Shown: positions 1 to 64,000 of the stretch, piece after piece
Layout: every line of letters begins with the position of its first letter
Position numbering within the stretch: position 1 is the stretch's first letter
NCBI RefSeq assembly: GCF_006345805.1
Contig: NC_043003.1
Location: 17,918,001-17,982,000, forward strand
Direction of reading: 5' to 3'
Length of the DNA: 64,000 bases
Origin: Octopus sinensis
Lineage: Eukaryota
Position numbers and translations under genes: made by a program
The notes under the pieces: generated by a model
Databases searched by the model: none
The model's input: the letters and a program-made list of their open reading frames with translations, nothing else
What the model was told of the DNA's origin: nothing

Positions 1-986
1 ATATATATATATTGTGTGTGTTTGTGCATATGTACTTGCTTGCAAGTGGCAGCTACACCTACTTACATAATATAATAATTGTTTTTCTCTCTCAAACTTA
101 TCTTCTACATAATATTCTTTCACATATATTGGAGTGTGAAGTGCTCCTCACAGTCAAGGTTTGTGACATGGTTGTGATCTGTAAAGAGTTTTGAGTAAGA
201 ACCTGAAAGAGAAGTAATAAACATGCAATGCGCATGAGGAATACTGGATTCATAAAATGGAAGGGACGAATAAAAATGCAATGGACTTGTCAGAATAAAA
301 TTTAAGTGTAGAATAAAAATACGATGCACTTGTTGAAATAAAATGGAAGTGAAGGATAAAAGCTCGATGTGTATGTCAAAATGAAATGGAAGCGAAGATT
401 AAAAATGCAATGCGCATATCAAAATAATATGAAAGTGAAGAATAAAAATGTAGTGCACTTGTCAAAATAAAATGGAAGTCATCATCATCATCATCGTTTA
501 ACGTCCGCTTTCCATGCTAGCATGGGTTGGGCGATTTGACTGAGGTCTGACAAACCAGACTCCAGTCTTATCTGGCAGAGTTTCTACAGCTGGATGCCCT
601 TCCTAACACCAGGATGCCCTTGAAGAATATAAACACAATGCATATGTCAGAATAAAATGGAAGTGAAGAGTAAAAATGCAATGTGCAGGTCAAACTAATT
701 ATGACGGTCTACATGTCATGGTTGACATCACTATTATGCAGCTTTGCTGCAATTTTCTTGTTTTAATGTTCTGTTAAATACTTCCTCTTTATTCATCTTG
801 CACTCCAGACCATTAATCTTACACCACATTCCTCCCACCATCTCTCTCTCTCTCTCTCCCTCTGTTTCTATCTCTATCGCTTTCTCCCTACCTACGCTCC
901 TACTTCAATTCCTTTTCCGCTTCCTTGTTCTCAGCTCAAGCATTTACTCCGTCTTTAAGCATAACAGTCTTTTTCTTTTCTTCCAG

Positions 987-1097
987 GAAACTGTTGATCC
1001 AAACACAGTTATCGTTATTGTTGGTAACAAAACAGACTTGTATACAGATTACAGTGAGCTATCAAAACAGTACAAGGTGGCATCCAGACTTGCTCAG
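987..1097 (+). CDS. Large Rab GTPase (RASEF/Rab45, CRACR2A/Rab46, Rab44 group), third-last coding exon
   Basis: Polypyrimidine-ttccAG acceptor and GTAAGC donor, 111 nt, phase 0-0. Encodes ETVDPNTVIVIVGNKTDL...VASRLAQ with the G4 motif GNKxD. Upstream exons lie outside the window. Confidence 0.9.
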
Positions 1098-1914
1098 GTA
1101 AGCCAACTGCATCCGGTAGGATTTGAACTCTGAACATAAAGATCCTCAAACTAAATAAGACAAGAAATCCAATCTGACATCCCAGAATTCCTTTCATTTT
1201 ACTATTCCAGTTGGTGTACTGATGTTCTCTCTTCTTTCACTTGCTTTAGTCATTGAACTGCAGCCATGCTGGGGTGTCCCTTTTAAAGGGTTTTAGTTGA
1301 ACAAATTGACCCTGGAACTGATGTCTCTTTGTTAAGTCTGGCACTTGTTCTATCTGTTTCTTTTGCTGAACTACTCATTTATGAGGATGTGAACAAACCA
1401 ACACCGGTTATCAAGCAGTTGTAGTGTGTGTGGGACAAACACAGACACAAAGACGCACACATATATATGATATATTATATACATGAAACTTAAGAGTCTT
1501 GGTTTCATTTCTTCTCACTTATCATGGAGCATTGGGCCTTGCAAGACCTCTACCTAGCTTGTTTGCTCGGTGCATATCTGACATTATGAGCCTGTTCCAG
1601 GCCTAATCCCCTTCCATAGTCCTCAGCATAGTATTGACAGATCTGCCTCATCTGCTGAGCCCTCGCCTCTATCTTCCAATTGACAAAAACATGAAAATTC
1701 AAAAGAAAGGAAATTAGAGTTATGATTGAATGTACCAAAGTAATAGTTGATTTTCTGAAGGTGCATGGCTCAGTGGTTAGAGCGTCGAGCTTACGATCGT
1801 GAGGTTGTGAGTTTGAATCCCGGACCGGGCTGCATGTTGTATTCTTGAGCAGGACACTTTATTTCATGTTGCTCCAGTTCACTCAGCTGTAGAAATGAGT
1901 TGCGGCATTTCATT

Positions 1915-2312
1915 GGATTTCAAAAATCTGCCCATACTGTACCACCATTCAGCATATGCCGAATGGTGGTATAGTATGGGCAGATTTTTGAAATCCTACG
2001 AACCTTTAAACAAATATACTTTTTCAAGGAGATACGATAAACCTATTATAATGGGTGATACTATGTGTACTTTTTATTTTGTGATGTAATTTTTGGTCTA
2101 ACAATGTTTGCGGCTGAAGAGAGCTTTAAACTATCTTTTATATCAATAATACACTGATGTAATAACAGATTGTTTATAAAGCTTGAAACATGTGTACCAC
2201 GATATCCTTTGTGTTCTGTTTTTAATTTATATTTGATATATTCTCTCATCTGCCACTATCTGGCATATACAGGTGCTTACACTTATCAAGTATTCACTCT
2301 AAATTTACAATA
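1915..2312 (+). mobile_element. Penelope-like element 3-prime remnant with 5-prime inversion
   Basis: 82-bp palindrome at 1915-1996, then a degraded YS...QILKSYEPLN segment resembling the end of a PLE GIY-YIG domain, then the hammerhead motif, ending at (TA)n. Confidence 0.5.
2109..2201 (+). ncRNA. Type I hammerhead ribozyme motif (CUGAAGA core, long stem II, GUA site)
   Basis: tgcgg-CTGAAGA(2114-2120)-gagcttta...taaagctt-GAAA(2185-2188)-CATGTG-T-A-ccacg. One mismatch in stem I. Confidence 0.65.
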
Positions 2313-2350
<38 letters not shown>

Positions 2351-2589
2351 ACAGGCTTCTTTCAGTTTGCATCTACCAAATCCACTCACAAAGCTTTGGT
2401 TAGCCTGAAGCTATAGTAGAAGACATTTGCCCAAGGTGCCATGCAGTGGAACTGAACCTGGAACCATGTAGTTAGGAACCAAGCTTTTTACCACACAGCC
2501 ATGCCTGTGCCTATATGTTAAAATATACCTAAAATATACACTACTCTTTTATTTTGATTTTTGACTCTGAGTACTTTGTATTGTTGTAG

Positions 2590-2666
2590 GAAAATAATGC
2601 TCTATTTTATGAGACAAGTGCGAAAGATGGAAGCCGGGTGTTTGAAGCAATGCATGCTATGGCATG
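2590..2666 (+). CDS. Large Rab GTPase, penultimate coding exon
   Basis: ttgtAG acceptor and GTAAGT donor. Encodes ENNALFYETSAKDGSRVFEAMHAMA with the G5 motif ETSAK. Phases join the flanking exons in frame. Confidence 0.9.
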
Positions 2667-2837
2667 GTAAGTAGCACAAGTGTCATTCAATATTGAATTG
2701 GTAACATTATAAGTCACTGTTAAACCTCTGTTTCTTTTGAAATTAGATACATTTGATTTATGTACCAATCATTGGATTGCGGCCATGCTGGAGCATTGGC
2801 TTGCAAAGCAAGCTTATTGAGCACCAAGCTGCACCTA

Positions 2838-3466
2838 GGATCTTTACCTTTTGACCTACAGATTTTTTAAATAATTTTTTGTAACTAAACACTTTCAAAC
2901 TTTGGACCCTGGTAGAATGTGTCATATAAAACATATTTTACTCTTAGCATATTTGAGAAAAACTTATATTTCTGAAGTAATTTCATGTCAAAGTAGGCCT
3001 ATTTCGGTAATTTCAACCAATCAATGGCGTGTATTCAGCTGAATAAAATTACTGCCGTTGTTTGTCAACAAGAACTATTGGCGGTGTATTTTTCATTTGT
3101 CACTGTTATTTATGACATCATTTCTATGTTTATACTGGTTTTGGGGTTAGGGTTTCAGGGTCAGGGTTAGGGGGTTAGGGTTAGGGTTGTCATAAATAAC
3201 AGTGACAAACGAAAAATACACAGCTGGAAGTTCTTGTTGACAAACAACAGCAGTAATTTTATTCAGCTGAATACACGTCATTGATTGGTTGAAATTACTG
3301 AAATAGGCCTACTTTAATGTGAAATTACTTCATGAATATTAGTTTTTCTCAAAAATGCTAAGAGTAAAACATGTTTTATATGACACATTTTACCAGTGTC
3401 CGAAGTTGGAAAGTGCTTAGTTACAAAAATTACTTTTTAAATCTGTCGGTCAAAAGGTTAAGATAC
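2838..3466. mobile_element. Mutator-like (MULE) fold-back MITE with TTAGGG-like core
   Basis: About 280-bp inverted arms, 9-bp TSD CTGCACCTA (2829-2837 and 3467-3475), central GGTTAGGG repeats. Confidence 0.8.
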
Positions 3467-3881
3467 CTGCACCTATGCCTATTTCTTGATCTTAATTTAA
3501 CTGAAGGTATGTCATGTAGTGGTTTAGTTGTGGCGCTCATTATTGTTAGATCATGGGGCTGGTCAATTCTCTAACATGGTGGTTCATTGTGTTCTTGAGC
3601 AAGGACTTCCTTTCACATTACTTTAATCCACTCAGCTGAAAATGAGTCCAAAGAGCAATTGCTAGAGGGTATGGAGAGAGGGATTAACCTTGCAGCAATT
3701 GTTCTCTTATGAAGGGAATCTTTCATTCTCGGTTGCTTAAATTCTGTGGAGACTGGACTATGCTCCAGAGCCTAAGGGACCTGAAGGCTTAAAGCAAGCA
3801 ATTTTTTTGTTTTGTTTTTTTGTTACAGTTAAGGGAAACATTATTTATTTATTTATTTATCTATTTTTATTCACTTTTCAG

Positions 3882-3969
3882 TGTTTTGAAAGAGAAGGAG
3901 GATGAAGAACTGGAAAAAGTTTTGGAACTGAAGAGTGAACCTGTTAAGAAATCATCATGTTGCAGATGA
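3882..3969 (+). CDS. Large Rab GTPase, terminal coding exon with di-cysteine prenylation motif
   Basis: ttttcAG acceptor, then (C)VLKEKEDEELEKVLELKSEPVKKSSCCR*. The LKExED...KKSCCx tail resembles CRACR2A/Rab44 C-termini. First AATAAA is at 4075-4080. Confidence 0.88.
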
Positions 3970-4390
3970 TATCAAAGAGTGCCAGTTAAAAAGAAACTCA
4001 TTTAGTTATATATTCAAAGATTTATAATGGATTAAAAAAAAAATTTTAGATAAAGGAAAATCAACAGTCTTCTAAATAAACCAGCACCTGGGTTAGGAAA
4101 TGTAAATATGAAACCCATTCTGCATTTATTAAATAACTTTTATCAGTGCATATTACTGACAGAAATACTTTGCAAGCATTCATCCTTATTTATGGTTTTC
4201 TTAAAGACAAATAATGTGACTGATTATTAGCAAAAATCAAGTTGTTTAAAGAAACGTGGATACTGAATTTCTCTTTCTTTAAAATTGGAAAAAAAAAATG
4301 TATATAATACCATGTGTGTGTATATTTGAGTGCATGTGTGTATTAAGTGTCCCTAAATTTTAAGAATTCATTTTCCTAGAGGAGCTGTTT

Positions 4391-4743
4391 GGATCTGTTT
4401 GATTTGGCTCACAGATTTTTTTAAATTAATGTCTTTTGACTAAACAGTTTGAAATTTTGTATACTGGTGGAATGTCTCACACAGAACATGGTTTACTTTG
4501 ACCATTTTTGATAAAATTTGATATTTTAAAAGTTATTTTGTGTTAAAGTTGTCTTTGGGTAATTTCAACCAGTCAACAATGTGTATCCAGCTGAAGAAAG
4601 CTACTGCTGTTTGTGATAGTAATTGAAGAGGAACAACTTCTGGGTCATCTCTACTAAATGTCACCACCAGTATACGATGTCTCAATCTGTTTAGTTAAAA
4701 AAAAATTTAATTGAAAAATCTGTGCACAAACCTGAACAGATCC
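4391..4743. mobile_element. Related MULE-like MITE, degraded
   Basis: GGATCTGTT...AACAGATCC termini and internal similarity to the 2838 and 51151 elements. Confidence 0.6.
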
Positions 4744-5190
4744 GGCAGTTTCATATGCTGGAGCTTTTAAGTGGATTTCTTTTAATCAAGGGGAATAACT
4801 ATATTTGTTATGATGAAACGTTTTTGACAATGCTCAGAAATGAGAGTCCCTTATGCATTTCTGTATTGCATTTCTTATTATGATAAGCATTTAAAACTTA
4901 TGCAAATATTTACTCCTTCAATGAAAATGGCATCACAGAAGAAGCTGAGCATTTTATAAACCTGTCTTCCTACTATAAACAGCATTTCAGATAGAATTCA
5001 ACACTGCATTTTATTGGAGATGAACTTTGAGGACGAAAGAGAAAAGTCTATGACATTATCAGAATCTCATTAATTTTAATTAAAACAAAAAATTTTTATT
5101 CTTTATTCAATTTATTGATAAAAGTTTATGTTATTTTACGGAGATATACTTGCATAGCAAGTGACCTGATCTGAGATTGTGTGCTGGAAC

Positions 5191-5437
5191 GAAAACAATT
5201 GCAGTGTGGAAGGTGTTTATAAGCCATTTAAGAAACATGCAAAAACCGTTAAATTCACTTCAACATTTAAATTTAATTTGTCAAATGATACAGCACGGAG
5301 TTTTGTCAGTGAACAGGTCGCGATCTCAAAGCGGCGAAAATATTTTGGCAAATTAAATTTAAATGTTGAAGTGAATCTAACGGTTTTTGTGTGTTTCTTA
5401 AATGGCTTATAAACACCTTCCACACTGCAACTGTTTA
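5191..5437. repeat. Fold-back element, about 92-bp inverted arms around the G3:C8 hammerhead
   Basis: 5191-5283 is the near-perfect reverse complement of 5346-5437. Confidence 0.9.
5302..5352 (+). ncRNA. Minimal type I hammerhead ribozyme motif, G3:C8 core variant
   Basis: tttgtca-GTGAACA-g-gtcgc-gatctcaaa-gcggc-GAAA-ATAT-T-T-tggcaaa: 7-bp stem I, 5-bp stem II, palindromic AATATT stem III. Confidence 0.65.
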
Positions 5438-6168
5438 TATCATTTTAATATTTCAAAAATAGTATCATGAAAGATAATTGTAACTTTATATGTAGTTCTA
5501 TGTTTAATTATCATCAAACATTTTTTCTTTATCTTTTTCCCCTTTTTTCCTTTTTTTTTAAACAAATATTATTTCTTGACACTCATTGGGGTTTGTATTT
5601 TAGAAATATCCTTGATAACATATCAGATGTCAAAAACAAACTGGAATATTTCTATATATTTCTTCATTAATTTTTCTCTTATTTTCCTTTTGATCTCACC
5701 TCACAATATTTGTTGAAAAAAAAAAGGCAAAACAGAATCAAGATTGTGTTGTGTAATGTAAATTGGATGATGATAGTTTTTGTTCCAATGGAAACATTTA
5801 CCTGTCAACTAGAAATCTATACATGTAATATCCGTGTAAGCATGGATCATAAACTCTGTCTTTCATATAGTGTCAATCTATGATCCTTATACTCAGACAA
5901 CAATGTATCTTAATGTAGTTTATCAAAACTGAATGGTTATCTCACTCTTCAAGTTTCATGCCACTGCAATCTTCAGGTGAGAATGTTCATGCCTGAAATC
6001 CACAGCAGCGTGAAACTCAGATTGCAAAATAAACATTCAATTTTAATAAACCATATACTCTACAACATCGTCTCTCATTCATTTGACACAATTCATTATT
6101 CACATAATACATATGTGCATGTAGCTGCATATATATTACATACATATATATATATGCATACATGCATG

Positions 6169-6234
<66 letters not shown>

Positions 6235-6430
6235 CATATATACACACACACAACAAATCAGCCATTTCTCTTGTTTATTTGAATATGTTGGTGTAGATAC
6301 TTGGCTGGTGAGTAGCCCTTGTAGTATGAATCAACTCTTGCCAGCAGTCCTTAAAGCTTTTGATGGAACTTGTTACATTTCAATGACATAACATGAACAT
6401 CCATTGAAATTGTTGCTTGTAGGAGAAATA

Positions 6431-6668
6431 AAGGCAGCGAGCTGGCAGAAATGTTAGCACACTGGGCGAAATGCTTAGCAGTATTTCGTCTGCGCTATGT
6501 TCTGAGTTCAAATTCAGCCGAGGTCAACTTTGCCTTTCATCCTTTCGAGGTCGATAAATTAAGTACCAGTTACGCACTGGGGTCGATGTAATTGACTTAA
6601 TCCGTTTGTCTGTCCTTGTTTGTCCCCTCTATGTTTTGCCCCTTGTGGGCAATAAAGAAATAAGAAAT
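6431..6668 (+). mobile_element. tRNA-derived SINE with Meta-like central domain; other copies near 42285, 43288, 48040, 54523, 57932, 62488
   Basis: GGCAGCGAGCTGGCAGAA head, GTTCAAATTC B-box and GCCTTTCATCCTTTCGAGGTCGATAAA core recur across the window. Confidence 0.85.
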
Positions 6669-7369
6669 AATTGCTTTGAGAAGTTTGCAGTTGTGTTGTA
6701 TTCAACTGGCCCCTTGCAGTTTGGCACAGGTTGGCAGCCAATGAAATTGCTTCCCAGTATTCATCTCGTACTTTGGTTGTACTTCCAAGGCAGAAGTATC
6801 AAAGGTAAATCTTTTTCCTGTAGTTTTCAGTCATTGGACTATGGCCATGCCGGGGCACTGCATCAAAGGGTTTTAGTCAAACAAATCAACCCCAATACTT
6901 ATTTCATAAGTCTGGTACTTACTGTATCAGTTACTTTTGCCAAATCATTAAGTTATGAGAATATAAACGTCCCAACACTGGTTGTCAAGTAGTGGTGGAA
7001 AAACACAGATGCAAAGACACCCCGTGCACACACACAACACACACACTCATATATATATGTGTGTGTGATGTTATATATGTATATAAAAAAAATACATGAG
7101 CTCTTTTTAAAGCCTAGCCAGGCTAATGGGCCCAGTTTCCCAGTTTCTATGGCATATGTGTTCCCTAGCTGGACGGGACACCAGTCCATCGCAGCGTTAC
7201 TCATTTTTACCAGCTTAGTGAACTGGAGCAATGTGAAATGAAGTGTTTTGCTCAAGAACACAACGCGTCGCCCGGTCCAGGAATCGAAACCACAATCTTA
7301 CGATCACGGTGCTGACACCCTAACCACTAAGCCACATGTCTCCACATATATGTATATATGATGATATAT

Positions 7370-7589
7370 ATAGGGGTGCTGAAAAGTTCTTGGTTTGAAG
7401 AATATTGCAAAAGGCCAGGCTGGAGGCCTAACATTCTAATTTCTTTTACAGGGCTTAGAAAAACTGAAGGACCTCTGCAATAAGTGTGTGAATCTGAGAG
7501 AGGAATGTGTTGTATAGAATCATAATTAGCTGATCCTCCTGTATTTTCTTCTACCCAAAGCTGGGAACTTTTCAGCACACCTCTCGTAT
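7370..7589 (+). mobile_element. Mariner-derived MITE; related pieces near 23745, 31679-32533, 32842, 53508
   Basis: TIRs GGGGTGCTGAAAAGTTC and GAACTTTTCAGCACACC, TA flanks, internal remnant resembling a mariner C-terminus (KCVNLR). Confidence 0.7.
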
Positions 7590-7644
7590 ATTATATATAT
7601 GATAATATACATATTATACATATGATAAAATATATATTATATAT

Positions 7645-8302
7645 AGACCCAGGAAAATCTGGGACCAGGTAGTGAAGCACGACCTTCGAACTTTAGGTGT
7701 CACCGAGGAAATAACTAGAGACCGAGACCTATGGAAGTATGCTGTGTGTGAGAAGACCCGGCAGGACAAGTGAGACCATAACCCATGGCCTCTACCTGGG
7801 ATGTAGCCAGTCCACTTATGCATACCTTTCCTTCTTGGGACACAAAACTCTACTTGTGAAGACCTGTTGAGGCAAGTGAGAATCAAAATCGAAATCGATC
7901 AACATCAATGGAAATTGCAGCTGTGATACCAGTGCCGGTGGTACGTAAGCGAACCATCTGAACGTAGCCGTTGCCAGCCTGGCCTAGCCTTCGTGCTGGT
8001 GGCATGTAAAAGCACCATCCGATCGTGGCCGTTGCCAGCCCCGCCTGGCCCCCGTGCCGGTGGCACATAAAAAGCACCATCTGACCGTGGCCGTTTGCCA
8101 GCCCCGTCTGGCACCTGTGCCGGTGGAACGTAAAAAGCACCCACTACACTCATGGAGTGGTTGGCGTTAGGAAGGGCATCCAGCCGTAGAAACATTGCCA
8201 GATCAGACTGGGCCTGGTGCAGTCTTCTGGCCTCCCAGACCCCAGTTGAACAATCCAACCCATGCTAGCATGGAAAGCGGACGCTAAATGATGATGATGA
8301 TG
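7645..8302 (+). mobile_element. LINE-tail retroposon with about 59-bp internal tandem units and (GAT)n tail; other copies near 480, 16750, 27465, 29230, 29725, 40545, 44850
   Basis: Repeated GTGCCGGTGGCACGTAAAAAGCACC units and a shared 3-prime end GGAAAGCGGACG..AAA(T/C)GATGATGAT. Confidence 0.8.
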
Positions 8303-8554
8303 ACAATGTATATCATGATGATATAGATAGATAATTTCATTTAGGTGGTGACCCTAGAGGTTACCCTACAAAGCTCATCCATGGATCCAAGCCATGAGAT
8401 AAATAATAATTCAGAGATTATTTGTTATGTCACACACATGCCAAAAAATTGACAAAAATCTACAACTATAACCATGGAGAACAGAGTAAGCAAATCCTTT
8501 TATTTTGTTAATTTACAATTCTTACCTCAAAAGTTGATCTCAGAAGCATTACTC

Positions 8555-8950
8555 TCTCTCTCTTTTACTCTTTTACTTGTTTCAGTCATTTGACTGCGGC
8601 CATGCTGGAGTACCGCCTTTAGTTGAACAAATCGACCCCAGGATTTATTCTTTGTAAGCCTAGTACTTATTCTATCGGTCTCTTTTGCCGAACCAATAAG
8701 TTGTGGGGATGTAAACACACCTGCGTCGGTTGTCAAGCGATGTTGGGGGCACAAACACACACATATATATAAATATACATATATATGACAGGCTTCTTTC
8801 AGTTTCCGTCTACCAAATCCACTCATAAGGCTTTGGTCGACCCAAGGCTATAGTAGAAGACACTTGCCCAGGGTGCCATGCAGTGGGACTGAACCCAGAA
8901 CCATGTGGTTGGTAAGCAAGCTACTTACCACACAGTCACTCCTGCACCTG
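8555..8950 (-). mobile_element. Abundant tRNA-derived SINE with internal (TA)n/(TG)n tract
   Basis: Head GGAGTGGCTGTGTGGTAAG...GGTTCAGTCCC and tail GACTGAAACAAGTAAAAGAG. Further minus copies near 9625, 10615, 11765, 28555, 31795, 63665. Confidence 0.9.
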
Positions 8951-9832
8951 TTACCACACGGCCATTCTTGCACCCATATTATTTGACAATAATGTTCATG
9001 ATTCTGAAGAATTAATCTTCAATTTTGTGTCTAAGATGCCTCATGTATCAGTGGTTGCATATTGCTTTATAATATATGCCATAGAGCCTCCCAAAACTAG
9101 ACACCAGTATCTAAGCATTGTCCTAGCCTAATCAGGTTATTTATGAAGAAAACCAAACAATACCATAGTAAGCAATCCCCACAAATTATGAATCCACAAA
9201 TAAGCATAACAAATATGTGTGTACCCATCATCAGCTGCCAAAACGGACATCACTATAGTTAATCCTTCCGGGATAGAATTTTGAGGAAACAATTGTAAAT
9301 CAATGAAATAAAAGTCCTGCTCACTCCATGCTCGTATGTTATATATAGATATAGATATATTATATATATCTGTAAATGTAATATGTGACAATTATTCGGA
9401 ATATATATGTATATATTTATATGTATATATATATATATATTCATATGTGTATATATATACATGTATATATATATATATATCGCTAATTTAATTTATATAT
9501 ATATTATTTAATTTATATATATATACACACACACACACACATATATATATGTATATAAATTAGAAAAAAAACACCTTTTATCAATTCGACAATGAAATAG
9601 CAATGATATAATTAAATTATATCTCTCTCTTTTACTTGTTTCAGTCATGTGACTGTGGCCATGCTAGAGCACTGCCTTTAGTCGAGCAAATCAACCACAG
9701 GACTTATTCTTTGTAAGCCTAGTACTTATTCTATCAGTCTCTTTTGCTGAACTGCTAACTTATGGGGACGTAAACACACCAGCATTGGTTCTCAAACGAT
9801 GTTGGGGGACAAACACAGACACTCAAGCATAT

Positions 9833-9905
<73 letters not shown>

Positions 9906-11682
9906 TACGACGAGCTTCTTTCAGTTTCCGTCTACCAAATCCACTCACAAGGCTTTGGTCAGCACGAGGCTATAGTAGAAGATACTTGCCGAGGTACCAC
10001 ACCTTGGGACTGAACCCAGAACCATGTGGTTTGTAAGCAAGCTACTTACCACACAGCCACCCCTACGCCTACACTCTAAACGCCTATACCATTTAGAAAA
10101 TAATTAAATATAAGATAAAAACATATACCAATAATTAAGTAATGTACAAAATAATAAATAAAAAGTATATAATTGACATGTGTATATTTATATGTATGTA
10201 GTTCTCCGTGCATTTTCTTCTCTTTTTAGATGTATATATAGCAATCAATCTATATTTTAAATGTTGTGTTAATGTATACAAATATCTGCATTTTTAAATT
10301 ACATCATTAATTTTAATTTTTTAGTCTGTTTAAAAGCAAATGAGATTTTGTCACACAATAATTTCATATTTCTCTAAATTCATGTCATGCATGTTTTAAC
10401 CTACCCTAATCCAAAATCTTTGACATTTTCACATCCCCTTCTTAGTTCATTTAGGTACTAGCTGTCCTTGTATACGTATTCTAACGTTACTAATTATATA
10501 TTATATTCTTGATTTTCAGAGGACACACTGTTTCACGATAGTAAATACTGCAATATGATCATAGGATATATGTTGCATTTTACTGTTTTTAAGAATCTCA
10601 AAATTTACATATCTCTTTTGCTCTTTTACTTGTTTCAGTCATTTGACTGCAGCCATGCTGGAGCACCACCTTTAGTCGAGCAAATCAACCCCAGGACTTA
10701 TTCTTTGTAAGCCTAGTACTTATTCTATCGGTCTCTTTTGCCGAACTGCTAAGGTACGGGGACGTAAACACACCAGCATTGGTTGTCAAGAGATTTTGGG
10801 GGGACAAACACAGATATAAACACACACGTACATATATATATATATATACGCACACACATATATATACGACGGGCTTCCTTCTGTTTCCATCTACCAAATC
10901 CACTCACAAGGCTTTGGTCGGCCCGAGGCTATAGTAGAAGACACTTCCCCAAGGTGCCACACAGTGGGAATGAACACGGAACCATGTGGTTGGTAAGCAA
11001 GATACTTCCCACACAGCCACTCCTGCGCCTATATAATCCTCTAATAAGCCATAACACTCTTTATACATCATATCATATGGCATAAAAGATGGCACCTCAA
11101 TTTCAGCAGCACAAAAAATATTTTACTGCATCAAAGCATCTAGTGTTTAAAGCAACTTTGTATATAGGGGTTGGGTTGATTTTTATGAGACATTGATTTG
11201 GGAAATGCATCTTATATGCTATCAAATACAGTATACTATGCCAATATTTCCTGTATCCATCTGGTTTTGCCACCCATGCTAGTTAATATGAATTTTTTTT
11301 TGCCTCTTTTAAAATCAAGCAAATAGATTCTGTAAATTTTAGAAGGTACAATACTTCATCTCTTTCTATGTCTTCCTTTCTTACAAAGCCTCTGACAATC
11401 CAGGATTAATAAATGCTACCAATAATTTGTAATTAGGTTTTCTTTTCACCTTTCTGTGATTACATTTTTACCTTTTAGTTGTTTCCTTCATTGGACTACA
11501 GCTATCTGTGCGTGTGTCCCTGTGCCCGTTGTAGAATTTCATCAAACTGTTATTCCACTTATAAGATACGGTTTGCCATGAACATTTCTCCATTTCCACT
11601 GTGTTCATTTTTCTCACAAGTTGTTCAAACAATATTCTAAATGATCTGAGGTGGATTTAATATTTAGATGTCAAAACTTATG

Positions 11683-11725
<43 letters not shown>

Positions 11726-13139
11726 CAAGATGCTAACTAGATATAACTGTTTAGAAACGTTTACTCTTTTTCCTCTTTTACTTGTTTCAGTCATTTGACT
11801 GTGGCCATGCTGGAGTACCACCTTTAGTCGAGCAAATCGACCCCAGGACTTATCCTTTGTAAGCCTAGTACTTATCCTAGTACTTATTCTTTTGCCGAAC
11901 TACTAAGTTACGGAGATGTAAACACACCAGCATCGGTTGTCAAGCAATGTTGGGGGGACAAACACAGACACACAAGCATATACACACACCGATACATACA
12001 TATATATATATACATATATACGACAGGCTTCTTTCAGTTTACATCTACCAAATCCTCTCACAAGGCTTTGGTCGGCCAGAGGCTATTGTACAAGATGCTT
12101 GCCCAAGGTACTACGCAGTGGGACTGAACCCAGAACCATGTGGTTGGTAAGCAAGCTACTTACCACACAGCCACTCTTGCATCATTGGAGAAGTTTTATT
12201 TAAATCAAATTTTTCCAATAATTGCAGTTTTTGAAGGGTAAAACAATAAGAGGAGAAAAGAAAATGCAAAAAGAAAAAACACATTACGTTTTAAAATTTT
12301 TTTATTTCATCAAGTTTCAGCTCATGAGCTGTGGCCATGCTGGGGCACCGCCATTTAAAATTATTTATTAAACAAAACGAAAAGTAAATAAATAAAAATA
12401 ATAATTCTAATTTACTTGCACACTCTGTCTGAATATTTAATTTTTTTTCTTTTCAACAATTGTTTAGCAAATATGTGATAAGAAAATATCTTCAGCCTTT
12501 TTGATACCAACTTGTCCAAGACTATCCTTACTTCTATGATATACAAATAGACTGTTTTAAAATTATCCCAATTAAAAACCTCCATCAAAATTTCATGTTC
12601 TAAACAGCACCCTGATAATTAGAGTTATTCTGCTAAATACTTCATCATTGTCAAAAATACTTGGAGGAAATGCTTAAAAAGAAAATGCATTGGTTAATAT
12701 TAACTTATGACTAATATTAGGCTAAAAGATTAATATTAGCTTATGTAAAGTTATTTTTCCCTGAAAGATTATGGTGGTAGTTTTGGATACAATGAAAACA
12801 TTGTTTATTGCAATATATATATATATAATGATAATAATAATAATTTGAGGGAATATTATTCCTAACTTACAGGAGAAAATTCAATTTAGAAATACTAAAT
12901 CAAATTTCAAAAAATATAATATATATATAAAAATTAGAAAAAAACACCTTCTATCAATAATAAAAAAACACCTTTTATAAATAATAAAAATGTATATACA
13001 TTTTTATTATTATTTTGCAATTTACTTAATCATTGGTATATTATTGTTATTTTATTTTTTATATTTCTATTTTATGTAATTTTCTAGATGGTGTTATTTA
13101 ATTGTTCATTTTGAATTGATAAAAGGTGTTTTTTTTCTA

Positions 13140-13174
<35 letters not shown>

Positions 13175-13178
<4 letters not shown>

Positions 13179-13546
13179 TTTGCAAAGGTGTCATTAATTA
13201 ACTTTTCATGAATTATTTTTCTCATAAATTGTATCGAGATTATTTTTAGACTGGTGGCTGCTGTGATTTCAGTGCCAAACGAATCAGTTGCAGCACAGAC
13301 TTCAAAACGATGGGTTAGGAATCTCTAATCATGGTAACGCGTGCTGATGAAGCTAAGGCTTATTTTGCCAGTGCAGAAACCGGTCCACGTGAATCCAGAT
13401 ACTTAAATGTATGTTAGTAGATTGTCTTAACCTGATTTTGCTTTTGTTTGATTTCTGTAGTTATCATCAGTTTATTTTTGGCGATTTAATAAGAGTTTTG
13501 ACTGTTATTTCAAGCAGGTAGACATACTTACTATGTCCTTTGATTA

Positions 13547-13550
<4 letters not shown>
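13175..13550 (+). mobile_element. About 375-bp hammerhead-containing element between two (TA)n tracts (Penelope terminal repeat or retrozyme-like monomer)
   Basis: Non-microsatellite sequence bounded by (TA)n on both sides, with a central hammerhead and short imperfect inverted ends TTAATTTGCAAAGG and CCTTTGATTAA. Confidence 0.55.
13328..13400 (+). ncRNA. Type I hammerhead ribozyme motif, canonical core, GUC cleavage site
   Basis: cgcgtg-CTGATGA(13344-13350)-stem II-GAAA-CCGG-T-C-cacgtg. Stem I extends through a 3x3 internal loop. Stem III is the palindrome ACCGGT. Confidence 0.75.
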
Positions 13551-13580
<30 letters not shown>

Positions 13581-15382
13581 ATAGAAATAGTAAGACAACA
13601 AATGAATGAAAGAGACCTCGATATTATGTAAATACAGGAATTTATCTGTAATATAATTTGTGACGATTCGGTTACAACCGAATAATTGTCACATATTATA
13701 ATACAGATATATATATATGTATATATATATATGTATATATATATATGTGGATATATATATATATAACATGACTGTTTATGACAGCTTTCTTAATCTGTTT
13801 AAGTTATAGTAAATTATAATTCAACTTCTGTAGTGCACTTTCTGAAAATGTCTTTCAGTAATAAGCATTGATCCATTTAGTATTCAGATTACTTAATCAA
13901 ATGTAATGCCTTCACATTGTCTGAATTAATCATGCATTATCTTGTAGCTTTAACATTTCAATGATTTAAAATGACATTTGTAGGTTAGGGGATGAGAGAT
14001 CTTGCTAGTTTGAACATAAAACAGGTAGGATACTTTTGCTGGATATGGCCAGTTTAAATGTTGAAGGTTTAAAATTTAATTAAAGTACAAGTTGTATATT
14101 ATGCATTCTAAGGTCAGCAATTATCAAATCGCAAAACTGTACAGAAAAAAAAAATGTTTGTAAATATTATTTTTAAGATTGTTTTTTTTTTCTTTTTTTT
14201 TTGTGGTGACTGGGGAACTAAAAGTCTCAAACATGAATCAGTAAGATCTGCCTAATATGTCTTGAATATTTTTTTCATAATAAAAATGTTTACTTAAATG
14301 TCATTGAATTGTCTTTTTGTTAGAGTCTGTTTCATTGCAATTTCCTGTTTATGTAAAACAAATTTTTTAAGAATTTATATTGCCATTTTCAAAATCAAAG
14401 TGCCAAGTCCAAGATTAACTCTTCAGCATTCAGATTGCTCTGTTATTTGTAATGTTTATTTATTCACATTGTTTGGAATTATAGCTCCAAGATTTTGATG
14501 ATGTGAGTGTTTATTTTTAAAATGACATTGTAGGATAGGTATAAGAGGCTGGATTTGGACAGTTTAAATACTAAAGGGTAAGGTAAACTTGTGAATAAAG
14601 GAAATTTATTTGAATACTGATAGAATATAATTATGATATAGTTTCTTGTCTTCATAATACAGGATGTATTATTTATTTATTTTTATGTGCCCTTTTCAAG
14701 CCTAGCCAGGCTCATTGGCCCGGTTTCCCGGTTTCTTTAGCATATGTGTTCCCACCAGCTGAATGGGATGCCAGTCCATTGCAGCATTACTCAAGAAACA
14801 GGAACAGAGAGTGAGAGAAAGTTGGGGCAAAAGAGTACAACAGGGGTCACCACCACCCCCTGCCGGAGCCTCATGGAGCTTTAGGTGTTTTCACTCAATA
14901 AACTAAACACACGCAACGCCCGGTCTGGGAATCGAAACCGCAATCCTCCGACTGCGAGTCCGCTGCCCTAACCACTGGGCCATTGCGCCTCCACAATACA
15001 GGACATATATGCAACCAAAACATTGTGTTTCTTGAGTTTCATTCCTGTACCAAATGTGTTCAGCCACATGGTGGTGCTGGGGTATCTTTTATTTATATAT
15101 GATGGCTGTGTGACTAACATGTTTGCTTCCAACCCACAGGGTTTCAACGTCAGTTGCATTGCATAACACCTTGGGCACATGCCTTCTAATAGCCCTGGGC
15201 TAAACAAAGCCTTGTGAGTGGATACGGTACATAAAAACTGAAAGAAGCCCATCACATATATATTTATATATATATATATAATTTTAAAATAGGATAAAAT
15301 CTTTATAAGAATTTATCAAATAGTTAGCATGAAAAAAATTCATAAGAGAAAAAATCCACCAATTTTTTCACTTAAATGTATT

Positions 15383-15640
15383 TATTTATATTATATAGAG
15401 GGCATCACTATACATAAATGCCACATGCTAGGAGGGACTCTTAAAGTCAAAACTACCAAAATAAATAAACACATCATACTGAATGCAACTCTGGAAGCAA
15501 GTCATTTAAAAACAATAAATGACTTGCTTCGAGAGTTACATTTGGTATGATGTGTTTATTTATTTTGGTAGTTTTGACTTTAAGAGTCCCTCCTAGCATG
15601 TGGCATTTATGTATAGTAATGCCCTCTATATAATATAAAT

Positions 15641-15641
<1 letters not shown>
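15383..15641. repeat. Near-perfect palindrome, 126-bp arms and 7-nt spacer
   Basis: 15383-15508 is the reverse complement of 15516-15641 with few mismatches. Confidence 0.92.
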
Positions 15642-15712
<71 letters not shown>

Positions 15713-17733
15713 AATATAAAGAAAGTTGGGAGGTATGTGATGAATATATTTATTTCACCAGTTGATATCCATAGGATGACTGCCATTTCATCAACATCAT
15801 ACAAAAAAATAATTTATTTTAGTGTATAATAAATTATTTTACATGTCTACATTAGTGTGTATGCTATAAATTGCATAGTGTTATCGTATATTTTACAGAC
15901 AAATGCAGGTAGAGAAGGCTAGCTCTTCAGATCACCAGAATAACATGGTTACATCAATTTTGTAACTCCAGTATACGTATACAAAAAACAGCAGTCATCC
16001 TAGGGTTATCGAATGGTACAATAAATATATTCAACTCATTTCTCCTGACTTTCTTTATATTCTTTATATGCTTCATGAAATAATCTTCACTAGTTGGAAT
16101 TTACTGGATTTCTACTGCACAGGACACTACATTACACTCTTATGTATTGGGGTACTATATGGTTTGTATAGGTGCCACGCAGTGGGAATGAACCCGGAAC
16201 CATGTGGTTGGTAAGCAAGCTATTTACCACACAGCCCCTCCTGTGCCTAATAGGAAACATGCATTTCTGCATTGTTGCACTTGATCAGCTATGCATACTA
16301 AGCTATTATTCAAGGACAGTATGAGCTCATTGCTCTAATATTAGAACAGCAAATAGTATGAAAATAGAAATAATACATTGCTAAATCTCTCAGAGAGATT
16401 TATGCAGTAGCAGCATGATAAAGTGATAGCATGTTGTCAACTTAATGTTTCCTAGGGTTAAATAACAGTAGCATTCTTCCCTTTCATGGGACTGTTACAT
16501 TAAGTTGACAACATACTGTCACTTTAACAAATAGTATGTTTGCTGATGTGTAGGAAGCTTTGTCAAGCTGAAATAGATTTATTACACTTGCACCAAGCAG
16601 CATTGAATGGAATATAGCTATGTGCACTTATCTTTAACATGTTCTCGTGCATTCAATGGACAATACACTGCACAAGTTCTCTCCATACTCCAGCAAAATA
16701 TCATATATTCCTTGACTGATTCAAAATTATGTTTTCAAAATCCAAGTGGGATCACTGCCAGAGCAGCTGTCTGGCACATAAAGAGCACCATTTGAGCGTG
16801 ATCGTTGTCCGCGTCACCTCACTGGCACTTGTACTGGTGGCACATGAACAAAACATTCGAGTGAGGTCGTTGCCAGTGCTGCTGTACTGACTCGTGTGCA
16901 GCTGGCACGTAAAAAACACCATTTTCGAGCGTGGCCTTTGCCAGTACCGCCAGACTGGCCCTCGTGCCGGTGGCACTTTAAAAGCACCCACTACACTGTC
17001 GGAGTGGTTGGCGTTACGAAGGGCATCCAGCTGTAGAAACTCTGCCAGATCAGATTGGAGCTTGGTGCAGCCATCTGGTTCGCCAGTCCTCAGTCAAATC
17101 GTCCAACCCATGCTAGCAAGGAAAGCTGATGTTAAACGATGATGATGATGATGATGATTTATTTATCAGAAAAATTTATGACATGATAAAGAAAACGCAA
17201 CAGAATCTGAACATTGATTGTATTAAATTTATTGAATTGGTAAAGATAATTTGAATACATTTGATTCTCTTGGCACCAGCAGATTTTAAGCACGAAGTGT
17301 TGGTGTGATTTGAACTCATTATGGAATTGGAAGATTCCAAAATGACTTTCATTTATACCAAATCAAAATGTTCAGTCTTATGTTAGATTTTGTCAATTTT
17401 TACTAAAAGTTACAGACCAGATTATGCAATTAAGCAAAGTTGATGAATTTGCATATGCATTTAATTGACAAATTTTATAAAGATTTGAGACTCAGAAGTG
17501 ATGCAATTAACCAGGTTATGAAATTATCCAGTAAGTAATTAAGCAGAAGCAACTCTATTTGGTTTTAAAATTTCCAGCAACAAAATGAACTTAAGTCTTT
17601 AAAAATTTTTAATCTTGGCATAAAACTGTTTTCTCTTAGTATGGCAGCATAGGACCATGGGAGTTGTTCAGATTTTATTTACAAAGAATGTAGAATTCAT
17701 AGGAATTTATGCAGTGTAATACAATCGAGGATT

Positions 17734-17829
17734 TTATTTATTTGAAGTAGCTCTTTTATACTTTTTCGAAGTATCTTGTGAAGTACTTGGCAGTGCAAGA
17801 TTTGGCAGAGCAGTATTCTTCTCTTTAAG
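17734..17829 (-). CDS. FAM221A: FAM221A-like protein, terminal exon 8
   Basis: aatttcAG phase-0 acceptor, then LKEKNTALPNLALPSTSQDTSKKYKRATSNK*. Low conservation, but position, phase and length fit. Spliced CDS totals 939 nt. Confidence 0.7.
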   Translation of the reverse strand, partial: LKEKNTALPNLALPSTSQDTSKKYKRATSNK

Positions 17830-18633
17830 CTGAAATTAATGAAAATTGACAATTTCAAAATGACAATAATCTACTTTACAGAAAAAAAAAAAAAATATTT
17901 GAAAAAAGCCATAAAAGTTTTTAATATGATATCTTCTTAAAAAAATATTTTTTATTTTTTATTTTTATTACAATTAATATTTGAAGAGAGTGTTAATATT
18001 TTAACTTTTTTTTTACTTGTTTCCATCATGGAACAATGTCTATGCTGGGGCACTGCCTTGAAGGCTTTCCAGCTACCAAATTCTCTCACAAAGCATTGGT
18101 TGACACAGGGCTACCATAGAAGACAATCGCCCAAGGTGCCATGTAGTGGGACTGAACTTAAAACCACATGGTAACAAATCAAGCTTCTTAACCACATAGT
18201 CATGCCAGTATCTGATGATAAAATTATTCTGTAAATCTTGTCTTATGCCTCTATTTAGCCCTTGATCAGCCCTGATTGAGCAGATCTCAGTTCGAAGATA
18301 TCTAAAGGCGGTGCTCCAGCATGGCCGCAGTCAAATGACTGAAACAAGTAAAAGAGTAACGAGTAAGAATATATATATGTGGGTTGGAGGAAAAGTTTGT
18401 ACTAGTTTTTGATTGGTGGCATTTTAACACATGATATTGTTTCTCAAGTGACAGAAGCATACGATATATACATATTTTCTGGTCTGGTTGACACAGTGAG
18501 GCAATGATGTTATACATATATATTACATTATGCATATATATCATATCATATACATATCTATTGATACAGTTTCTTGGAAACAGAATAAAAGGAGAGTGGG
18601 CAGGGTTAATAATATTGCTAATGTTTTTCTTAC

Positions 18634-18728
18634 TCGTTCCTGATACCGACGTTCAAAATATTCCATATCTTTTTCTCCTGGTCGCCGAAGAGAAGATTCA
18701 AGCACTTCTACCTCTTTTGGTGAAAGAC
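18634..18728 (-). CDS. FAM221A: FAM221A-like protein, exon 7
   Basis: aattAG and GTAAGA. (G)LSPKEVEVLESSLRRPGEKDMEYFERRYQER (human: SSLRRPEEDDMAFFERRYQER). Confidence 0.92.
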
Positions 18729-18733
18729 CTAAT

Positions 18734-18767
<34 letters not shown>

Positions 18768-18819
18768 TTTCATTTATTTTCCACAAGAGTAATAATAATA
18801 AATAATAATAATAATAATA

Positions 18820-19140
18820 AATGCTCTGATGCAGTACCAGGCAGTGGCTCTCATGGCTCCTGATCTCAACTGATTGGAAGTGTTATCATGTACATTGTTT
18901 TGTCTTGGTATAAAAGATGGGCTACAGCAAATATTCTGCTCAATACCACAGAATTGCTTGTCGGTTGTTTGACCGTAACCAGTTGAGCATGTCCCTTAGT
19001 GGCTGACGATATGTCTGATCATGAGCAGAAGTAGTGGGGGAGCATCATAACCATATGTTGAAAGGAATTCTTAGAGGTTTGGATAATTCACCTTTGGAAA
19101 CATGGGTGGTTCGTTCAACATCCTTAAACAAACCTTATTT
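18820..19140 (-). mobile_element. LINE-type 3-prime end with (TTA)n tail
   Basis: Non-coding segment ending in long (TTA)n runs that abut the FAM221A exon 7 acceptor. Family not determined. Confidence 0.45.
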
Positions 19141-19665
19141 GTGAAACCGATGAGTCATCGGTTACTAAATCAGCAACCTCACGAAGCTTGCTTGGTGAGG
19201 AGGGTGAATCCTTGACACCCTGCAGTATTAAAAGTAAAACCCAGCAGAGGGTGGACAGAACTCGTGAGCCTTGATTGGCAGTCTGTCTAGTAGAAGAACA
19301 CTCTGATTTAAAGCTGGGTTAGATAGGACTCCTCAGTCACAGTGGTGACAACCTGTCAGTGTCCAATCCAGCCATAGAAAATCTGAGTGATGGTTGGGGA
19401 TAAGGGAGGTATCCAGCCATAGAAATTCTATCTCAACAAATTCGTCTGATCTATGCAAGCATAGCAAAATGGATGTTAAATGATGATGATGAATAGTATA
19501 AGGCCAGAAACTTGTGGGGAGGGTACACTGGATTACATCAACCTTCTTAGTGGAAGTATTGTAATAATGGCTGATTCATACACCATGTATATGATCAATT
19601 TACACTTTGCAACAGCTTTGTATTTTTACAAGAATTTAAGAGTAATGTTTAGAAAGAAGGCTTAC

Positions 19666-19761
19666 CAGAACCAAGGGTTTTTAAAGAACTAAGCTGAGAT
19701 CGGAGGAAGGGGTCATCAGATGATACAATAGGTTGAGACAAAATTTCTTCACATGGAGCTC
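19666..19761 (-). CDS. FAM221A: FAM221A-like protein, exon 6
   Basis: gttacAG and GTAAGC, phase 1-1. (G)APCEEILSQPIVSSDDPFLRSQLSSLKTLGS aligns with human VPSVEFLESPITAVDSPFLK. Confidence 0.88.
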
Positions 19762-20142
19762 CTGTAACAAAGAAATACAAAGTTATTTTCGAGTCACGAA
19801 GAATTTCAGTTCTTTGTGTTCTTATTTAAGTTATCACCTGTGAAAGTGCATGGCATAGTGGTAAGGGTGTTGAACTCATGATCATAAGATTGTTGTTTCG
19901 ATTCATCGTCCGGGCAATGAGTTGTGTTCCTGAGCAAGACACTTCTTTACATGTTGCTCTTGTCCACTCAGTGGCAAAAATGAGTAATTTTACAAATGAT
20001 TGGTTCCCTCTCCAGCAGGAATATATATACCACAGAAACTAGGAAACCAGCCTCATGAGCCTATATAACACTGAGAGGGGCACTGTCCTTTTTTATCATT
20101 ACTATATCAGCTTACACAAATTCATAATCATTATGATACATG

Positions 20143-21130
20143 TTAACCCTTTTGTTACCATATTTCTGTTGAGATGCTCTGGGTTTCTTTCAATTAATTT
20201 TAAATATAACAAAGAAATTAGTAAAATAACATAGTTATCATTCAGCTAGTGTTAGGAACATAAATTGTGACTAATATTTTGGTGGAAGATTTTAATTCAG
20301 AACTTTTGGAAACAAGACATTTTTACTACAGAGCCAGAGCTGGTTTCAGCCGGGTTGGTATCAAGAGTTAAGAATTGTTTCTCTATTATATATTTTAACC
20401 CTTTTGTTACTGTATTTATTTTGAGATGCTCTGTGTTTCTTTCAATCAATTTTAAATATAACAAAGAAATTAGTAAAATAACTTTGTTATCATTAAGCTA
20501 GTGTTAGGAACACAAATTGTGACTAAGGTTTGGTGGAAGATTTTAATTCAGAACTTTTGAAAACAAGACATTTGTACTTAGAGCCAGAGGTGGTTTCAGC
20601 TGGGTTAGTATCAAAAGGGTTAAGAATTGTTTCTCTATTATATATTTTAACCCTTTTGTTACCATATTTCTGTTGAGATGCTCTGTGTTTCTTTCAATAA
20701 ATTTTAAATATAACAAAGAATTCAGTAAAATAACTTAATTATCATTCAGCTAGTGTTGGGAACATAAATTGTGACTAATATTTTGGTGGAAGATTTTAAT
20801 TCAGAACTTTTGAAAACAAGACGTTTTTACTACAGAGCCAGAGCTGGTTTCAGCAGGGTTGGTATCAAAAGGGTTAAGAATTGTTTCTCTATTATATATT
20901 TTAACCCTTCTTTTACCATATTTCTGTTGAGATGCTCTGTGTTTCTTTCAATTAATTTTAAATATAACAAAGAATTTAGTAAAATAACTTCATTATCATT
21001 AAGCTAGTGTTAGGAGCATAAATTGTGACTAAGGTTTGGTGGAAGATTTTAATTCAAAACTTATGAAAACAAGGCATTTTTACTACAGTGCCAGAGGTGG
21101 TTTCAGCCGGGTTGGTCTCAAAAGGGTTAA
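20143..21130. repeat. Tandem array of four piggyBac-type MITEs
   Basis: Four TTAA-CCCTT...AAGGG-TTAA units of about 230 bp separated by an identical about 24-bp spacer. A solo copy lies at 33660-33887. Confidence 0.9.
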
Positions 21131-22170
21131 GGATGCATCAATAAAATGCTAGAGAAAAGGCTTGAAGAATGGCAGAATTCTATAAGAAATACAGATCAAA
21201 TGATTATGTTTTCTTCTATAAATCATAGCACTGCTCACAATTGCAACTTTAACATTCCATCCAGTTTTAGAAACTCTGCCCACCTCATTAGAATGCCACT
21301 CAGTTTTCAGAATTTATTTCATATACACATGACTCTAGTTATTATCCCTGGATTCAGGCCACTTTCACTTTTTGAAATGTATTTCTTGATAACAAAATGT
21401 TTTCACACCTCTTTCCCAGATCCAGCCCACCTTTCCCTCCATATGCACCTTATATGTAATTGGTTCAAAATTTTGGCACTAATGGCCAACAAGTTCGGGA
21501 AAGTGAGTAAGTTGGTTACATTGACCCCAATGCTCAGCTGGTACTTATTTTATTGACCTCTGAAAGATGAAAGACAAATGTATGTGATTGCATGACTGAC
21601 CAGGCTATCAAATGGCTTTACACATCACTGGTCACAATGCGTTTTTGCATGTTTTAGCCTTCGAATGATGCCATCCTACTGGTTAGGCGAGAAGGCCATC
21701 GTACCCCACCATCCACCGGTCAAAAGGAGACTGGAGCAACAGGAAATGAAGTGTTTTGTTCAAGAATACAATACACCATCCAGTCAGGGAATAGAACCCA
21801 CGATCTAGCAATTGTGAGTGCAACTACCTAACCACCAGGCCACGTGCCTTCACATGTATGTATGCATGTATAATATAATATAATAATAATGATCTTGTTG
21901 TATACAGTGCTCAGGTGCACTGCAACTCCTCAAAGCAAGTAACCAAAACTGCATGGACAGAACATAGAATGTGCACGGGAAGTGGACAGTGAAAAAAGTC
22001 TAAACAAAAAAGAAAGAAAGAAAGACAGAAAGGAAGAAAAAGAAACGGGGGTGGGGTGGGAGCATCAGGTGTACTGTTGGTGAATTTCAGGAAGCCTGGA
22101 AGTTTTGATGTATGTATGTATGTATGCGTGTGTGTATATGTATGCATGTGTGTATGTATGTATGCATGTA

Positions 22171-22201
<31 letters not shown>

Positions 22202-22310
22202 GTGTATGTATGTATGTGTGTATGTATGTATGTGTGTGTGTATGTATGTATGTATGTGTGTGTGTATGTATGAATGTATGCATGTATGTGTGTGTATATG
22301 TATGTATGTA

Positions 22311-22343
<33 letters not shown>

Positions 22344-22765
22344 GAATGAATGTATGTATGTATGAAGGCACATGGCTTAGTGGTTAGAGCGTTGGGCTTA
22401 CAATCATGAGGTAATGAGTTCAATTCTCAGCCTGGGCTGTGTGTTGTGTTCTTGAGCAAGACACTTTATTTCATGATATTCCACTTCACTCAGCTGCAGA
22501 AATGAGTTGGCGACATCACTGGTGCCAAGCTGTATCAGTCTTTGCCCTTCTTTGGATAACAACGGTGGCGTGGAGAGTGGGGGGCGGGGGGCTGGCATTC
22601 ATGGGCGACTGCTGGTCTTCCATAGACACCCTTGCCGGACTTGTGCCTCAGAGGGGAACTTTCTTGGTGCAATTCCATGGCCAGTCATGACCAAAGGGGT
22701 TCTTTACCCTTACCCTGCATGTACATCTGCATGTATTTATGTATATATGTCTACATGCATGTGTG

Positions 22766-22799
<34 letters not shown>

Positions 22800-22998
22800 T
22801 GTATGTATGTCTACATGAATGTATGTATGTATGTATGTGTGCATATGTATGTATGTATGTGTGCATATGTATGTATGTATATATGTGTGCATATGTATGT
22901 ATGTATGTATGTGTGCATATGTATGTATGTGTGTATGTATGTGTGCGTATGTATGTAGGTATGTATGTATGTGTGCATATGTATGTATGTATGTGTGC

Positions 22999-23029
<31 letters not shown>

Positions 23030-23120
23030 TGTATGTGTGCATATGTATATATGTATGTATGTATTTATGACTCAAACAAAGTAGGTATACCAAAGTGCAA
23101 TAGAATTCTTTAGTGCTTAC

Positions 23121-23333
23121 CAATTCCACTGTCGTCCAATCTCATGTAACCATCAAGCAAAGAAGAGAAACCTGTGATTCCACCCATAGCAGCATAAGGA
23201 GTCGGTTGCCCAATGGGGTGGCCTCTTTCTTCTCTCTCCTTCTGCGTTTCAATCACTGTTTGATGCATATTTATTGGATAGCCGCAACCACAAGTTGTAG
23301 AGTTTTGAAAGCCAAAACACTTGCAACAAGTTT
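23121..23333 (-). CDS. FAM221A: FAM221A-like protein, exon 5
   Basis: aactAG and GTAAGC. TCCKCFGFQNSTTCGCG...HQTVIETQKEREERGHPIGQPTPYAAMGGITGFSSLLDGYMRLDDSGI, which contains the FAM221A hallmark PYAAMGGxTGFSSLxxGYMRLDDSG. Confidence 0.95.
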
Positions 23334-23544
23334 CTAGTTTGCAGAAGAGAATATAAAAAATAGAGAATAAATAAATCATGTTAATAAAATGTTATGCCAT
23401 TAACAAGATCGTTTTTAAATGGAGAGGTTGCCATTGATGTAACTATGAACAGTATGAAAATTTAAATAAAATTCCTCTTTTTTATAAAATGTGAAAAAAT
23501 GAAAAATGCAAACTAGAATTCTTAAATACAAAGTGAGGCGAGAG

Positions 23545-24327
23545 TACCATAAATCCTCGAGTATAATCTGCATTTTTTCCCCAAAATTTAAAGGTTAAAA
23601 TCCTTATTGTGTGTTTATGACTCAAACAAAGTAGATATACCAAAGCGCAATAGAATTCTTTAGAGCTTACCAGCTCCACTGTCGTCCAATCTCATGTAAC
23701 CATCAAGCAAAAAAGAGAAACCTGTGATTCCACCCATAGCAGCATATTCCCTCTCAAATTCATACACTTATCGCACCGCTCCTTCAGGTTTTCTAGGCCC
23801 TGTAAAAGAACTCAGAAGGTTGGGCCTCCAAACAGGCTTTTTACAATACCCTTAAAGCCAGAAACCTTCCAGTACCCTACGACGTTAAAAATGAAAAATA
23901 TTTTCTAAGCAATGTTCGAGTCTCTATTTGCTGTCTGGCAATGTTTATTCAGATGCATTTTGTGATGTTGGGCGCGAAAATACCTTAAGCTAAGCCTGAA
24001 AGCAATGAAGTCAAAAAGAATCATCCATAACTTGCAGTAAGAAACCTTTAATTAAATAAAAGTATTCAGTACACAGAATAACATGTAACAAAAACAATTT
24101 GCAAACATATTTACATTCCCATATAACAGTTAAGAACATCACCATTATTGTATTACGCATGTGCGAAGTGTTTGTTCGACTACGTGCTGCTGGCTTAATT
24201 AAGTACAACTCAAGTTAGAGAAGTGGTGCATATTATACACAAGGTTTAGGATTTTCAGAGGTACGTCCCCCTAAAAATTCCCTGCATATCATACTCAAGG
24301 GCAGACTATACTCAAGGATTTACGGTA
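23545..24327. mobile_element. Tc1/mariner-superfamily (pogo/Tigger-like) MITE containing a captured FAM221A exon fragment
   Basis: Ends TACCATAAATCCTCGAGTATAATCTGC and GCAGACTATACTCAAGGATTTACGGTA are inverted matches at 24/27 positions including the TA. Confidence 0.8.
23614..23746 (-). pseudogene. Partial duplicate of the FAM221A exon 5 3-prime end plus donor site
   Basis: 133-bp copy of 23064-23196 (offset 550). Reads YAAMGGITGFSFLLDGYMRLDDSGA followed by GTAAGC. Confidence 0.9.
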
Positions 24328-25237
24328 TGGCTGTGTGGTTAACAAGTTTGCCTAATAATCATATGGTCTCAGGTTCAGTCCCACTGTACAGCATTCTGAA
24401 CATGTGTTTTCTATGAATGCCTTGGGCCAAGCAAGTGGTAAGAAAGTGGTAAATGGAAACTGTATGGAAGCCAGTCATTTCTCCTCATTCTTTCACATTC
24501 CTTTCTTTCCCCTACTTTCTATCTACCCTTCCTGTTGCCAAGCCTCACCTACATCCAAGCAAGGTAATATTTACCCTCGACTAGACATGTTTTCCATAGA
24601 AGATTGGAAATGACCAGCTTTGCTTGTAGGATGATGATGATGATGCCCATTCACAACCATCATGTGTGTACCTATACAAAGGTACACGCATACACACACA
24701 TATACATACATACATGATGGTCTTCTTTCAGTTTTCATTTTCCAAATCCACTCACAAGGCTTTGGTCTACCTGGGGTTATTGTAGAAATTATCTGCTCAA
24801 GTTGCTATGCAGTGAGACAGCATGGTTGGGAAACACAGCATAGTTGGGAAACAAGCTTCTCCACTACACAGCTAAATATGAACGTATTTTATATATATAT
24901 ACATACATTATATATATATATATATATATCTACGTGATCACCGTGACCGACCAGGCTATCAGATGTTGCTACACATCGCTGGTCACAATGCGCTTCGCAT
25001 TGTTTTAGCCTTCAAATGACGCCACCCCGCTGGCTAAGCGAGCAGGCCAACAGAAGAAAGAGTGAGAGAAAGTTGCGGCGAAAGAGTACAACAGAGATCG
25101 CCACCACCCCCTGCCGGAGCCTCGTGGAGCTATAGGTGTTTTCGCTCAATAAACACTCACAACACCTGGTCTGGGAATCAAAACCATGATCCTACAACCA
25201 CGAGTCCGCTGCCCTAACCACTGGGCCATTGCGCCTC

Positions 25238-25289
<52 letters not shown>

Positions 25290-26104
25290 TATCCGCTCTA
25301 CTATAGGCACAAGGTCTGAAATTTTGGAGGAAGGGACTAGTCAATTACATTGACCCCAGTGTTTCATTAGTATTTAATTTACTGACCCTGAAAGGATGAA
25401 AGGCAAAGTCGACCTTGGTAGAATTTGAACTCAGAACATTAAGACAGACGAAGTGCTGCTAAAATAATACATATATATATATATTTGTGAGAGATGTAAG
25501 CAATTAAATTAACTGTAGTACTTAAGTGCCACTTGATTTAATGACCCCTGAAAGAAGAAAGGTAACGGTCATTGACCTCAGGGAAATTTAGATTCAGAAT
25601 TTAAAGGGACATAACCCAATAAAACAAGGCTTTTTTTTTTTGCTTTATTCAGCCCACTTCAGTGAATTTGAATCTTCTGCTCTGTTGAAGAATAATTAAT
25701 TAGCACAATCATTAATGCTATGTAATAAACGTGTTTAGGAAGGATGTGCTGTGTATGTGTGTGTTTGTGTATGTATGTAGTTGTGTATGCATGTACATAT
25801 ATGTATGTAGGTCTGTATGCTTGCGCAGATGTATGTGTGTATACATATACACAGATACCTGCATGTGTATGTGTGTGTGTGTGTAGATGCAGGTGTGTTT
25901 ATTCACAGGTGCATTTGAGTGTTTCAGAAGTTTGCTTCATAACTACAGGGTTCTAAGTTCAGTTCTACTGTGTGGTAATTTGGTCAAGTGCTTTATACTG
26001 TAGCCCCAGGCCAACTAAAGCCTTATGAATGAATTTGGAAGCTGAAAAAGACCATAGTACATATGTACATACATACATACATACCAACATACTTACTTAC
26101 TTAC

Positions 26105-26135
<31 letters not shown>

Positions 26136-28174
26136 CAAACATACATAAATTGTTTGTTCCTTCTCAAGCCATGACTGGCTCATAAGGGCCAGTTTCCAGG
26201 TTTCCTTGGCATATAGGTTCCCCACCTGGACGGGACGCCGGTACGTCGCAGGTGAGCTGCAAGATGTAAGAGTGAGAGAAAGTTGTGACGAAAGAGTCAA
26301 CAGAAGTCTGCCAGAGCCACGTAGAGCTTAGGTGTTTCGCTCATAAACACACACATTGCCCGGTCTGAGATTCAAACCCGTGAGTCCGATGCACTAACCA
26401 CTAGGCCATGTGCCTCCACACACACACACACATACATACATACATGTAACACACTGCATAAATACCGATCTTGAGAAATTAGTCTTCTCGAAACCAGAAT
26501 GGAGAAAGCTGATCCAAGCCAACACTGAGACTGTAGCAAACTAGAACTTTCCAGAGGTTTGTCATTTAAGTATATGTGAACATGCTTACAAACCACATGG
26601 CTCCGGGTTCAGTCCCACTCTGTGGCACCGTGGGCAAATGTCTTCTACTATAGCCTCGGGCTGACCAAAGCCTTGTGAGTGGATTTGATAGACAGAAAGA
26701 AGCCTGTCGTATATATGTATGATCTTCACCATTCGCGGTGCCTTCAAACCCAAAATCGCCATTATTAGCCCCAACCAAACTTCCTTCTTCCCCAACTCAG
26801 ACTTCCGGTCAATCTACTTATATGCACCTTCTCTCCCCACTCCTATCATTTCTTCTCCGATTCACAGCGATGTCTATAGCAAGCTAAGATTTCTCCCTTC
26901 TTTTTCATACATACATACATTTGCCTACCGTTTAAATGTTTTGAACTTATACCACCAACGTGCTTTGCTTTCCTTTTTCTTTCTCTATGCTACCCCAAAA
27001 AACATCGCCATTTTCCGCCCGTTTCTCTAAAGTACCTTCAATCCTTTAATTCGATCTTCACCATTCACAGCGCCCGCCCTTTCCCACCCCCACCACCAAT
27101 ACCGGTGAACACTGTTCTCACTGTTCACACCATCTACACCGGATATGCCCTCCCCCACCACCATTATGTGTGTCTCTCCCTCCTACCCCTCCACCTCACA
27201 TGCTTTCACTGTGTATTACCCCCCCCCCACCACCACCAAGACAAGCAGCTAGCGCCGCAGCTCATCAACCGCCCCACCTATCCTACGTTTCCTCCTGTTA
27301 TTGAATCTGTCACTGCCTCAACCGGCTATCTCCTTCCAGTCCCCTCCCCCACTCGTGATGTCCTACGTTTTATTTCCTACGAACCTGCATCAACCCTAGC
27401 TGTCATCATTCCTCCTTACCCCAACCCTCCCCACTGGGGCTTCCCTATATTACCTGCACCCCCAAAAAGCACCATCTGAACGTGGCCGATGCCAGCGCCG
27501 CCTTGGCTGGCACGTTAAAAGCTCGAACCGATCGTGACCGATGCCAGACCCACCCTGGCACCTGTGCAGGTGGCACGTAAAAAGCACCCACTACACTCGC
27601 GGAGTGGTTGGCGTTAGGAAGGGCATCCAGCTGTAGAAACTCTGCCAGATCAGACTGGAGCCTGGTGCAGCCTCCTGGCTTCCCAGACCACGGTCAAACC
27701 GTCCAACCCGTGCTAGCACGGAAAACGGACGTTGAACGATGATGATGATGATGATGATGATATGTATGTGTGCATATATATTTGTGTGTGTGTGTTTGTC
27801 CCCTCAACATCGCTTGACAACCGATGGTGGTGTGTTTACGTCCCTGTAACTTAGCAGTTCGGCAAAAGAGACCGATAGAATAAGTACTAGACTTCCAAAG
27901 AATAAGTCCTGGGGTTGATTTGCTCGACTAAAGGTGGTGCTCCAGCATGGCCACATCAAATGACTGAAACAAGTAAAAGAGTAAAAGCAAGAGTAAAGAG
28001 TATACAAAAAGGCCCAACTTGAACAGAATAGAAGTGATATTGAGAATTAAAGGGGTTGAAGAAAAGTATTACAAATTTAAACCCTTTCATTCTTGATATC
28101 ATTTCTATTCTGTGTAAATTGGCTCCTTTATGTATATAATATTATATATACATTTTTTGTATCTCATGTATCTA

Positions 28175-28510
28175 AGGCGCATGGCTCAGTGGTTAGAGCA
28201 TCGAGCTTACGATCGTGAGGTTGTGAGCTCGAATCCCGGACTGGGCTGCATGTTGTGTTCTTGAGCAAGACACTTTATTTCACGTTGCTCCAGTTCACTC
28301 AGCTGTAGAAATGAGTTGCGACGTCACTGGTGCTAAGCTGTATCGACCTTTGTCTTTCCCTTGGACAACACTGGTGGCGTGGAGAGGGGAGGCCGGTATG
28401 CATGGGCGACTGCTAGCCTTCCATAAACAACCTTGCCCAGACTTGTGCCTGGGAGGGTAACTTTCTAGGTGCAAACCCATGGTCACTCATGACCGAAGGG
28501 GGTCTTTTAC
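28175..28510 (+). mobile_element. tRNA-derived SINE, second family; other copies near 1759, 7100, 19845, 22365, 34030
   Basis: GGCGCATGGCTCAGTGGTTAGAGC A-box, GCTCGAATCCC B-box and TTGAGCAAGACACTT core. Confidence 0.85.
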
Positions 28511-28773
28511 TGATCTAACTTGCTTATCCCTACATTTACTTATGCATATACTCTTTACTATCTCTTTTACTCTTTTACTTGTTTCAGTCATTTGACTGCG
28601 GCCATGCTGGAGCACCGCCTTTAGCTGAGCAAATCGACCCTCGGACATATTCTTTGTAAGCCTAGTACTTATTCTATCAGACTCTTTTGCTGAACCGGTA
28701 GGTTACGGGGACGTAAACACACCAGCATCAGTTGTCAGGTGATGTTGGTGGGGACAAACACAGACACACAAAC

Positions 28774-28804
<31 letters not shown>

Positions 28805-29094
28805 CATACATATATATATATATACATATATATAATATATATATATATATATAATATATATATAATATATATATATACACACACATATTTACACATACAT
28901 ACGATGGGCTTCTGTCAGTTTCCGTCTACTAAATCCTCTCACAGGGCTTTGGTTGGCCCGAGGCTATAGTAGAAGAAACTTGCCCAAGGTGCCATACAGT
29001 GGGACTGAATCTGGAAGCATGTGATTGGTAAGCAAGCTACTTATCACACAGCCACTGATGCGCCTATATATATATATACATATATAATATATAT

Positions 29095-29128
<34 letters not shown>

Positions 29129-29682
29129 GCAGTATATTGTATATATGTTATCCCATGGAGGGTTGCATTTACAACCCCTATCTCAATTTGTGTATATATA
29201 TATATATATATTATATATATATATATATATATCATCATCATCATCATCATAATTTAACGTCCGCTTTCCTTGCTAGCATGGGTTGGATGATTTGACCAAG
29301 GACTGGCGAACCAGATGGCTGCGCCAGGCTCCAATCTGATCTGGCAGAGTTTCTACAGCTGGATGCCCTTCCTAATGTCAACCACTCCATGAGTGTAGTG
29401 GGTGCTTTTTACGTGCCACCCGCACAGGTACCAGACAGAGCTGGCAAACGGCCACGAACGGATGGTGCTTTTACGTGCCACCGGCACGGAGGCCAGCCAG
29501 GGCTGGCAACGGACACGAGCGGATGGTGCTTTTACGTGCCACCGGCACGGGGGCCAGACGAGGCTGGCAATGGACACGAACGGATGGTGCTTTTACGTGC
29601 CACCGGCACAGGGGCCAGGCGAGGCTGGCAGCGGACACGAACGGATGGTGCTTTTACGTGCCACCGGCACGGAGGCCAGACG

Positions 29683-29725
<43 letters not shown>

Positions 29726-30555
29726 TATGAATGCCTTTCCTCCCTTGGACACAAAGACCGGTTGAGGCAAGCGAAGTCGATATAGAACCTCATCCGACGA
29801 CAGACACCCATCCCAACCCCCCATGCTTGCGAAGACATGTTGGGGCAAGCGAAATCGAAACCGAATTGAACCAGCCAGGATCCCTGGCCTGGTGGTACGT
29901 AAAAAGCACTATCCGACTCGGGGCCGTGGCACGTAAAATACTCCAATGCGACCGTACGACAGGCACCCATGCCAACCCCCTTGCTTGTGAAGACATGTTG
30001 GGGCAAGCGAAATCGAAATCGAATTGAACCAGCCAGGATCCCTGGTCTGGTGGTACGTAAAGCACTATCCGACTCGTGGCCGTGGCACGTAAAATACTCC
30101 AATGCGACCGTACGACAGGCACCCTTGCCAACCCCCTTTGCTTGTGAAGACATGTTGGGGCAAGCGAAATCGAATCGAATTGAACCAGCCAGGATCCCTG
30201 GTCTGGTGGTACGTAAAAAGCACTATCCGACTCGTGGCCGATGCCAGCACCGCCTCGACTGGCTTCCGTGCCGGTGGCACATAAAATACACCAATCTGAC
30301 CGTGGCCGTTGCCAGCCCCGCCTGGCACCTGTACAGGTGGCACGTAAAAAGCACCCACTACACTCACGGAGTGGTTGGCGTTAGGAAGGGCATCCAGCTG
30401 TAGAAACATTGCCAAATTAGACTGGAGCCTGGTGCAGCCTTCTGGCTTCCCAGAACCCCGGTCGAACCGTCCAACCCATGCTAGCATGGAGAACGGACGT
30501 TAAACGACGATGATGATGATGATGATATATGTATATATATATATATATATGTATG

Positions 30556-30591
<36 letters not shown>

Positions 30592-30781
30592 ATATATATG
30601 TATATATATGTATATAGACATTTACACACACATGTATACATACACACATACACACAACAACATTCTGGACTGTAGATGATGATGGTGGTGGTGATGGTGG
30701 TGGTGATGATGATGATGATGATGATTAGTGTACACATGGACATGTAGAATTTCATTTTTGTTTTTGTTGTTTTGTCTTTAC

Positions 30782-30972
30782 CTTTCTTACACTTGAATGG
30801 ATGGAGTGTTGAATGATCTTCAACTGGATGTTTGCAATGGCACCTGAGAAAATTGCTTCCAGTAGAATAAACATAATGGTATGACTGACATAAGCAACCA
30901 TTAACACGACATGGAAGCATGATGGGTCTTGTAGTTGGAATGGTCTCAAAATCAGTCTTGTGTTGCTTATAT
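30782..30972 (-). CDS. FAM221A: FAM221A-like protein, exon 4 (Cys/His-rich)
   Basis: ttccAG and GTAAAG. YKQHKTDFETIPTTRPIMLPCRVNGCLCQSYHYVYSTGSNFLRCHCKHPVEDHSTLHPFKCKK. Confidence 0.93.
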
Positions 30973-31052
30973 CTGGAAGTAAGATAAAAATAGAGAGATA
31001 CTTTATAATGGAAGGGAATGATGAATTAAATAAATACAGCTGTGTAATAAAA

Positions 31053-31211
31053 ACAGGAGTGGCTGTGTGGTAAGTAGCTTGCTAACCAGCCACATGGTTC
31101 TGGGTTCAGTCCCACTGCGTGGCATCTTGGGCAAATGTCTTCTGCTATAGCCTCAGGCCGACCAAAGCCTTGTAAGTGGATTTGGTAGACGGAAACTGAA
31201 AGAAGCCCGTC

Positions 31212-31255
<44 letters not shown>

Positions 31256-31477
31256 ATATGTTTGTGTGTCTGTGTTTGTCCCCTCCAACATTGTTTGACA
31301 ACCGATGCTGGTGTGTTTACGTCCGTGTCACTTAGCGGTTTGGCAAAAAGAGACCGATAGAATAAGTACTGGGCTTACAAGAGAATAAGTTCTGGGGTCG
31401 ATTTGCTCGACTAAAGGCGGTGCTCCAGCATGGCCGCAGTCAAATGACTGAAACAAGTAAAAGAGTAAAAGAGTAAA
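31053..31477 (+). mobile_element. Abundant tRNA-derived SINE, plus-strand copy; others near 43543, 55830, 56462
   Basis: Full head-to-tail match to the 8555 family in the opposite orientation. Confidence 0.9.
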
Positions 31478-32276
31478 GCCGTATTACATATACTTATTAT
31501 ACTTATTATACTTCCCAATTGCAAGGATGGGGCAAAAGCTAAGTTGAGGTTTGGAGGGTTTGAACTCTAGAAGGTAAAAAGACAGCACTTAAATACTGCG
31601 AGATCCTTTAACCAAATACACAGCTCTTGATCATATTTGCCAACTTGTAGAGCTGGCAAATATCAGATATCCCCTATCTACAAAGAAGTGCTGAAGAGTT
31701 CTTGGCTTCGGGTAAAAGAAAATACAGGAAGATCAGTTAATTATGATTTTATTCAACATATTCCCCTCTCAGATTCACACACTTATTACTCTTACTCTTA
31801 CTCTTTTACTCTTTTACTTGTTTCAGTCATTTGACTACGGCCATACTGGAGCACCGCCTTTAGTCGAGCAAATCGACCCCGGGACTTATTCTTTGTAAGG
31901 CCAGTACTTATTCTATCGATCTCTTTTGCCGAACCGCTAAGTGACGGGGACATAAACATATTAGCCCTAGGGGGACAAACACAGACACACAAACATATAC
32001 ACACACACTTATATATATATACATATATACGACAGGCTTCTTTCAGTTTCCGCCTACCAAATCCACTCACAAGGCATTGGTCGGCCCGGGGCTATAGCAG
32101 AAGACACTTGCCCAAGATGCCACGCAATGGGACTGAACCCAGAACCATGTGGTTGGTTAGCAAGCTACTTACCACACAGCCACTCCTGCGCCTATTGCAG
32201 TGGTCCTTCAATTTTTTTTAAGCCCTGTAAAAGAACTCAGAACTTTGAATCTCCAACCAGACCTTTCATAATACCT

Positions 32277-32505
32277 TTAACCCTTTAGTGTTCAGAATAC
32301 TCTGTTAAATGTAATGCTTTTTTTAAAAAAATGTTTTGAATTAATCATGCATTACCTTGTAGCTTTGAGGTTTCAATGATGTGATTGTTTATTTTTAGAA
32401 TGACATTGTAGGTTAGGTGTGAGAGGCTAGATATGGCCAGTTTGAATATAAAATATGTGGAATATATTGGGCCGGATTTGGCCAATTTAAACACTAAAGG
32501 GTTAA
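32277..32505. mobile_element. piggyBac-type MITE, second family; degraded copies near 13870, 14420, 39560
   Basis: TTAA-CCCTTTAGTGTT...AACACTAAAGGG-TTAA, nested inside a mariner MITE. Confidence 0.8.
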
Positions 32506-32761
32506 AGCAGGACCTTTTCAGCACACCCTTGTATACACTCTTTACTTTTTAACTCTTTTACTTGTTTCAGTCATTTGACTGTGGCCATGCTGGAGCACCA
32601 CCTTTAGTCGAGGAAATCGAACCCAAGACTTATTCTTTGTAAGCCTAGTACTTATTCTATCGGTCACTTTTGCCGAACCACTAAGTTACGGGGATGTAAA
32701 CACACCAGCTTTGGTTGCCAAGCGATGTTGGGATGACAAACACAGACACACAAACACATAC

Positions 32762-32812
<51 letters not shown>

Positions 32813-34536
32813 AAACACATGCATACATGTATAATACATATATGAGGGGTTGCTGATGTTAATTATGATCTTGTTCAACATACTCCCTCTCAAATTCACA
32901 CACTTATCGCACCGGTCCTTCAGGTTTTCTAGGCCCTGTAAAAGAACTCAGAAGGTTGGGCCTCCAAACAGGTTTTTTACAATCCCCTTAAAGCCAGAAA
33001 CTTTCCAGTACCCCACTATATTAAACTGTTTTCTTCTAAGACTGTTAAAATAAGTGCCAGGCATAAAAAAAAAAATGAGTACTGGGGTTACCCTCCAAGG
33101 TGGTGCCCCACCATGGCTGCAGTCCAAGGACTCAAACAAGTGAATGATAAAAGATAACAGTATTTCAAATTTGAGGAGGTAGAGTTTAATATTTGTTTTC
33201 TTTTTGTTGGGTCTGGAGAAAGGGGCAGTGCCCACAGCCCTTGTTGGCCATTTAGACTGATTACATTGATTCCTTCAATGTTCCTCTTGAACCTTTCATA
33301 GGTCAACAGCTGTAGGGAAGACAAGCATTTAAGGAATTTTAGAGGGCTGAGGTTCACAATCATTCCAAGTGTTTGTAGCCCATTGGACAGCCACATACAT
33401 CCCTAGGGACTGATATTAACCATTTTGCCAACCCCTATTCTGGTCAAGGACGAGATGATCAAGATGGTGTGTGTGTCTGTTCACAATTTCACCTAAAGTA
33501 ATTAGTGAGAGCATTGTATATATTACCAAGCCATGCTGACTTTCATTGGTGATAGTTGGCTGTACTCTGTGTTTGTCAAAAGTGAATGGTAGTTTTGATG
33601 GCATTTTTTAACCATCCTTATAGCCTGTAAAAAATTATGACCGACACAGGCCAATGCAGTTAACCCTTTCGTTACTGAATTCATTTTGAGATGCTCTGTG
33701 TTTCTTTCAATTACTTTAAATATAACAAAGAATTTTGTAAAATAACTTAGTTATCATTCAGCTTGTGTTAGGAACATAAATTGTGACTAAGGTTTGGTGG
33801 AAGATTTTAATTCAAAACTTATGAAAACAGGACATTTGTACTCAGAGCCAGAGCCGGTTTCAGCTGGGTTGGTAATGAAAGGGTTAATGTCTAGTTTGAA
33901 GTGCTGCAAGTTAAAAGACAAACATGATTGGAAAAAATAAAATGAAAAAAGAAAGAAAATAAATAAAAGAAGTTACGTAGTGGAAATAGATTTGGGCGAC
34001 AACAGGTTACTCTTTCTAGAAGTGTATATAGGTGGTTAGAGCATCAAGCCCACAATCATGAGGTAATGAGTTCAGTTCCAGGACTGGGCTGTGTGCTGTG
34101 TTCTTGAGCAAGACACTTTATCTTAGGTTCTCCAGTTCACTCAGCTGTAGAAATGAGTTGTGACATCACTAATGCCTAGCTGTATCAACCTTAGCCTTTC
34201 CCTTGGATAACATTGGTGGCATGAAGAAGGGCAGCTGGTAGGCACAGGGGGTTGCTGGTCTTCCATAAAAACAACCTTGCCCAGACTTGTGCCTGAGAAG
34301 GTAACTTTCTAGGTTCAATCCCATGGTCTTTCATGACCAAAGGAGGTCCATTACCCTTTACCCTTTACCCTATATAGAGTTACAGGAGGGTTTAGATCTA
34401 CCAATAGTGAATAGGGATTTGTGCCATTAGCATAGTGAACCAGTGAGGTCAAAAGCTAAGTTCAGTGGGAAGAAGAACAGGGTTCACATGTAAGCAGAAA
34501 CAAAATCATCAAAGAAGATATTGAACAAATAAATAC

Positions 34537-34631
34537 CTATGTTGGCAAAAACACATCGTCTCAGGCCCAACCAGTTTACAATCCATGTTATTTGGATTCA
34601 CCCAACAGGTGAACAGTCGATTTTTCATACG
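34537..34631 (-). CDS. FAM221A: FAM221A-like protein, exon 3
   Basis: ttacAG and GTATTT. RMKNRLFTCWVNPNNMDCKLVGPETMCFCQH(R). Confidence 0.93.
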
Positions 34632-34824
34632 CTGTAATTGTAAAGAAAACAGATAAAACTGAATTACTGAATCACAGGGAGAGAAAGATCAGAGATCATC
34701 TATTATCCTTATGAGGGAGCCAATCATGCAATTAGACAATTAATCCATATGGCCACTTGCATGACTTACTAAATTTTTTTGTCAGCTTTCTAAATTTTCA
34801 ATTTACAGAAAGACAATAATAATG

Positions 34825-35256
34825 ATAATAATGAAATTATTGTATACAGTGCTCAGATGCACCACAACTTGTCAAAAGTGTGTATAAAGCATATGCAATA
34901 ACGTACAAATGTCTGGGAAATGAACAGTATATGAGTTAGATACATGCTTGCGTGTGTATGGAGGGGAGAAAATCAGGTGTAGTGTTGGCGAATCTCAGGA
35001 AGCATGGAAGTTTTGAAGGATGCAGTGCTCCGACAACTAACAACTGATGCCTGCAGATTGTTCCATACTTCAGCAACTCTTAGCGTGAAAAAATGTTTCT
35101 GAAAGTCATGGGAGCTGTGCTGTTTCTGACTTTGTAAACATGTCCACGGGTGTTAGACAGGTAGAGTTTGAAAAGGTGCACAGAGTTATTGTTTGTAAGA
35201 TAGTTAATAATTTTATGGGTGTCTGCCAAGTCAGCTGCCAGACGTCGGAGTTTCAA
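34825..35256 (-). mobile_element. CR1-type LINE 3-prime fragment
   Basis: LKLRRLAADLADTHKIIN...SNTRGHVYKV, the same element as at 60984. Confidence 0.85.
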
Positions 35257-35284
35257 TAATGCACCCAATTTATATATATGTATG

Positions 35285-35637
35285 TTTTGTAATATGCAGA
35301 CAAGAAAGTGATATTTTGAACACAGTGTAGCCATGAAAACAACAGAAAAATTAGATATTTTACCCTTATAAGATGGCAAAAGTTTGTTTACAATATATGT
35401 TGTTGCATTCCGAAAAAACTATGACATTTAGAAGTTAATTTGAAGAGATTGTTGTCAGCAAGCAGTTTAGCTTAATGGTAGAGTACTTGTTCAGTATCTG
35501 AAGGGTGCGGGTTTGAGTCCCATGGCTGTCTGCTGGCAACTTTTTCCATCTTCTAAGGGTAAACTATGCAATCTTTCTGCTGTTTTCATGGCTATACTGT
35601 GTTTGAAATATTACTTTCTTGTCAATATATTACAAGA
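35285..35637. mobile_element. Fold-back element enclosing a tRNA-like segment
   Basis: About 100-bp inverted arms (35285-35384 and 35538-35637). Segment 35461-35530 has A-box TAGCTTAATGG and B-box GGTTTGAGTCC. Confidence 0.65.
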
Positions 35638-35762
35638 CAAATTCAATGCTCTGTGTGTGTGCGTGTGCATATATATATATACCTTCAAAATGCGACCATA
35701 TGTGTTTTGTTGGTAATTTTTTTCCTCCATCTTCCCTTCCTTGGATCTTTCCTTTTTCTATG

Positions 35763-35795
35763 TTTCTGACGAAGAGCTCCGCTCAAAACGTTAAA
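35763..35795 (+). ncRNA. Degenerate minimal hammerhead motif (G12>A)
   Basis: ttt-CTGACGA-a-gagc-tcc-gctc-AAAA-CG-T-T-aaa. GAAA has become AAAA at a CpG. Confidence 0.5.
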
Positions 35796-36138
35796 TCCTC
35801 CTTCTTTCTTTCCTTTCCTGAGCGTCCAATAACACTATACTTGTTCCACGTCCTCGAGATGTTGTGTTTTCTCTTTGTGTTATCATGTTTGGATTAACTA
35901 TATATATATATACAGTGGGGGGAAATAAATATTCGTACATATCAAAATTCTTTATATATCTAATTTCTAATGAACATAAATGGGATATACCAATACTATA
36001 TTTGCATACACATGCGTAAACTAAGAATAGGCAAAAGAAACTAATAAATTATAGTTACTAAGGAATTTATATACAATTATAAATATTTAGGGGTGAAAAA
36101 AGTATTCGTACAGAACATAAATAACAGATAATTCTGAT

Positions 36139-37163
36139 TTAATACTTCATAGCATAACCATTATTCAGTTCCACTTCAACCAATCTCTTCTTGTAGTTCT
36201 TAATCAATGACTTGCATGTTTCTTTAGGAATTTTTTCCCATTCTTCTTGACAAATTTTCTTCAAATCTAGAATGCACATTGGGGCTCTTGAATGAATTTT
36301 TATTTTCAAATAACGCCACAAATTTTCAATGGGATTCAAGTCAGGTGACTCGCTTGGCCATTCTAATAATTTTATATTGTGATCAACAATCCATTTTTTG
36401 GTAGACTTTGCCATGTGCTTAGGGTCGTTATCCTGTTGTAAAACCCACCCTTCACAAAGCCGGAGCTTTTTTACAGAGTCCCATAAATTATTGTTCAAAA
36501 TATTTTGGTACATCTCTGCATTCATTCTACCATCTATCACATGTAAATTGCCAGTACCATTTGCAGAGAAACCCCCCCCCCACCATGATGTTGCCACCTC
36601 CAAACTTTATGGTAGGAATTGTGTTTTTCGGCGAATAGGCAGTACCATCTTTTCTCGAAACATGGCTATGTGAATTTCTTCCAAACAATTCAATTTTCAA
36701 CTCGTCTGTACATAGAACATTTTCCCAGAATGTATCAGGTTTATCTTTATGTTCATAAACAAATTTTAAATTGGCATCTCTATGCCTTTTAGTCAACAGC
36801 GGAGTTTTTCTAGGAGAGCGTGACTTCAGTTTATTCCTATGAAGTTCATTGCTGATTGTTCATAGGGTAACTCTAGTCCCTGAAGCTAACAAATCTTCTT
36901 GCAGCTCCTTTCTAGTGAACATTGCATTTTTTTTCAATTCTTCACTTCATTTTTCTTAAAGATCTAGGGGAAATCTTGCGTGGTGCACCGGATCTTATTC
37001 TGTTTTCAACAGTTCCCGATTTTTTATATCTTTGAATAAATGAAGATATGGTAGAAAATGGAATACAAGGGATCTCTGATATTTTCCTGTAACTTTTACC
37101 TGCTTTCCACTGTTCAATAATTAAGTTTTTCACTGTATTTGTGAGTTCTTTACTTTTCGCCAT
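36139..37163 (-). pseudogene. Frameshifted Tc1 transposase
   Basis: Three ORF pieces: HTH MAKSKEL...GKSYRKIS, WENVLCTDELKIELFG, and QQDNDPKH...SPDLNPIENLW with 34 residues between D and E. Confidence 0.93.
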
Positions 37164-37427
37164 TATTACGATACTGCTTTATGCTGTCTCAGTGCTGAAT
37201 GAAGAAGCTAGCGTTTTGACACTTAAAAATGACAACTGATAAGATTATTGGAACAAACGAGAAAGTTCTAGTAAAAAAAAATTATTTTAACAGTATTTTG
37301 TGGCTTAGAAAATCATAAATTTATTCTGTATGAATACTTTTTTCACCCCTAAATATTTATGATTGTATATAAATTCCTTAGTTATTATAATTTATTAGTT
37401 TCTTTTGCATATTCTTAGTTTATGCAT

Positions 37428-39116
37428 TGGTTGGCATCCTTTCTGTCTTGGGAGACAATGGAGTTGCACATAAAGTAGTGTAGTCCGGCTTTTATATTTC
37501 ATGTCCTGATACATTTCCTGCTGTGGCTGTGTAGTCCTATCCTGGACAAACACTCCCTCTGGCAGGTACCGCAAATGTAGTGAAGACTGTTCCTGGCTGG
37601 TTGTAATGCCATAGTCTCTTGTTGACATCTCTTCTTTTCTTTCCATTTCTCCTCTCTCTCTCTGTCACTCCTTTGTATTCCCTCTTTTACGGTACGTCGC
37701 CATTCTCCACGGTTGCCGGCAACTGCTTCCCAACCGCTAATATTGATGTTGCAGGCCTTCATGTCCCTTTTGCAAACATCCTTGTAACGTAAGGTCGGTC
37801 TACCCACAGACCTAGTACCCCTAGCAAGCTCTCCATAGAGTATGTCCTTGGGGATTCTGCCATCTTTCATACAGCTAACATGCCCAAGCCATCTCATACG
37901 TCTTTGTGTGAGGAGTGCAAACATGCTTGGCATTCCTGCTTGCCTGAGGACATCTTTGTTGGGGATATGATTCTGCCATTTGATGCGGAGGATTTTTCGG
38001 AGGCAGCGCAGGTGAAAGATGTTTAGGCGACGCTCTTGGCGTGTGTATAGCGTCCAGGTCTCACTTCCATACAGTAGAGTGCTGAGTACACATGCCTGGT
38101 AGATCTTCATTTTCGTGGTCTTGGTCAGCTTATTGTTGTCCCAAGCCCGTTTGGAGAGTTGGGCCATCGCAGCAGCTGCCTTGCCAATGCGTATATTGAG
38201 CTCAGCATCAAGGGATAGGTTGTAGGTGACGGTAGAACCCAGATAGGTAAACTTCTCCACCTCTTGTAATCTGTGGTCTCCAATATGTATGTTTGGGATG
38301 TCCGATGTAGCCTGGCCCATGATGTTGGTCTTCTTAAGGCTGATAGCTAAGCCAAAGTCGTTACATGCTTGCTCAAAACAGTTAATGAGCCTTTGGAGGG
38401 CTTCTTCTGTGTATGTTACCAGAGTGGCATCATCAGCAAATAACATCTCCTTGATCAGGACGTTTCTGGTTTTGGTCTTGGCACGCAGGTGCGAGAGATT
38501 GAACAGTTTCCCGTCACTTCTACTGTGCAGAAACACTCCATCATCTGATGTCTGAAAGGCATGTGAAAGTAAGAGCGAGAAGAAGATGCCAAACAATGTA
38601 GGAGCGAGGACACAACCTTGCTTTACCCCGTTTTTTATTTGGAAGGCGGCTGATGTTGAACCGTTGTGCTGTATGGTGCCTTGCATGTCATCATGGAAAG
38701 ACTTGATGATCCTCAGCAGCTTTGATGGACATCCGATTTTTTAGAGCAGGATGAAGAGGCCTGTTCTGCTTACCGAGTCAAAAGCCTTTGTTAGATCAAT
38801 GAAGGCCATATATAATGGCATTTTCTGCTCTCTGGACTTCTCCTGAAGTTGGCGTATGGAGAATATCATATCGATAGTTGATCTGCTTCTTCTAAAGCCA
38901 CACTGCGATTCCGGATAGATTCGAGAAGCAAGTAGTTGTAGCCTGGCCAGGATAACGCGGGCAAAGGTCTTTCCAACAGTGCTTAGAAGGGATATACCAT
39001 GGTAATTGTTACAATCACCACGGTCACCTTTGTTTTTGTAAAGTGTAATGATGTTAGCATCCCGCATATCCTGAGGGACTGTACCCTCTTCCCAGTACTG
39101 ACACAGAAGCTCATGA
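37428..39116 (-). mobile_element. 5-prime-truncated RTE-clade LINE (reverse transcriptase)
   Basis: RT motifs PESQCGFR, FIDLTKAFDSV, GVKQGCVLAP, MLFADD, FTYLGS and a C-terminal CxxC...HxxxC. One in-frame stop at 38741-38743. Perfect 11-bp TSD AGTTTATGCAT (37417-37427 and 39117-39127). Confidence 0.95.
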
Positions 39117-40465
39117 AGTTTATGCATATGTATGCAAATATAGTATTGGTATATCCCATTTATGTTCATTAGAAATTAAATAAAGAATTTTGACATGTAC
39201 GAATATTTATTTCCCCCCACTGTGTGTATATATATATATATATATATAATATATATATATATATATACACTACTTATACAGTGTGTACACGCTGGCCTGC
39301 TCGCTTAGCCAGCGGGGTGGCGTCATTCGAAGGCTAAAACAATGCGAACGCATTGTGACCAGCGATGTGTAACAACATCTGATGGTCTGATCGGTCATGT
39401 GATCACGTGATATATATATACACACACATACACAGAAACACGTTACATACATGTGTGCAGTGTTGATGGACCAATTGAATTATGCATGCATGTGTATGTA
39501 TATTTACATTTGTTTTAATTCAATTATCAATCCATTTATCATCTATTAGCATACATGAACCATTTAGCATTCAGATTTCTCCGTCAATTGTAATACTTAT
39601 TTGTTTACAATATTTTAAATTACTCATGCATTATCTCATATCTTTGAGATTTCAATGACATGATTGCTTAATTGTAGAATGACATTGTAGGATAGGTGTG
39701 AGAGGCTGGAGCTGACTAGTTTGGACATAAAACAGATGGAATATTTGTGGCTGGATATGGCCAGTTTAAATTCTAAAGGGTTAATGTCCCTCAACACTAT
39801 AAAGCTATCCAAATATTGAGATATCTACAAACATTAAAACAATTGCAACCTTTAAGAATACACTGAGAGATAACTGTATAAGGACTATTTTATTATTTGT
39901 TTTGAAACCTTTATGTGAAGGCTGTATTGAGCCCACAATCATATGTTGTAGGTTCAATTCCTGGACAAGGAGACATGTCATGTATTTGAACAGGGCACTT
40001 CATTTAGTGTTCTCGGGTCAATTCAGCTGAAAATAAATATCATCTGGCTACTGGTGTGACCTTCTCACCCTCCAGCTGTTACATTTGAGATGATCCAGTG
40101 AGACAAGAGTAGAGAGCTGAGGGGTTGCGGTTCTCTATATCTGTGACTACATTGGCACAGAGGCTTGTAATGCAATTAGCGCAAACATGGTACATTCTGT
40201 CAAGTCATACTCACTTGCAAGTAATAGCTTCATTTTTTTACCCCTCTAATGAAGCCTTTTACTTGAAGATGCCACCATGGTAAAGAATACATTAAATGAT
40301 GACGATGAAGGTAATTAAGATTCTTTAGTAAAAACTTTAAACATAATTCTGGCAATGCAAATTAGCAATTTAGAGTCTAAACTTCTTGGCTATTTCTTAA
40401 ATAAGAAAGCAACTTTGGGTACAGGGCTTGGCATTATATTTATTTGGTCAATGTGATAATCACTA

Positions 40466-40544
<79 letters not shown>

Positions 40545-41931
40545 CATCATCGTCATCATTTAACGTCCGCTTTCCACGCTAGCATGGGTTGAACGATTTG
40601 ACTGAGGTCTGGTGAACCAGATGGCTGCACCAGACTCCCATCTTGATCTGGCAGAGTTTCTACAGCTGGATGCCCTTCCTAATGCCAACCACTCTGAGAG
40701 TGTAGTGGGTGCTTTTACATGCCACCGGTACAAGGGCCTGTCAGGCAGTACTAGCAATGGCCACGTTCAAATAGTGTTTTTTACATGCCACCTGTACAGG
40801 AGCCAGTCCAGCGGCACTGGTAATGACTTCGCTCAAATGTTTTTTGACATGCTACCAGCACAAGTGCCAGTAAGGCAACGCTGGTAACGATCACACTCGA
40901 ATGGTGCTTTTTACGTGCCACCGGCACAGAAGCCAGTTAGCCACTCTGGCAATGATCACGCTCAGATGGTGCTCTTAGCACTCCACTAGCACGGATGCCA
41001 GTCATCAAATTTGATTTCGATTTCACTTGCTTCAACAGGTCTTCGCAAGCAGAGTTTAGTGTCCAATGAAGGAAAGGTACGCCTAAGTGGGCTGGTTACA
41101 CCCCTAGCATTTAGTTACCTATTTATACTTTACTTACTAAAGTTCTTTGTTTTCTATGGAACAAAGGACATTAACGATTTACAGTTCTTGATTCTGAGTT
41201 GTCTTCCATTCCAAGGTCTTGTTGGTTTGAATTGCCATTCATGTTTCTGTGACTTTTCATTTTTTTCTAGGTCGAGGTATTGGACCTTCACAAATCCATT
41301 GTTACCTCTTAGAAAAGCTGATCTGCATTAGTCTGGCCTCTACCGTTTGACCTGTCCAGCTTGGGTGGATCTACCAGGAGCTTGTACTCCACTGGAATAG
41401 GTCACAGGTTATTGAAACACACAAGTGACAACATCACAACAAGGACTGTACCTATCTATACCTCTGAAGTTTAATTTCTGCCAAGTCTAATAAAATTTAA
41501 ACCAATCAAGGACTGGCTGTGATTTAATTGAGTCTCCTTCTCCAATGCCGGCCTTGTGTCTAAACTAGAAATCCTTATTCTACAATCATAGGCGTCTCAT
41601 TATTCCATAGTAGAAACGATCAATTCTTTTGGTTAAGAGGAAGAGATATAATTGGTCGAAAATCTTAATAATCGACCTAGTTAAGATGAGTAAGATGGAG
41701 CGATAAAGCATCCACGAATATCTTATTAAACGACGTTTTGATGATCGAAAAGCTAAGTTGACTGATTAAGGAGCGAACGAGATAATAAAAAGCCCATACA
41801 CTTAATTAAACCTCTGCAATTATATATAGTTATCACAGCTTTCTACTTCAAGGGAAGCAACTCTGTTTAAAGGGGAATAACTTGAGAAAATTAAGAATAA
41901 AACGTTAAATTGTAAGTGAAAAGTTTAGATA

Positions 41932-42250
41932 AGTGGTTCCCAAACTTTTTCGAGATGCCGTCCCTTTGGCACTCGAACCACATTTCTAGCGCCCCTCACC
42001 ACCACCGCTACCCCCCCCCGTCACAACCACCACCACATCCATCACTACAAATGTAGACCACTTTTTATAGCAAATTCAAATCAACAGTATTTCACAAATA
42101 AAACTTAACTTAACCCATTGTTTTTGGGCCGGGAGGATAACATCCTTTTGGCCACCCTGTTATTGCCCCACGTTTCTTCAACGCCCCTCTTGCTCTTTCG
42201 CCGCCTACAGAGCAGGTGGGTGGGCAGTACCGCCCACTTTGAGAACTACT
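41932..42250. mobile_element. hAT-like MITE
   Basis: AGTGGTTCCCAAACT and ACTTTGAGAACTACT termini, typical of Charlie-type hAT elements. Confidence 0.6.
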
Positions 42251-42513
42251 ATTATTATTATTATTATTATTATTATTGACTGAGGGGGCCAGTCAATTAG
42301 ATCAACTCCAGTATGCAACCGGTACTTAATTTATCAACCCAGAGAAGATGAAATGCAAAGTCGACCTTGGCGGAATTTGAACCCAGAATGTAAAGACAGA
42401 CGAAATAGTGCTAAGCTTTACGCCCAGCTTGCTAACATTTCTGCCAGCTCGCTGCAGTGAATTAAATATAAATTAATGAAAATAAAGAAATAAATAAAAC
42501 TGTTATTACCTAC

Positions 42514-42592
42514 CAGAGGCAGCACATTCTGTTTATATTTTTCATATTCCTCGGGAGTCAATAGCTTACCATAGTCATCCTCGCCTACAACA
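42514..42592 (-). CDS. FAM221A: FAM221A-like protein, exon 2
   Basis: ttctccAG and GTAGGT. VVGEDDYGKLLTPEEYEKYKQNVLPL (human: IVGEDDGGKLFTPEEYEEYKRKVLPL). Confidence 0.93.
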
Positions 42593-42640
42593 CTGGAGAA
42601 ATAATGGAAATGAATGTAATAACTGTGTACGAACACTAAA

Positions 42641-43042
42641 TCTATATATATAAAGCTGAAGTTATCTGTGTGTGGCATATTTGGTAGTCTTCAACTAACA
42701 CTATCTCCTCCCGAGCCCCTGTGGTGCAAGTTGACCAAAATTGAGAGTATGATAGAAGAAGGCTTGCTCTTCATTCCATAGAAGATAAAATTCAAATCGG
42801 ACCATGTTAAAACCAAACATTATTTACATCAAAAAGGTGTATCAAAAAAGGTGTATTTACATCAAAAAGGTGTAAAAAAATCCCTATTTTTTACGATTTT
42901 TTGACTGCTGTGTCGCTATTTTTCGGCGTATTTGTTCACTTAAAGAGAATAACAAGCTACATAATGCAAAATTTTTACTTTTCAAAAATTCCAATTCTAA
43001 AGGGTCGAAAGAAACTCAAGCAATGCCGGGCGATACTGCTAG
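42641..43042 (+). mobile_element. Non-autonomous Helitron
   Basis: A|TCTATATATATAAAGCTGAAG 5-prime end, GC-rich subterminal segment and CTAG|T 3-prime end, no TSD. Confidence 0.8.
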
Positions 43043-43715
43043 TATTTGAAAAGAATTACTCATAACAAACAATATCTGAAACTGAAGAGCTGATGGAATC
43101 TACATGTGGATAATTCTGAGATCACTTAAGTGTGGTGATAATTAAAAACCCCTTCGGTCACGAAGGACTGTGGGATTACACCTAAAATGTTCCCCTCCGA
43201 GGCACAAGTCTTGGCAAGGTTAATTATGGAAGACTAGCAGTCACCTATACATACCAGTCTCCTCTCTCCACACCACTGATGTTATATAAGGCGGCGAGCT
43301 GGAGGAAACGTTAGCATGCTGGGCGAAATACATAGCTGTATTTCGTCTGCCGTTACGTTCTGAGTTCAAATTCCACCAAGGTCGACTTTGCCTTTCATCC
43401 TAGGCTTAAACTCAACTACCACTGTCAGCCTTATAAGAAAAATTGTTGAAAAATGTGGTAATTTTCTGAATGGTAATAGTGTAAGAAGCAAATTAAAAAG
43501 GGTGGCTTATTAGCAATTAGAATATGAAGGCAAAATTAACAGAGGCGCAGGAGTGGCTGTGTGGTAAGTAGCTTGCTTACCAACCACATGGTTCCAGGTT
43601 CAGTCCCACTGTGTGGCACCTTGGGCAAGTGTCTTCTACTATAGCCACGGGCCGATCAAAGCCTTGTGAGTGGATTTGGTAGACGGAAACTGAAAGAAGC
43701 CCGTCATATATGTAT

Positions 43716-43766
<51 letters not shown>

Positions 43767-44122
43767 GTATATATATATATGTATGTGTGTGTATATGTTT
43801 GTGTGTCTGTGTTTGTCCCCCCAACATCACTTGACAACTGATGGTGGTGTGTTTACATCCCCGTAACTTAGCGGTTCGGCATGTGTTCTACAGCAGTACT
43901 ATACGAAGTTTTAATACTGAGATTGAAAGGCAGGGGCAAATTATGCCTACCTAATTTACAAAAAAATTAGATATTTTGCATTTTATACATAGTAATCAGA
44001 GTAACCTTCCTAATTTTATTGAATCAAGTCCATATTTTGCCATAAAAGGAAAATGTTACTATCGATCTATTTTATTTAGAGTAGGTACTGCCTACCTTGT
44101 CTACTCAAGTGGCACGTCCCTG

Positions 44123-44153
<31 letters not shown>

Positions 44154-44396
44154 TGTATGTATGTATGTATGTATGTATGTGTGTGGTGTGTGTGTGTGTG
44201 TGTGTGTGGTATGTATGTATGTATGTATGTATGTATGTATGTATGTATGTATGTATGTATGTATGTATGTGTGTGTATGTATGTATGTATGTATGTATGT
44301 GTGTATGTATATGTGTGTGTGTGTGTATGTGTGTATGTATGTATGCATGTGTGTATGTATGTATGTATGTATGTCTGTCTGTATGTATGTTTGTAG

Positions 44397-44731
44397 GGGA
44401 GTAAATGTAAGGTTAAGCAAGTTAAGTAGGGCAATATACAAAAAATATTAAATACATTTCATACAAACAAATGTACACATGTTTACATATAAGAAGGTCC
44501 AACTTACACTGAATAGAAATGATGTCAGGAATTAAAGGGGTTGAATAGGAGCTTTACTAGTCCACCAAACCCCCCAGAAACAGCTGTTGGACTTGCAAAG
44601 CTCTTCATCAACCCCTTTAATTCCTGATATCATTTCTATTCTGTGTAAGTCGGACCTTTTTTGCCTTAAATGTATTTAATATATTTTGTATATCGAATTA
44701 CCTAACTTGCTCATCCCTATATTTACTCCTT
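44397..44731. repeat. Fold-back element with the 3-prime half of a hammerhead at its centre; related copy near 28003-28137
   Basis: Inverted arms about 44400-44563 and 44589-44730. The centre reads GAAA-CAGCTG-T-T-GGACT. Confidence 0.7.
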
Positions 44732-46151
44732 TACCTGCTCAAGTTTAAATCTTTTGAGAACTATGAAGTGTATTCTATATAGAGAATATCTGTCTCTCAT
44801 CTATAAACTATGTATGTATGTCATCATTCAGTTTTATTTCAAGATTTCCTTTCCTTTCCTTCATTGGACACTAAACTCTACTTGTGAAGACCTGTTGAGG
44901 CAAGTGAAATTGAAATTGAAATCGAAATCAAATTCGATGACTGGCATCCATGCTAGTGGAGCGCTAAGAGCACCATCCAAGCATGATCGTTACCAGACCA
45001 ACAAACTGGTTTCCATCCCGGTGGCACGTAAAAAGCACCATTTGAGTGTGATCGTTACCTGTTTCGCCTTACTGGCTCCTGTGCAGGTAGCACGTAAAAA
45101 ACACCATTTGAGCGTGGACGTTGCCAGTACCGCCTGACTGGCCCTCATGCCTGTGACACGTTAAAGCACCCACTACACTCTCAGAGTGGTTGGTGTTAGG
45201 AAGGGCATTCAGCTGTAGAAACTCTGCCAGATCAGAGCGGAGCCTGGTGCAGCTATCCGGTTTGCCAGTCTTCAGTCAAATCGTCCAACCCATGCTAGCA
45301 TGGAAAGCGGACGTTAAACGATGATGATGATTTCTTGCCAATAGAGAAAGAGCCAGTTTCTAACCTAGATCCAAAGCTCCTTCATTGGAATTTCGACATC
45401 AACTGGGAATTTTTGCATACGTGTGTGTATATATGCAGTATTTGGAGTCAGTATATGAGCAGATTTGTATGTCTTATTTTATGTATGTTTTATTTGTTTT
45501 TTTTTGTTTTTCCTTTATTTGTTTTATTTGTTTTGTGTTCTATTTCTCATGCATATAGTTGCATGTCTAGACATGCTCATATATACTTAGATCATAAACT
45601 TCTGGAAAGTTTTACTGATTTTAACAGCTCCAGTGATACACACACACACACACATACATATATACGATAGGCTCCTTTCAGTTTCCGTCTACCAAATCCA
45701 CTCACAAGGCTTTGGTCGGCCCAAGTCTATAGTAGAAAACACTTGCCCAAGGTGCTACGCAGTGGGACTGAACCTGGAACCATGTGGATGGTAAGCAAGC
45801 TACTTACCACACAGCCACTCCTATACCTATAAATGTGTTCTTATTCTTTACAAATGACTGTTTTGGGAGGAGGGTAAGAAAAATAGAACAACCCTTTCCT
45901 TTCTGAATAGAATTTGTGTTAAAGATACCTGTAAATAGCTGTATTTCACAGATTTAGTAAAGAACTCTATTTTTACTAAATTATTGAGCTATTGGTTGTG
46001 TCTCTCTGAGTATTTAAGGAGACAACCAAAGCTATACAGAGAAAAGCCGAAAGGTGATCTTTTCGGGAATAAACATGGCAGCTGTCAACTTATTGCCATT
46101 TGATTTTTTCATGTTTTTGACAGTTTACAGATAGTTTGTTTATACATATGA

Positions 46152-46585
46152 ATGTGTGTGTGTGTGTGTGTGTGGTGGGGACGAGAGAGAAAGAGCATGT
46201 GTATGTGTGTGTGTGCGTGTGGTGGGGACGAGAGAGAAAGGGAGTGTGTATATGTGTGTCTGTGTGTGTGTGTGTGGTGGGGACGAGAGAGAACGGGAGT
46301 GTGTATGTGTGTGTCTGTGTGTATGTGTGGTGGGGACGAGAGAGAAAGGGAGTGTGTATGTGTGTGTGTGTGGTGGGGACGAGAGAGAAAGAGAGTGTGT
46401 ATGTGTGTGTGGTGTGTGGTGGGGACGAGAGAGAAAGGGAGTGTGTATATATGTGTCTATGTGTGTGTGTGTGGTGGGGACGAGAGAGAAAGGGAGTGTG
46501 TATGTGTGTGTCTGTGTGTGTGTGTGTGGTGGGGACGAGAGAGAAAGCGGGTGTGCATGTGTGTGTGTAATGGGGACGAGAGTGT
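46152..46585. repeat. About 50-bp minisatellite GTGGTGGGGACGAGAGAGAAAGGGA(GT)n, about 9 units
   Basis: The unit is directly visible, with variable (GT)n length. Confidence 0.9.
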
Positions 46586-46630
46586 GTGTGTGTGTGTGTG
46601 TGTGGGAGAGGGGGAGGGAGAGAGAGAGAG

Positions 46631-46670
<40 letters not shown>

Positions 46671-47081
46671 CCTGTGTATGCGTGTGTGTGTGTGTGTGCT
46701 TGTGTGTTCAGCAATCACCAGTACAAGAAAGACATTGCCGAAAAGAAAATTATTTTCAAATAAATAAATAAATAAATAAATAAATAAATAGATAAATAAA
46801 TAGATAAATAAATGAATGAATTTCCGTAAACTGTCGAGAATGTCCGGAAATCAGCTGGCAATATTTTGACAGATGCGAAACATATCAGGAAAAAAAAAAA
46901 AAAATGCTGAGCAAAGTGAAAGGAAGAGAAAATAGAAAGGGGAAAATAGCCCAAACGAAAGTCTTTATGCGTATATGAAGAAAAATAAAAGCTGGCAACT
47001 TTGTATTTTAGCGGCGTAAAAATATGAGCGTCACTTTTGAAGGTTTTGTTTGCTTTTCTTGTCGTAACCAGGACCTCAACT

Positions 47082-47122
<41 letters not shown>

Positions 47123-48562
47123 CTCTGTCTCACACACACAGGTATATTGGTGTAAACAGGTAAAAAATAGTGACTCAAAAAATGAGCATATGTATATTTT
47201 TTATTAATATATAACATTAGTAAGAGTGACTCAAAGTCCGAGAGTTTCGTGTGTTGTCCCAACACACGAAACTTTTGAATCTTGAGTCACTCTATTACTC
47301 CTGCTATACTTACCCACACACATACAAATGTGCGCACGCATGCATACGTATGCACGCATTACTGATACATGCTGGGCCGTCCTTAGAGGGTTACCAATTT
47401 GTTATGAGGTTACTACTAACCCCTCGTCCAACCCTTCTTCAATTGCTGTGAAAGGGATGCTGTGAGTGGTCACCTGCGGGCCTTCTTCTCGTGCGACGCA
47501 ATGAGAGAGAGCGAGAGAGAGCGTGTGTGTGTGTGTGTGAGAGAGAGAGAGAAAGAGAGAGAAAGAAAGAAAGAAAGAAAAAAGAGACAATTCTATTCTA
47601 AGTGTCGTCTAGGACTGTTTGCTGTTTGATCCTCATAATTGCAAGTATCATGTACAGTATAACTGCTTACTTGACTACGTTGATGTGTGTGTGTATATAA
47701 AGGTGATGTGGGGAGCACTTCTCGGTTCGGCATGGTTTCAAACTACAAATATCGCTATGAAATTCGCGCTTAAATCTAAAACTATAACCATCTCGTAAGT
47801 AAACTCTGTTTTGATCTACGCCAAATATCAAACTCAAAATGTCGTTTCTCTTCATTTCTCTCTCTCTCCTGGCCGCCTTCCAACCATGCCGCTCTTAAAA
47901 AGATCATAAAGCATGTTCTAGACGCTGCAGGCTTCCTATCCCACCTCGAGCCAGCAGAGACTAGACCGAGGAGACGGTAGAAGACCAGACGGTATGGCAA
48001 TTTTCCCGTTCCGTGGCGGGAGGCCCCTTATCTGAGATACCTATTTCTTTATTACCCACAAGGGGCTAAACACAGAGGGGACAAACGAGGACAGACATAG
48101 GTATTAAGTCGATTACATTGACCCCAGTGCTTAACTGGTACTTAATTCATCGACCCCGAAAGGATGAAAGGCAAAGTCGACCTCGGCGGAATTTGAACTC
48201 AGAACGTAACGGCAGACTGAGATACCACTGGCTGTGACACCTTCTCCAGCAGCAACTTGGTGTTGTCAGTCACCAGCCTAGGCCCTGCTGCTCGTGAGGC
48301 TGACAAAAAAAAAAAAAAAAACAAAAAGAAAAAATCGGTCAAGGTACTGGTCGCTATTCAACAGGTTTATGGTCAATCCTGTGACAGTTGAGACCTCCGT
48401 CGTTCTTGGACCCAGATCCTTGCCTATTGCTATCGGGGTGGAGATTGCCGTCTGCAAGCGCGAGTCCCTTGACTCAGTGTGGCTGTTTCAGCAACCCCCT
48501 CCCGCGCCTCATTATCCTCTGCCTTGTCCATTTTGTCTGCTGTAGTAGTACCTAAATGTTTC

Positions 48563-48670
48563 GGTACTACTTAAAGACAGAGGTCTTTAAAAACTAACCC
48601 TAAACTTAACCCTAAAACAAACCCTAATCCTAACCCTAACCCTACGGGACCTCTGTATTCAAGTAGTGCC
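48563..48670. mobile_element. Merlin-like MITE with telomere-like core
   Basis: 23-bp TIRs GGTACTACTTAAAGACAGAGGTC and GACCTCTGTATTCAAGTAGTGCC, 8-bp TSD AATGTTTC, internal CCCTAA repeats. Confidence 0.75.
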
Positions 48671-49411
48671 AATGTTTCTATATTGCGAGAAGCAAGATTC
48701 TCCGTTGACCATTTACAGCAAAAAGTAAATCAATTTCTGATATATTCGTCAAGCTGCTGCTGCTGCTACTACTACTACTACCACTACTACTAGTGATACT
48801 GCTGCTGTTGTTGTTGTTGTTGTTTAGCAACAAGACGAGTAAGGGTGATTAGGTGATGGTCTAGGGCTTAGGGGCAGGAGACCCCAGACCTTGGAAAAAA
48901 AAAAAAAAACTTTAGCCGTCTTGTAGTCGCGGGCTCTTCTTTGACGCCCGACACCACTGGGAGGTGGTCCTCGAAGTCGCTGGAAATGGAGATTTCCAGG
49001 TCCAAATTCTTAAACGGCTACTGCTGCTGCTAGAGGCTATTTTTCACACATGAAAACGTGGTACATCTTCAATATTACAACCTGTCTCACGAGTTGGGAT
49101 GTAATAGTAAAGATTTAGTCGGAGGAAGTAAAATGTAAAGAGATTGATTTTTTTTTTTAGACGAAAGATTTCTTTCAGAAAAAGGAAACAACGATCCAGT
49201 TCTTTCCTGGCTTTTCCCAAACTTCTCCGTTAATACGATGATCAGAGTTAGATGTAAACAGTAGAGAGAGTTACCGATTAGAAGTAAACAAGAACTTGAA
49301 GGCAAGTAAAACGACACCGCTAAAAGTAACGTTTTAGGTCAAACTCAGCTAAACTGCTAAGAAATTTAGTACAGAAGCACAGATAGACTCAAATTGAAAT
49401 AAATAAATTAC

Positions 49412-49485
49412 CGGCGATATTCCAGGTAAGCACTTATAAGAGATTGTGCTGAATGATCTTCGGTGATAATACTTTCTTCCGCCAT
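49412..49485 (-). CDS. FAM221A: FAM221A-like protein, exon 1
   Basis: ATG, then MAEESIITEDHSAQSLISAYLEYR(R), GTAATT donor. YLEYRR matches the FAM221A N-terminus as I recall it. Confidence 0.85.
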
Positions 49486-49507
49486 GACAAGAAAACGCGT
49501 AGGAAAT

Positions 49508-49539
49508 TCTGTCATAGCAACTTCGTTGCTAAAACAAAC
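49508..49539. promoter_or_regulatory. RFX X-box-like motifs just upstream of the FAM221A ATG
   Basis: TCTGTCATAGCAAC matches GTTGCCATAGCAAC at 11/14 positions and is followed by a second half-site GTTGCTA. Both lie 23-54 nt upstream of the start codon. Confidence 0.5.
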
Positions 49540-51009
49540 AGTAAGGGAGATAAGTCAGATGATACAAGCTTTCATTGATATCTCCATTACGTTAGGTTTA
49601 GTTATTATTATTATGTGATGAATATATAATCTGTATTATTGGTTGTATGTTACTGAATTACTGACAGCAATTTTATATTCGAGTGTATCATTGATAGTAA
49701 ATAATTTGTTGATAGAGTCTTCAAATAATATTCTGCGTGGGTTTCCAGATCAAAGGTAGAAGTTTTCGACTGGATTTAAAAAAATCAATGGACATTCATC
49801 GATTAGATTTGCATAGCGTGACACAGTTATTGTTATGCGGTTCGAGCCTTGTTTCAAGAAACTATTTGAAAAGCGTTGTTATAGTATTCTAAAATAGAAC
49901 AACAATATTTGCTACACAATAATAAAAGTTTGCTTGTTTAGAAGTATGTTTTAAAAACCGTCATTCAGAAGCGTTGCTTCAAAGTCTTTTTTCAAAAGAA
50001 AATAATGCTTGATTTTATTTCTATCGACTTCTTCATTTGAAAGCTACATTTGCCATGTATCTTAATCTCTGTTAACGTAGAAATGTGGTTAAGATTAAGA
50101 TTTATTTAGAAGAAAGGAAAATATGATATGGTACTTATTTCTTGTTGGCAACGTAAATGAAATCAAATTGCAATAACTTGGATGTGAAACCGAGTTACTT
50201 TTCACAGATGGATTTAATCCTTTTCTTTTCAAATATAAGGTTTTTGTTTTTATTATTGCAATAGCCAACGTAAAATTTAGCAGGTGGTCAACGTCCGGTG
50301 AATAGTGTTCATGAATTTATTCCGATTCCTGGTGCTTCATTTATCCTCAACAGATTCATTCCTTGTACATCTATTAGCGATGAAATAGGAAAAAAAAAGA
50401 ATATATGTCAATGTTTTTTTTATCAGTCTTTTACCGAAAAGGTCGTTTAGAAGTTGAAATTACAAAAGGTTGTGGCTTTCCGCTATAAATCTCTCAATGA
50501 TCTTCCTGCAACAGAGAATCGGATCGGAAGGAAATTCTGCACATCAAAGAAGTTATAAAACGTGGTAATTATGCTTTTCTGTTGAAGATTTTGCAAATAT
50601 CAGCAAGTTCAATTCTTGAGCATGTTATGCCGCTATAAAGTTTAAATAAGTTCTTAGATGTTTGCTCGTTAGTCTCATTTTTGAAAGGCATATATATTCA
50701 TGGGAATTAAAAGCTTAAAAAGAGCTTAGCAAAACTGATGACCAGTAAATGAGCAGAGATTTTATAATTAGTTGCTGTTAAATACGCGTGTGTTGCTAGG
50801 AAACGAAAGTAATGGAACGCTTGTTGAAAATTATTCGTAAGAGAATCCATAACTATATTTCGTTTTTGGATTTGGTTTGCAAGATTTTTTATATGAGTTC
50901 GTGTGTTGAAGCCTATTCTGTTGTGTATGAGGAAAGTCATTTTCTTTTTGTGCCTTATTATGTAACACACTCACGGTACAATTTCCACTTATTTCCTATT
51001 TTTACTTCC

Positions 51010-51046
51010 CTAAAATTTTCGTTGCGTCTTGCAACCTTTTCAATAA
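51010..51046 (-). ncRNA. Minimal hammerhead motif, U3:A8 core variant (minus-strand copy)
   Basis: Reverse complement reads tta-TTGAAAA-g-gttgc-aagac-gcaac-GAAA-AT-T-T-tag. Confidence 0.5.
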
Positions 51047-51052
51047 TCTTGA

Positions 51053-51089
51053 CTATTGAAAAGGTTGCAAGATGCAACGAAAATTTTAC
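51053..51089 (+). ncRNA. Minimal hammerhead motif, U3:A8 core variant (plus-strand copy)
   Basis: cta-TTGAAAA-g-gttgc-aagat-gcaac-GAAA-AT-T-T-tac. Stem I is truncated by the inversion. Confidence 0.5.
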
Positions 51090-51150
51090 GAAAATAAAAA
51101 TAAGAAATAAGAGGGAATTTTACTGGTGAGTGTGTTACATTATAAAACAC

Positions 51151-53196
51151 GGATCTTTTCTTTTTGAAAGCCAGATTTTTCAGATTTTTCTAGTTAACTA
51201 AATAATTTGAAACTTCGTATACTGGTAGAATGTGTCAAAAGAAAACAATAATTTCAACTAGTTTTTTTGACAAAAATGTATTTTATAAGTTTAAACGTAG
51301 TTTATATCTGCGAATTTTAACCAATGGTATTCTCTGTATTGAGTTGAAATTATTTGCCCCGTCAATTATTTGTGACGTAGTTAACGTAAACAGCTAAATT
51401 CGATTTGAAAGCTTGACTTGCATTGCTTTATAGAATTTGAAAGTTATTTGTTTTGTATAAAATTATTATTCGTTTCGTCTTTAATAAATATATATGTGCA
51501 CAACAAACGTGCCTACACACGTACTGTTTACTTCGGATGAATAATAAACACATATTCAGTGTTTTTGTATAGGCTTCGGGTGTTTTCTCTATACAATTTA
51601 TATATTTACTATAAACTTGTGCACACGCTTTGATTCTTCAGTTTGACACACGCCTTGAACCGGTTATTTGGCTTGTATGCACCCACTTACACACACGTAC
51701 CCATCCATACGCATACTCGCACATAATCAGGGCCCCTCTGCGTTTTCGCTCGTCGATGTGCTAGGAATAACACCCAAATCCCCTTAAAACCATATACTAC
51801 TGGGTTAAAGGAAGGGTACATTGGCTAATATAATCATAGATGCTATATCTGATAAAAAAAAGGGGGGGGCGCAAAAATACGGGTTGGTCATAGTTGGAAC
51901 CCTTTGATCCTCAACCGGGTTTATCAGGATGACCTGAGTTAAATAGCAATAACAATATATTTGTAATATTGATTATAGACACAAAGCATATATTTTGGGG
52001 TGAGTGGAGGGTATAATCATTTATATCGATCTCCAATACTTGATCGATGTATTTTCTCGACCGTGGAAGAACAGACGGCTTGTTTTGAATTCCGGTGAGG
52101 GTTGAAACCCGAACGTATAGGACCGTATCCCTAAACATTCTAACAGTCCTTTACCAAGCCCTTGTCAGCATGTAATATCATCTGATCCACATTATCTCTC
52201 TATTATTTGTCCACGCGTGAAAATATATCATCAAGGTGACATAGTTAAACTTCGGCGAAAAATATAATGTAAAGCTGGCAGAATCGGTAGTGCATCGGAT
52301 AAAATGCCTAGCGTCATTTTTTACGAATCTTTACGTTCCGTGTTCGAATATTGCTGAGCTTTCTTTCTTTCGGGCGGCGCTTATTGAATAAGTACCAGTT
52401 GAATACAATCAACTAGTTTTTCCCATCAGCTTCAGTCCTCGTACTTACTGGGGAAAGAAATATTATTAAGGAAGGGGGTGGGGCAAGCTGGCAGAATCGT
52501 TCGTGCGTCGGACAAAATACCTTGTGGCATTTCTTCCGACTCCTCACGTTACCGTCGTCGTCGACTTTACCTTCCATGATCAATTAAGTACCAGTCAATG
52601 TAATCGATTAACCCCTCCTCCCAAATTGTTGGTCTTGTGCCAAAATTTTGTGCAATTTTATTTTTTATATCGAAACTAAATATATAGTTTTAGCTCTCAA
52701 GGTGAACTCCAAGCAATTACCTATGATGAAAGGTATTCTAGGTTTGACCATCCAGAAAAATAAGATTTAATGCGAATTACATGTATTTTAGAGTGACGAA
52801 AATTACCGAAACACCTCCAAAAATTTATCATCGAAATTTCATTTTATTCTCGACAGCTATTTCGAAAGCCCACCGTATTTTTATTATTATTCTGTCTGTT
52901 TAGGACTTTGTTATATGGGACGGTGATGTTTACATTTTAGCTATGTTAACTACGTCACAAAATAGCTGTTTACGTCACAGTAACAATATTTTGAGAAGCA
53001 GTAAATAATATGAGGCCGAAAGAAAGAATATCATTGGTTAAAATTCGAATTTTTAAACAACGTTAAACTTAGAAATTACAATTCCGTTTTCATTTTGGTT
53101 TACAATTATGTTTTCTTTTGACACATTCTACCAGTATACGAAGTTTCAAATTGTTTAGTTGACTAGGAAAATCTGGCATTCAAAAGGAAAAGATCC
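51151..53196. mobile_element. Non-autonomous MULE-like element, about 2 kb, with nested degraded SINEs
   Basis: GGATCTTTTC...GAAAAGATCC long TIRs. Flanking duplication TAAAACAC and TAAAGCAC. Confidence 0.8.
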
Positions 53197-53774
53197 TAAA
53201 GCACAAAAAGAAAATGACTCTCCCCAGACACAACATCATAATTATATACTCAACATAAATATTGCTTGTGTCTGGTGGTCAGTTTTAACGGAAAAGTCAG
53301 GAGAGAATGTTACCTGTAAATATTTCACAGTTTTTGTTTAACCTCAAGTCAATAAGTGTCTGTGCGTATTTCATTATACAAACAAAAGAATAGAAGACAA
53401 AATATACCTATATATACCGTATTTACTCATGCATAAACCGCACTGGAAAAACTGGGGTATAGTTATACATGTGGCAAAGTTAAAACTATATACAAAGTTA
53501 CAAACACACGCGGGGGTCAGCTGAAAAGTTCCTAGGCTGACAAAGATACTCTTGTGGAATGTGACCAAATGAGGTTTATTTTTCAATGTAGTCCCCCCCA
53601 CCACCACCGCTTGCAGTCCATACACTTCTTCCATCGGTGTTGCAGTACTCGGTTCCCAGCCTGGTGTTTTCATGTTGGAGAACACCCGATCGTCAGATGG
53701 GACCAAATCAAGAAATTACAGAGGGTGATGAACCAGTTCAAAGCCACAGTCACGCACAGTAGCCATTGAAACTA

Positions 53775-53829
53775 CAGTGACCCTTCGCTACTTCGCGGTT
53801 CAACTATCGTGGATTCACGACTTCGCAGA

Positions 53830-53878
<49 letters not shown>

Positions 53879-54999
53879 CAACTAGAGACATCGACGCGTT
53901 ATTAGACTGCCACTCCCAGCCGCTAACCGACACAGACCTCGAAGACTTGACGAAGTCGGCCAGCGAAGAAGAAGAAGAAGAGCAGCAAGAAACTGAAGAA
54001 ATTGACCAAACTGGCTTGACTTTGGAACGGCTGGCCAAGCTCTGCAACCTGGCTAAAGAATTGAAAGAGGGGTCACAGGAATGGGACGACGATATGGTTC
54101 GTTCTGTGCAATTTTGCAACAAGGTCGACGAAGTCCTGAATCCCTGCAAGAAGCTCTTTGAACGGAAAAAGAAGCAGCGGCAGCAACTTCCTATAACAAT
54201 GTTTTTGCAGCCTCTCAAAAAAGAGCCAGTTCCTGCCGCAATTAATAGGGTTGTACCTTCGGAAGACGTGGAAGAGGTGTCCCAGGAAAGGGCACCGCCG
54301 TCAGCTTCATCATCATCATTTCTACTGCACAGCAAATTCATCACCATCATCATTCAAATTTTACTTCAACTTCTTTCGTGTTGAGTACAGTAACAATCTT
54401 TATTTTTTTAAAACCCAAAGTGTTATTGCTTAACAATTGTCCTTGTTATTAATAAACTACTGTAATGGGTGGGCTGTTAACAGTACAGGGAGGGTTTTAA
54501 AAGTTCAAATACACGTTAAATATATTTCTTTATTGCACACAAGGGACTAAACATGGAGGGGACAAACAAGGACAGACAAACTGATTAAGTCGATTACATC
54601 GACCCCAGTGCGAAACTGGTACTTTATTTATCGACCCCGAAAGGATGAAAGGCAAAGTCGACCTCGGCGGAATTTGAACTCAGAAATAACGACAGACGAA
54701 ATACCTATTTCTTTACTACCCACAAGGGGCTAAACACAGAGAGGACAAACAAGGACAGACAAACGGATTAAGTCGATTATATCGACCCCAGTAACTGGTA
54801 CTTATTTAATCGACCCCGAAAGGATGAAAGGCAAAGTCGACCTCGGCGGAATTAGAACTCAGAACGCAGCGGTGGATGAAATACCGCTAAGCATTTCGCC
54901 CGGCGCCCTAACGTGTCTGCCGGTGTCCCTACTTCGCGGAAATTCAGTTATCGCGGCCGGTCTCGGAACCAATCTAGCGCGATAAACGAGGGCTCACTG
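53775..54999 (+). mobile_element. Tigger/pogo deletion derivative with transposase C-terminal remnant
   Basis: TA-CAGTGACCCTTCG and CGAGGGCTCACTG-TA ends. ORF 53947-54384 has an acidic tract and KKKQRQQLPITMF, typical of Tigger C-termini. A tandem SINE is nested at about 54523-54922. Confidence 0.85.
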
Positions 55000-57337
55000 T
55001 AAATACTTGTGTGCTGAATCCTCCTAAATCCAACTACATCGTCAATAAAGCTAGAACGTCATTCTCCAGCATGAATGTCCTTAGCGGGGTTAAGCATTTT
55101 TTCTGCAGGTATTTGATAACACCAAGATGCCAAATTTGGTCTGTTTTTAAGAGAATTGGCTACTAGTTACGTTTGAAGTCTTCTTTAAACTGCCAGATAT
55201 CAGTTTACCTGGAAAGAACAATGCAGGTGTTAACGAGAAGAGATGAAATTAATGCAGGCAAGATTTCCCAACTCTAGCTTCACTCTTTCCTAGTCAGCCT
55301 ATGAACTATTTAGCCCACCCTAATATATACACATATATATTATGTGTGTGTGTGCGTACATATACTGATACAATCATTTATGTGTGCGTGCGTGTGTGTG
55401 TGTATGTATGCGTGCGTGCGTATTTGAGTGTGTGCGTGCGTGTGTGTGTGCGCGCGTCCGTACATATACTGATACACACATTTATGTGTGCGTGCATGCT
55501 TGCATGCGCGCGTATATGTGTGTGCGTGTGTATGTGTGTGCGTGCTTGTGACACTGTTTCTGTGTCTGTTCTTCCACTACTGCTTGACAACCGTTGTTGG
55601 TGTGCACACGCGTCCATAACATAGCGGTTCGGGAAATGTCACCGATATAATTATCGGTTTGGTCGATTCGTTCGACTAAAACCCTTCAAGACGATGCCCC
55701 AGCTAGGCCGCAGACTAAGGACTGGAAACAAGTGTAAAAGGCAAGAGATAAAGATACACTGGCAGTGCTCCAGCATGGCTACAGTCTCAAGGTTGAAACG
55801 TATAAAGGAATAAAAAATGTACGCACCTATAGGCGTAGGAGTAGCTGTGTGGTAAGTAGCTTGTTTACCAGTCACATGGTTCCGGGTTCAGTCCCACTGC
55901 GTGGCACCTTGGACAAGTGTCTTCTACCATAGCCTCGGGCCGACCAAAGCCTTGTGAGTGGATTTGGTAGACGGAAACTGAAAGAAGCCCGTCGTATATA
56001 TATATATATGTGTGTATATATGCGTGTCTGTGTTTGTGTATCCCTGTTTGTCCCCCTAGCACTGCTTGACAACCGATACTTAGCAGTTCGGCAAAAGAGA
56101 CCGATAGAATAAGTACTGGGCTTACAAAAGAATAAGTCCCGGGGTCGAGTTGCTCGATTAAAGGCGGTGCTCCAGCATGGCCGCAGTCAGATGACTGAAA
56201 CAAGTAAAAGAATATACACACACGCAAACATTTACGTGTATTGACATTTAAAAGACATTACTGTGTAAGTGTGTGTGTTTGTGTGTGTGAGTAGTTATGT
56301 GTTTGTGTGTGTGTTTAATGCGTGCACGTGTGTTTATTTTTGTGTGTGCGTATTTGTCCACCGATATAAACTGTTATGTAGCCCAAAACCTCCTCCGAGA
56401 CGAATCTAAATATTCATCTTCATCCTCAAAAATAAATAAATAAATAAATAAATAAATAAACAGGCGTGGCAGTGGCTGTGTGGTAAGTCGGTTGCTTACC
56501 AACCACGTGGTTCCCGGTTCAGTCCCACTGCGTGGCACCTCGGGCAAGTGTCTTCTATTATAGCCTCGGGTCGACCAAATCCTCGTGAGTGGATTTGGTA
56601 GACGGAAACTGAAAGAAGCCCGTCGTATATATGTATATATATATGTGTGTGCATATGTTTGTGTGTCTGTGTTTGTCCCCCCAACATCGCTTGACAACCG
56701 ATGCCGGTGTGTTTACGTCCCCGTAGCTTAGCGGTTCGGCAAAAGAAACTGATAGAATAAGTACTAGGCTTACAAAGAATAAGTCCTGGGGTCGATTTGC
56801 TCGACTAAAGGCGGTGCTCCAGCATGGCCGCAGTCAAATGACTGAAACAAGTAAAAGAGTAAAAAAGTAAATAAATTTGCTTTGCATAATTAAATGAAAA
56901 TAAGTTGAAGAAACGTTAGTTCATAACAGATTCTGAAATAGATCAAAGCTATAGAAACAATACCGTAACAAACTCATCCTCCACGCAGATTGCATCATTC
57001 ACGGAATAGACAAATTACACGCAGCGAATGCTATATGAAACTACATCTATCGTGTAGAATGGATAAGGAACTCATTAAAGACGCATAAAACTTTACAAGC
57101 AACATGTAATCACACTTAACTAACAGTTGGGCCATTTCTTTTCTTTCTTTTATTCTTTTCAACGTTTCAGTCACACGGCTGAGGTCATGCTGGAGCTAGA
57201 AATTAAAATGTAAAGGAAACACAAATTAAAAAAACAAACAAAATTTTCCCATCAAACGTAAGCGCAGGCAAGGAAGGCTGCGGGTTTAAGGACCTCACTT
57301 TGCAAACAAGTGGTTTGGAGTTCATTCCCACTGCACG

Positions 57338-57415
57338 GCACCTTGAGTTCGCGGCACCTTGAGTCTGCGGTACCTTGAGTTCGTTGCACCTTGAGTCCGC
57401 AGTACCTTGAGTCCT
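57338..57415. repeat. 16-bp tandem repeat (GGCACCTTGAGTTCGC) x5 inside a SINE head
   Basis: Five degenerate units replace the usual single GGCACCTTG motif. Confidence 0.8.
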
Positions 57416-58154
57416 AACAAATGCTGTGTGAGTGGATTTGGTAGATAGCAAATGTGTGGAAGCCCGTCGTGTGTATGCATGCATGCATGTATGTATGTAT
57501 GTATGTATGTATGTATGTATGTATGTTTGTATGTATGTATGTATGTATGTATGTATGTATGTATGTATGTATGTATTGTGTGTGTGTAGATATATATGTA
57601 TATGTGCGTGCACGCGTGTGTGCTTGTTTGTGTGTGTATGTGTGTATAGATGTGTTCGTGTGTGTGTATTTGTGTTTGTCTCCTACAACTACCGCTTCAC
57701 AACCGGTGTTTGTTTGCTTACATTCCAGCAACTTTGAAGTTCAGCAAAAGATACCGGTCGAATAGGCCCCAGACTTAAGAAAAGAAAAAAAAACAAAACA
57801 AAAGTATCTTGGCCGATTTATTTGATTAAACCAGTTTCGAGCACATCAATGTATCCAGCAGCATTAATTCTAAGACCATGTGGAAAAAGTGGGGCAGCAT
57901 CACATGACCTTCGCTACTCACCACTCCTAAAACCTATTTCTTTATTGCCCACAAGGGGCTACACACAGAGAGGACAAACAAGGACAGACAAACGGATCAA
58001 GTCGATTATATCGACCCCAGTGCGTAACTGGTACTTATTTAATCGACCCCGAAAGAATGAAAGGCAAAGTCGACCTCGGTTGAATTTGAACTCAGAACGT
58101 AACGGCAGACGAAATACTGCTAAGTATTTCGCCCTGCGTGCTGACGTTTCTGAT

Positions 58155-58709
58155 CACAGTTGCTGGAAATTTCGTGTACATCACTCTGGGTACTTCAGAA
58201 GGATCTGTACATAACCACCTGTTCTTTTGATCCTGGTCAAAGTTTTTTTCATCAGAGAATAACCAAAATCCTTGTTCATGGGGATTTTTCGCTTTGTTAA
58301 GTAACCGTTTTGGACGGATGAGACGGTTTTCTCGTGTCTTTGCAGACACAATTTAGCCTTTCTTTATTACATAGGGCTTGTATCGAATGTCACGATGTGC
58401 CACAGTTCTGATAGTCCACTTTGAGACCCGAAGTTCTATAGCAATGGACTTCATTGATCTTCTGGAGTTTTCATCGACAATGTTTTGAACATGTTGTATA
58501 AACTCCAGTGTCCTTTTAGTGTCTGAGCATTGTGAATATTTTCTTCTCTTTGATACAGGTGGAACATTACCATCACATGCCTCCATTTCCAACCAAGCTT
58601 TGTGTACAAATAATCTTACAACATTTAGAAAGTGGCTAATTTCTAAATCACTGTGGTTTGCATGTATAGCCACTATGATTTTATGTCTTTTCATTTCTTG
58701 AGCTAGCAT
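58155..58709 (-). pseudogene. Degraded maT/DD37D-like (Tc1/mariner superfamily) transposase fragment
   Basis: HTH region MLAQEMKRHKIIVAI...SMKSIAIELRVS, then WLFSDEKNFDQDQKNRWL...MYTKFPATV, with a stop. Truncated by a SINE. Confidence 0.75.
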
Positions 58710-58835
58710 GATATCTTGAAAGGGCTATCTGACAAAAAAAAAAAAAATGACACACTAAATAATTCAAAATGGTGATGAACTAAAAACGAAATGTCCTCAA
58801 ATAACTCCTCGAATTCCGTATATATGTAATGGGCG

Positions 58836-59220
58836 GAGGCGCAATGGCCCAGTGGTTAGGGCAGCGGACTCGCGGTCGTAGGATCGTGGTTTCGATTCCC
58901 AGACCGGGCGTTGTGAGTGTTTATTGAGCGAAAACACCTAAAGTTCCACGAGGCTCCGGCAGGGGATGGTGGTGATCCCTGCTGTACTCTTTCGCCACAA
59001 CTTTCTCTCACTCTTACTTCCTGTTTCTGTTGTACCTGTATTTCAAAGGGCCGGCCTTGTCACTCTCTGTGTCACGCTGAATATCCGCGAGAACTACGTT
59101 AAGGGTACACGTGTCTGTGGAGTGCTCAGCCACTTACACGTTAATTTCACGAGCAGGCTGTTCCATTGATCGGATCAACCGGAACCCTCGTCGTCGTAAC
59201 CGACGGAGTGCTTCCATCCA
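58836..59220 (+). mobile_element. tRNA(Arg)-like SINE, third family; minus copies near 14700, 24935, 26160
   Basis: GGAGGCGCAATGGCCCAGTGGTTAGGGCAGCGGACTCGCG head and GTTTCGATTCCC B-box. Confidence 0.85.
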
Positions 59221-59730
59221 TATGTAATGACATTGTTCATTGTCTTCTGTAACAAAGAATTTCGCTTGCCATTTCTAGTCATTTAAGTAACCCCAATGAA
59301 GCAGTACCGTCTTAAGGTTTAAGCATGCTGGGCTGTTGCCTAAAGCTCTCACGGGTTTAGGGACCTAGTTTTGATCTATATGTGATAACTGCATTAGATA
59401 CCAGTTTGTATCTTAAAATTGTTCTTTATTATCCGTCGTTTTAGTGTTGTACCATTTATCAAATTAGAGCTGTGTGTTATTAGTGTTAACAAATGAATAT
59501 CAAACTCTCAGTTAAGTCTCGCGGTTACACGCAGCAATCCCGAGAGGGAAGGAGACTGACGGTCAGCCACGGAGGACGGTGTTACTTGTAAACAAGCACT
59601 GAACTGCCTATAAACTATTCGAGGCGACTCCTCTTGTTTGAAACCTATGTAATTCACCTTAAAGGTTCCGCGCATTGGTTTGTCCGGGAGCTTATGATGT
59701 CGCTAAGACGGCCCAGCAATGAGTCTCCTG

Positions 59731-59942
<212 letters not shown>

Positions 59943-59961
59943 CATTTATTTATTTATTTAT

Positions 59962-60322
59962 TTATTACCTCTGCTTTAGCGAGGGCGGAAGTATTGTTTT
60001 CAGTCGTATTTGTTTGTTTGTCCGTGGACAAGATATCTCAAGAACCACTGGATGGATTCGAATGAAACTTTCAGGGCTGTTTGGCTTCGTGACTGGCACG
60101 AACTGCTTAGATTTTGGGATCAATCTGGTACCGGACAAGGATTCTGGATTATTTTTCCTGGATTATTTTTGAGAGCAGTCGGGTTAATTTTTAGTATTGT
60201 CATTTGTGAGAGCAGCCGAGTTTATTTCAGATATTCTCATTTTAAAAATCATCTCCGGCTAATCGTTGAGAGGACGTTGGTGTTGCCTAGGCGGAGGTTT
60301 GCGCTCTCTGAATGCTCTTGTT
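59962..60322 (+). mobile_element. Helentron-associated non-autonomous element (HINE/DINE-like)
   Basis: ATTACCTCTGC...GGCGGAGGT subterminal inverted repeat, 3-prime hairpin GCGCTCTCTGAATGC, GTTT microsatellite, T-rich insertion site. Confidence 0.7.
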
Positions 60323-60983
60323 TATTTATTTATTTTCGTCTGCCAATGCAGCTGAGTAAGAACGTTTGTGCGCGCGCATGTGTGTGCGATATTTTGTTTT
60401 AAAGGTAATTAATGTTTGAGAAAGCATGGAAGTTACTGACACGAGTGGAGGAAAAATAATATTGACCGAAGTCCAATTTATAACAAGCGATCGTTTATTC
60501 TTAAACAAAGAGGAAACAAACGGTCTGTGCTATATTATAAATGTTTCTCCACCTTGCAGTTAATGATTTTATTTATTGTCGATGTAAGCGGCCTGTATTC
60601 ATTGTTGGTTTATTTTTACCAGAAGTACTGTTTGCTATCGACATTTCGTAGACACTTCATCATTCTCATTGTCACCACTAACAACATAATCAATATCGTA
60701 TGTAGCAAACCAGTGAGGTAGCCTCTTGCTGTCGTTTCATCGGCAAGAAATAACAGACTATTCTCACTCATACCGAACCATAGCATTTTTCTAAAAAAAG
60801 GGATGGGGTGGATGACACCAGGCCCGTCGCCAGACTGATGCCTGGGGGGATGGAGTGCTTCAGAATATTCTGGGTGGGGACTAATTTGTAATAATAATAC
60901 AGGTGGGTTTCGAAATAAATGTGTCGCTGTAAATTATTATCATTATGGACATTATTGTTTACAGCGATTTGCGTTGGACAAAA

Positions 60984-61680
60984 CATTGCTAAAATTGCCA
61001 AGAAGGCTGAGGGTGTCTTGGCATCACTCACCAAGTCCTTTGTGAGCCACTCTCTGGCTATCTATTCGCGACTTTATATAGCTATGGTGCGACCTCACCT
61101 GGAATTTGCATCACCGGTCTGAAACCCCTATCTTGCCCAGGATATTAATCGTCTGGAAGCCGTTCAGCGACGCGCAACCAAGAGAATACCCTCCATCAGG
61201 CATTTGCCATATTCTGAACGCCTTACTTCCCTGAGCATGGATACATTGAAACTCCGACGTCTGGCAGCTGACTTGGCAGACACCCATAAAATTATCAACC
61301 ATCTTACAAACAATAACTCTGAGCACTTTTTCAAACTCCACCCGTCTAACACCCTTGGACATGTTTACAAAGTCAGAAAACAGCACAGCTCCCATGACTT
61401 TAGGAAACATTTTTTCATGCTGAGAGTTGCTGAAGTATGGAACAATCTGCCGGCATCAGCTGTTAGTTGTCAGAGCACTGCATCCTTCAAAACTTCCATG
61501 CTTCCTGAGATTCGCTAACTCTACAGCTGATTTTCTCCCCTCCATACACATGCAAGCATGTATCTGACTCATACACTGTTCACTTCCCAGACATTTTTTC
61601 ATTACTGCATATGCTTTATACGCACTTTTGACAAGTTGTGGTGCACCTGAGCACTGTACACAATAATTTCATTATATTAT
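60984..61680 (+). mobile_element. CR1-type LINE 3-prime fragment
   Basis: LYIAMVRPHLEFASPV*NP...LEAVQRRATK...YSERLTSL...GHVYKV...RKHFFMLRVAEVWNNL, then a 3-prime UTR and (ATT)-rich tail. Confidence 0.9.
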
Positions 61681-63329
61681 ATATTATATTAAATCTGGAG
61701 GTGCACCATTGAAAATTGAGGTAGTAGTGCCGTCCAGTGCACCCCTTTAGCGATAGGCACGGGCGTCATGTTATGTAATGTAACCGTAGAAGCACCTAAT
61801 GTACGGGTGAATGTACGATTATGCTTTTACTCGATGTGGATAGCAGTGTAGCCCCAGTGTGTGCTGCTCGTGGCAGCCCTCGGCTCATAAACAGGCTTAT
61901 AAAGGTGACCCAAAAGCTCTGGAGGACCATTCCATCGTCCACGGCTAGCTGCTCTACTGGATCTCGGTTGCCTTCAATTTAAACAACAGAACCATCACTG
62001 TCCTTATTAGAAACGTTCTACAATCTCAAACGGTTCTGCCAGCGAGCAGCCTTTGGGTAATTAATGATGGCTTCAAATTTTGGCAGAAGGCCGACAGTTT
62101 AGGGGAAGGTAAGTCGATTATATCGACCTCAGGACTCAGCTGGTATTTGCTTTATCGACCTCAAGAGGATGAAAGGCAAAGTCAAACTCGACGGAATTTG
62201 AACTAACGATTCTCCCAGCTCGCTGCCGTACTGCCCTACCAATAATACTTTCTACTATAGGCACAAGGCTTGAAATTTGGGTGACGGGGATGATCGATTA
62301 CATTGACCCCCAGTACTCAACTAGTACTTATTTTGTCTACCCCCGAAGGTAAAGTCGATCTCGGTGATATTTGAACTCAGAAAGTAAAGACGGACGAAAT
62401 GCTACTAAGCATTTTGAAGAGCATGTTAACGATTCTGTTAGCTCGCCGTCTTACTGCTCTACTAATAATGATAATATAACAGAATTAAGGCGGCCAGCTG
62501 GCAGAATCGTTAGCACGGCGGGCAAAATACTTAGCGGTATTTCGTCTGCCACTACGTTCTGAGTTCAAATTCTGCCGAGGTCGACTTTGCCTTTCATCCT
62601 TTCAGGGTCGATTAAATAAGTACCAGTTACGCACTGGGGTCGATGTAATCGACTTAATCCGTTTGTCTGTCCTTGTTTGTTCCCTCTGTGTTTAACCCCT
62701 TGTGGGTAGTAAAGAAATAGGTATTTCGCCTGTCTTTAAGTTCTGAGTTCAAATTCCACCGAGGTCGACTTTGCCTTTCATCCTTTCGAGGTCGATAAAT
62801 TAATTACCAGTTGCGTATAGAGGTCGATCTAATCGACTGGCCCCCTTCCTAAAAATTTCGCGTCTTGTGCCTTGAGTAGAAAAGAATATAACATTGAGTA
62901 TTATGGAGGAATACGAGTTAATGGAATTATCTACAATAATAATTAACCAGTTTTATATACATTTCCACCGAGGCACGCAATTAGGTACATAGATTTGAAT
63001 ATTCAGAATTATGACAAAATTTCCATATCTTTTCGTTTTCATATTCCTCTGACAGTGTAACTATTCTGAAAAACAAATCTATGTATGTGTGTATGTGTAC
63101 AACATTTTGTATGTGTGTGCATACATATGCATGTATATATTTATGTATGTGTATATATGTATATAACATTATATATAAATACACACACACACGCGCGCGC
63201 GCGCGCGCACAATACTAGTTATTGAATTACAAAAATTTATTAAAAAGCAAATTTGGATTTTATTACTTTCAATTTTCATTTTCTTAAATTTTCCGTTCAC
63301 ATATATTTGTATTTATTGTACGCTTCTCT

Positions 63330-63402
<73 letters not shown>

Positions 63403-63464
63403 CATCCATCTGACCGTCCGTCCGTTCGTCCGTCCGTCCGTTCGTCCGTCCGTCCGTCCGTACG

Positions 63465-63496
<32 letters not shown>

Positions 63497-63528
63497 CATG
63501 CATGCATGCATGCATGTATGTATGTATG

Positions 63529-63559
<31 letters not shown>

Positions 63560-64000
63560 CATATCGTATAATTATAATATATGAGTCGATTTCTATTTAA
63601 ATGTCGTACATATACAAATAGCGAAACACACCACACAATCACTTATGCGTTCTTTTCTCTTGTTCTTTTACTTGTTTCAATCATTTGACTGCGGCCATGC
63701 TGGAGCACCGCCTTTAGTCGAAAAAATCGACCCCAGGACTTAATCTTTGTAAGCCTAGTACATATTATATCGGTATCTTTTTGCCGAACTGCTAATTGGC
63801 GGGCACGTAAACACACCAACATCTATTGTCAAGCGATGGGAGTGGGTGGGAGCAAACACTGAGACTCACATACATATATTTATATACATATATACAAAGG
63901 GCTTCTGTCAGTTTCTGTCTATCAAATCCACTCATTCCGCCTACAAAATCCACATGGTCGGCCTGAGTCTATAGTAGAAGACTCTTGCCCAAGATGTCAC

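What the first reader, a model, noticed from the sequence alone, without database searches (positions are those of the whole stretch)
5191..5437. G3:C8-swapped hammerhead at the centre of a fold-back, downstream of the Rab stop codon
Seen: GUGAACA (5309-5315) replaces CUGANGA, swapping positions 3 and 8 together while U4 G5 A6 A9 and G12 A13 A14 A15.1 U16.1 stay intact. Stem I is 7 bp, stem II is 5 bp (GUCGC/GCGGC), the palindrome is AAUAUU and cleavage is predicted after U5345. The sequence immediately after that site is duplicated in inverted orientation upstream (92-bp arms), so the inversion breakpoint coincides with the predicted cleavage site. Established: the G3:C8 double swap rescues activity in engineered hammerheads. 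Inference: a natural swapped-core ribozyme marking a PLE terminus. It is on the Rab sense strand about 1.3 kb after the stop and may lie in a long 3-prime UTR.
Basis: partly seen in the sequence, partly recalled or inferred. Interest (0 to 1): 0.8.

Follow-up and report, generated by a model that had tools for sequence, protein, structure and literature searches.

The report
Swapped-core hammerhead fixed in octopus retroelement
A jumping-gene family with more than 5,500 copies in this octopus genome carries a hammerhead RNA motif in which two paired core letters have traded places relative to its sister family; it likely still cuts itself weakly, but this is untested, and the copy behind the Rab gene is predicted to be folded shut.

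Summary
The motif is real and sits at 5302-5352. It is the minimal type I hammerhead in the pseudo-LTR of a Penelope-like element (PLE). I found the parent element (RT plus C-terminal GIY-YIG-type endonuclease).

G3:C8 is fixed: 5,567 of 6,114 exact matches, with no C3:G8 copy among them. The sister PLE family in the same genome has a homologous pseudo-LTR with C3:G8 (1,560 canonical-core matches against 3 controls). Metagenome relatives carry C3:G8 or U3:A8. So positions 3 and 8 covary between families, not within this one.

The fold-back is the ordinary inverted pseudo-LTR left by PLE integration, and its junctions are not enriched at the cut site (3 of 54, about 2.3 expected). In the Rab 3' UTR the 93-bp hairpin is predicted to abolish stem I, so this copy is probably silent.

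Cleavage is untested. My searches found only U3:A8 as a natural covariation in print, but three key papers were not held. This scan earlier noted G3:C8 in phages and protist PLEs (unchecked).

The parts
5136..5285 (-). Tailed pseudo-LTR copy, 5'-truncated (element positions 62-211). It lacks the hammerhead core and forms the upstream arm of the fold-back.
   Evidence: blastn of a natural copy (L083) against the window, 94.7% over 150 nt
5136..5192 (-). PLE 'tail' (element positions about 155-211), present on one arm only
   Evidence: 86 of 92 inverted pairs have exactly one tailed arm; tail-less arms end mostly at 152-155
5287..5436 (+). Tail-less pseudo-LTR copy (element positions 5-154), starting at the 3'-splice-site-like boundary and containing the hammerhead
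   Evidence: boundary and branch-point/pyrimidine/AG motif upstream in longer copies
5302..5352 (+). Minimal type I hammerhead motif: stem I 5302-5308/5346-5352, core 5309-5315, extra G 5316, stem II 5317-5321/5331-5335, GAAA 5336-5339, palindromic stem III half 5339-5344, U17 5345
   Evidence: sequence; both stems fold in the isolated motif, P 0.93-0.99
5309..5314 (+). Swapped core pair G3 (5309) : C8 (5314)
   Evidence: 5,567 of 6,114 family matches; C3:G8 in the sister family
5402..5436 (+). First 11 codons of the PLE RT-endonuclease ORF
   Evidence: in the full-length copy L255 this ATG runs in frame into the RT ORF
3882..3969 (+). Last coding exon of a Rab-like GTPase gene (ends CCR-stop); its 3' UTR reaches at least 5176
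   Evidence: translation; two upstream exons hit Pfam Ras weakly, E 0.06 and 0.16, below the curated cut-off; contig 3881-5176 in run X1

Best explanation
The motif is the pseudo-LTR hammerhead of a high-copy Penelope-like retrotransposon family whose core pair is G3:C8 where the sister family has C3:G8, and it likely remains a weak self-cleaving RNA that would need a dimer or protein help. Shown: PLE parentage, fixation of G3:C8 in the family, homology to C3:G8 pseudo-LTRs in the same genome, and the one-tailed inverted-pair architecture. Inferred: the swap arose once on the branch to this family and was kept because positions 3 and 8 must pair. Inferred: the fold-back was made during integration, when two cDNAs primed at the element's two internal start sites (about 154 and 211) on opposite target strands were joined at variable points. 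Predicted: in the Rab transcript the 93-bp arm helix captures the 3' strand of stem I and no partner ribozyme lies in cis, so this copy does not cut the mRNA and acts at most as a double-stranded RNA hairpin.
For: Parent: a 722-aa RT ORF with a C-terminal GIY-YIG-type region lies upstream of the motif. Full-length copies have the motif in both pseudo-LTRs (L255, L234) and the pseudo-LTR ATG in frame with RT. Homologues hit RVT_1 (8 of 40) and GIY-YIG (3 of 40). Fixation: 5,567 of 6,114; all 16 motif hits with a pairable 3:8 in 31 ORF-linked regions were G3:C8. Homology to canonical motifs: 1,560 canonical-core matches sharing the stem II frame, against 3 controls. Their pseudo-LTRs align with this one even 3' of the ribozyme: 5 of 5 tested scored above all 200 shuffles, 67-75% identity. 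The sister ORF is the nearest relative, 100/100 support. Stems change by compensation between the families (stem II G-C to A-U; stem I U-A to C-G). A scan with 3, 8 and 9 free on 71 metagenome loci gave 9 hits, all Watson-Crick at 3:8 (8 C:G, 1 U:A), and 0 in reversed controls. Engineered C3G/G8C partly rescues a PLE hammerhead while single mutants are dead (PMC11167929). Fold-back: 56 of 94 tail-anchored copies have an inverted partner (16 of the 94 are one nested clone); the two arms share subfamily letters (8.6% discordant against 44% for random pairs). Silent copy: stem I probability 0.0 in window context, 0.6-0.99 without the arm.
Against: No cleavage assay. No pile-up of genomic 5' ends at the cut site, and about two-thirds of copies keep the whole motif (169 of 257 start at position 12 or earlier; this sample is partly anchored on the motif and the intron), so uncleaved RNA is the main template. 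Stem III is weak (palindrome duplex -0.2 kcal/mol), G3 is predicted to wobble-pair with U17, and the cofold MFE is not the hammerhead dimer. The palindrome extends to 10 nt over A13 and A14, which would trap core bases (sequence). No covariation within the family. Subfamily-level constraint is only suggestive: 1 of 42 structured columns against 10 of 73 loop/flank columns carry a frequent non-CpG variant, P = 0.054. Young sister copies have A9 changed to C, which suggests relaxed catalytic constraint in this clade. C8-to-G changes that break the pair are unexpectedly common (194). Ribozyme mutants did not affect PLE insertion in vitro (PMC11167929).
Confidence: 0.68

Rival explanations
1. The motif descends from a hammerhead but is catalytically dead; the two changes drifted in separately in a lineage that no longer needs cleavage, and stems I and II are kept for another job (RT binding, promoter, splicing).
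For: Mutant ribozymes do not impair PLE insertion in vitro and no RNA ends were seen at the cut in Anolis (PMC11167929). Naiad PLEs thrive without canonical hammerheads (PMC8557442). A9C in the sister family and in L296. No cut-site footprint. C8-to-G is a frequent change here, so position 8 may be mutable.
Against: Of the 11 core positions only 3 and 8 differ from canonical, and they differ as a Watson-Crick pair through two transversions, while the flanks have fallen to 67-75% identity. Three different Watson-Crick identities and no mismatch were seen among 9 metagenome hits plus the two genomic families.
Confidence: 0.27
2. This copy cleaves the Rab 3' UTR, and the fold-back was created at the cleavage site, so the ribozyme regulates the host mRNA or defines the inversion.
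For: The motif is on the Rab sense strand, the UTR reaches into the element, all pairs are kept in this copy, and the arm ends two bases from the cut.
Against: Stem I probability 0.0 with the arm present; no second ribozyme in cis; junctions not enriched at the cut; contigs in two probable RNA runs also cover 5382-5549 and 5412-6100, beyond the site (contigs show neither strand nor a single transcript).
Confidence: 0.04
3. The 247-nt fold-back is a MITE or a microRNA precursor and the hammerhead likeness in its loop is chance.
For: 93-bp near-perfect hairpin, z = -23; Rfam plant MIR models hit it far below their gathering scores.
Against: Arms and junctions differ from copy to copy; most of the hairpin is two copies of one pseudo-LTR; the motif is tied to an RT ORF and is homologous to canonical hammerheads.
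Confidence: 0.01

Closest known systems
Minimal type I hammerheads (min-HHR) of metazoan Penelope-like elements (Cervera and de la Pena 2014, PMC4209133)
   Same: Location in both pseudo-LTRs; no stable stem III, only a palindrome; extra nucleotide between 9 and 10.1; G10.1-C11.1; intron-like 3' end just upstream of helix I; many solo copies and pairs on opposite strands.
   Different: Core pair G3:C8; the natural covariant reported there is U3:A8. U17 rather than the C17 seen in 23 of 30 canonical relatives here.
Anolis Poseidon element PAc (Frangieh et al. 2024, PMC11167929)
   Same: Two 3' ends defining a tail; ORF start inside the pseudo-LTR; AT-rich targets; uncleaved RNA as the main template. 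Its engineered C3G/G8C mutant has the core that this family carries naturally.
   Different: PAc is C3:G8 by nature, its ORF starts inside stem II, and it belongs to Penelope/Poseidon. Here the ATG is about 56 nt downstream of the cut and the endonuclease has a CX3CxxC linker.
Neptune/Nematis-type C-terminal-endonuclease PLEs (Craig et al. 2021, PMC8557442)
   Same: RT followed by a CX2-5CxxC linker and a GIY-YIG-type region with C, C, H, H; inverted 5'-truncated partner; one-sided tail; frequent (TA)n flanks. The short spacer after CxxC resembles the Nematis rows of their Fig. S2.
   Different: Clade not assigned by a tree with named references; the tail is about 57 nt rather than 30-40.
Natural hammerhead core variants (Perreault et al. 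2011, PMC3088659)
   Same: Compensatory change at the 3:8 pair in nature.
   Different: They report U3:A8; G3:C8 does not appear in the passages read.

Membership tests
Penelope-like element (C-terminal endonuclease type) | Single ORF with RT followed by a GIY-YIG endonuclease | tested here: met
   [quoted passage not shown] The ORF itself hits no Pfam family; 8 of 40 aligned homologues hit RVT_1 and 3 of 40 GIY-YIG.
Penelope-like element (C-terminal endonuclease type) | Pseudo-LTRs on both sides that overlap the ORF start | tested here: met
   L255 and L234; ATG in frame with RT
Penelope-like element (C-terminal endonuclease type) | Inverted 5'-truncated partner and one-sided tail | tested here: met
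   86 of 92 pairs have one tailed arm
Penelope-like element (C-terminal endonuclease type) | Spliceosomal intron in the pseudo-LTR | tested here: inconclusive
   Branch-point, pyrimidine tract and AG directly before the common 5' boundary, 487 exact matches; donor site not identified; no spliced joint seen
Nematis or Neptune clade | CX2-5CxxC linker and placement with reference elements | tested here: inconclusive
   Linker present and Nematis-like in spacing; no tree with named references
Minimal type I hammerhead ribozyme | U4 G5 A6, A9, G12 A13 A14, A15.1:U16.1, H17 | tested here: met
   commonest letter at 90-100% in 120 copies
Minimal type I hammerhead ribozyme | C3 and G8 as in the consensus | tested here: not met
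   G3 and C8; 0 C3:G8 among 6,114 matches. It is filed as a variant, not a consensus member.
Minimal type I hammerhead ribozyme | Watson-Crick complementarity between positions 3 and 8 | tested here: met
   G:C here, C:G and U:A in relatives
Minimal type I hammerhead ribozyme | Stems I and II form, with compensatory changes | tested here: met
   Isolated motif and free pseudo-LTR fold both stems; compensatory pairs against the sister family. Stem I is not formed in the window's fold-back context.
Minimal type I hammerhead ribozyme | Palindromic stem III half that supports a dimer | tested here: inconclusive
   Perfect 6-nt palindrome, least variable part (1.3%), but duplex only -0.2 kcal/mol and cofold MFE is another structure
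Minimal type I hammerhead ribozyme | Self-cleavage 3' of N17 | not testable with these tools
   Needs an assay; no genomic footprint; only contigs, no raw reads, were offered
Rfam hammerhead families | Score at or above the gathering threshold | tested here: not met
   No hammerhead hit

The most novel reading that the evidence does not exclude
An animal retrotransposon lineage replaced the near-invariant C3:G8 pair of its hammerhead with G3:C8, kept self-cleavage, and then amplified to thousands of copies. U17 may have made the swap possible by avoiding a G3:C17 mispair. The clade would then hold working C:G, U:A and G:C cores side by side, and CUGANGA-based surveys would be missing whole ribozyme families, including in PLEs now called hammerhead-free.
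Probability: 0.5. Interest if true: 0.7.

Novelty: new variant of a known kind. Interest (0 to 1): 0.55.

Why it matters
The 3:8 pair was established from a crystal structure and engineered swaps, and in the papers I could read only U3:A8 is recorded as its natural covariant. Here G3:C8 is fixed in a large animal PLE family whose canonical sister lies in the same genome, which gives a matched natural pair for assays and for asking whether PLE hammerheads are under selection for cleavage at all, an open question in PMC8557442 and PMC11167929. Searches that start from CUGANGA, such as those described in PMC8557442, cannot find this motif. For the Rab gene the result is ordinary: a retroelement insertion in a 3' UTR.

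Tried and rejected
Breakpoint equals cut site: the first 30 loci gave three junctions like the window's, but that query contained the junction itself; without those loci there was no enrichment. Covariation within the family: none. G3:G8 copies as an ancestral intermediate lineage: rejected, since they occur on all subfamily backgrounds, are no older (4.4% against 4.2% divergence) and usually affect one arm of a pair. Five G8 copies and five deletion copies among ORF-linked loci look like segmental duplicates and were dropped before the mutation spectrum. One nested clone was collapsed or dropped. The tandem array on C2 held only a pseudo-LTR fragment inside another repeat, no RT. Arms copied from two different templates: mostly not. 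MITE and microRNA readings rejected (see rivals). Family search with PF26215 was not possible. First metagenome scan found nothing; the alignment scan did. A distant-relative query in the own genome returned only the two known families among its top hits. 62 of 71 metagenome loci gave no motif hit; many are short or cut. No RNA holder is on record as RNA; runs X1, X5, X10, X22 are guessed RNA, and contigs cannot show ends or strand. The state of positions 3 and 8 in other species could not be read: no variant row at those places among the 40 shown, 25 rows hidden. Solved-structure search gave only weak RT hits. Splice donor not found. Papers not held: Lunse et al. 2017, Przybilski and Hammann 2007, Nelson and Uhlenbeck 2008.

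Full report
Observation. The motif is as described: stem I 5302-5308/5346-5352, G3 at 5309, C8 at 5314, stem II 5317-5321/5331-5335, GAAA 5336-5339, palindrome 5339-5344, U17 at 5345, plus an unpaired G at 5316. The arms are 93 nt and 95% complementary. Rfam has no hammerhead hit. The host gene is Rab-like: two exons hit Pfam Ras weakly, below cut-off, and the last exon ends in CCR-stop at 3969. The genome is an octopus: a sister-family protein labelled Octopus vulgaris by its source matches it at up to 99%.

The repeat. The stretch belongs to a roughly 210-nt repeat. A 20-mer over the core with positions 3 and 8 free has 6,114 exact matches and 0 controls; a tail 23-mer has 4,096. The window holds two pieces head to head: a minus-strand copy at 5136-5285 (positions 62-211) and a plus-strand copy at 5287-5436 (positions 5-154). 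Positions are numbered on a natural copy from L083.

The parent. [quoted passage not shown] L255 and L234 have the repeat at both ends, and in L255 the ATG inside the repeat runs in frame into the RT. So the repeat is the pseudo-LTR of a PLE. The endonuclease linker is CX3CxxC with a short spacer, like the Nematis rows in the supplement of PMC8557442; the clade was not tested by a tree. The intron is inferred; no donor was found.

The fold-back. 56 of 94 tail-anchored copies have an inverted partner (I fetched 94 of the 100 places listed, of 4,096; 16 of the 94 are one nested clone). In 86 of 92 pairs exactly one arm has the tail, tail-less arms end mostly at 152-155, and the arms share subfamily letters (8.6% discordant against 44% for random pairs) (a few loci overlap, so some pairs are counted twice). 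This matches the inverted partner and one-sided tail described for PLEs (PMC8557442, passages) and the two internal RT start sites shown for the Anolis element (PMC11167929, parts 1-2 of 4). Junctions are scattered: 3 of 54 truncated ends lie within 2 nt of the cut, with a mean of 2.33 per window.

The swap inside the family. Of 6,114 matches, 5,567 are G3:C8, 189 differ at 3 only, 342 at 8 only and 16 at both (12 expected, P = 0.16); 4 of the 16 are A:U and none is C:G. In 120 copies chosen without anchoring on the core, 94 are G3:C8. Frequent non-CpG variants fall in 1 of 42 structured columns (a change that keeps a wobble pair) and 10 of 73 loop and flank columns (P = 0.054): suggestive only.

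The swap between families. The nearest ORF relative (56% identity, 100/100 support) is a second family in this genome. Its pseudo-LTR holds the same layout with C3:G8, and compensatory changes in stems I and II. A pattern with the canonical core and the shared stem II frame finds 1,560 matches against 3 controls. These pseudo-LTRs are homologous to the window's beyond the ribozyme: 5 of 5 beat all 200 shuffles, at 67-75% identity. Among 71 metagenome loci with related ORFs, a scan with 3, 8 and 9 free gave 9 hits, all Watson-Crick at 3:8, and 0 in reversed controls; four lie 104-398 nt after a full RT-endonuclease match (three C:G, one U:A). The simplest reading is one swap on the branch to this family. 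The tree is midpoint-rooted and the node joining the outgroups is open, so direction rests on the sister and on C:G being the commonest state outside.

Mechanism. By established hammerhead chemistry (recalled), residue 8 contributes through its 2'-hydroxyl and is held by the 3:8 pair, so a swap can keep activity. In a PLE hammerhead, single mutants were dead and the double mutant partly active, cleavage needed the protein, and cleavage was not needed for insertion (PMC11167929). Minimal PLE hammerheads cut slowly and as dimers (PMC4209133, parts 1-2 of 4; PMC6765202, passages and part of section 11). The free pseudo-LTR folds stems I and II (P 0.84-0.99). Against strong activity: the palindrome duplex is -0.2 kcal/mol, G3 wobble-pairs with U17 in the MFE, and the cofold MFE is not the dimer. 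This family has U17 in 117 of 120 copies, the canonical relatives C17 in 23 of 30. PMC3884650 (passages) states that a G3-C8 variant is weaker in the C17 context than with G17 (data not shown there), which fits the idea that U17 eased the swap; this is inference. I put cleavage by the family motif at about 0.55.

This copy. A 1,844-nt contig of run X1 lies on 3881-5176; its depth pattern also fits the preceding exon, so it is probably spliced mRNA with a long 3' UTR. Run X10, labelled as another organism, also spans the left junction. The runs are guessed RNA. With the upstream arm present stem I has probability 0.0, and no second ribozyme lies in cis, so the mRNA is unlikely to be cut. Across the family, five A-to-G or T-to-C sites are at 5-44% in two guessed-RNA runs and at 0.1% or less in a large run of unstated kind, a hint of A-to-I editing of such hairpins; the runs are from different organisms, so this is not shown.

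Novelty. Natural covariation at 3:8 is reported as U3:A8 (PMC3088659, passages; PMC4209133). Searches for G3-C8, C3G, G8C and GUGANCA with hammerhead, for octopus with hammerhead and for terminons gave no natural G3:C8. I saw only passages of PMC7151607 and PMC6257768 and the abstract of bioRxiv 2026.07.22.740005. Lunse et al. 2017, which catalogues PLE hammerhead variants, was not held, nor its supplements, so the novelty claim is provisional. This scan has earlier, unchecked notes of G3:C8 in phage and protist PLE hammerheads; none on this sequence or genome. What this case adds is scale and a canonical sister in the same genome.

Verdict. A real new variant of a known kind: interest 0.55. 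The swapped core deserves an assay; the fold-back and the Rab context are ordinary.

Noticed in passing
genome-wide, element position 32 (window 5314): C8-to-G changes number 194 of 6,114, more than C8-to-A and C8-to-T together (148), whereas C-to-G is the rarest change at other non-CpG sites (0.5% against 2.7% C-to-T). They recur on all subfamily backgrounds. Unexplained.
   Followed up: partly
L177:1593, 1632, 1633, 1639, 1640 (window about 5361, 5400, 5401, 5407, 5408): A-to-G and T-to-C differences enriched in two guessed-RNA runs over a large run of unstated kind, in U-A contexts; possible A-to-I editing of the inverted pairs on both strands.
   Followed up: partly
L265:4646 and about 25 other sister-family loci; L296:2497: ORF-linked copies of the sister family have C at position 9 (C3:G8:C9), another core variant; a metagenome relative has U3:A8 with C9.
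   Followed up: partly
L063, L065, L113 and 13 more: One inverted pair with an identical junction and flanks occurs 16 times in 94, so it is being carried by another, larger repeat.
   Followed up: no
L201:4435-8380: A 4-kb insertion with terminal inverted repeats and an 8-bp duplication interrupts the PLE 3' region, itself holding further insertions.
   Followed up: no
L171, minus strand 2-1129: A different RT/GIY-YIG-type ORF end runs directly into this family's intron-like region, a possible chimera or nested PLE.
   Followed up: no
L291:4265 and 4629: Two U3:A8 minimal hammerheads 364 nt apart, from another repeat family.
   Followed up: no
G000:C2:2027093-2038634 (L197-L198): A tandem array with 2.5-3.2 kb units, each carrying the same tail-less pseudo-LTR fragment.
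   Followed up: partly
window 2840-3470 and 4391-4743: Two further fold-back repeats of another family, one in the last Rab intron with telomere-like TTAGGG repeats at its centre (about 3140-3190) and one in the 3' UTR.
   Followed up: no
element 5' boundary, several loci: Copies lacking the intron-like end are often preceded by GAG (17 of 46) where intron-bearing copies have CAG (28 of 35), hinting at a short spliced first exon.
   Followed up: partly

What the first reader, a model, noticed from the sequence alone, without database searches (positions are those of the whole stretch)
13175..13550. Best-preserved hammerhead, in an about 375-nt retrozyme-sized unit inserted in (TA)n
Seen: CUGAUGA, GAAA and the favoured GUC triplet (cleavage after C13385). 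Stem I is CGCGUG/CACGUG, extended past a UAA/AAU internal loop by UGG/CCA and AUC/GAU. Stem II is GC-(3x3 loop)-GGC/GCC with a U-rich loop, and is weak, with unpaired A residues at its base. Stem III is the palindrome ACCGGU. Established: a stem I internal loop docking on loop II is the type I hammerhead architecture, and metazoan non-LTR retrozymes are a few hundred nt long and yield circular RNAs. Inference: a solo PLE terminal repeat or retrozyme monomer targeting TA microsatellites.
Basis: partly seen in the sequence, partly recalled or inferred. Interest (0 to 1): 0.75.

Follow-up and report, generated by a model that had tools for sequence, protein, structure and literature searches.

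The report
Penelope-mobilised hammerhead repeat, 472-base unit
This is one truncated copy of a protein-free, 472-base mobile repeat that carries a hammerhead ribozyme motif (predicted to self-cleave) and sits at hundreds of TA-repeat sites with the same end pattern as the genome's Penelope-like retrotransposons, which likely copy it, so it offers a testable case of how animal ribozyme repeats spread.

Summary
The hammerhead is real. Every element named is at the stated place, and its helices covary across 82 copies. The 375-nt unit is not the monomer. The family unit is 472 nt and circularly permuted. This copy holds 354 nt of it plus a 26-nt inverted stub, so it cannot yield a circle by itself. 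The family is dispersed: at least 271 exact 3'-motif hits against 0 in the control. No tandem array was found. Of 157 segments, 116 end at one of three fixed sites, and 95 of those run into (TA)n. In 27 of 28 inverted insertions one arm carries a roughly 125-nt extension and the other does not. The genome's autonomous Neptune-type elements show the same pattern in 10 of 10 cases. No segment continues into a coding frame, 25 exceed one unit, and none starts at the cleavage site. Verdict: a non-autonomous Penelope-type element that works like a retrozyme. Cleavage, a circular RNA and the helper element are untested or not found. The scan noted a similar TA-inserted, permuted repeat (tRNA instead of ribozyme) in another genome.

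The parts
13143..13175 (.). (TA)n target, left side
13174..13199 (-). Inverted 26-nt stub of the unit (unit positions 454 to 472, then 1 to 7), ending at fixed site S3 and running into (TA)n
   Evidence: L001 1495-1520
13196..13550 (+). Main 5'-truncated segment, unit positions 1-354 of 472, ending at fixed site S1 and running into (TA)n
13328..13343 (+). Hammerhead stem I, 5' strand, with extension (ATC, bulged A, TGG, TAA loop, CGCGTG)
   Evidence: covariation
13344..13350 (+). Catalytic core CUGAUGA (C3 to A9)
   Evidence: an 11-position core is intact in 46 of 54 copies
13351..13375 (+). Stem II: unpaired A on each side, GC/GC, 3x3 loop UAA/AGU, GGC/GCC, 7-nt loop
   Evidence: A-A in 76 of 82; pair 10.3 is CG 48 / GC 23; pair 10.9 is CG 39 / TA 20
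13376..13385 (+). GAAA core, palindrome ACCGGU (13379-84) and GUC triplet; predicted cleavage after 13385
   Evidence: self-duplex of 6 bp at -9.7 kcal/mol
13386..13400 (+). Stem I, 3' strand (CACGTG, AAT, CCA, GAT)
13521..13550 (+). Conserved 3' hairpin and U-rich end just before site S1 (likely reverse-transcription start region)
   Evidence: 271 exact genome matches against 0 in the control; hairpin
13550..13578 (.). (TA)n target, right side

Best explanation
This is a 5'-truncated copy of a non-coding 472-nt repeat unit that carries a type I hammerhead motif and is dispersed in (TA)n sites, and it is likely copied in trans by the reverse transcriptase-endonuclease of a Neptune-type Penelope-like element. 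Shown: unit length, circular permutation, three fixed 3' ends, TA targets, inverted 5' arms with an extension on one arm only, and no coding frame. Inferred: the borrowed enzyme nicks both strands of a (TA)n tract. It starts reverse transcription at two internal sites of the RNA, S1/S2 on one strand and S3 about 125 nt further 3' on the other, with a long hairpin (unit 399-465) between them. The two truncated cDNAs are joined head to head. The scissile bond is intact in the template. Inferred, about even odds: the ribozyme cleaves as a dimer through the ACCGGU palindrome, and the monomer is ligated into a 472-nt circle that lets the enzyme copy more than one unit. The window copy is a dead end for that cycle, having one ribozyme and lacking the last 115 nt.
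For: Copy number: 47 matches among 40 scored of 1211 candidates, 87-94% identical over most of the unit; 271 vs 0; 181 vs 12. Period 472. The same circular order holds in subfamilies about 80% and 70% identical. Of 157 segments of 40 nt or more in 109 loci, 3' ends fall at S1 59, S2 16, S3 41 and elsewhere 41; the three sites cover 13.8% of the circle and were defined from these data. TA runs follow 95 of 116 fixed ends, 10 of 41 other ends and 6% of window positions. Of 38 inverted pairs, 24 have both ends assignable: 23 pair S3 with S1/S2, 1 is S3+S3, none is S1+S1. A further 4 of 4 agree. Control: 10 of 10 two-ended insertions of an autonomous Neptune-type family carry the tail on one arm only, in (TA)n (38 loci examined). 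That one-sided tail plus inverted copy is the published Penelope hallmark (PMC8557442 passages), and two internal start sites were shown in vitro (PMC11167929). 25 of 157 segments exceed one unit and 6 span two cleavage sites. In 30 segments chosen by the 3' motif alone, 13 read through the cleavage site, 17 stop before it and 0 start at it. Intact Neptune-type frames of 775-811 aa are present.
Against: No autonomous element sharing this sequence was found: no homology to 30 GIY-YIG loci plus 19 longer element loci. The helper is therefore unidentified. The extension (about 125 nt) is far longer than the 30-40 bp published tail. Core conservation beyond neutral is not significant once CpG and subfamily columns are removed (7 of 429 vs 349 of 11271, p=0.086). 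The circular fold is only mildly stable (z -2.0, 3 of 60 shuffles as good). The hammerhead fold (-11.0) is not the lowest-energy fold (-18.7), and stem II has an extra A before G12. In vitro, a Penelope enzyme did not need ribozyme cleavage. No cleavage or circular RNA was observed here.
Confidence: 0.8

Rival explanations
1. Same borrowed enzyme, but the template is a linear, uncleaved transcript of a partial-tandem copy (1.3 to 2 units). The hammerhead is a slow or vestigial passenger from an ancestral Penelope terminal repeat and no circle is made. This competes only with the circle step of the best explanation.
For: No copy starts at the cleavage site, which fits an uncleaved template as well as a circle. 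Unprocessed RNA was the dominant substrate in vitro for a lizard Poseidon. Eight of nine Xenopus retrozyme dimers did not cleave. Core selection here is inconclusive.
Against: Compensatory changes keep stem II across subfamilies. The unit has kept one circular order and a length of about 470-480 nt over about 30% divergence, which needs repeated regeneration of copies longer than one unit.
Confidence: 0.4
2. The copies are solo terminal repeats left by 5'-truncated insertions of an autonomous Penelope-like element that I did not sample.
For: Hammerheads with a palindromic stem III and an extra base after A9 are typical of Penelope terminal repeats. One autonomous family here shares GAAACCGGT. 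Only part of the family was seen (109 loci; the searches score the best 40 candidates).
Against: Segments up to 971 nt wrap back into the unit instead of entering an endonuclease frame. Element fragments next to copies are cut off by (TA)n or lie in the opposite orientation. No homology to sampled terminal repeats.
Confidence: 0.1
3. A classical tandem non-LTR retrozyme whose master arrays are collapsed or missing in this assembly. The dispersed copies are its offspring.
For: Size, low GC and type I ribozyme fit. Monomer offspring are known. The same assembly does hold a different 95-nt hammerhead-like array, so arrays can exist in this genome.
Against: Only 1 of 23 hits to the two-core pattern belongs to this family, and it is a 1.4-unit copy. 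The longest segment is about 2 units. That a 95-nt array was assembled shows arrays are not always lost.
Confidence: 0.12
4. A chance motif or an ordinary host exon.
For: No Rfam hit; local fold z -1.1.
Against: Hundreds of dispersed copies, covariation and fixed ends. It lies between Rab-like exons near 990-2650 (+) and a FAM221 gene whose recognised exons lie at 23113-42690 (-).
Confidence: 0.01

Closest known systems
Metazoan non-LTR retrozymes (Cervera and de la Pena 2020, PMC7229834; Li, Clavereau and Pollet 2026, 10.64898/2026.07.22.740005)
   Same: Non-coding, low-GC unit of a few hundred bases with one type I hammerhead. Stem III is one pair plus a palindromic tetraloop, as in axolotl HHR_Amex1, which cleaves well only as a dimer. 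Coexists with Penelope-like elements.
   Different: No tandem arrays found (at most about 2 units). Dispersed, permuted, truncated copies with inverted arms. 472 nt is just above the 150-450 bp of the 2020 paper, though inside the 51-972 bp of the 2026 preprint. Circular RNA not shown. No sister terminal repeat found.
Neptune-clade Penelope-like elements and their terminal repeats (Craig et al. 2021, PMC8557442; Cervera and De la Pena 2014, PMC4209133; Frangieh et al. 2024, PMC11167929)
   Same: (TA)n targets, 5' truncation, inverted 5' copy, extension at one end only, hammerhead about 150-170 nt upstream of the 3' end, extra base after A9, palindromic stem III.
   Different: No ORF. Extension of about 125 nt around a long hairpin instead of 30-40 bp. 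C3-G8 core with a long, extended stem I, whereas two of the genome's autonomous families use the U3-A8 core.
Non-autonomous Chlamys elements such as MRC1 (passage in PMC8557442)
   Same: ORF-less elements moved by Penelope-like machinery.
   Different: Those resemble their autonomous partners at the 3' end and belong to a clade mostly without hammerheads. No such resemblance was found here.

Membership tests
Type I hammerhead ribozyme | Core CUGANGA, GAAA and UH around three helices, open at stem I | tested here: met
   note the unpaired A on both sides of stem II (76 of 82)
Type I hammerhead ribozyme | Helices supported by compensatory changes | tested here: met
   the copies are related and part of the set was picked by the core pattern
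Type I hammerhead ribozyme | Loop I-loop II tertiary contact | not testable with these tools
   needs probing or a structure
Type I hammerhead ribozyme | Self-cleavage after C17 | not testable with these tools
   no assay; only contigs were available for RNA runs
Non-LTR retrozyme | Non-coding unit of a few hundred bases with one type I hammerhead | tested here: met
   472 nt; no RT or endonuclease frame in any copy
Non-LTR retrozyme | Tandem arrays with a complete hammerhead in at least two consecutive units | tested here: not met
   1 locus with two exact core ends, its first ribozyme incomplete; longest segment about 2 units at 70% identity; exact-match search in one assembly
Non-LTR retrozyme | Expressed as abundant circular RNA | not testable with these tools
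Non-LTR retrozyme | Stable, highly self-paired circular fold | tested here: inconclusive
   62% paired, z -2.0, 3 of 60 shuffles as good
Non-autonomous Penelope-like element | Fixed 3' ends, variable 5' truncation, inverted 5' copy | tested here: met
Non-autonomous Penelope-like element | [quoted passage not shown] | tested here: met
   27 of 28; control 10 of 10; longer than the published 30-40 bp
Non-autonomous Penelope-like element | Microsatellite target shared with autonomous elements of the genome | tested here: met
Non-autonomous Penelope-like element | Sequence similarity to the terminal repeat of an autonomous family | tested here: inconclusive
   none among 30 GIY-YIG loci and 19 longer element loci; 5029 candidates existed and 150 were scored
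Autonomous Penelope-like element | RT plus GIY-YIG ORF joined to the terminal repeat | tested here: not met

The most novel reading that the evidence does not exclude
An array-free retrozyme life cycle. A 472-nt ribozyme-made RNA circle is copied rolling-circle fashion by a Neptune enzyme to which it shows no sequence kinship. A dimeric enzyme starts at two sites either side of a long hairpin, one per target strand. The one-sided tail would then be a genomic fingerprint that proves which machinery moves animal retrozymes and maps both start sites.
Probability: 0.3. Interest if true: 0.65.

Novelty: new variant of a known kind. Interest (0 to 1): 0.45.

Why it matters
Which enzyme spreads animal hammerhead repeats has been argued from co-occurrence and terminal-repeat phylogeny. 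Here the insertion scars themselves match those of autonomous Neptune-type elements in the same genome, with an internal control. The fixed ends predict exact reverse-transcription start sites on a short RNA, and intact young helper frames exist. That makes both the helper question and the role of the ribozyme directly testable in vitro. The window copy itself is an old, ordinary family member.

Tried and rejected
Rfam: no hit at gathering threshold over the window; only a spurious AT-rich match at E 4.4. Other copies or Penelope coding remnants in the window: none. A 375-nt monomer: rejected. Tandem arrays: not found. Autonomous partner: element fragments beside copies in L053, L190/L253, L044 and L074 are separate insertions, cut off by (TA)n or reversed. 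Alignment of the unit to the downstream ends of 30 GIY-YIG loci scored no better than shuffles. Selection on the core: inconclusive. An apparent cluster of 5' ends just upstream of the cleavage site was dropped, since the 161-200 bin holds 9 of 157. Expression: no RNA holder listed. Contigs of four runs only guessed to be RNA carry pieces of the family but cannot show transcription, ends or circles; the 'goes back' joints equal the 472 period and also exist in genomic copies. The empty-site test on DNA runs gave no result, so target-site duplication and polymorphism stay open. Earlier notes of the scan: nothing by sequence or for this genome. Rows dropped: 10 of 167 segments under 40 nt; 14 of 38 inverted pairs with an unassigned end, one duplicate locus and three loci without two assignable ends; 14 of 96 hammerhead-like stretches left out of alignment A1 (truncated, other families or unrelated).

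Full report
Observation. Rfam does not recognise it and its local fold is unremarkable (z -1.1). The support comes from the family. The core pattern occurs 181 times in the genome against 12 for the reversed control. On 82 aligned copies the proposed pairs hold in 86.4% of cells, with 76 two-sided changes; 0 of 500 shuffles reach that, and slid controls give 17-37. Read without alignment from the core anchors, stem II swaps CG (48) for GC (23) at one pair and CG (39) for TA (20) at another, and keeps A opposite A at its base in 76 of 82. The copies are related, and about half were picked by the core pattern, so these counts are not independent events.

What the unit is. A search of the own genome gave 47 matches from 40 scored of 1211 candidates, on many contigs. 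A 25-nt motif near the 3' end occurs exactly 271 times against 0 in the control, a lower bound on copy number. Other copies extend on both sides with the same roughly 115-nt sequence, which the window copy lacks. L003 holds a whole unit and gives a period of 472 nt. Copies are circular permutations of that unit. The window copy is positions 1-354 plus a 26-nt inverted stub at its left end. Subfamilies at about 90%, 80% and 70% identity keep the same circular order and about the same length, so the unit is an old non-coding lineage. The window copy differs from the young majority at 20 of 354 positions.

Insertion anatomy. I mapped 167 distinct segments in 109 loci and kept the 157 of at least 40 nt. 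Their 3' ends fall at three sites, defined from these data: S1 (348-358) 59, S2 (367-379) 16, S3 (6-46 of the next unit) 41, and elsewhere 41. The sites cover 13.8% of the circle. A TA run follows 95 of the 116 fixed ends, 10 of the other 41, and 6% of window positions. The 5' ends are scattered. Thirty-eight adjacent pairs form head-to-head inversions. Of the 24 with both ends assignable, 23 pair S3 with S1 or S2, one pairs S3 with S3, and none pairs S1 with S1. Four of four further assignable pairs agree; 27 of 28 has p about 1e-7 against even odds. One arm thus carries an extension of about 125 nt, which contains a long hairpin (399-465). As a control I read the ends of an autonomous family found beside one copy. 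In 10 of 10 insertions with both arms visible (38 loci examined), a tail of about 35-40 nt is on one arm only and both ends run into a microsatellite. This is the published Penelope hallmark (PMC8557442, passages). In vitro, the tail equals the stretch between two internal reverse-transcription starts, and the enzyme nicks and extends both target strands at AT-rich sites (PMC11167929, parts 1-2 of 4). The autonomous families have a C-terminal GIY-YIG domain and a cysteine linker. I call them Neptune-type on that architecture; no tree was built.

Not a solo terminal repeat, not a tandem array. No segment continues into coding sequence. Twenty-five of 157 exceed one unit, up to 971 nt, and wrap back into the unit. 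Coding fragments near some copies are separated by (TA)n or reversed. The unit shows no homology to 30 GIY-YIG loci or 19 longer element loci, though only 150 of 5029 candidates were scored. A search for two exact core ends one unit apart gave 23 hits, of which one, a 1.4-unit copy, belongs to this family. Six segments span two cleavage sites. The tandem-array criterion for non-LTR retrozymes (PMC7229834, parts 2-4 of 6; 10.64898/2026.07.22.740005, parts 1-3 of 5, supplements not seen) is therefore not met in this assembly.

Role of the ribozyme. Stem III can form only one pair plus a CCGG loop in a monomer, but a 6-bp duplex between two copies (-9.7 kcal/mol). That is the dimer-dependent design described for axolotl and Penelope hammerheads (PMC4209133 parts 1-2 of 4). 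No 5' end lies at the cleavage site: 0 of 157 overall, and 0 of 30 segments chosen by the 3' motif alone, of which 13 read through it. The template therefore had the scissile bond intact. That fits a religated circle or an uncleaved linear transcript equally well. For the circle: the covariation, the copies longer than one unit and the long-kept circular order. Against: core conservation is not significant after controls (p=0.086), the circular fold is only mildly stable, the hammerhead fold is 7.7 kcal/mol above the lowest-energy fold, and cleavage was dispensable in vitro for a lizard element. RNA data here could not decide. The window copy cannot release a monomer, and a circle junction at 13385/13386 would be indistinguishable from genomic sequence.

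Context. The copy lies between Rab-like exons (motifs recalled) and a FAM221 gene on the other strand. Nothing suggests a host function. The repeat landscape looked cephalopod-like to me from recall; no call established the organism.

Novelty. Retrozymes as non-autonomous Penelope derivatives are already proposed. Nine full-text searches returned no paper that, in the parts I read, describes this family or the one-sided tail in a hammerhead repeat. A recent octopus repeat annotation has no mention of ribozymes in its main text (PMC13282606, passages). The library lacks most subscription journals, and Repbase and Dfam were not available. Lunse et al. 2017 was seen only as a reference title. One unchecked note of this scan describes a similar TA-inserted permuted repeat with a tRNA in another genome; it came after my reading was formed.

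Verdict. Observation confirmed, interpretation partly supported. It is a non-autonomous Penelope-type element that works like a retrozyme but fails the tandem criterion: a new variant of a known kind. Confidence is 0.8 in mobilisation by Penelope machinery and about even for a circular intermediate. Interest 0.45.

Noticed in passing
window 13580-13712: A second short TA-flanked repeat with a main piece and an inverted piece. Related copies lie near five other loci of this family (L007, L014, L066, L210, L250) and at window 9379-9399. It looks like another Penelope-type truncated insertion; no source element was identified.
   Followed up: partly
L274 742-2820 on its reverse strand (G000:C27 about 18.913-18.915 Mb); also L282, L283: A Penelope-like terminal repeat, right after a GIY-YIG frame, contains a 95-nt unit repeated 5 to 22 times. 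Each unit has a minimal hammerhead-like motif with the U3-A8 core and the same ACCGGU palindrome; stem I is unclear.
   Followed up: partly
L121, L202, L128 (G000 C1, C3, C8): Young Neptune-type families with open 781, 811 and 775 aa RT-endonuclease frames. Two have an overlapping upstream frame of about 400-480 aa with no Pfam match for the one scanned, and carry U3-A8 hammerhead variants in their terminal repeats.
   Followed up: partly
L265 1300-2150: A different short hammerhead-bearing, TA-inserted element with a perfect 7-bp stem I, inverted pieces and the same unpaired A on both sides of stem II.
   Followed up: no
window 13335-13337/13392-13394 and 13354-13356/13370-13372: In the family majority, the internal loops of stem I and stem II carry the same UAA/AGU motif.
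   Followed up: no
window 23113-42690 (-), probably to 18544; 990-2650 (+): Exons of a FAM221 gene (Pfam PF14753). Also two Rab-like small GTPase exons, recognised by recalled NKxD and ETSAK motifs with no Pfam hit. The element lies between the two genes.
   Followed up: partly
window 37502-39175 (-), 36142-36859 (-): A broken LINE reverse transcriptase (RVT_1) and a Tc1-like transposase remnant (DDE_3).
   Followed up: no
L235-L264: Many short copies stop at unit positions 282-302, 55-75 nt from the S1 end, suggesting a frequent early stop of reverse transcription.
   Followed up: no
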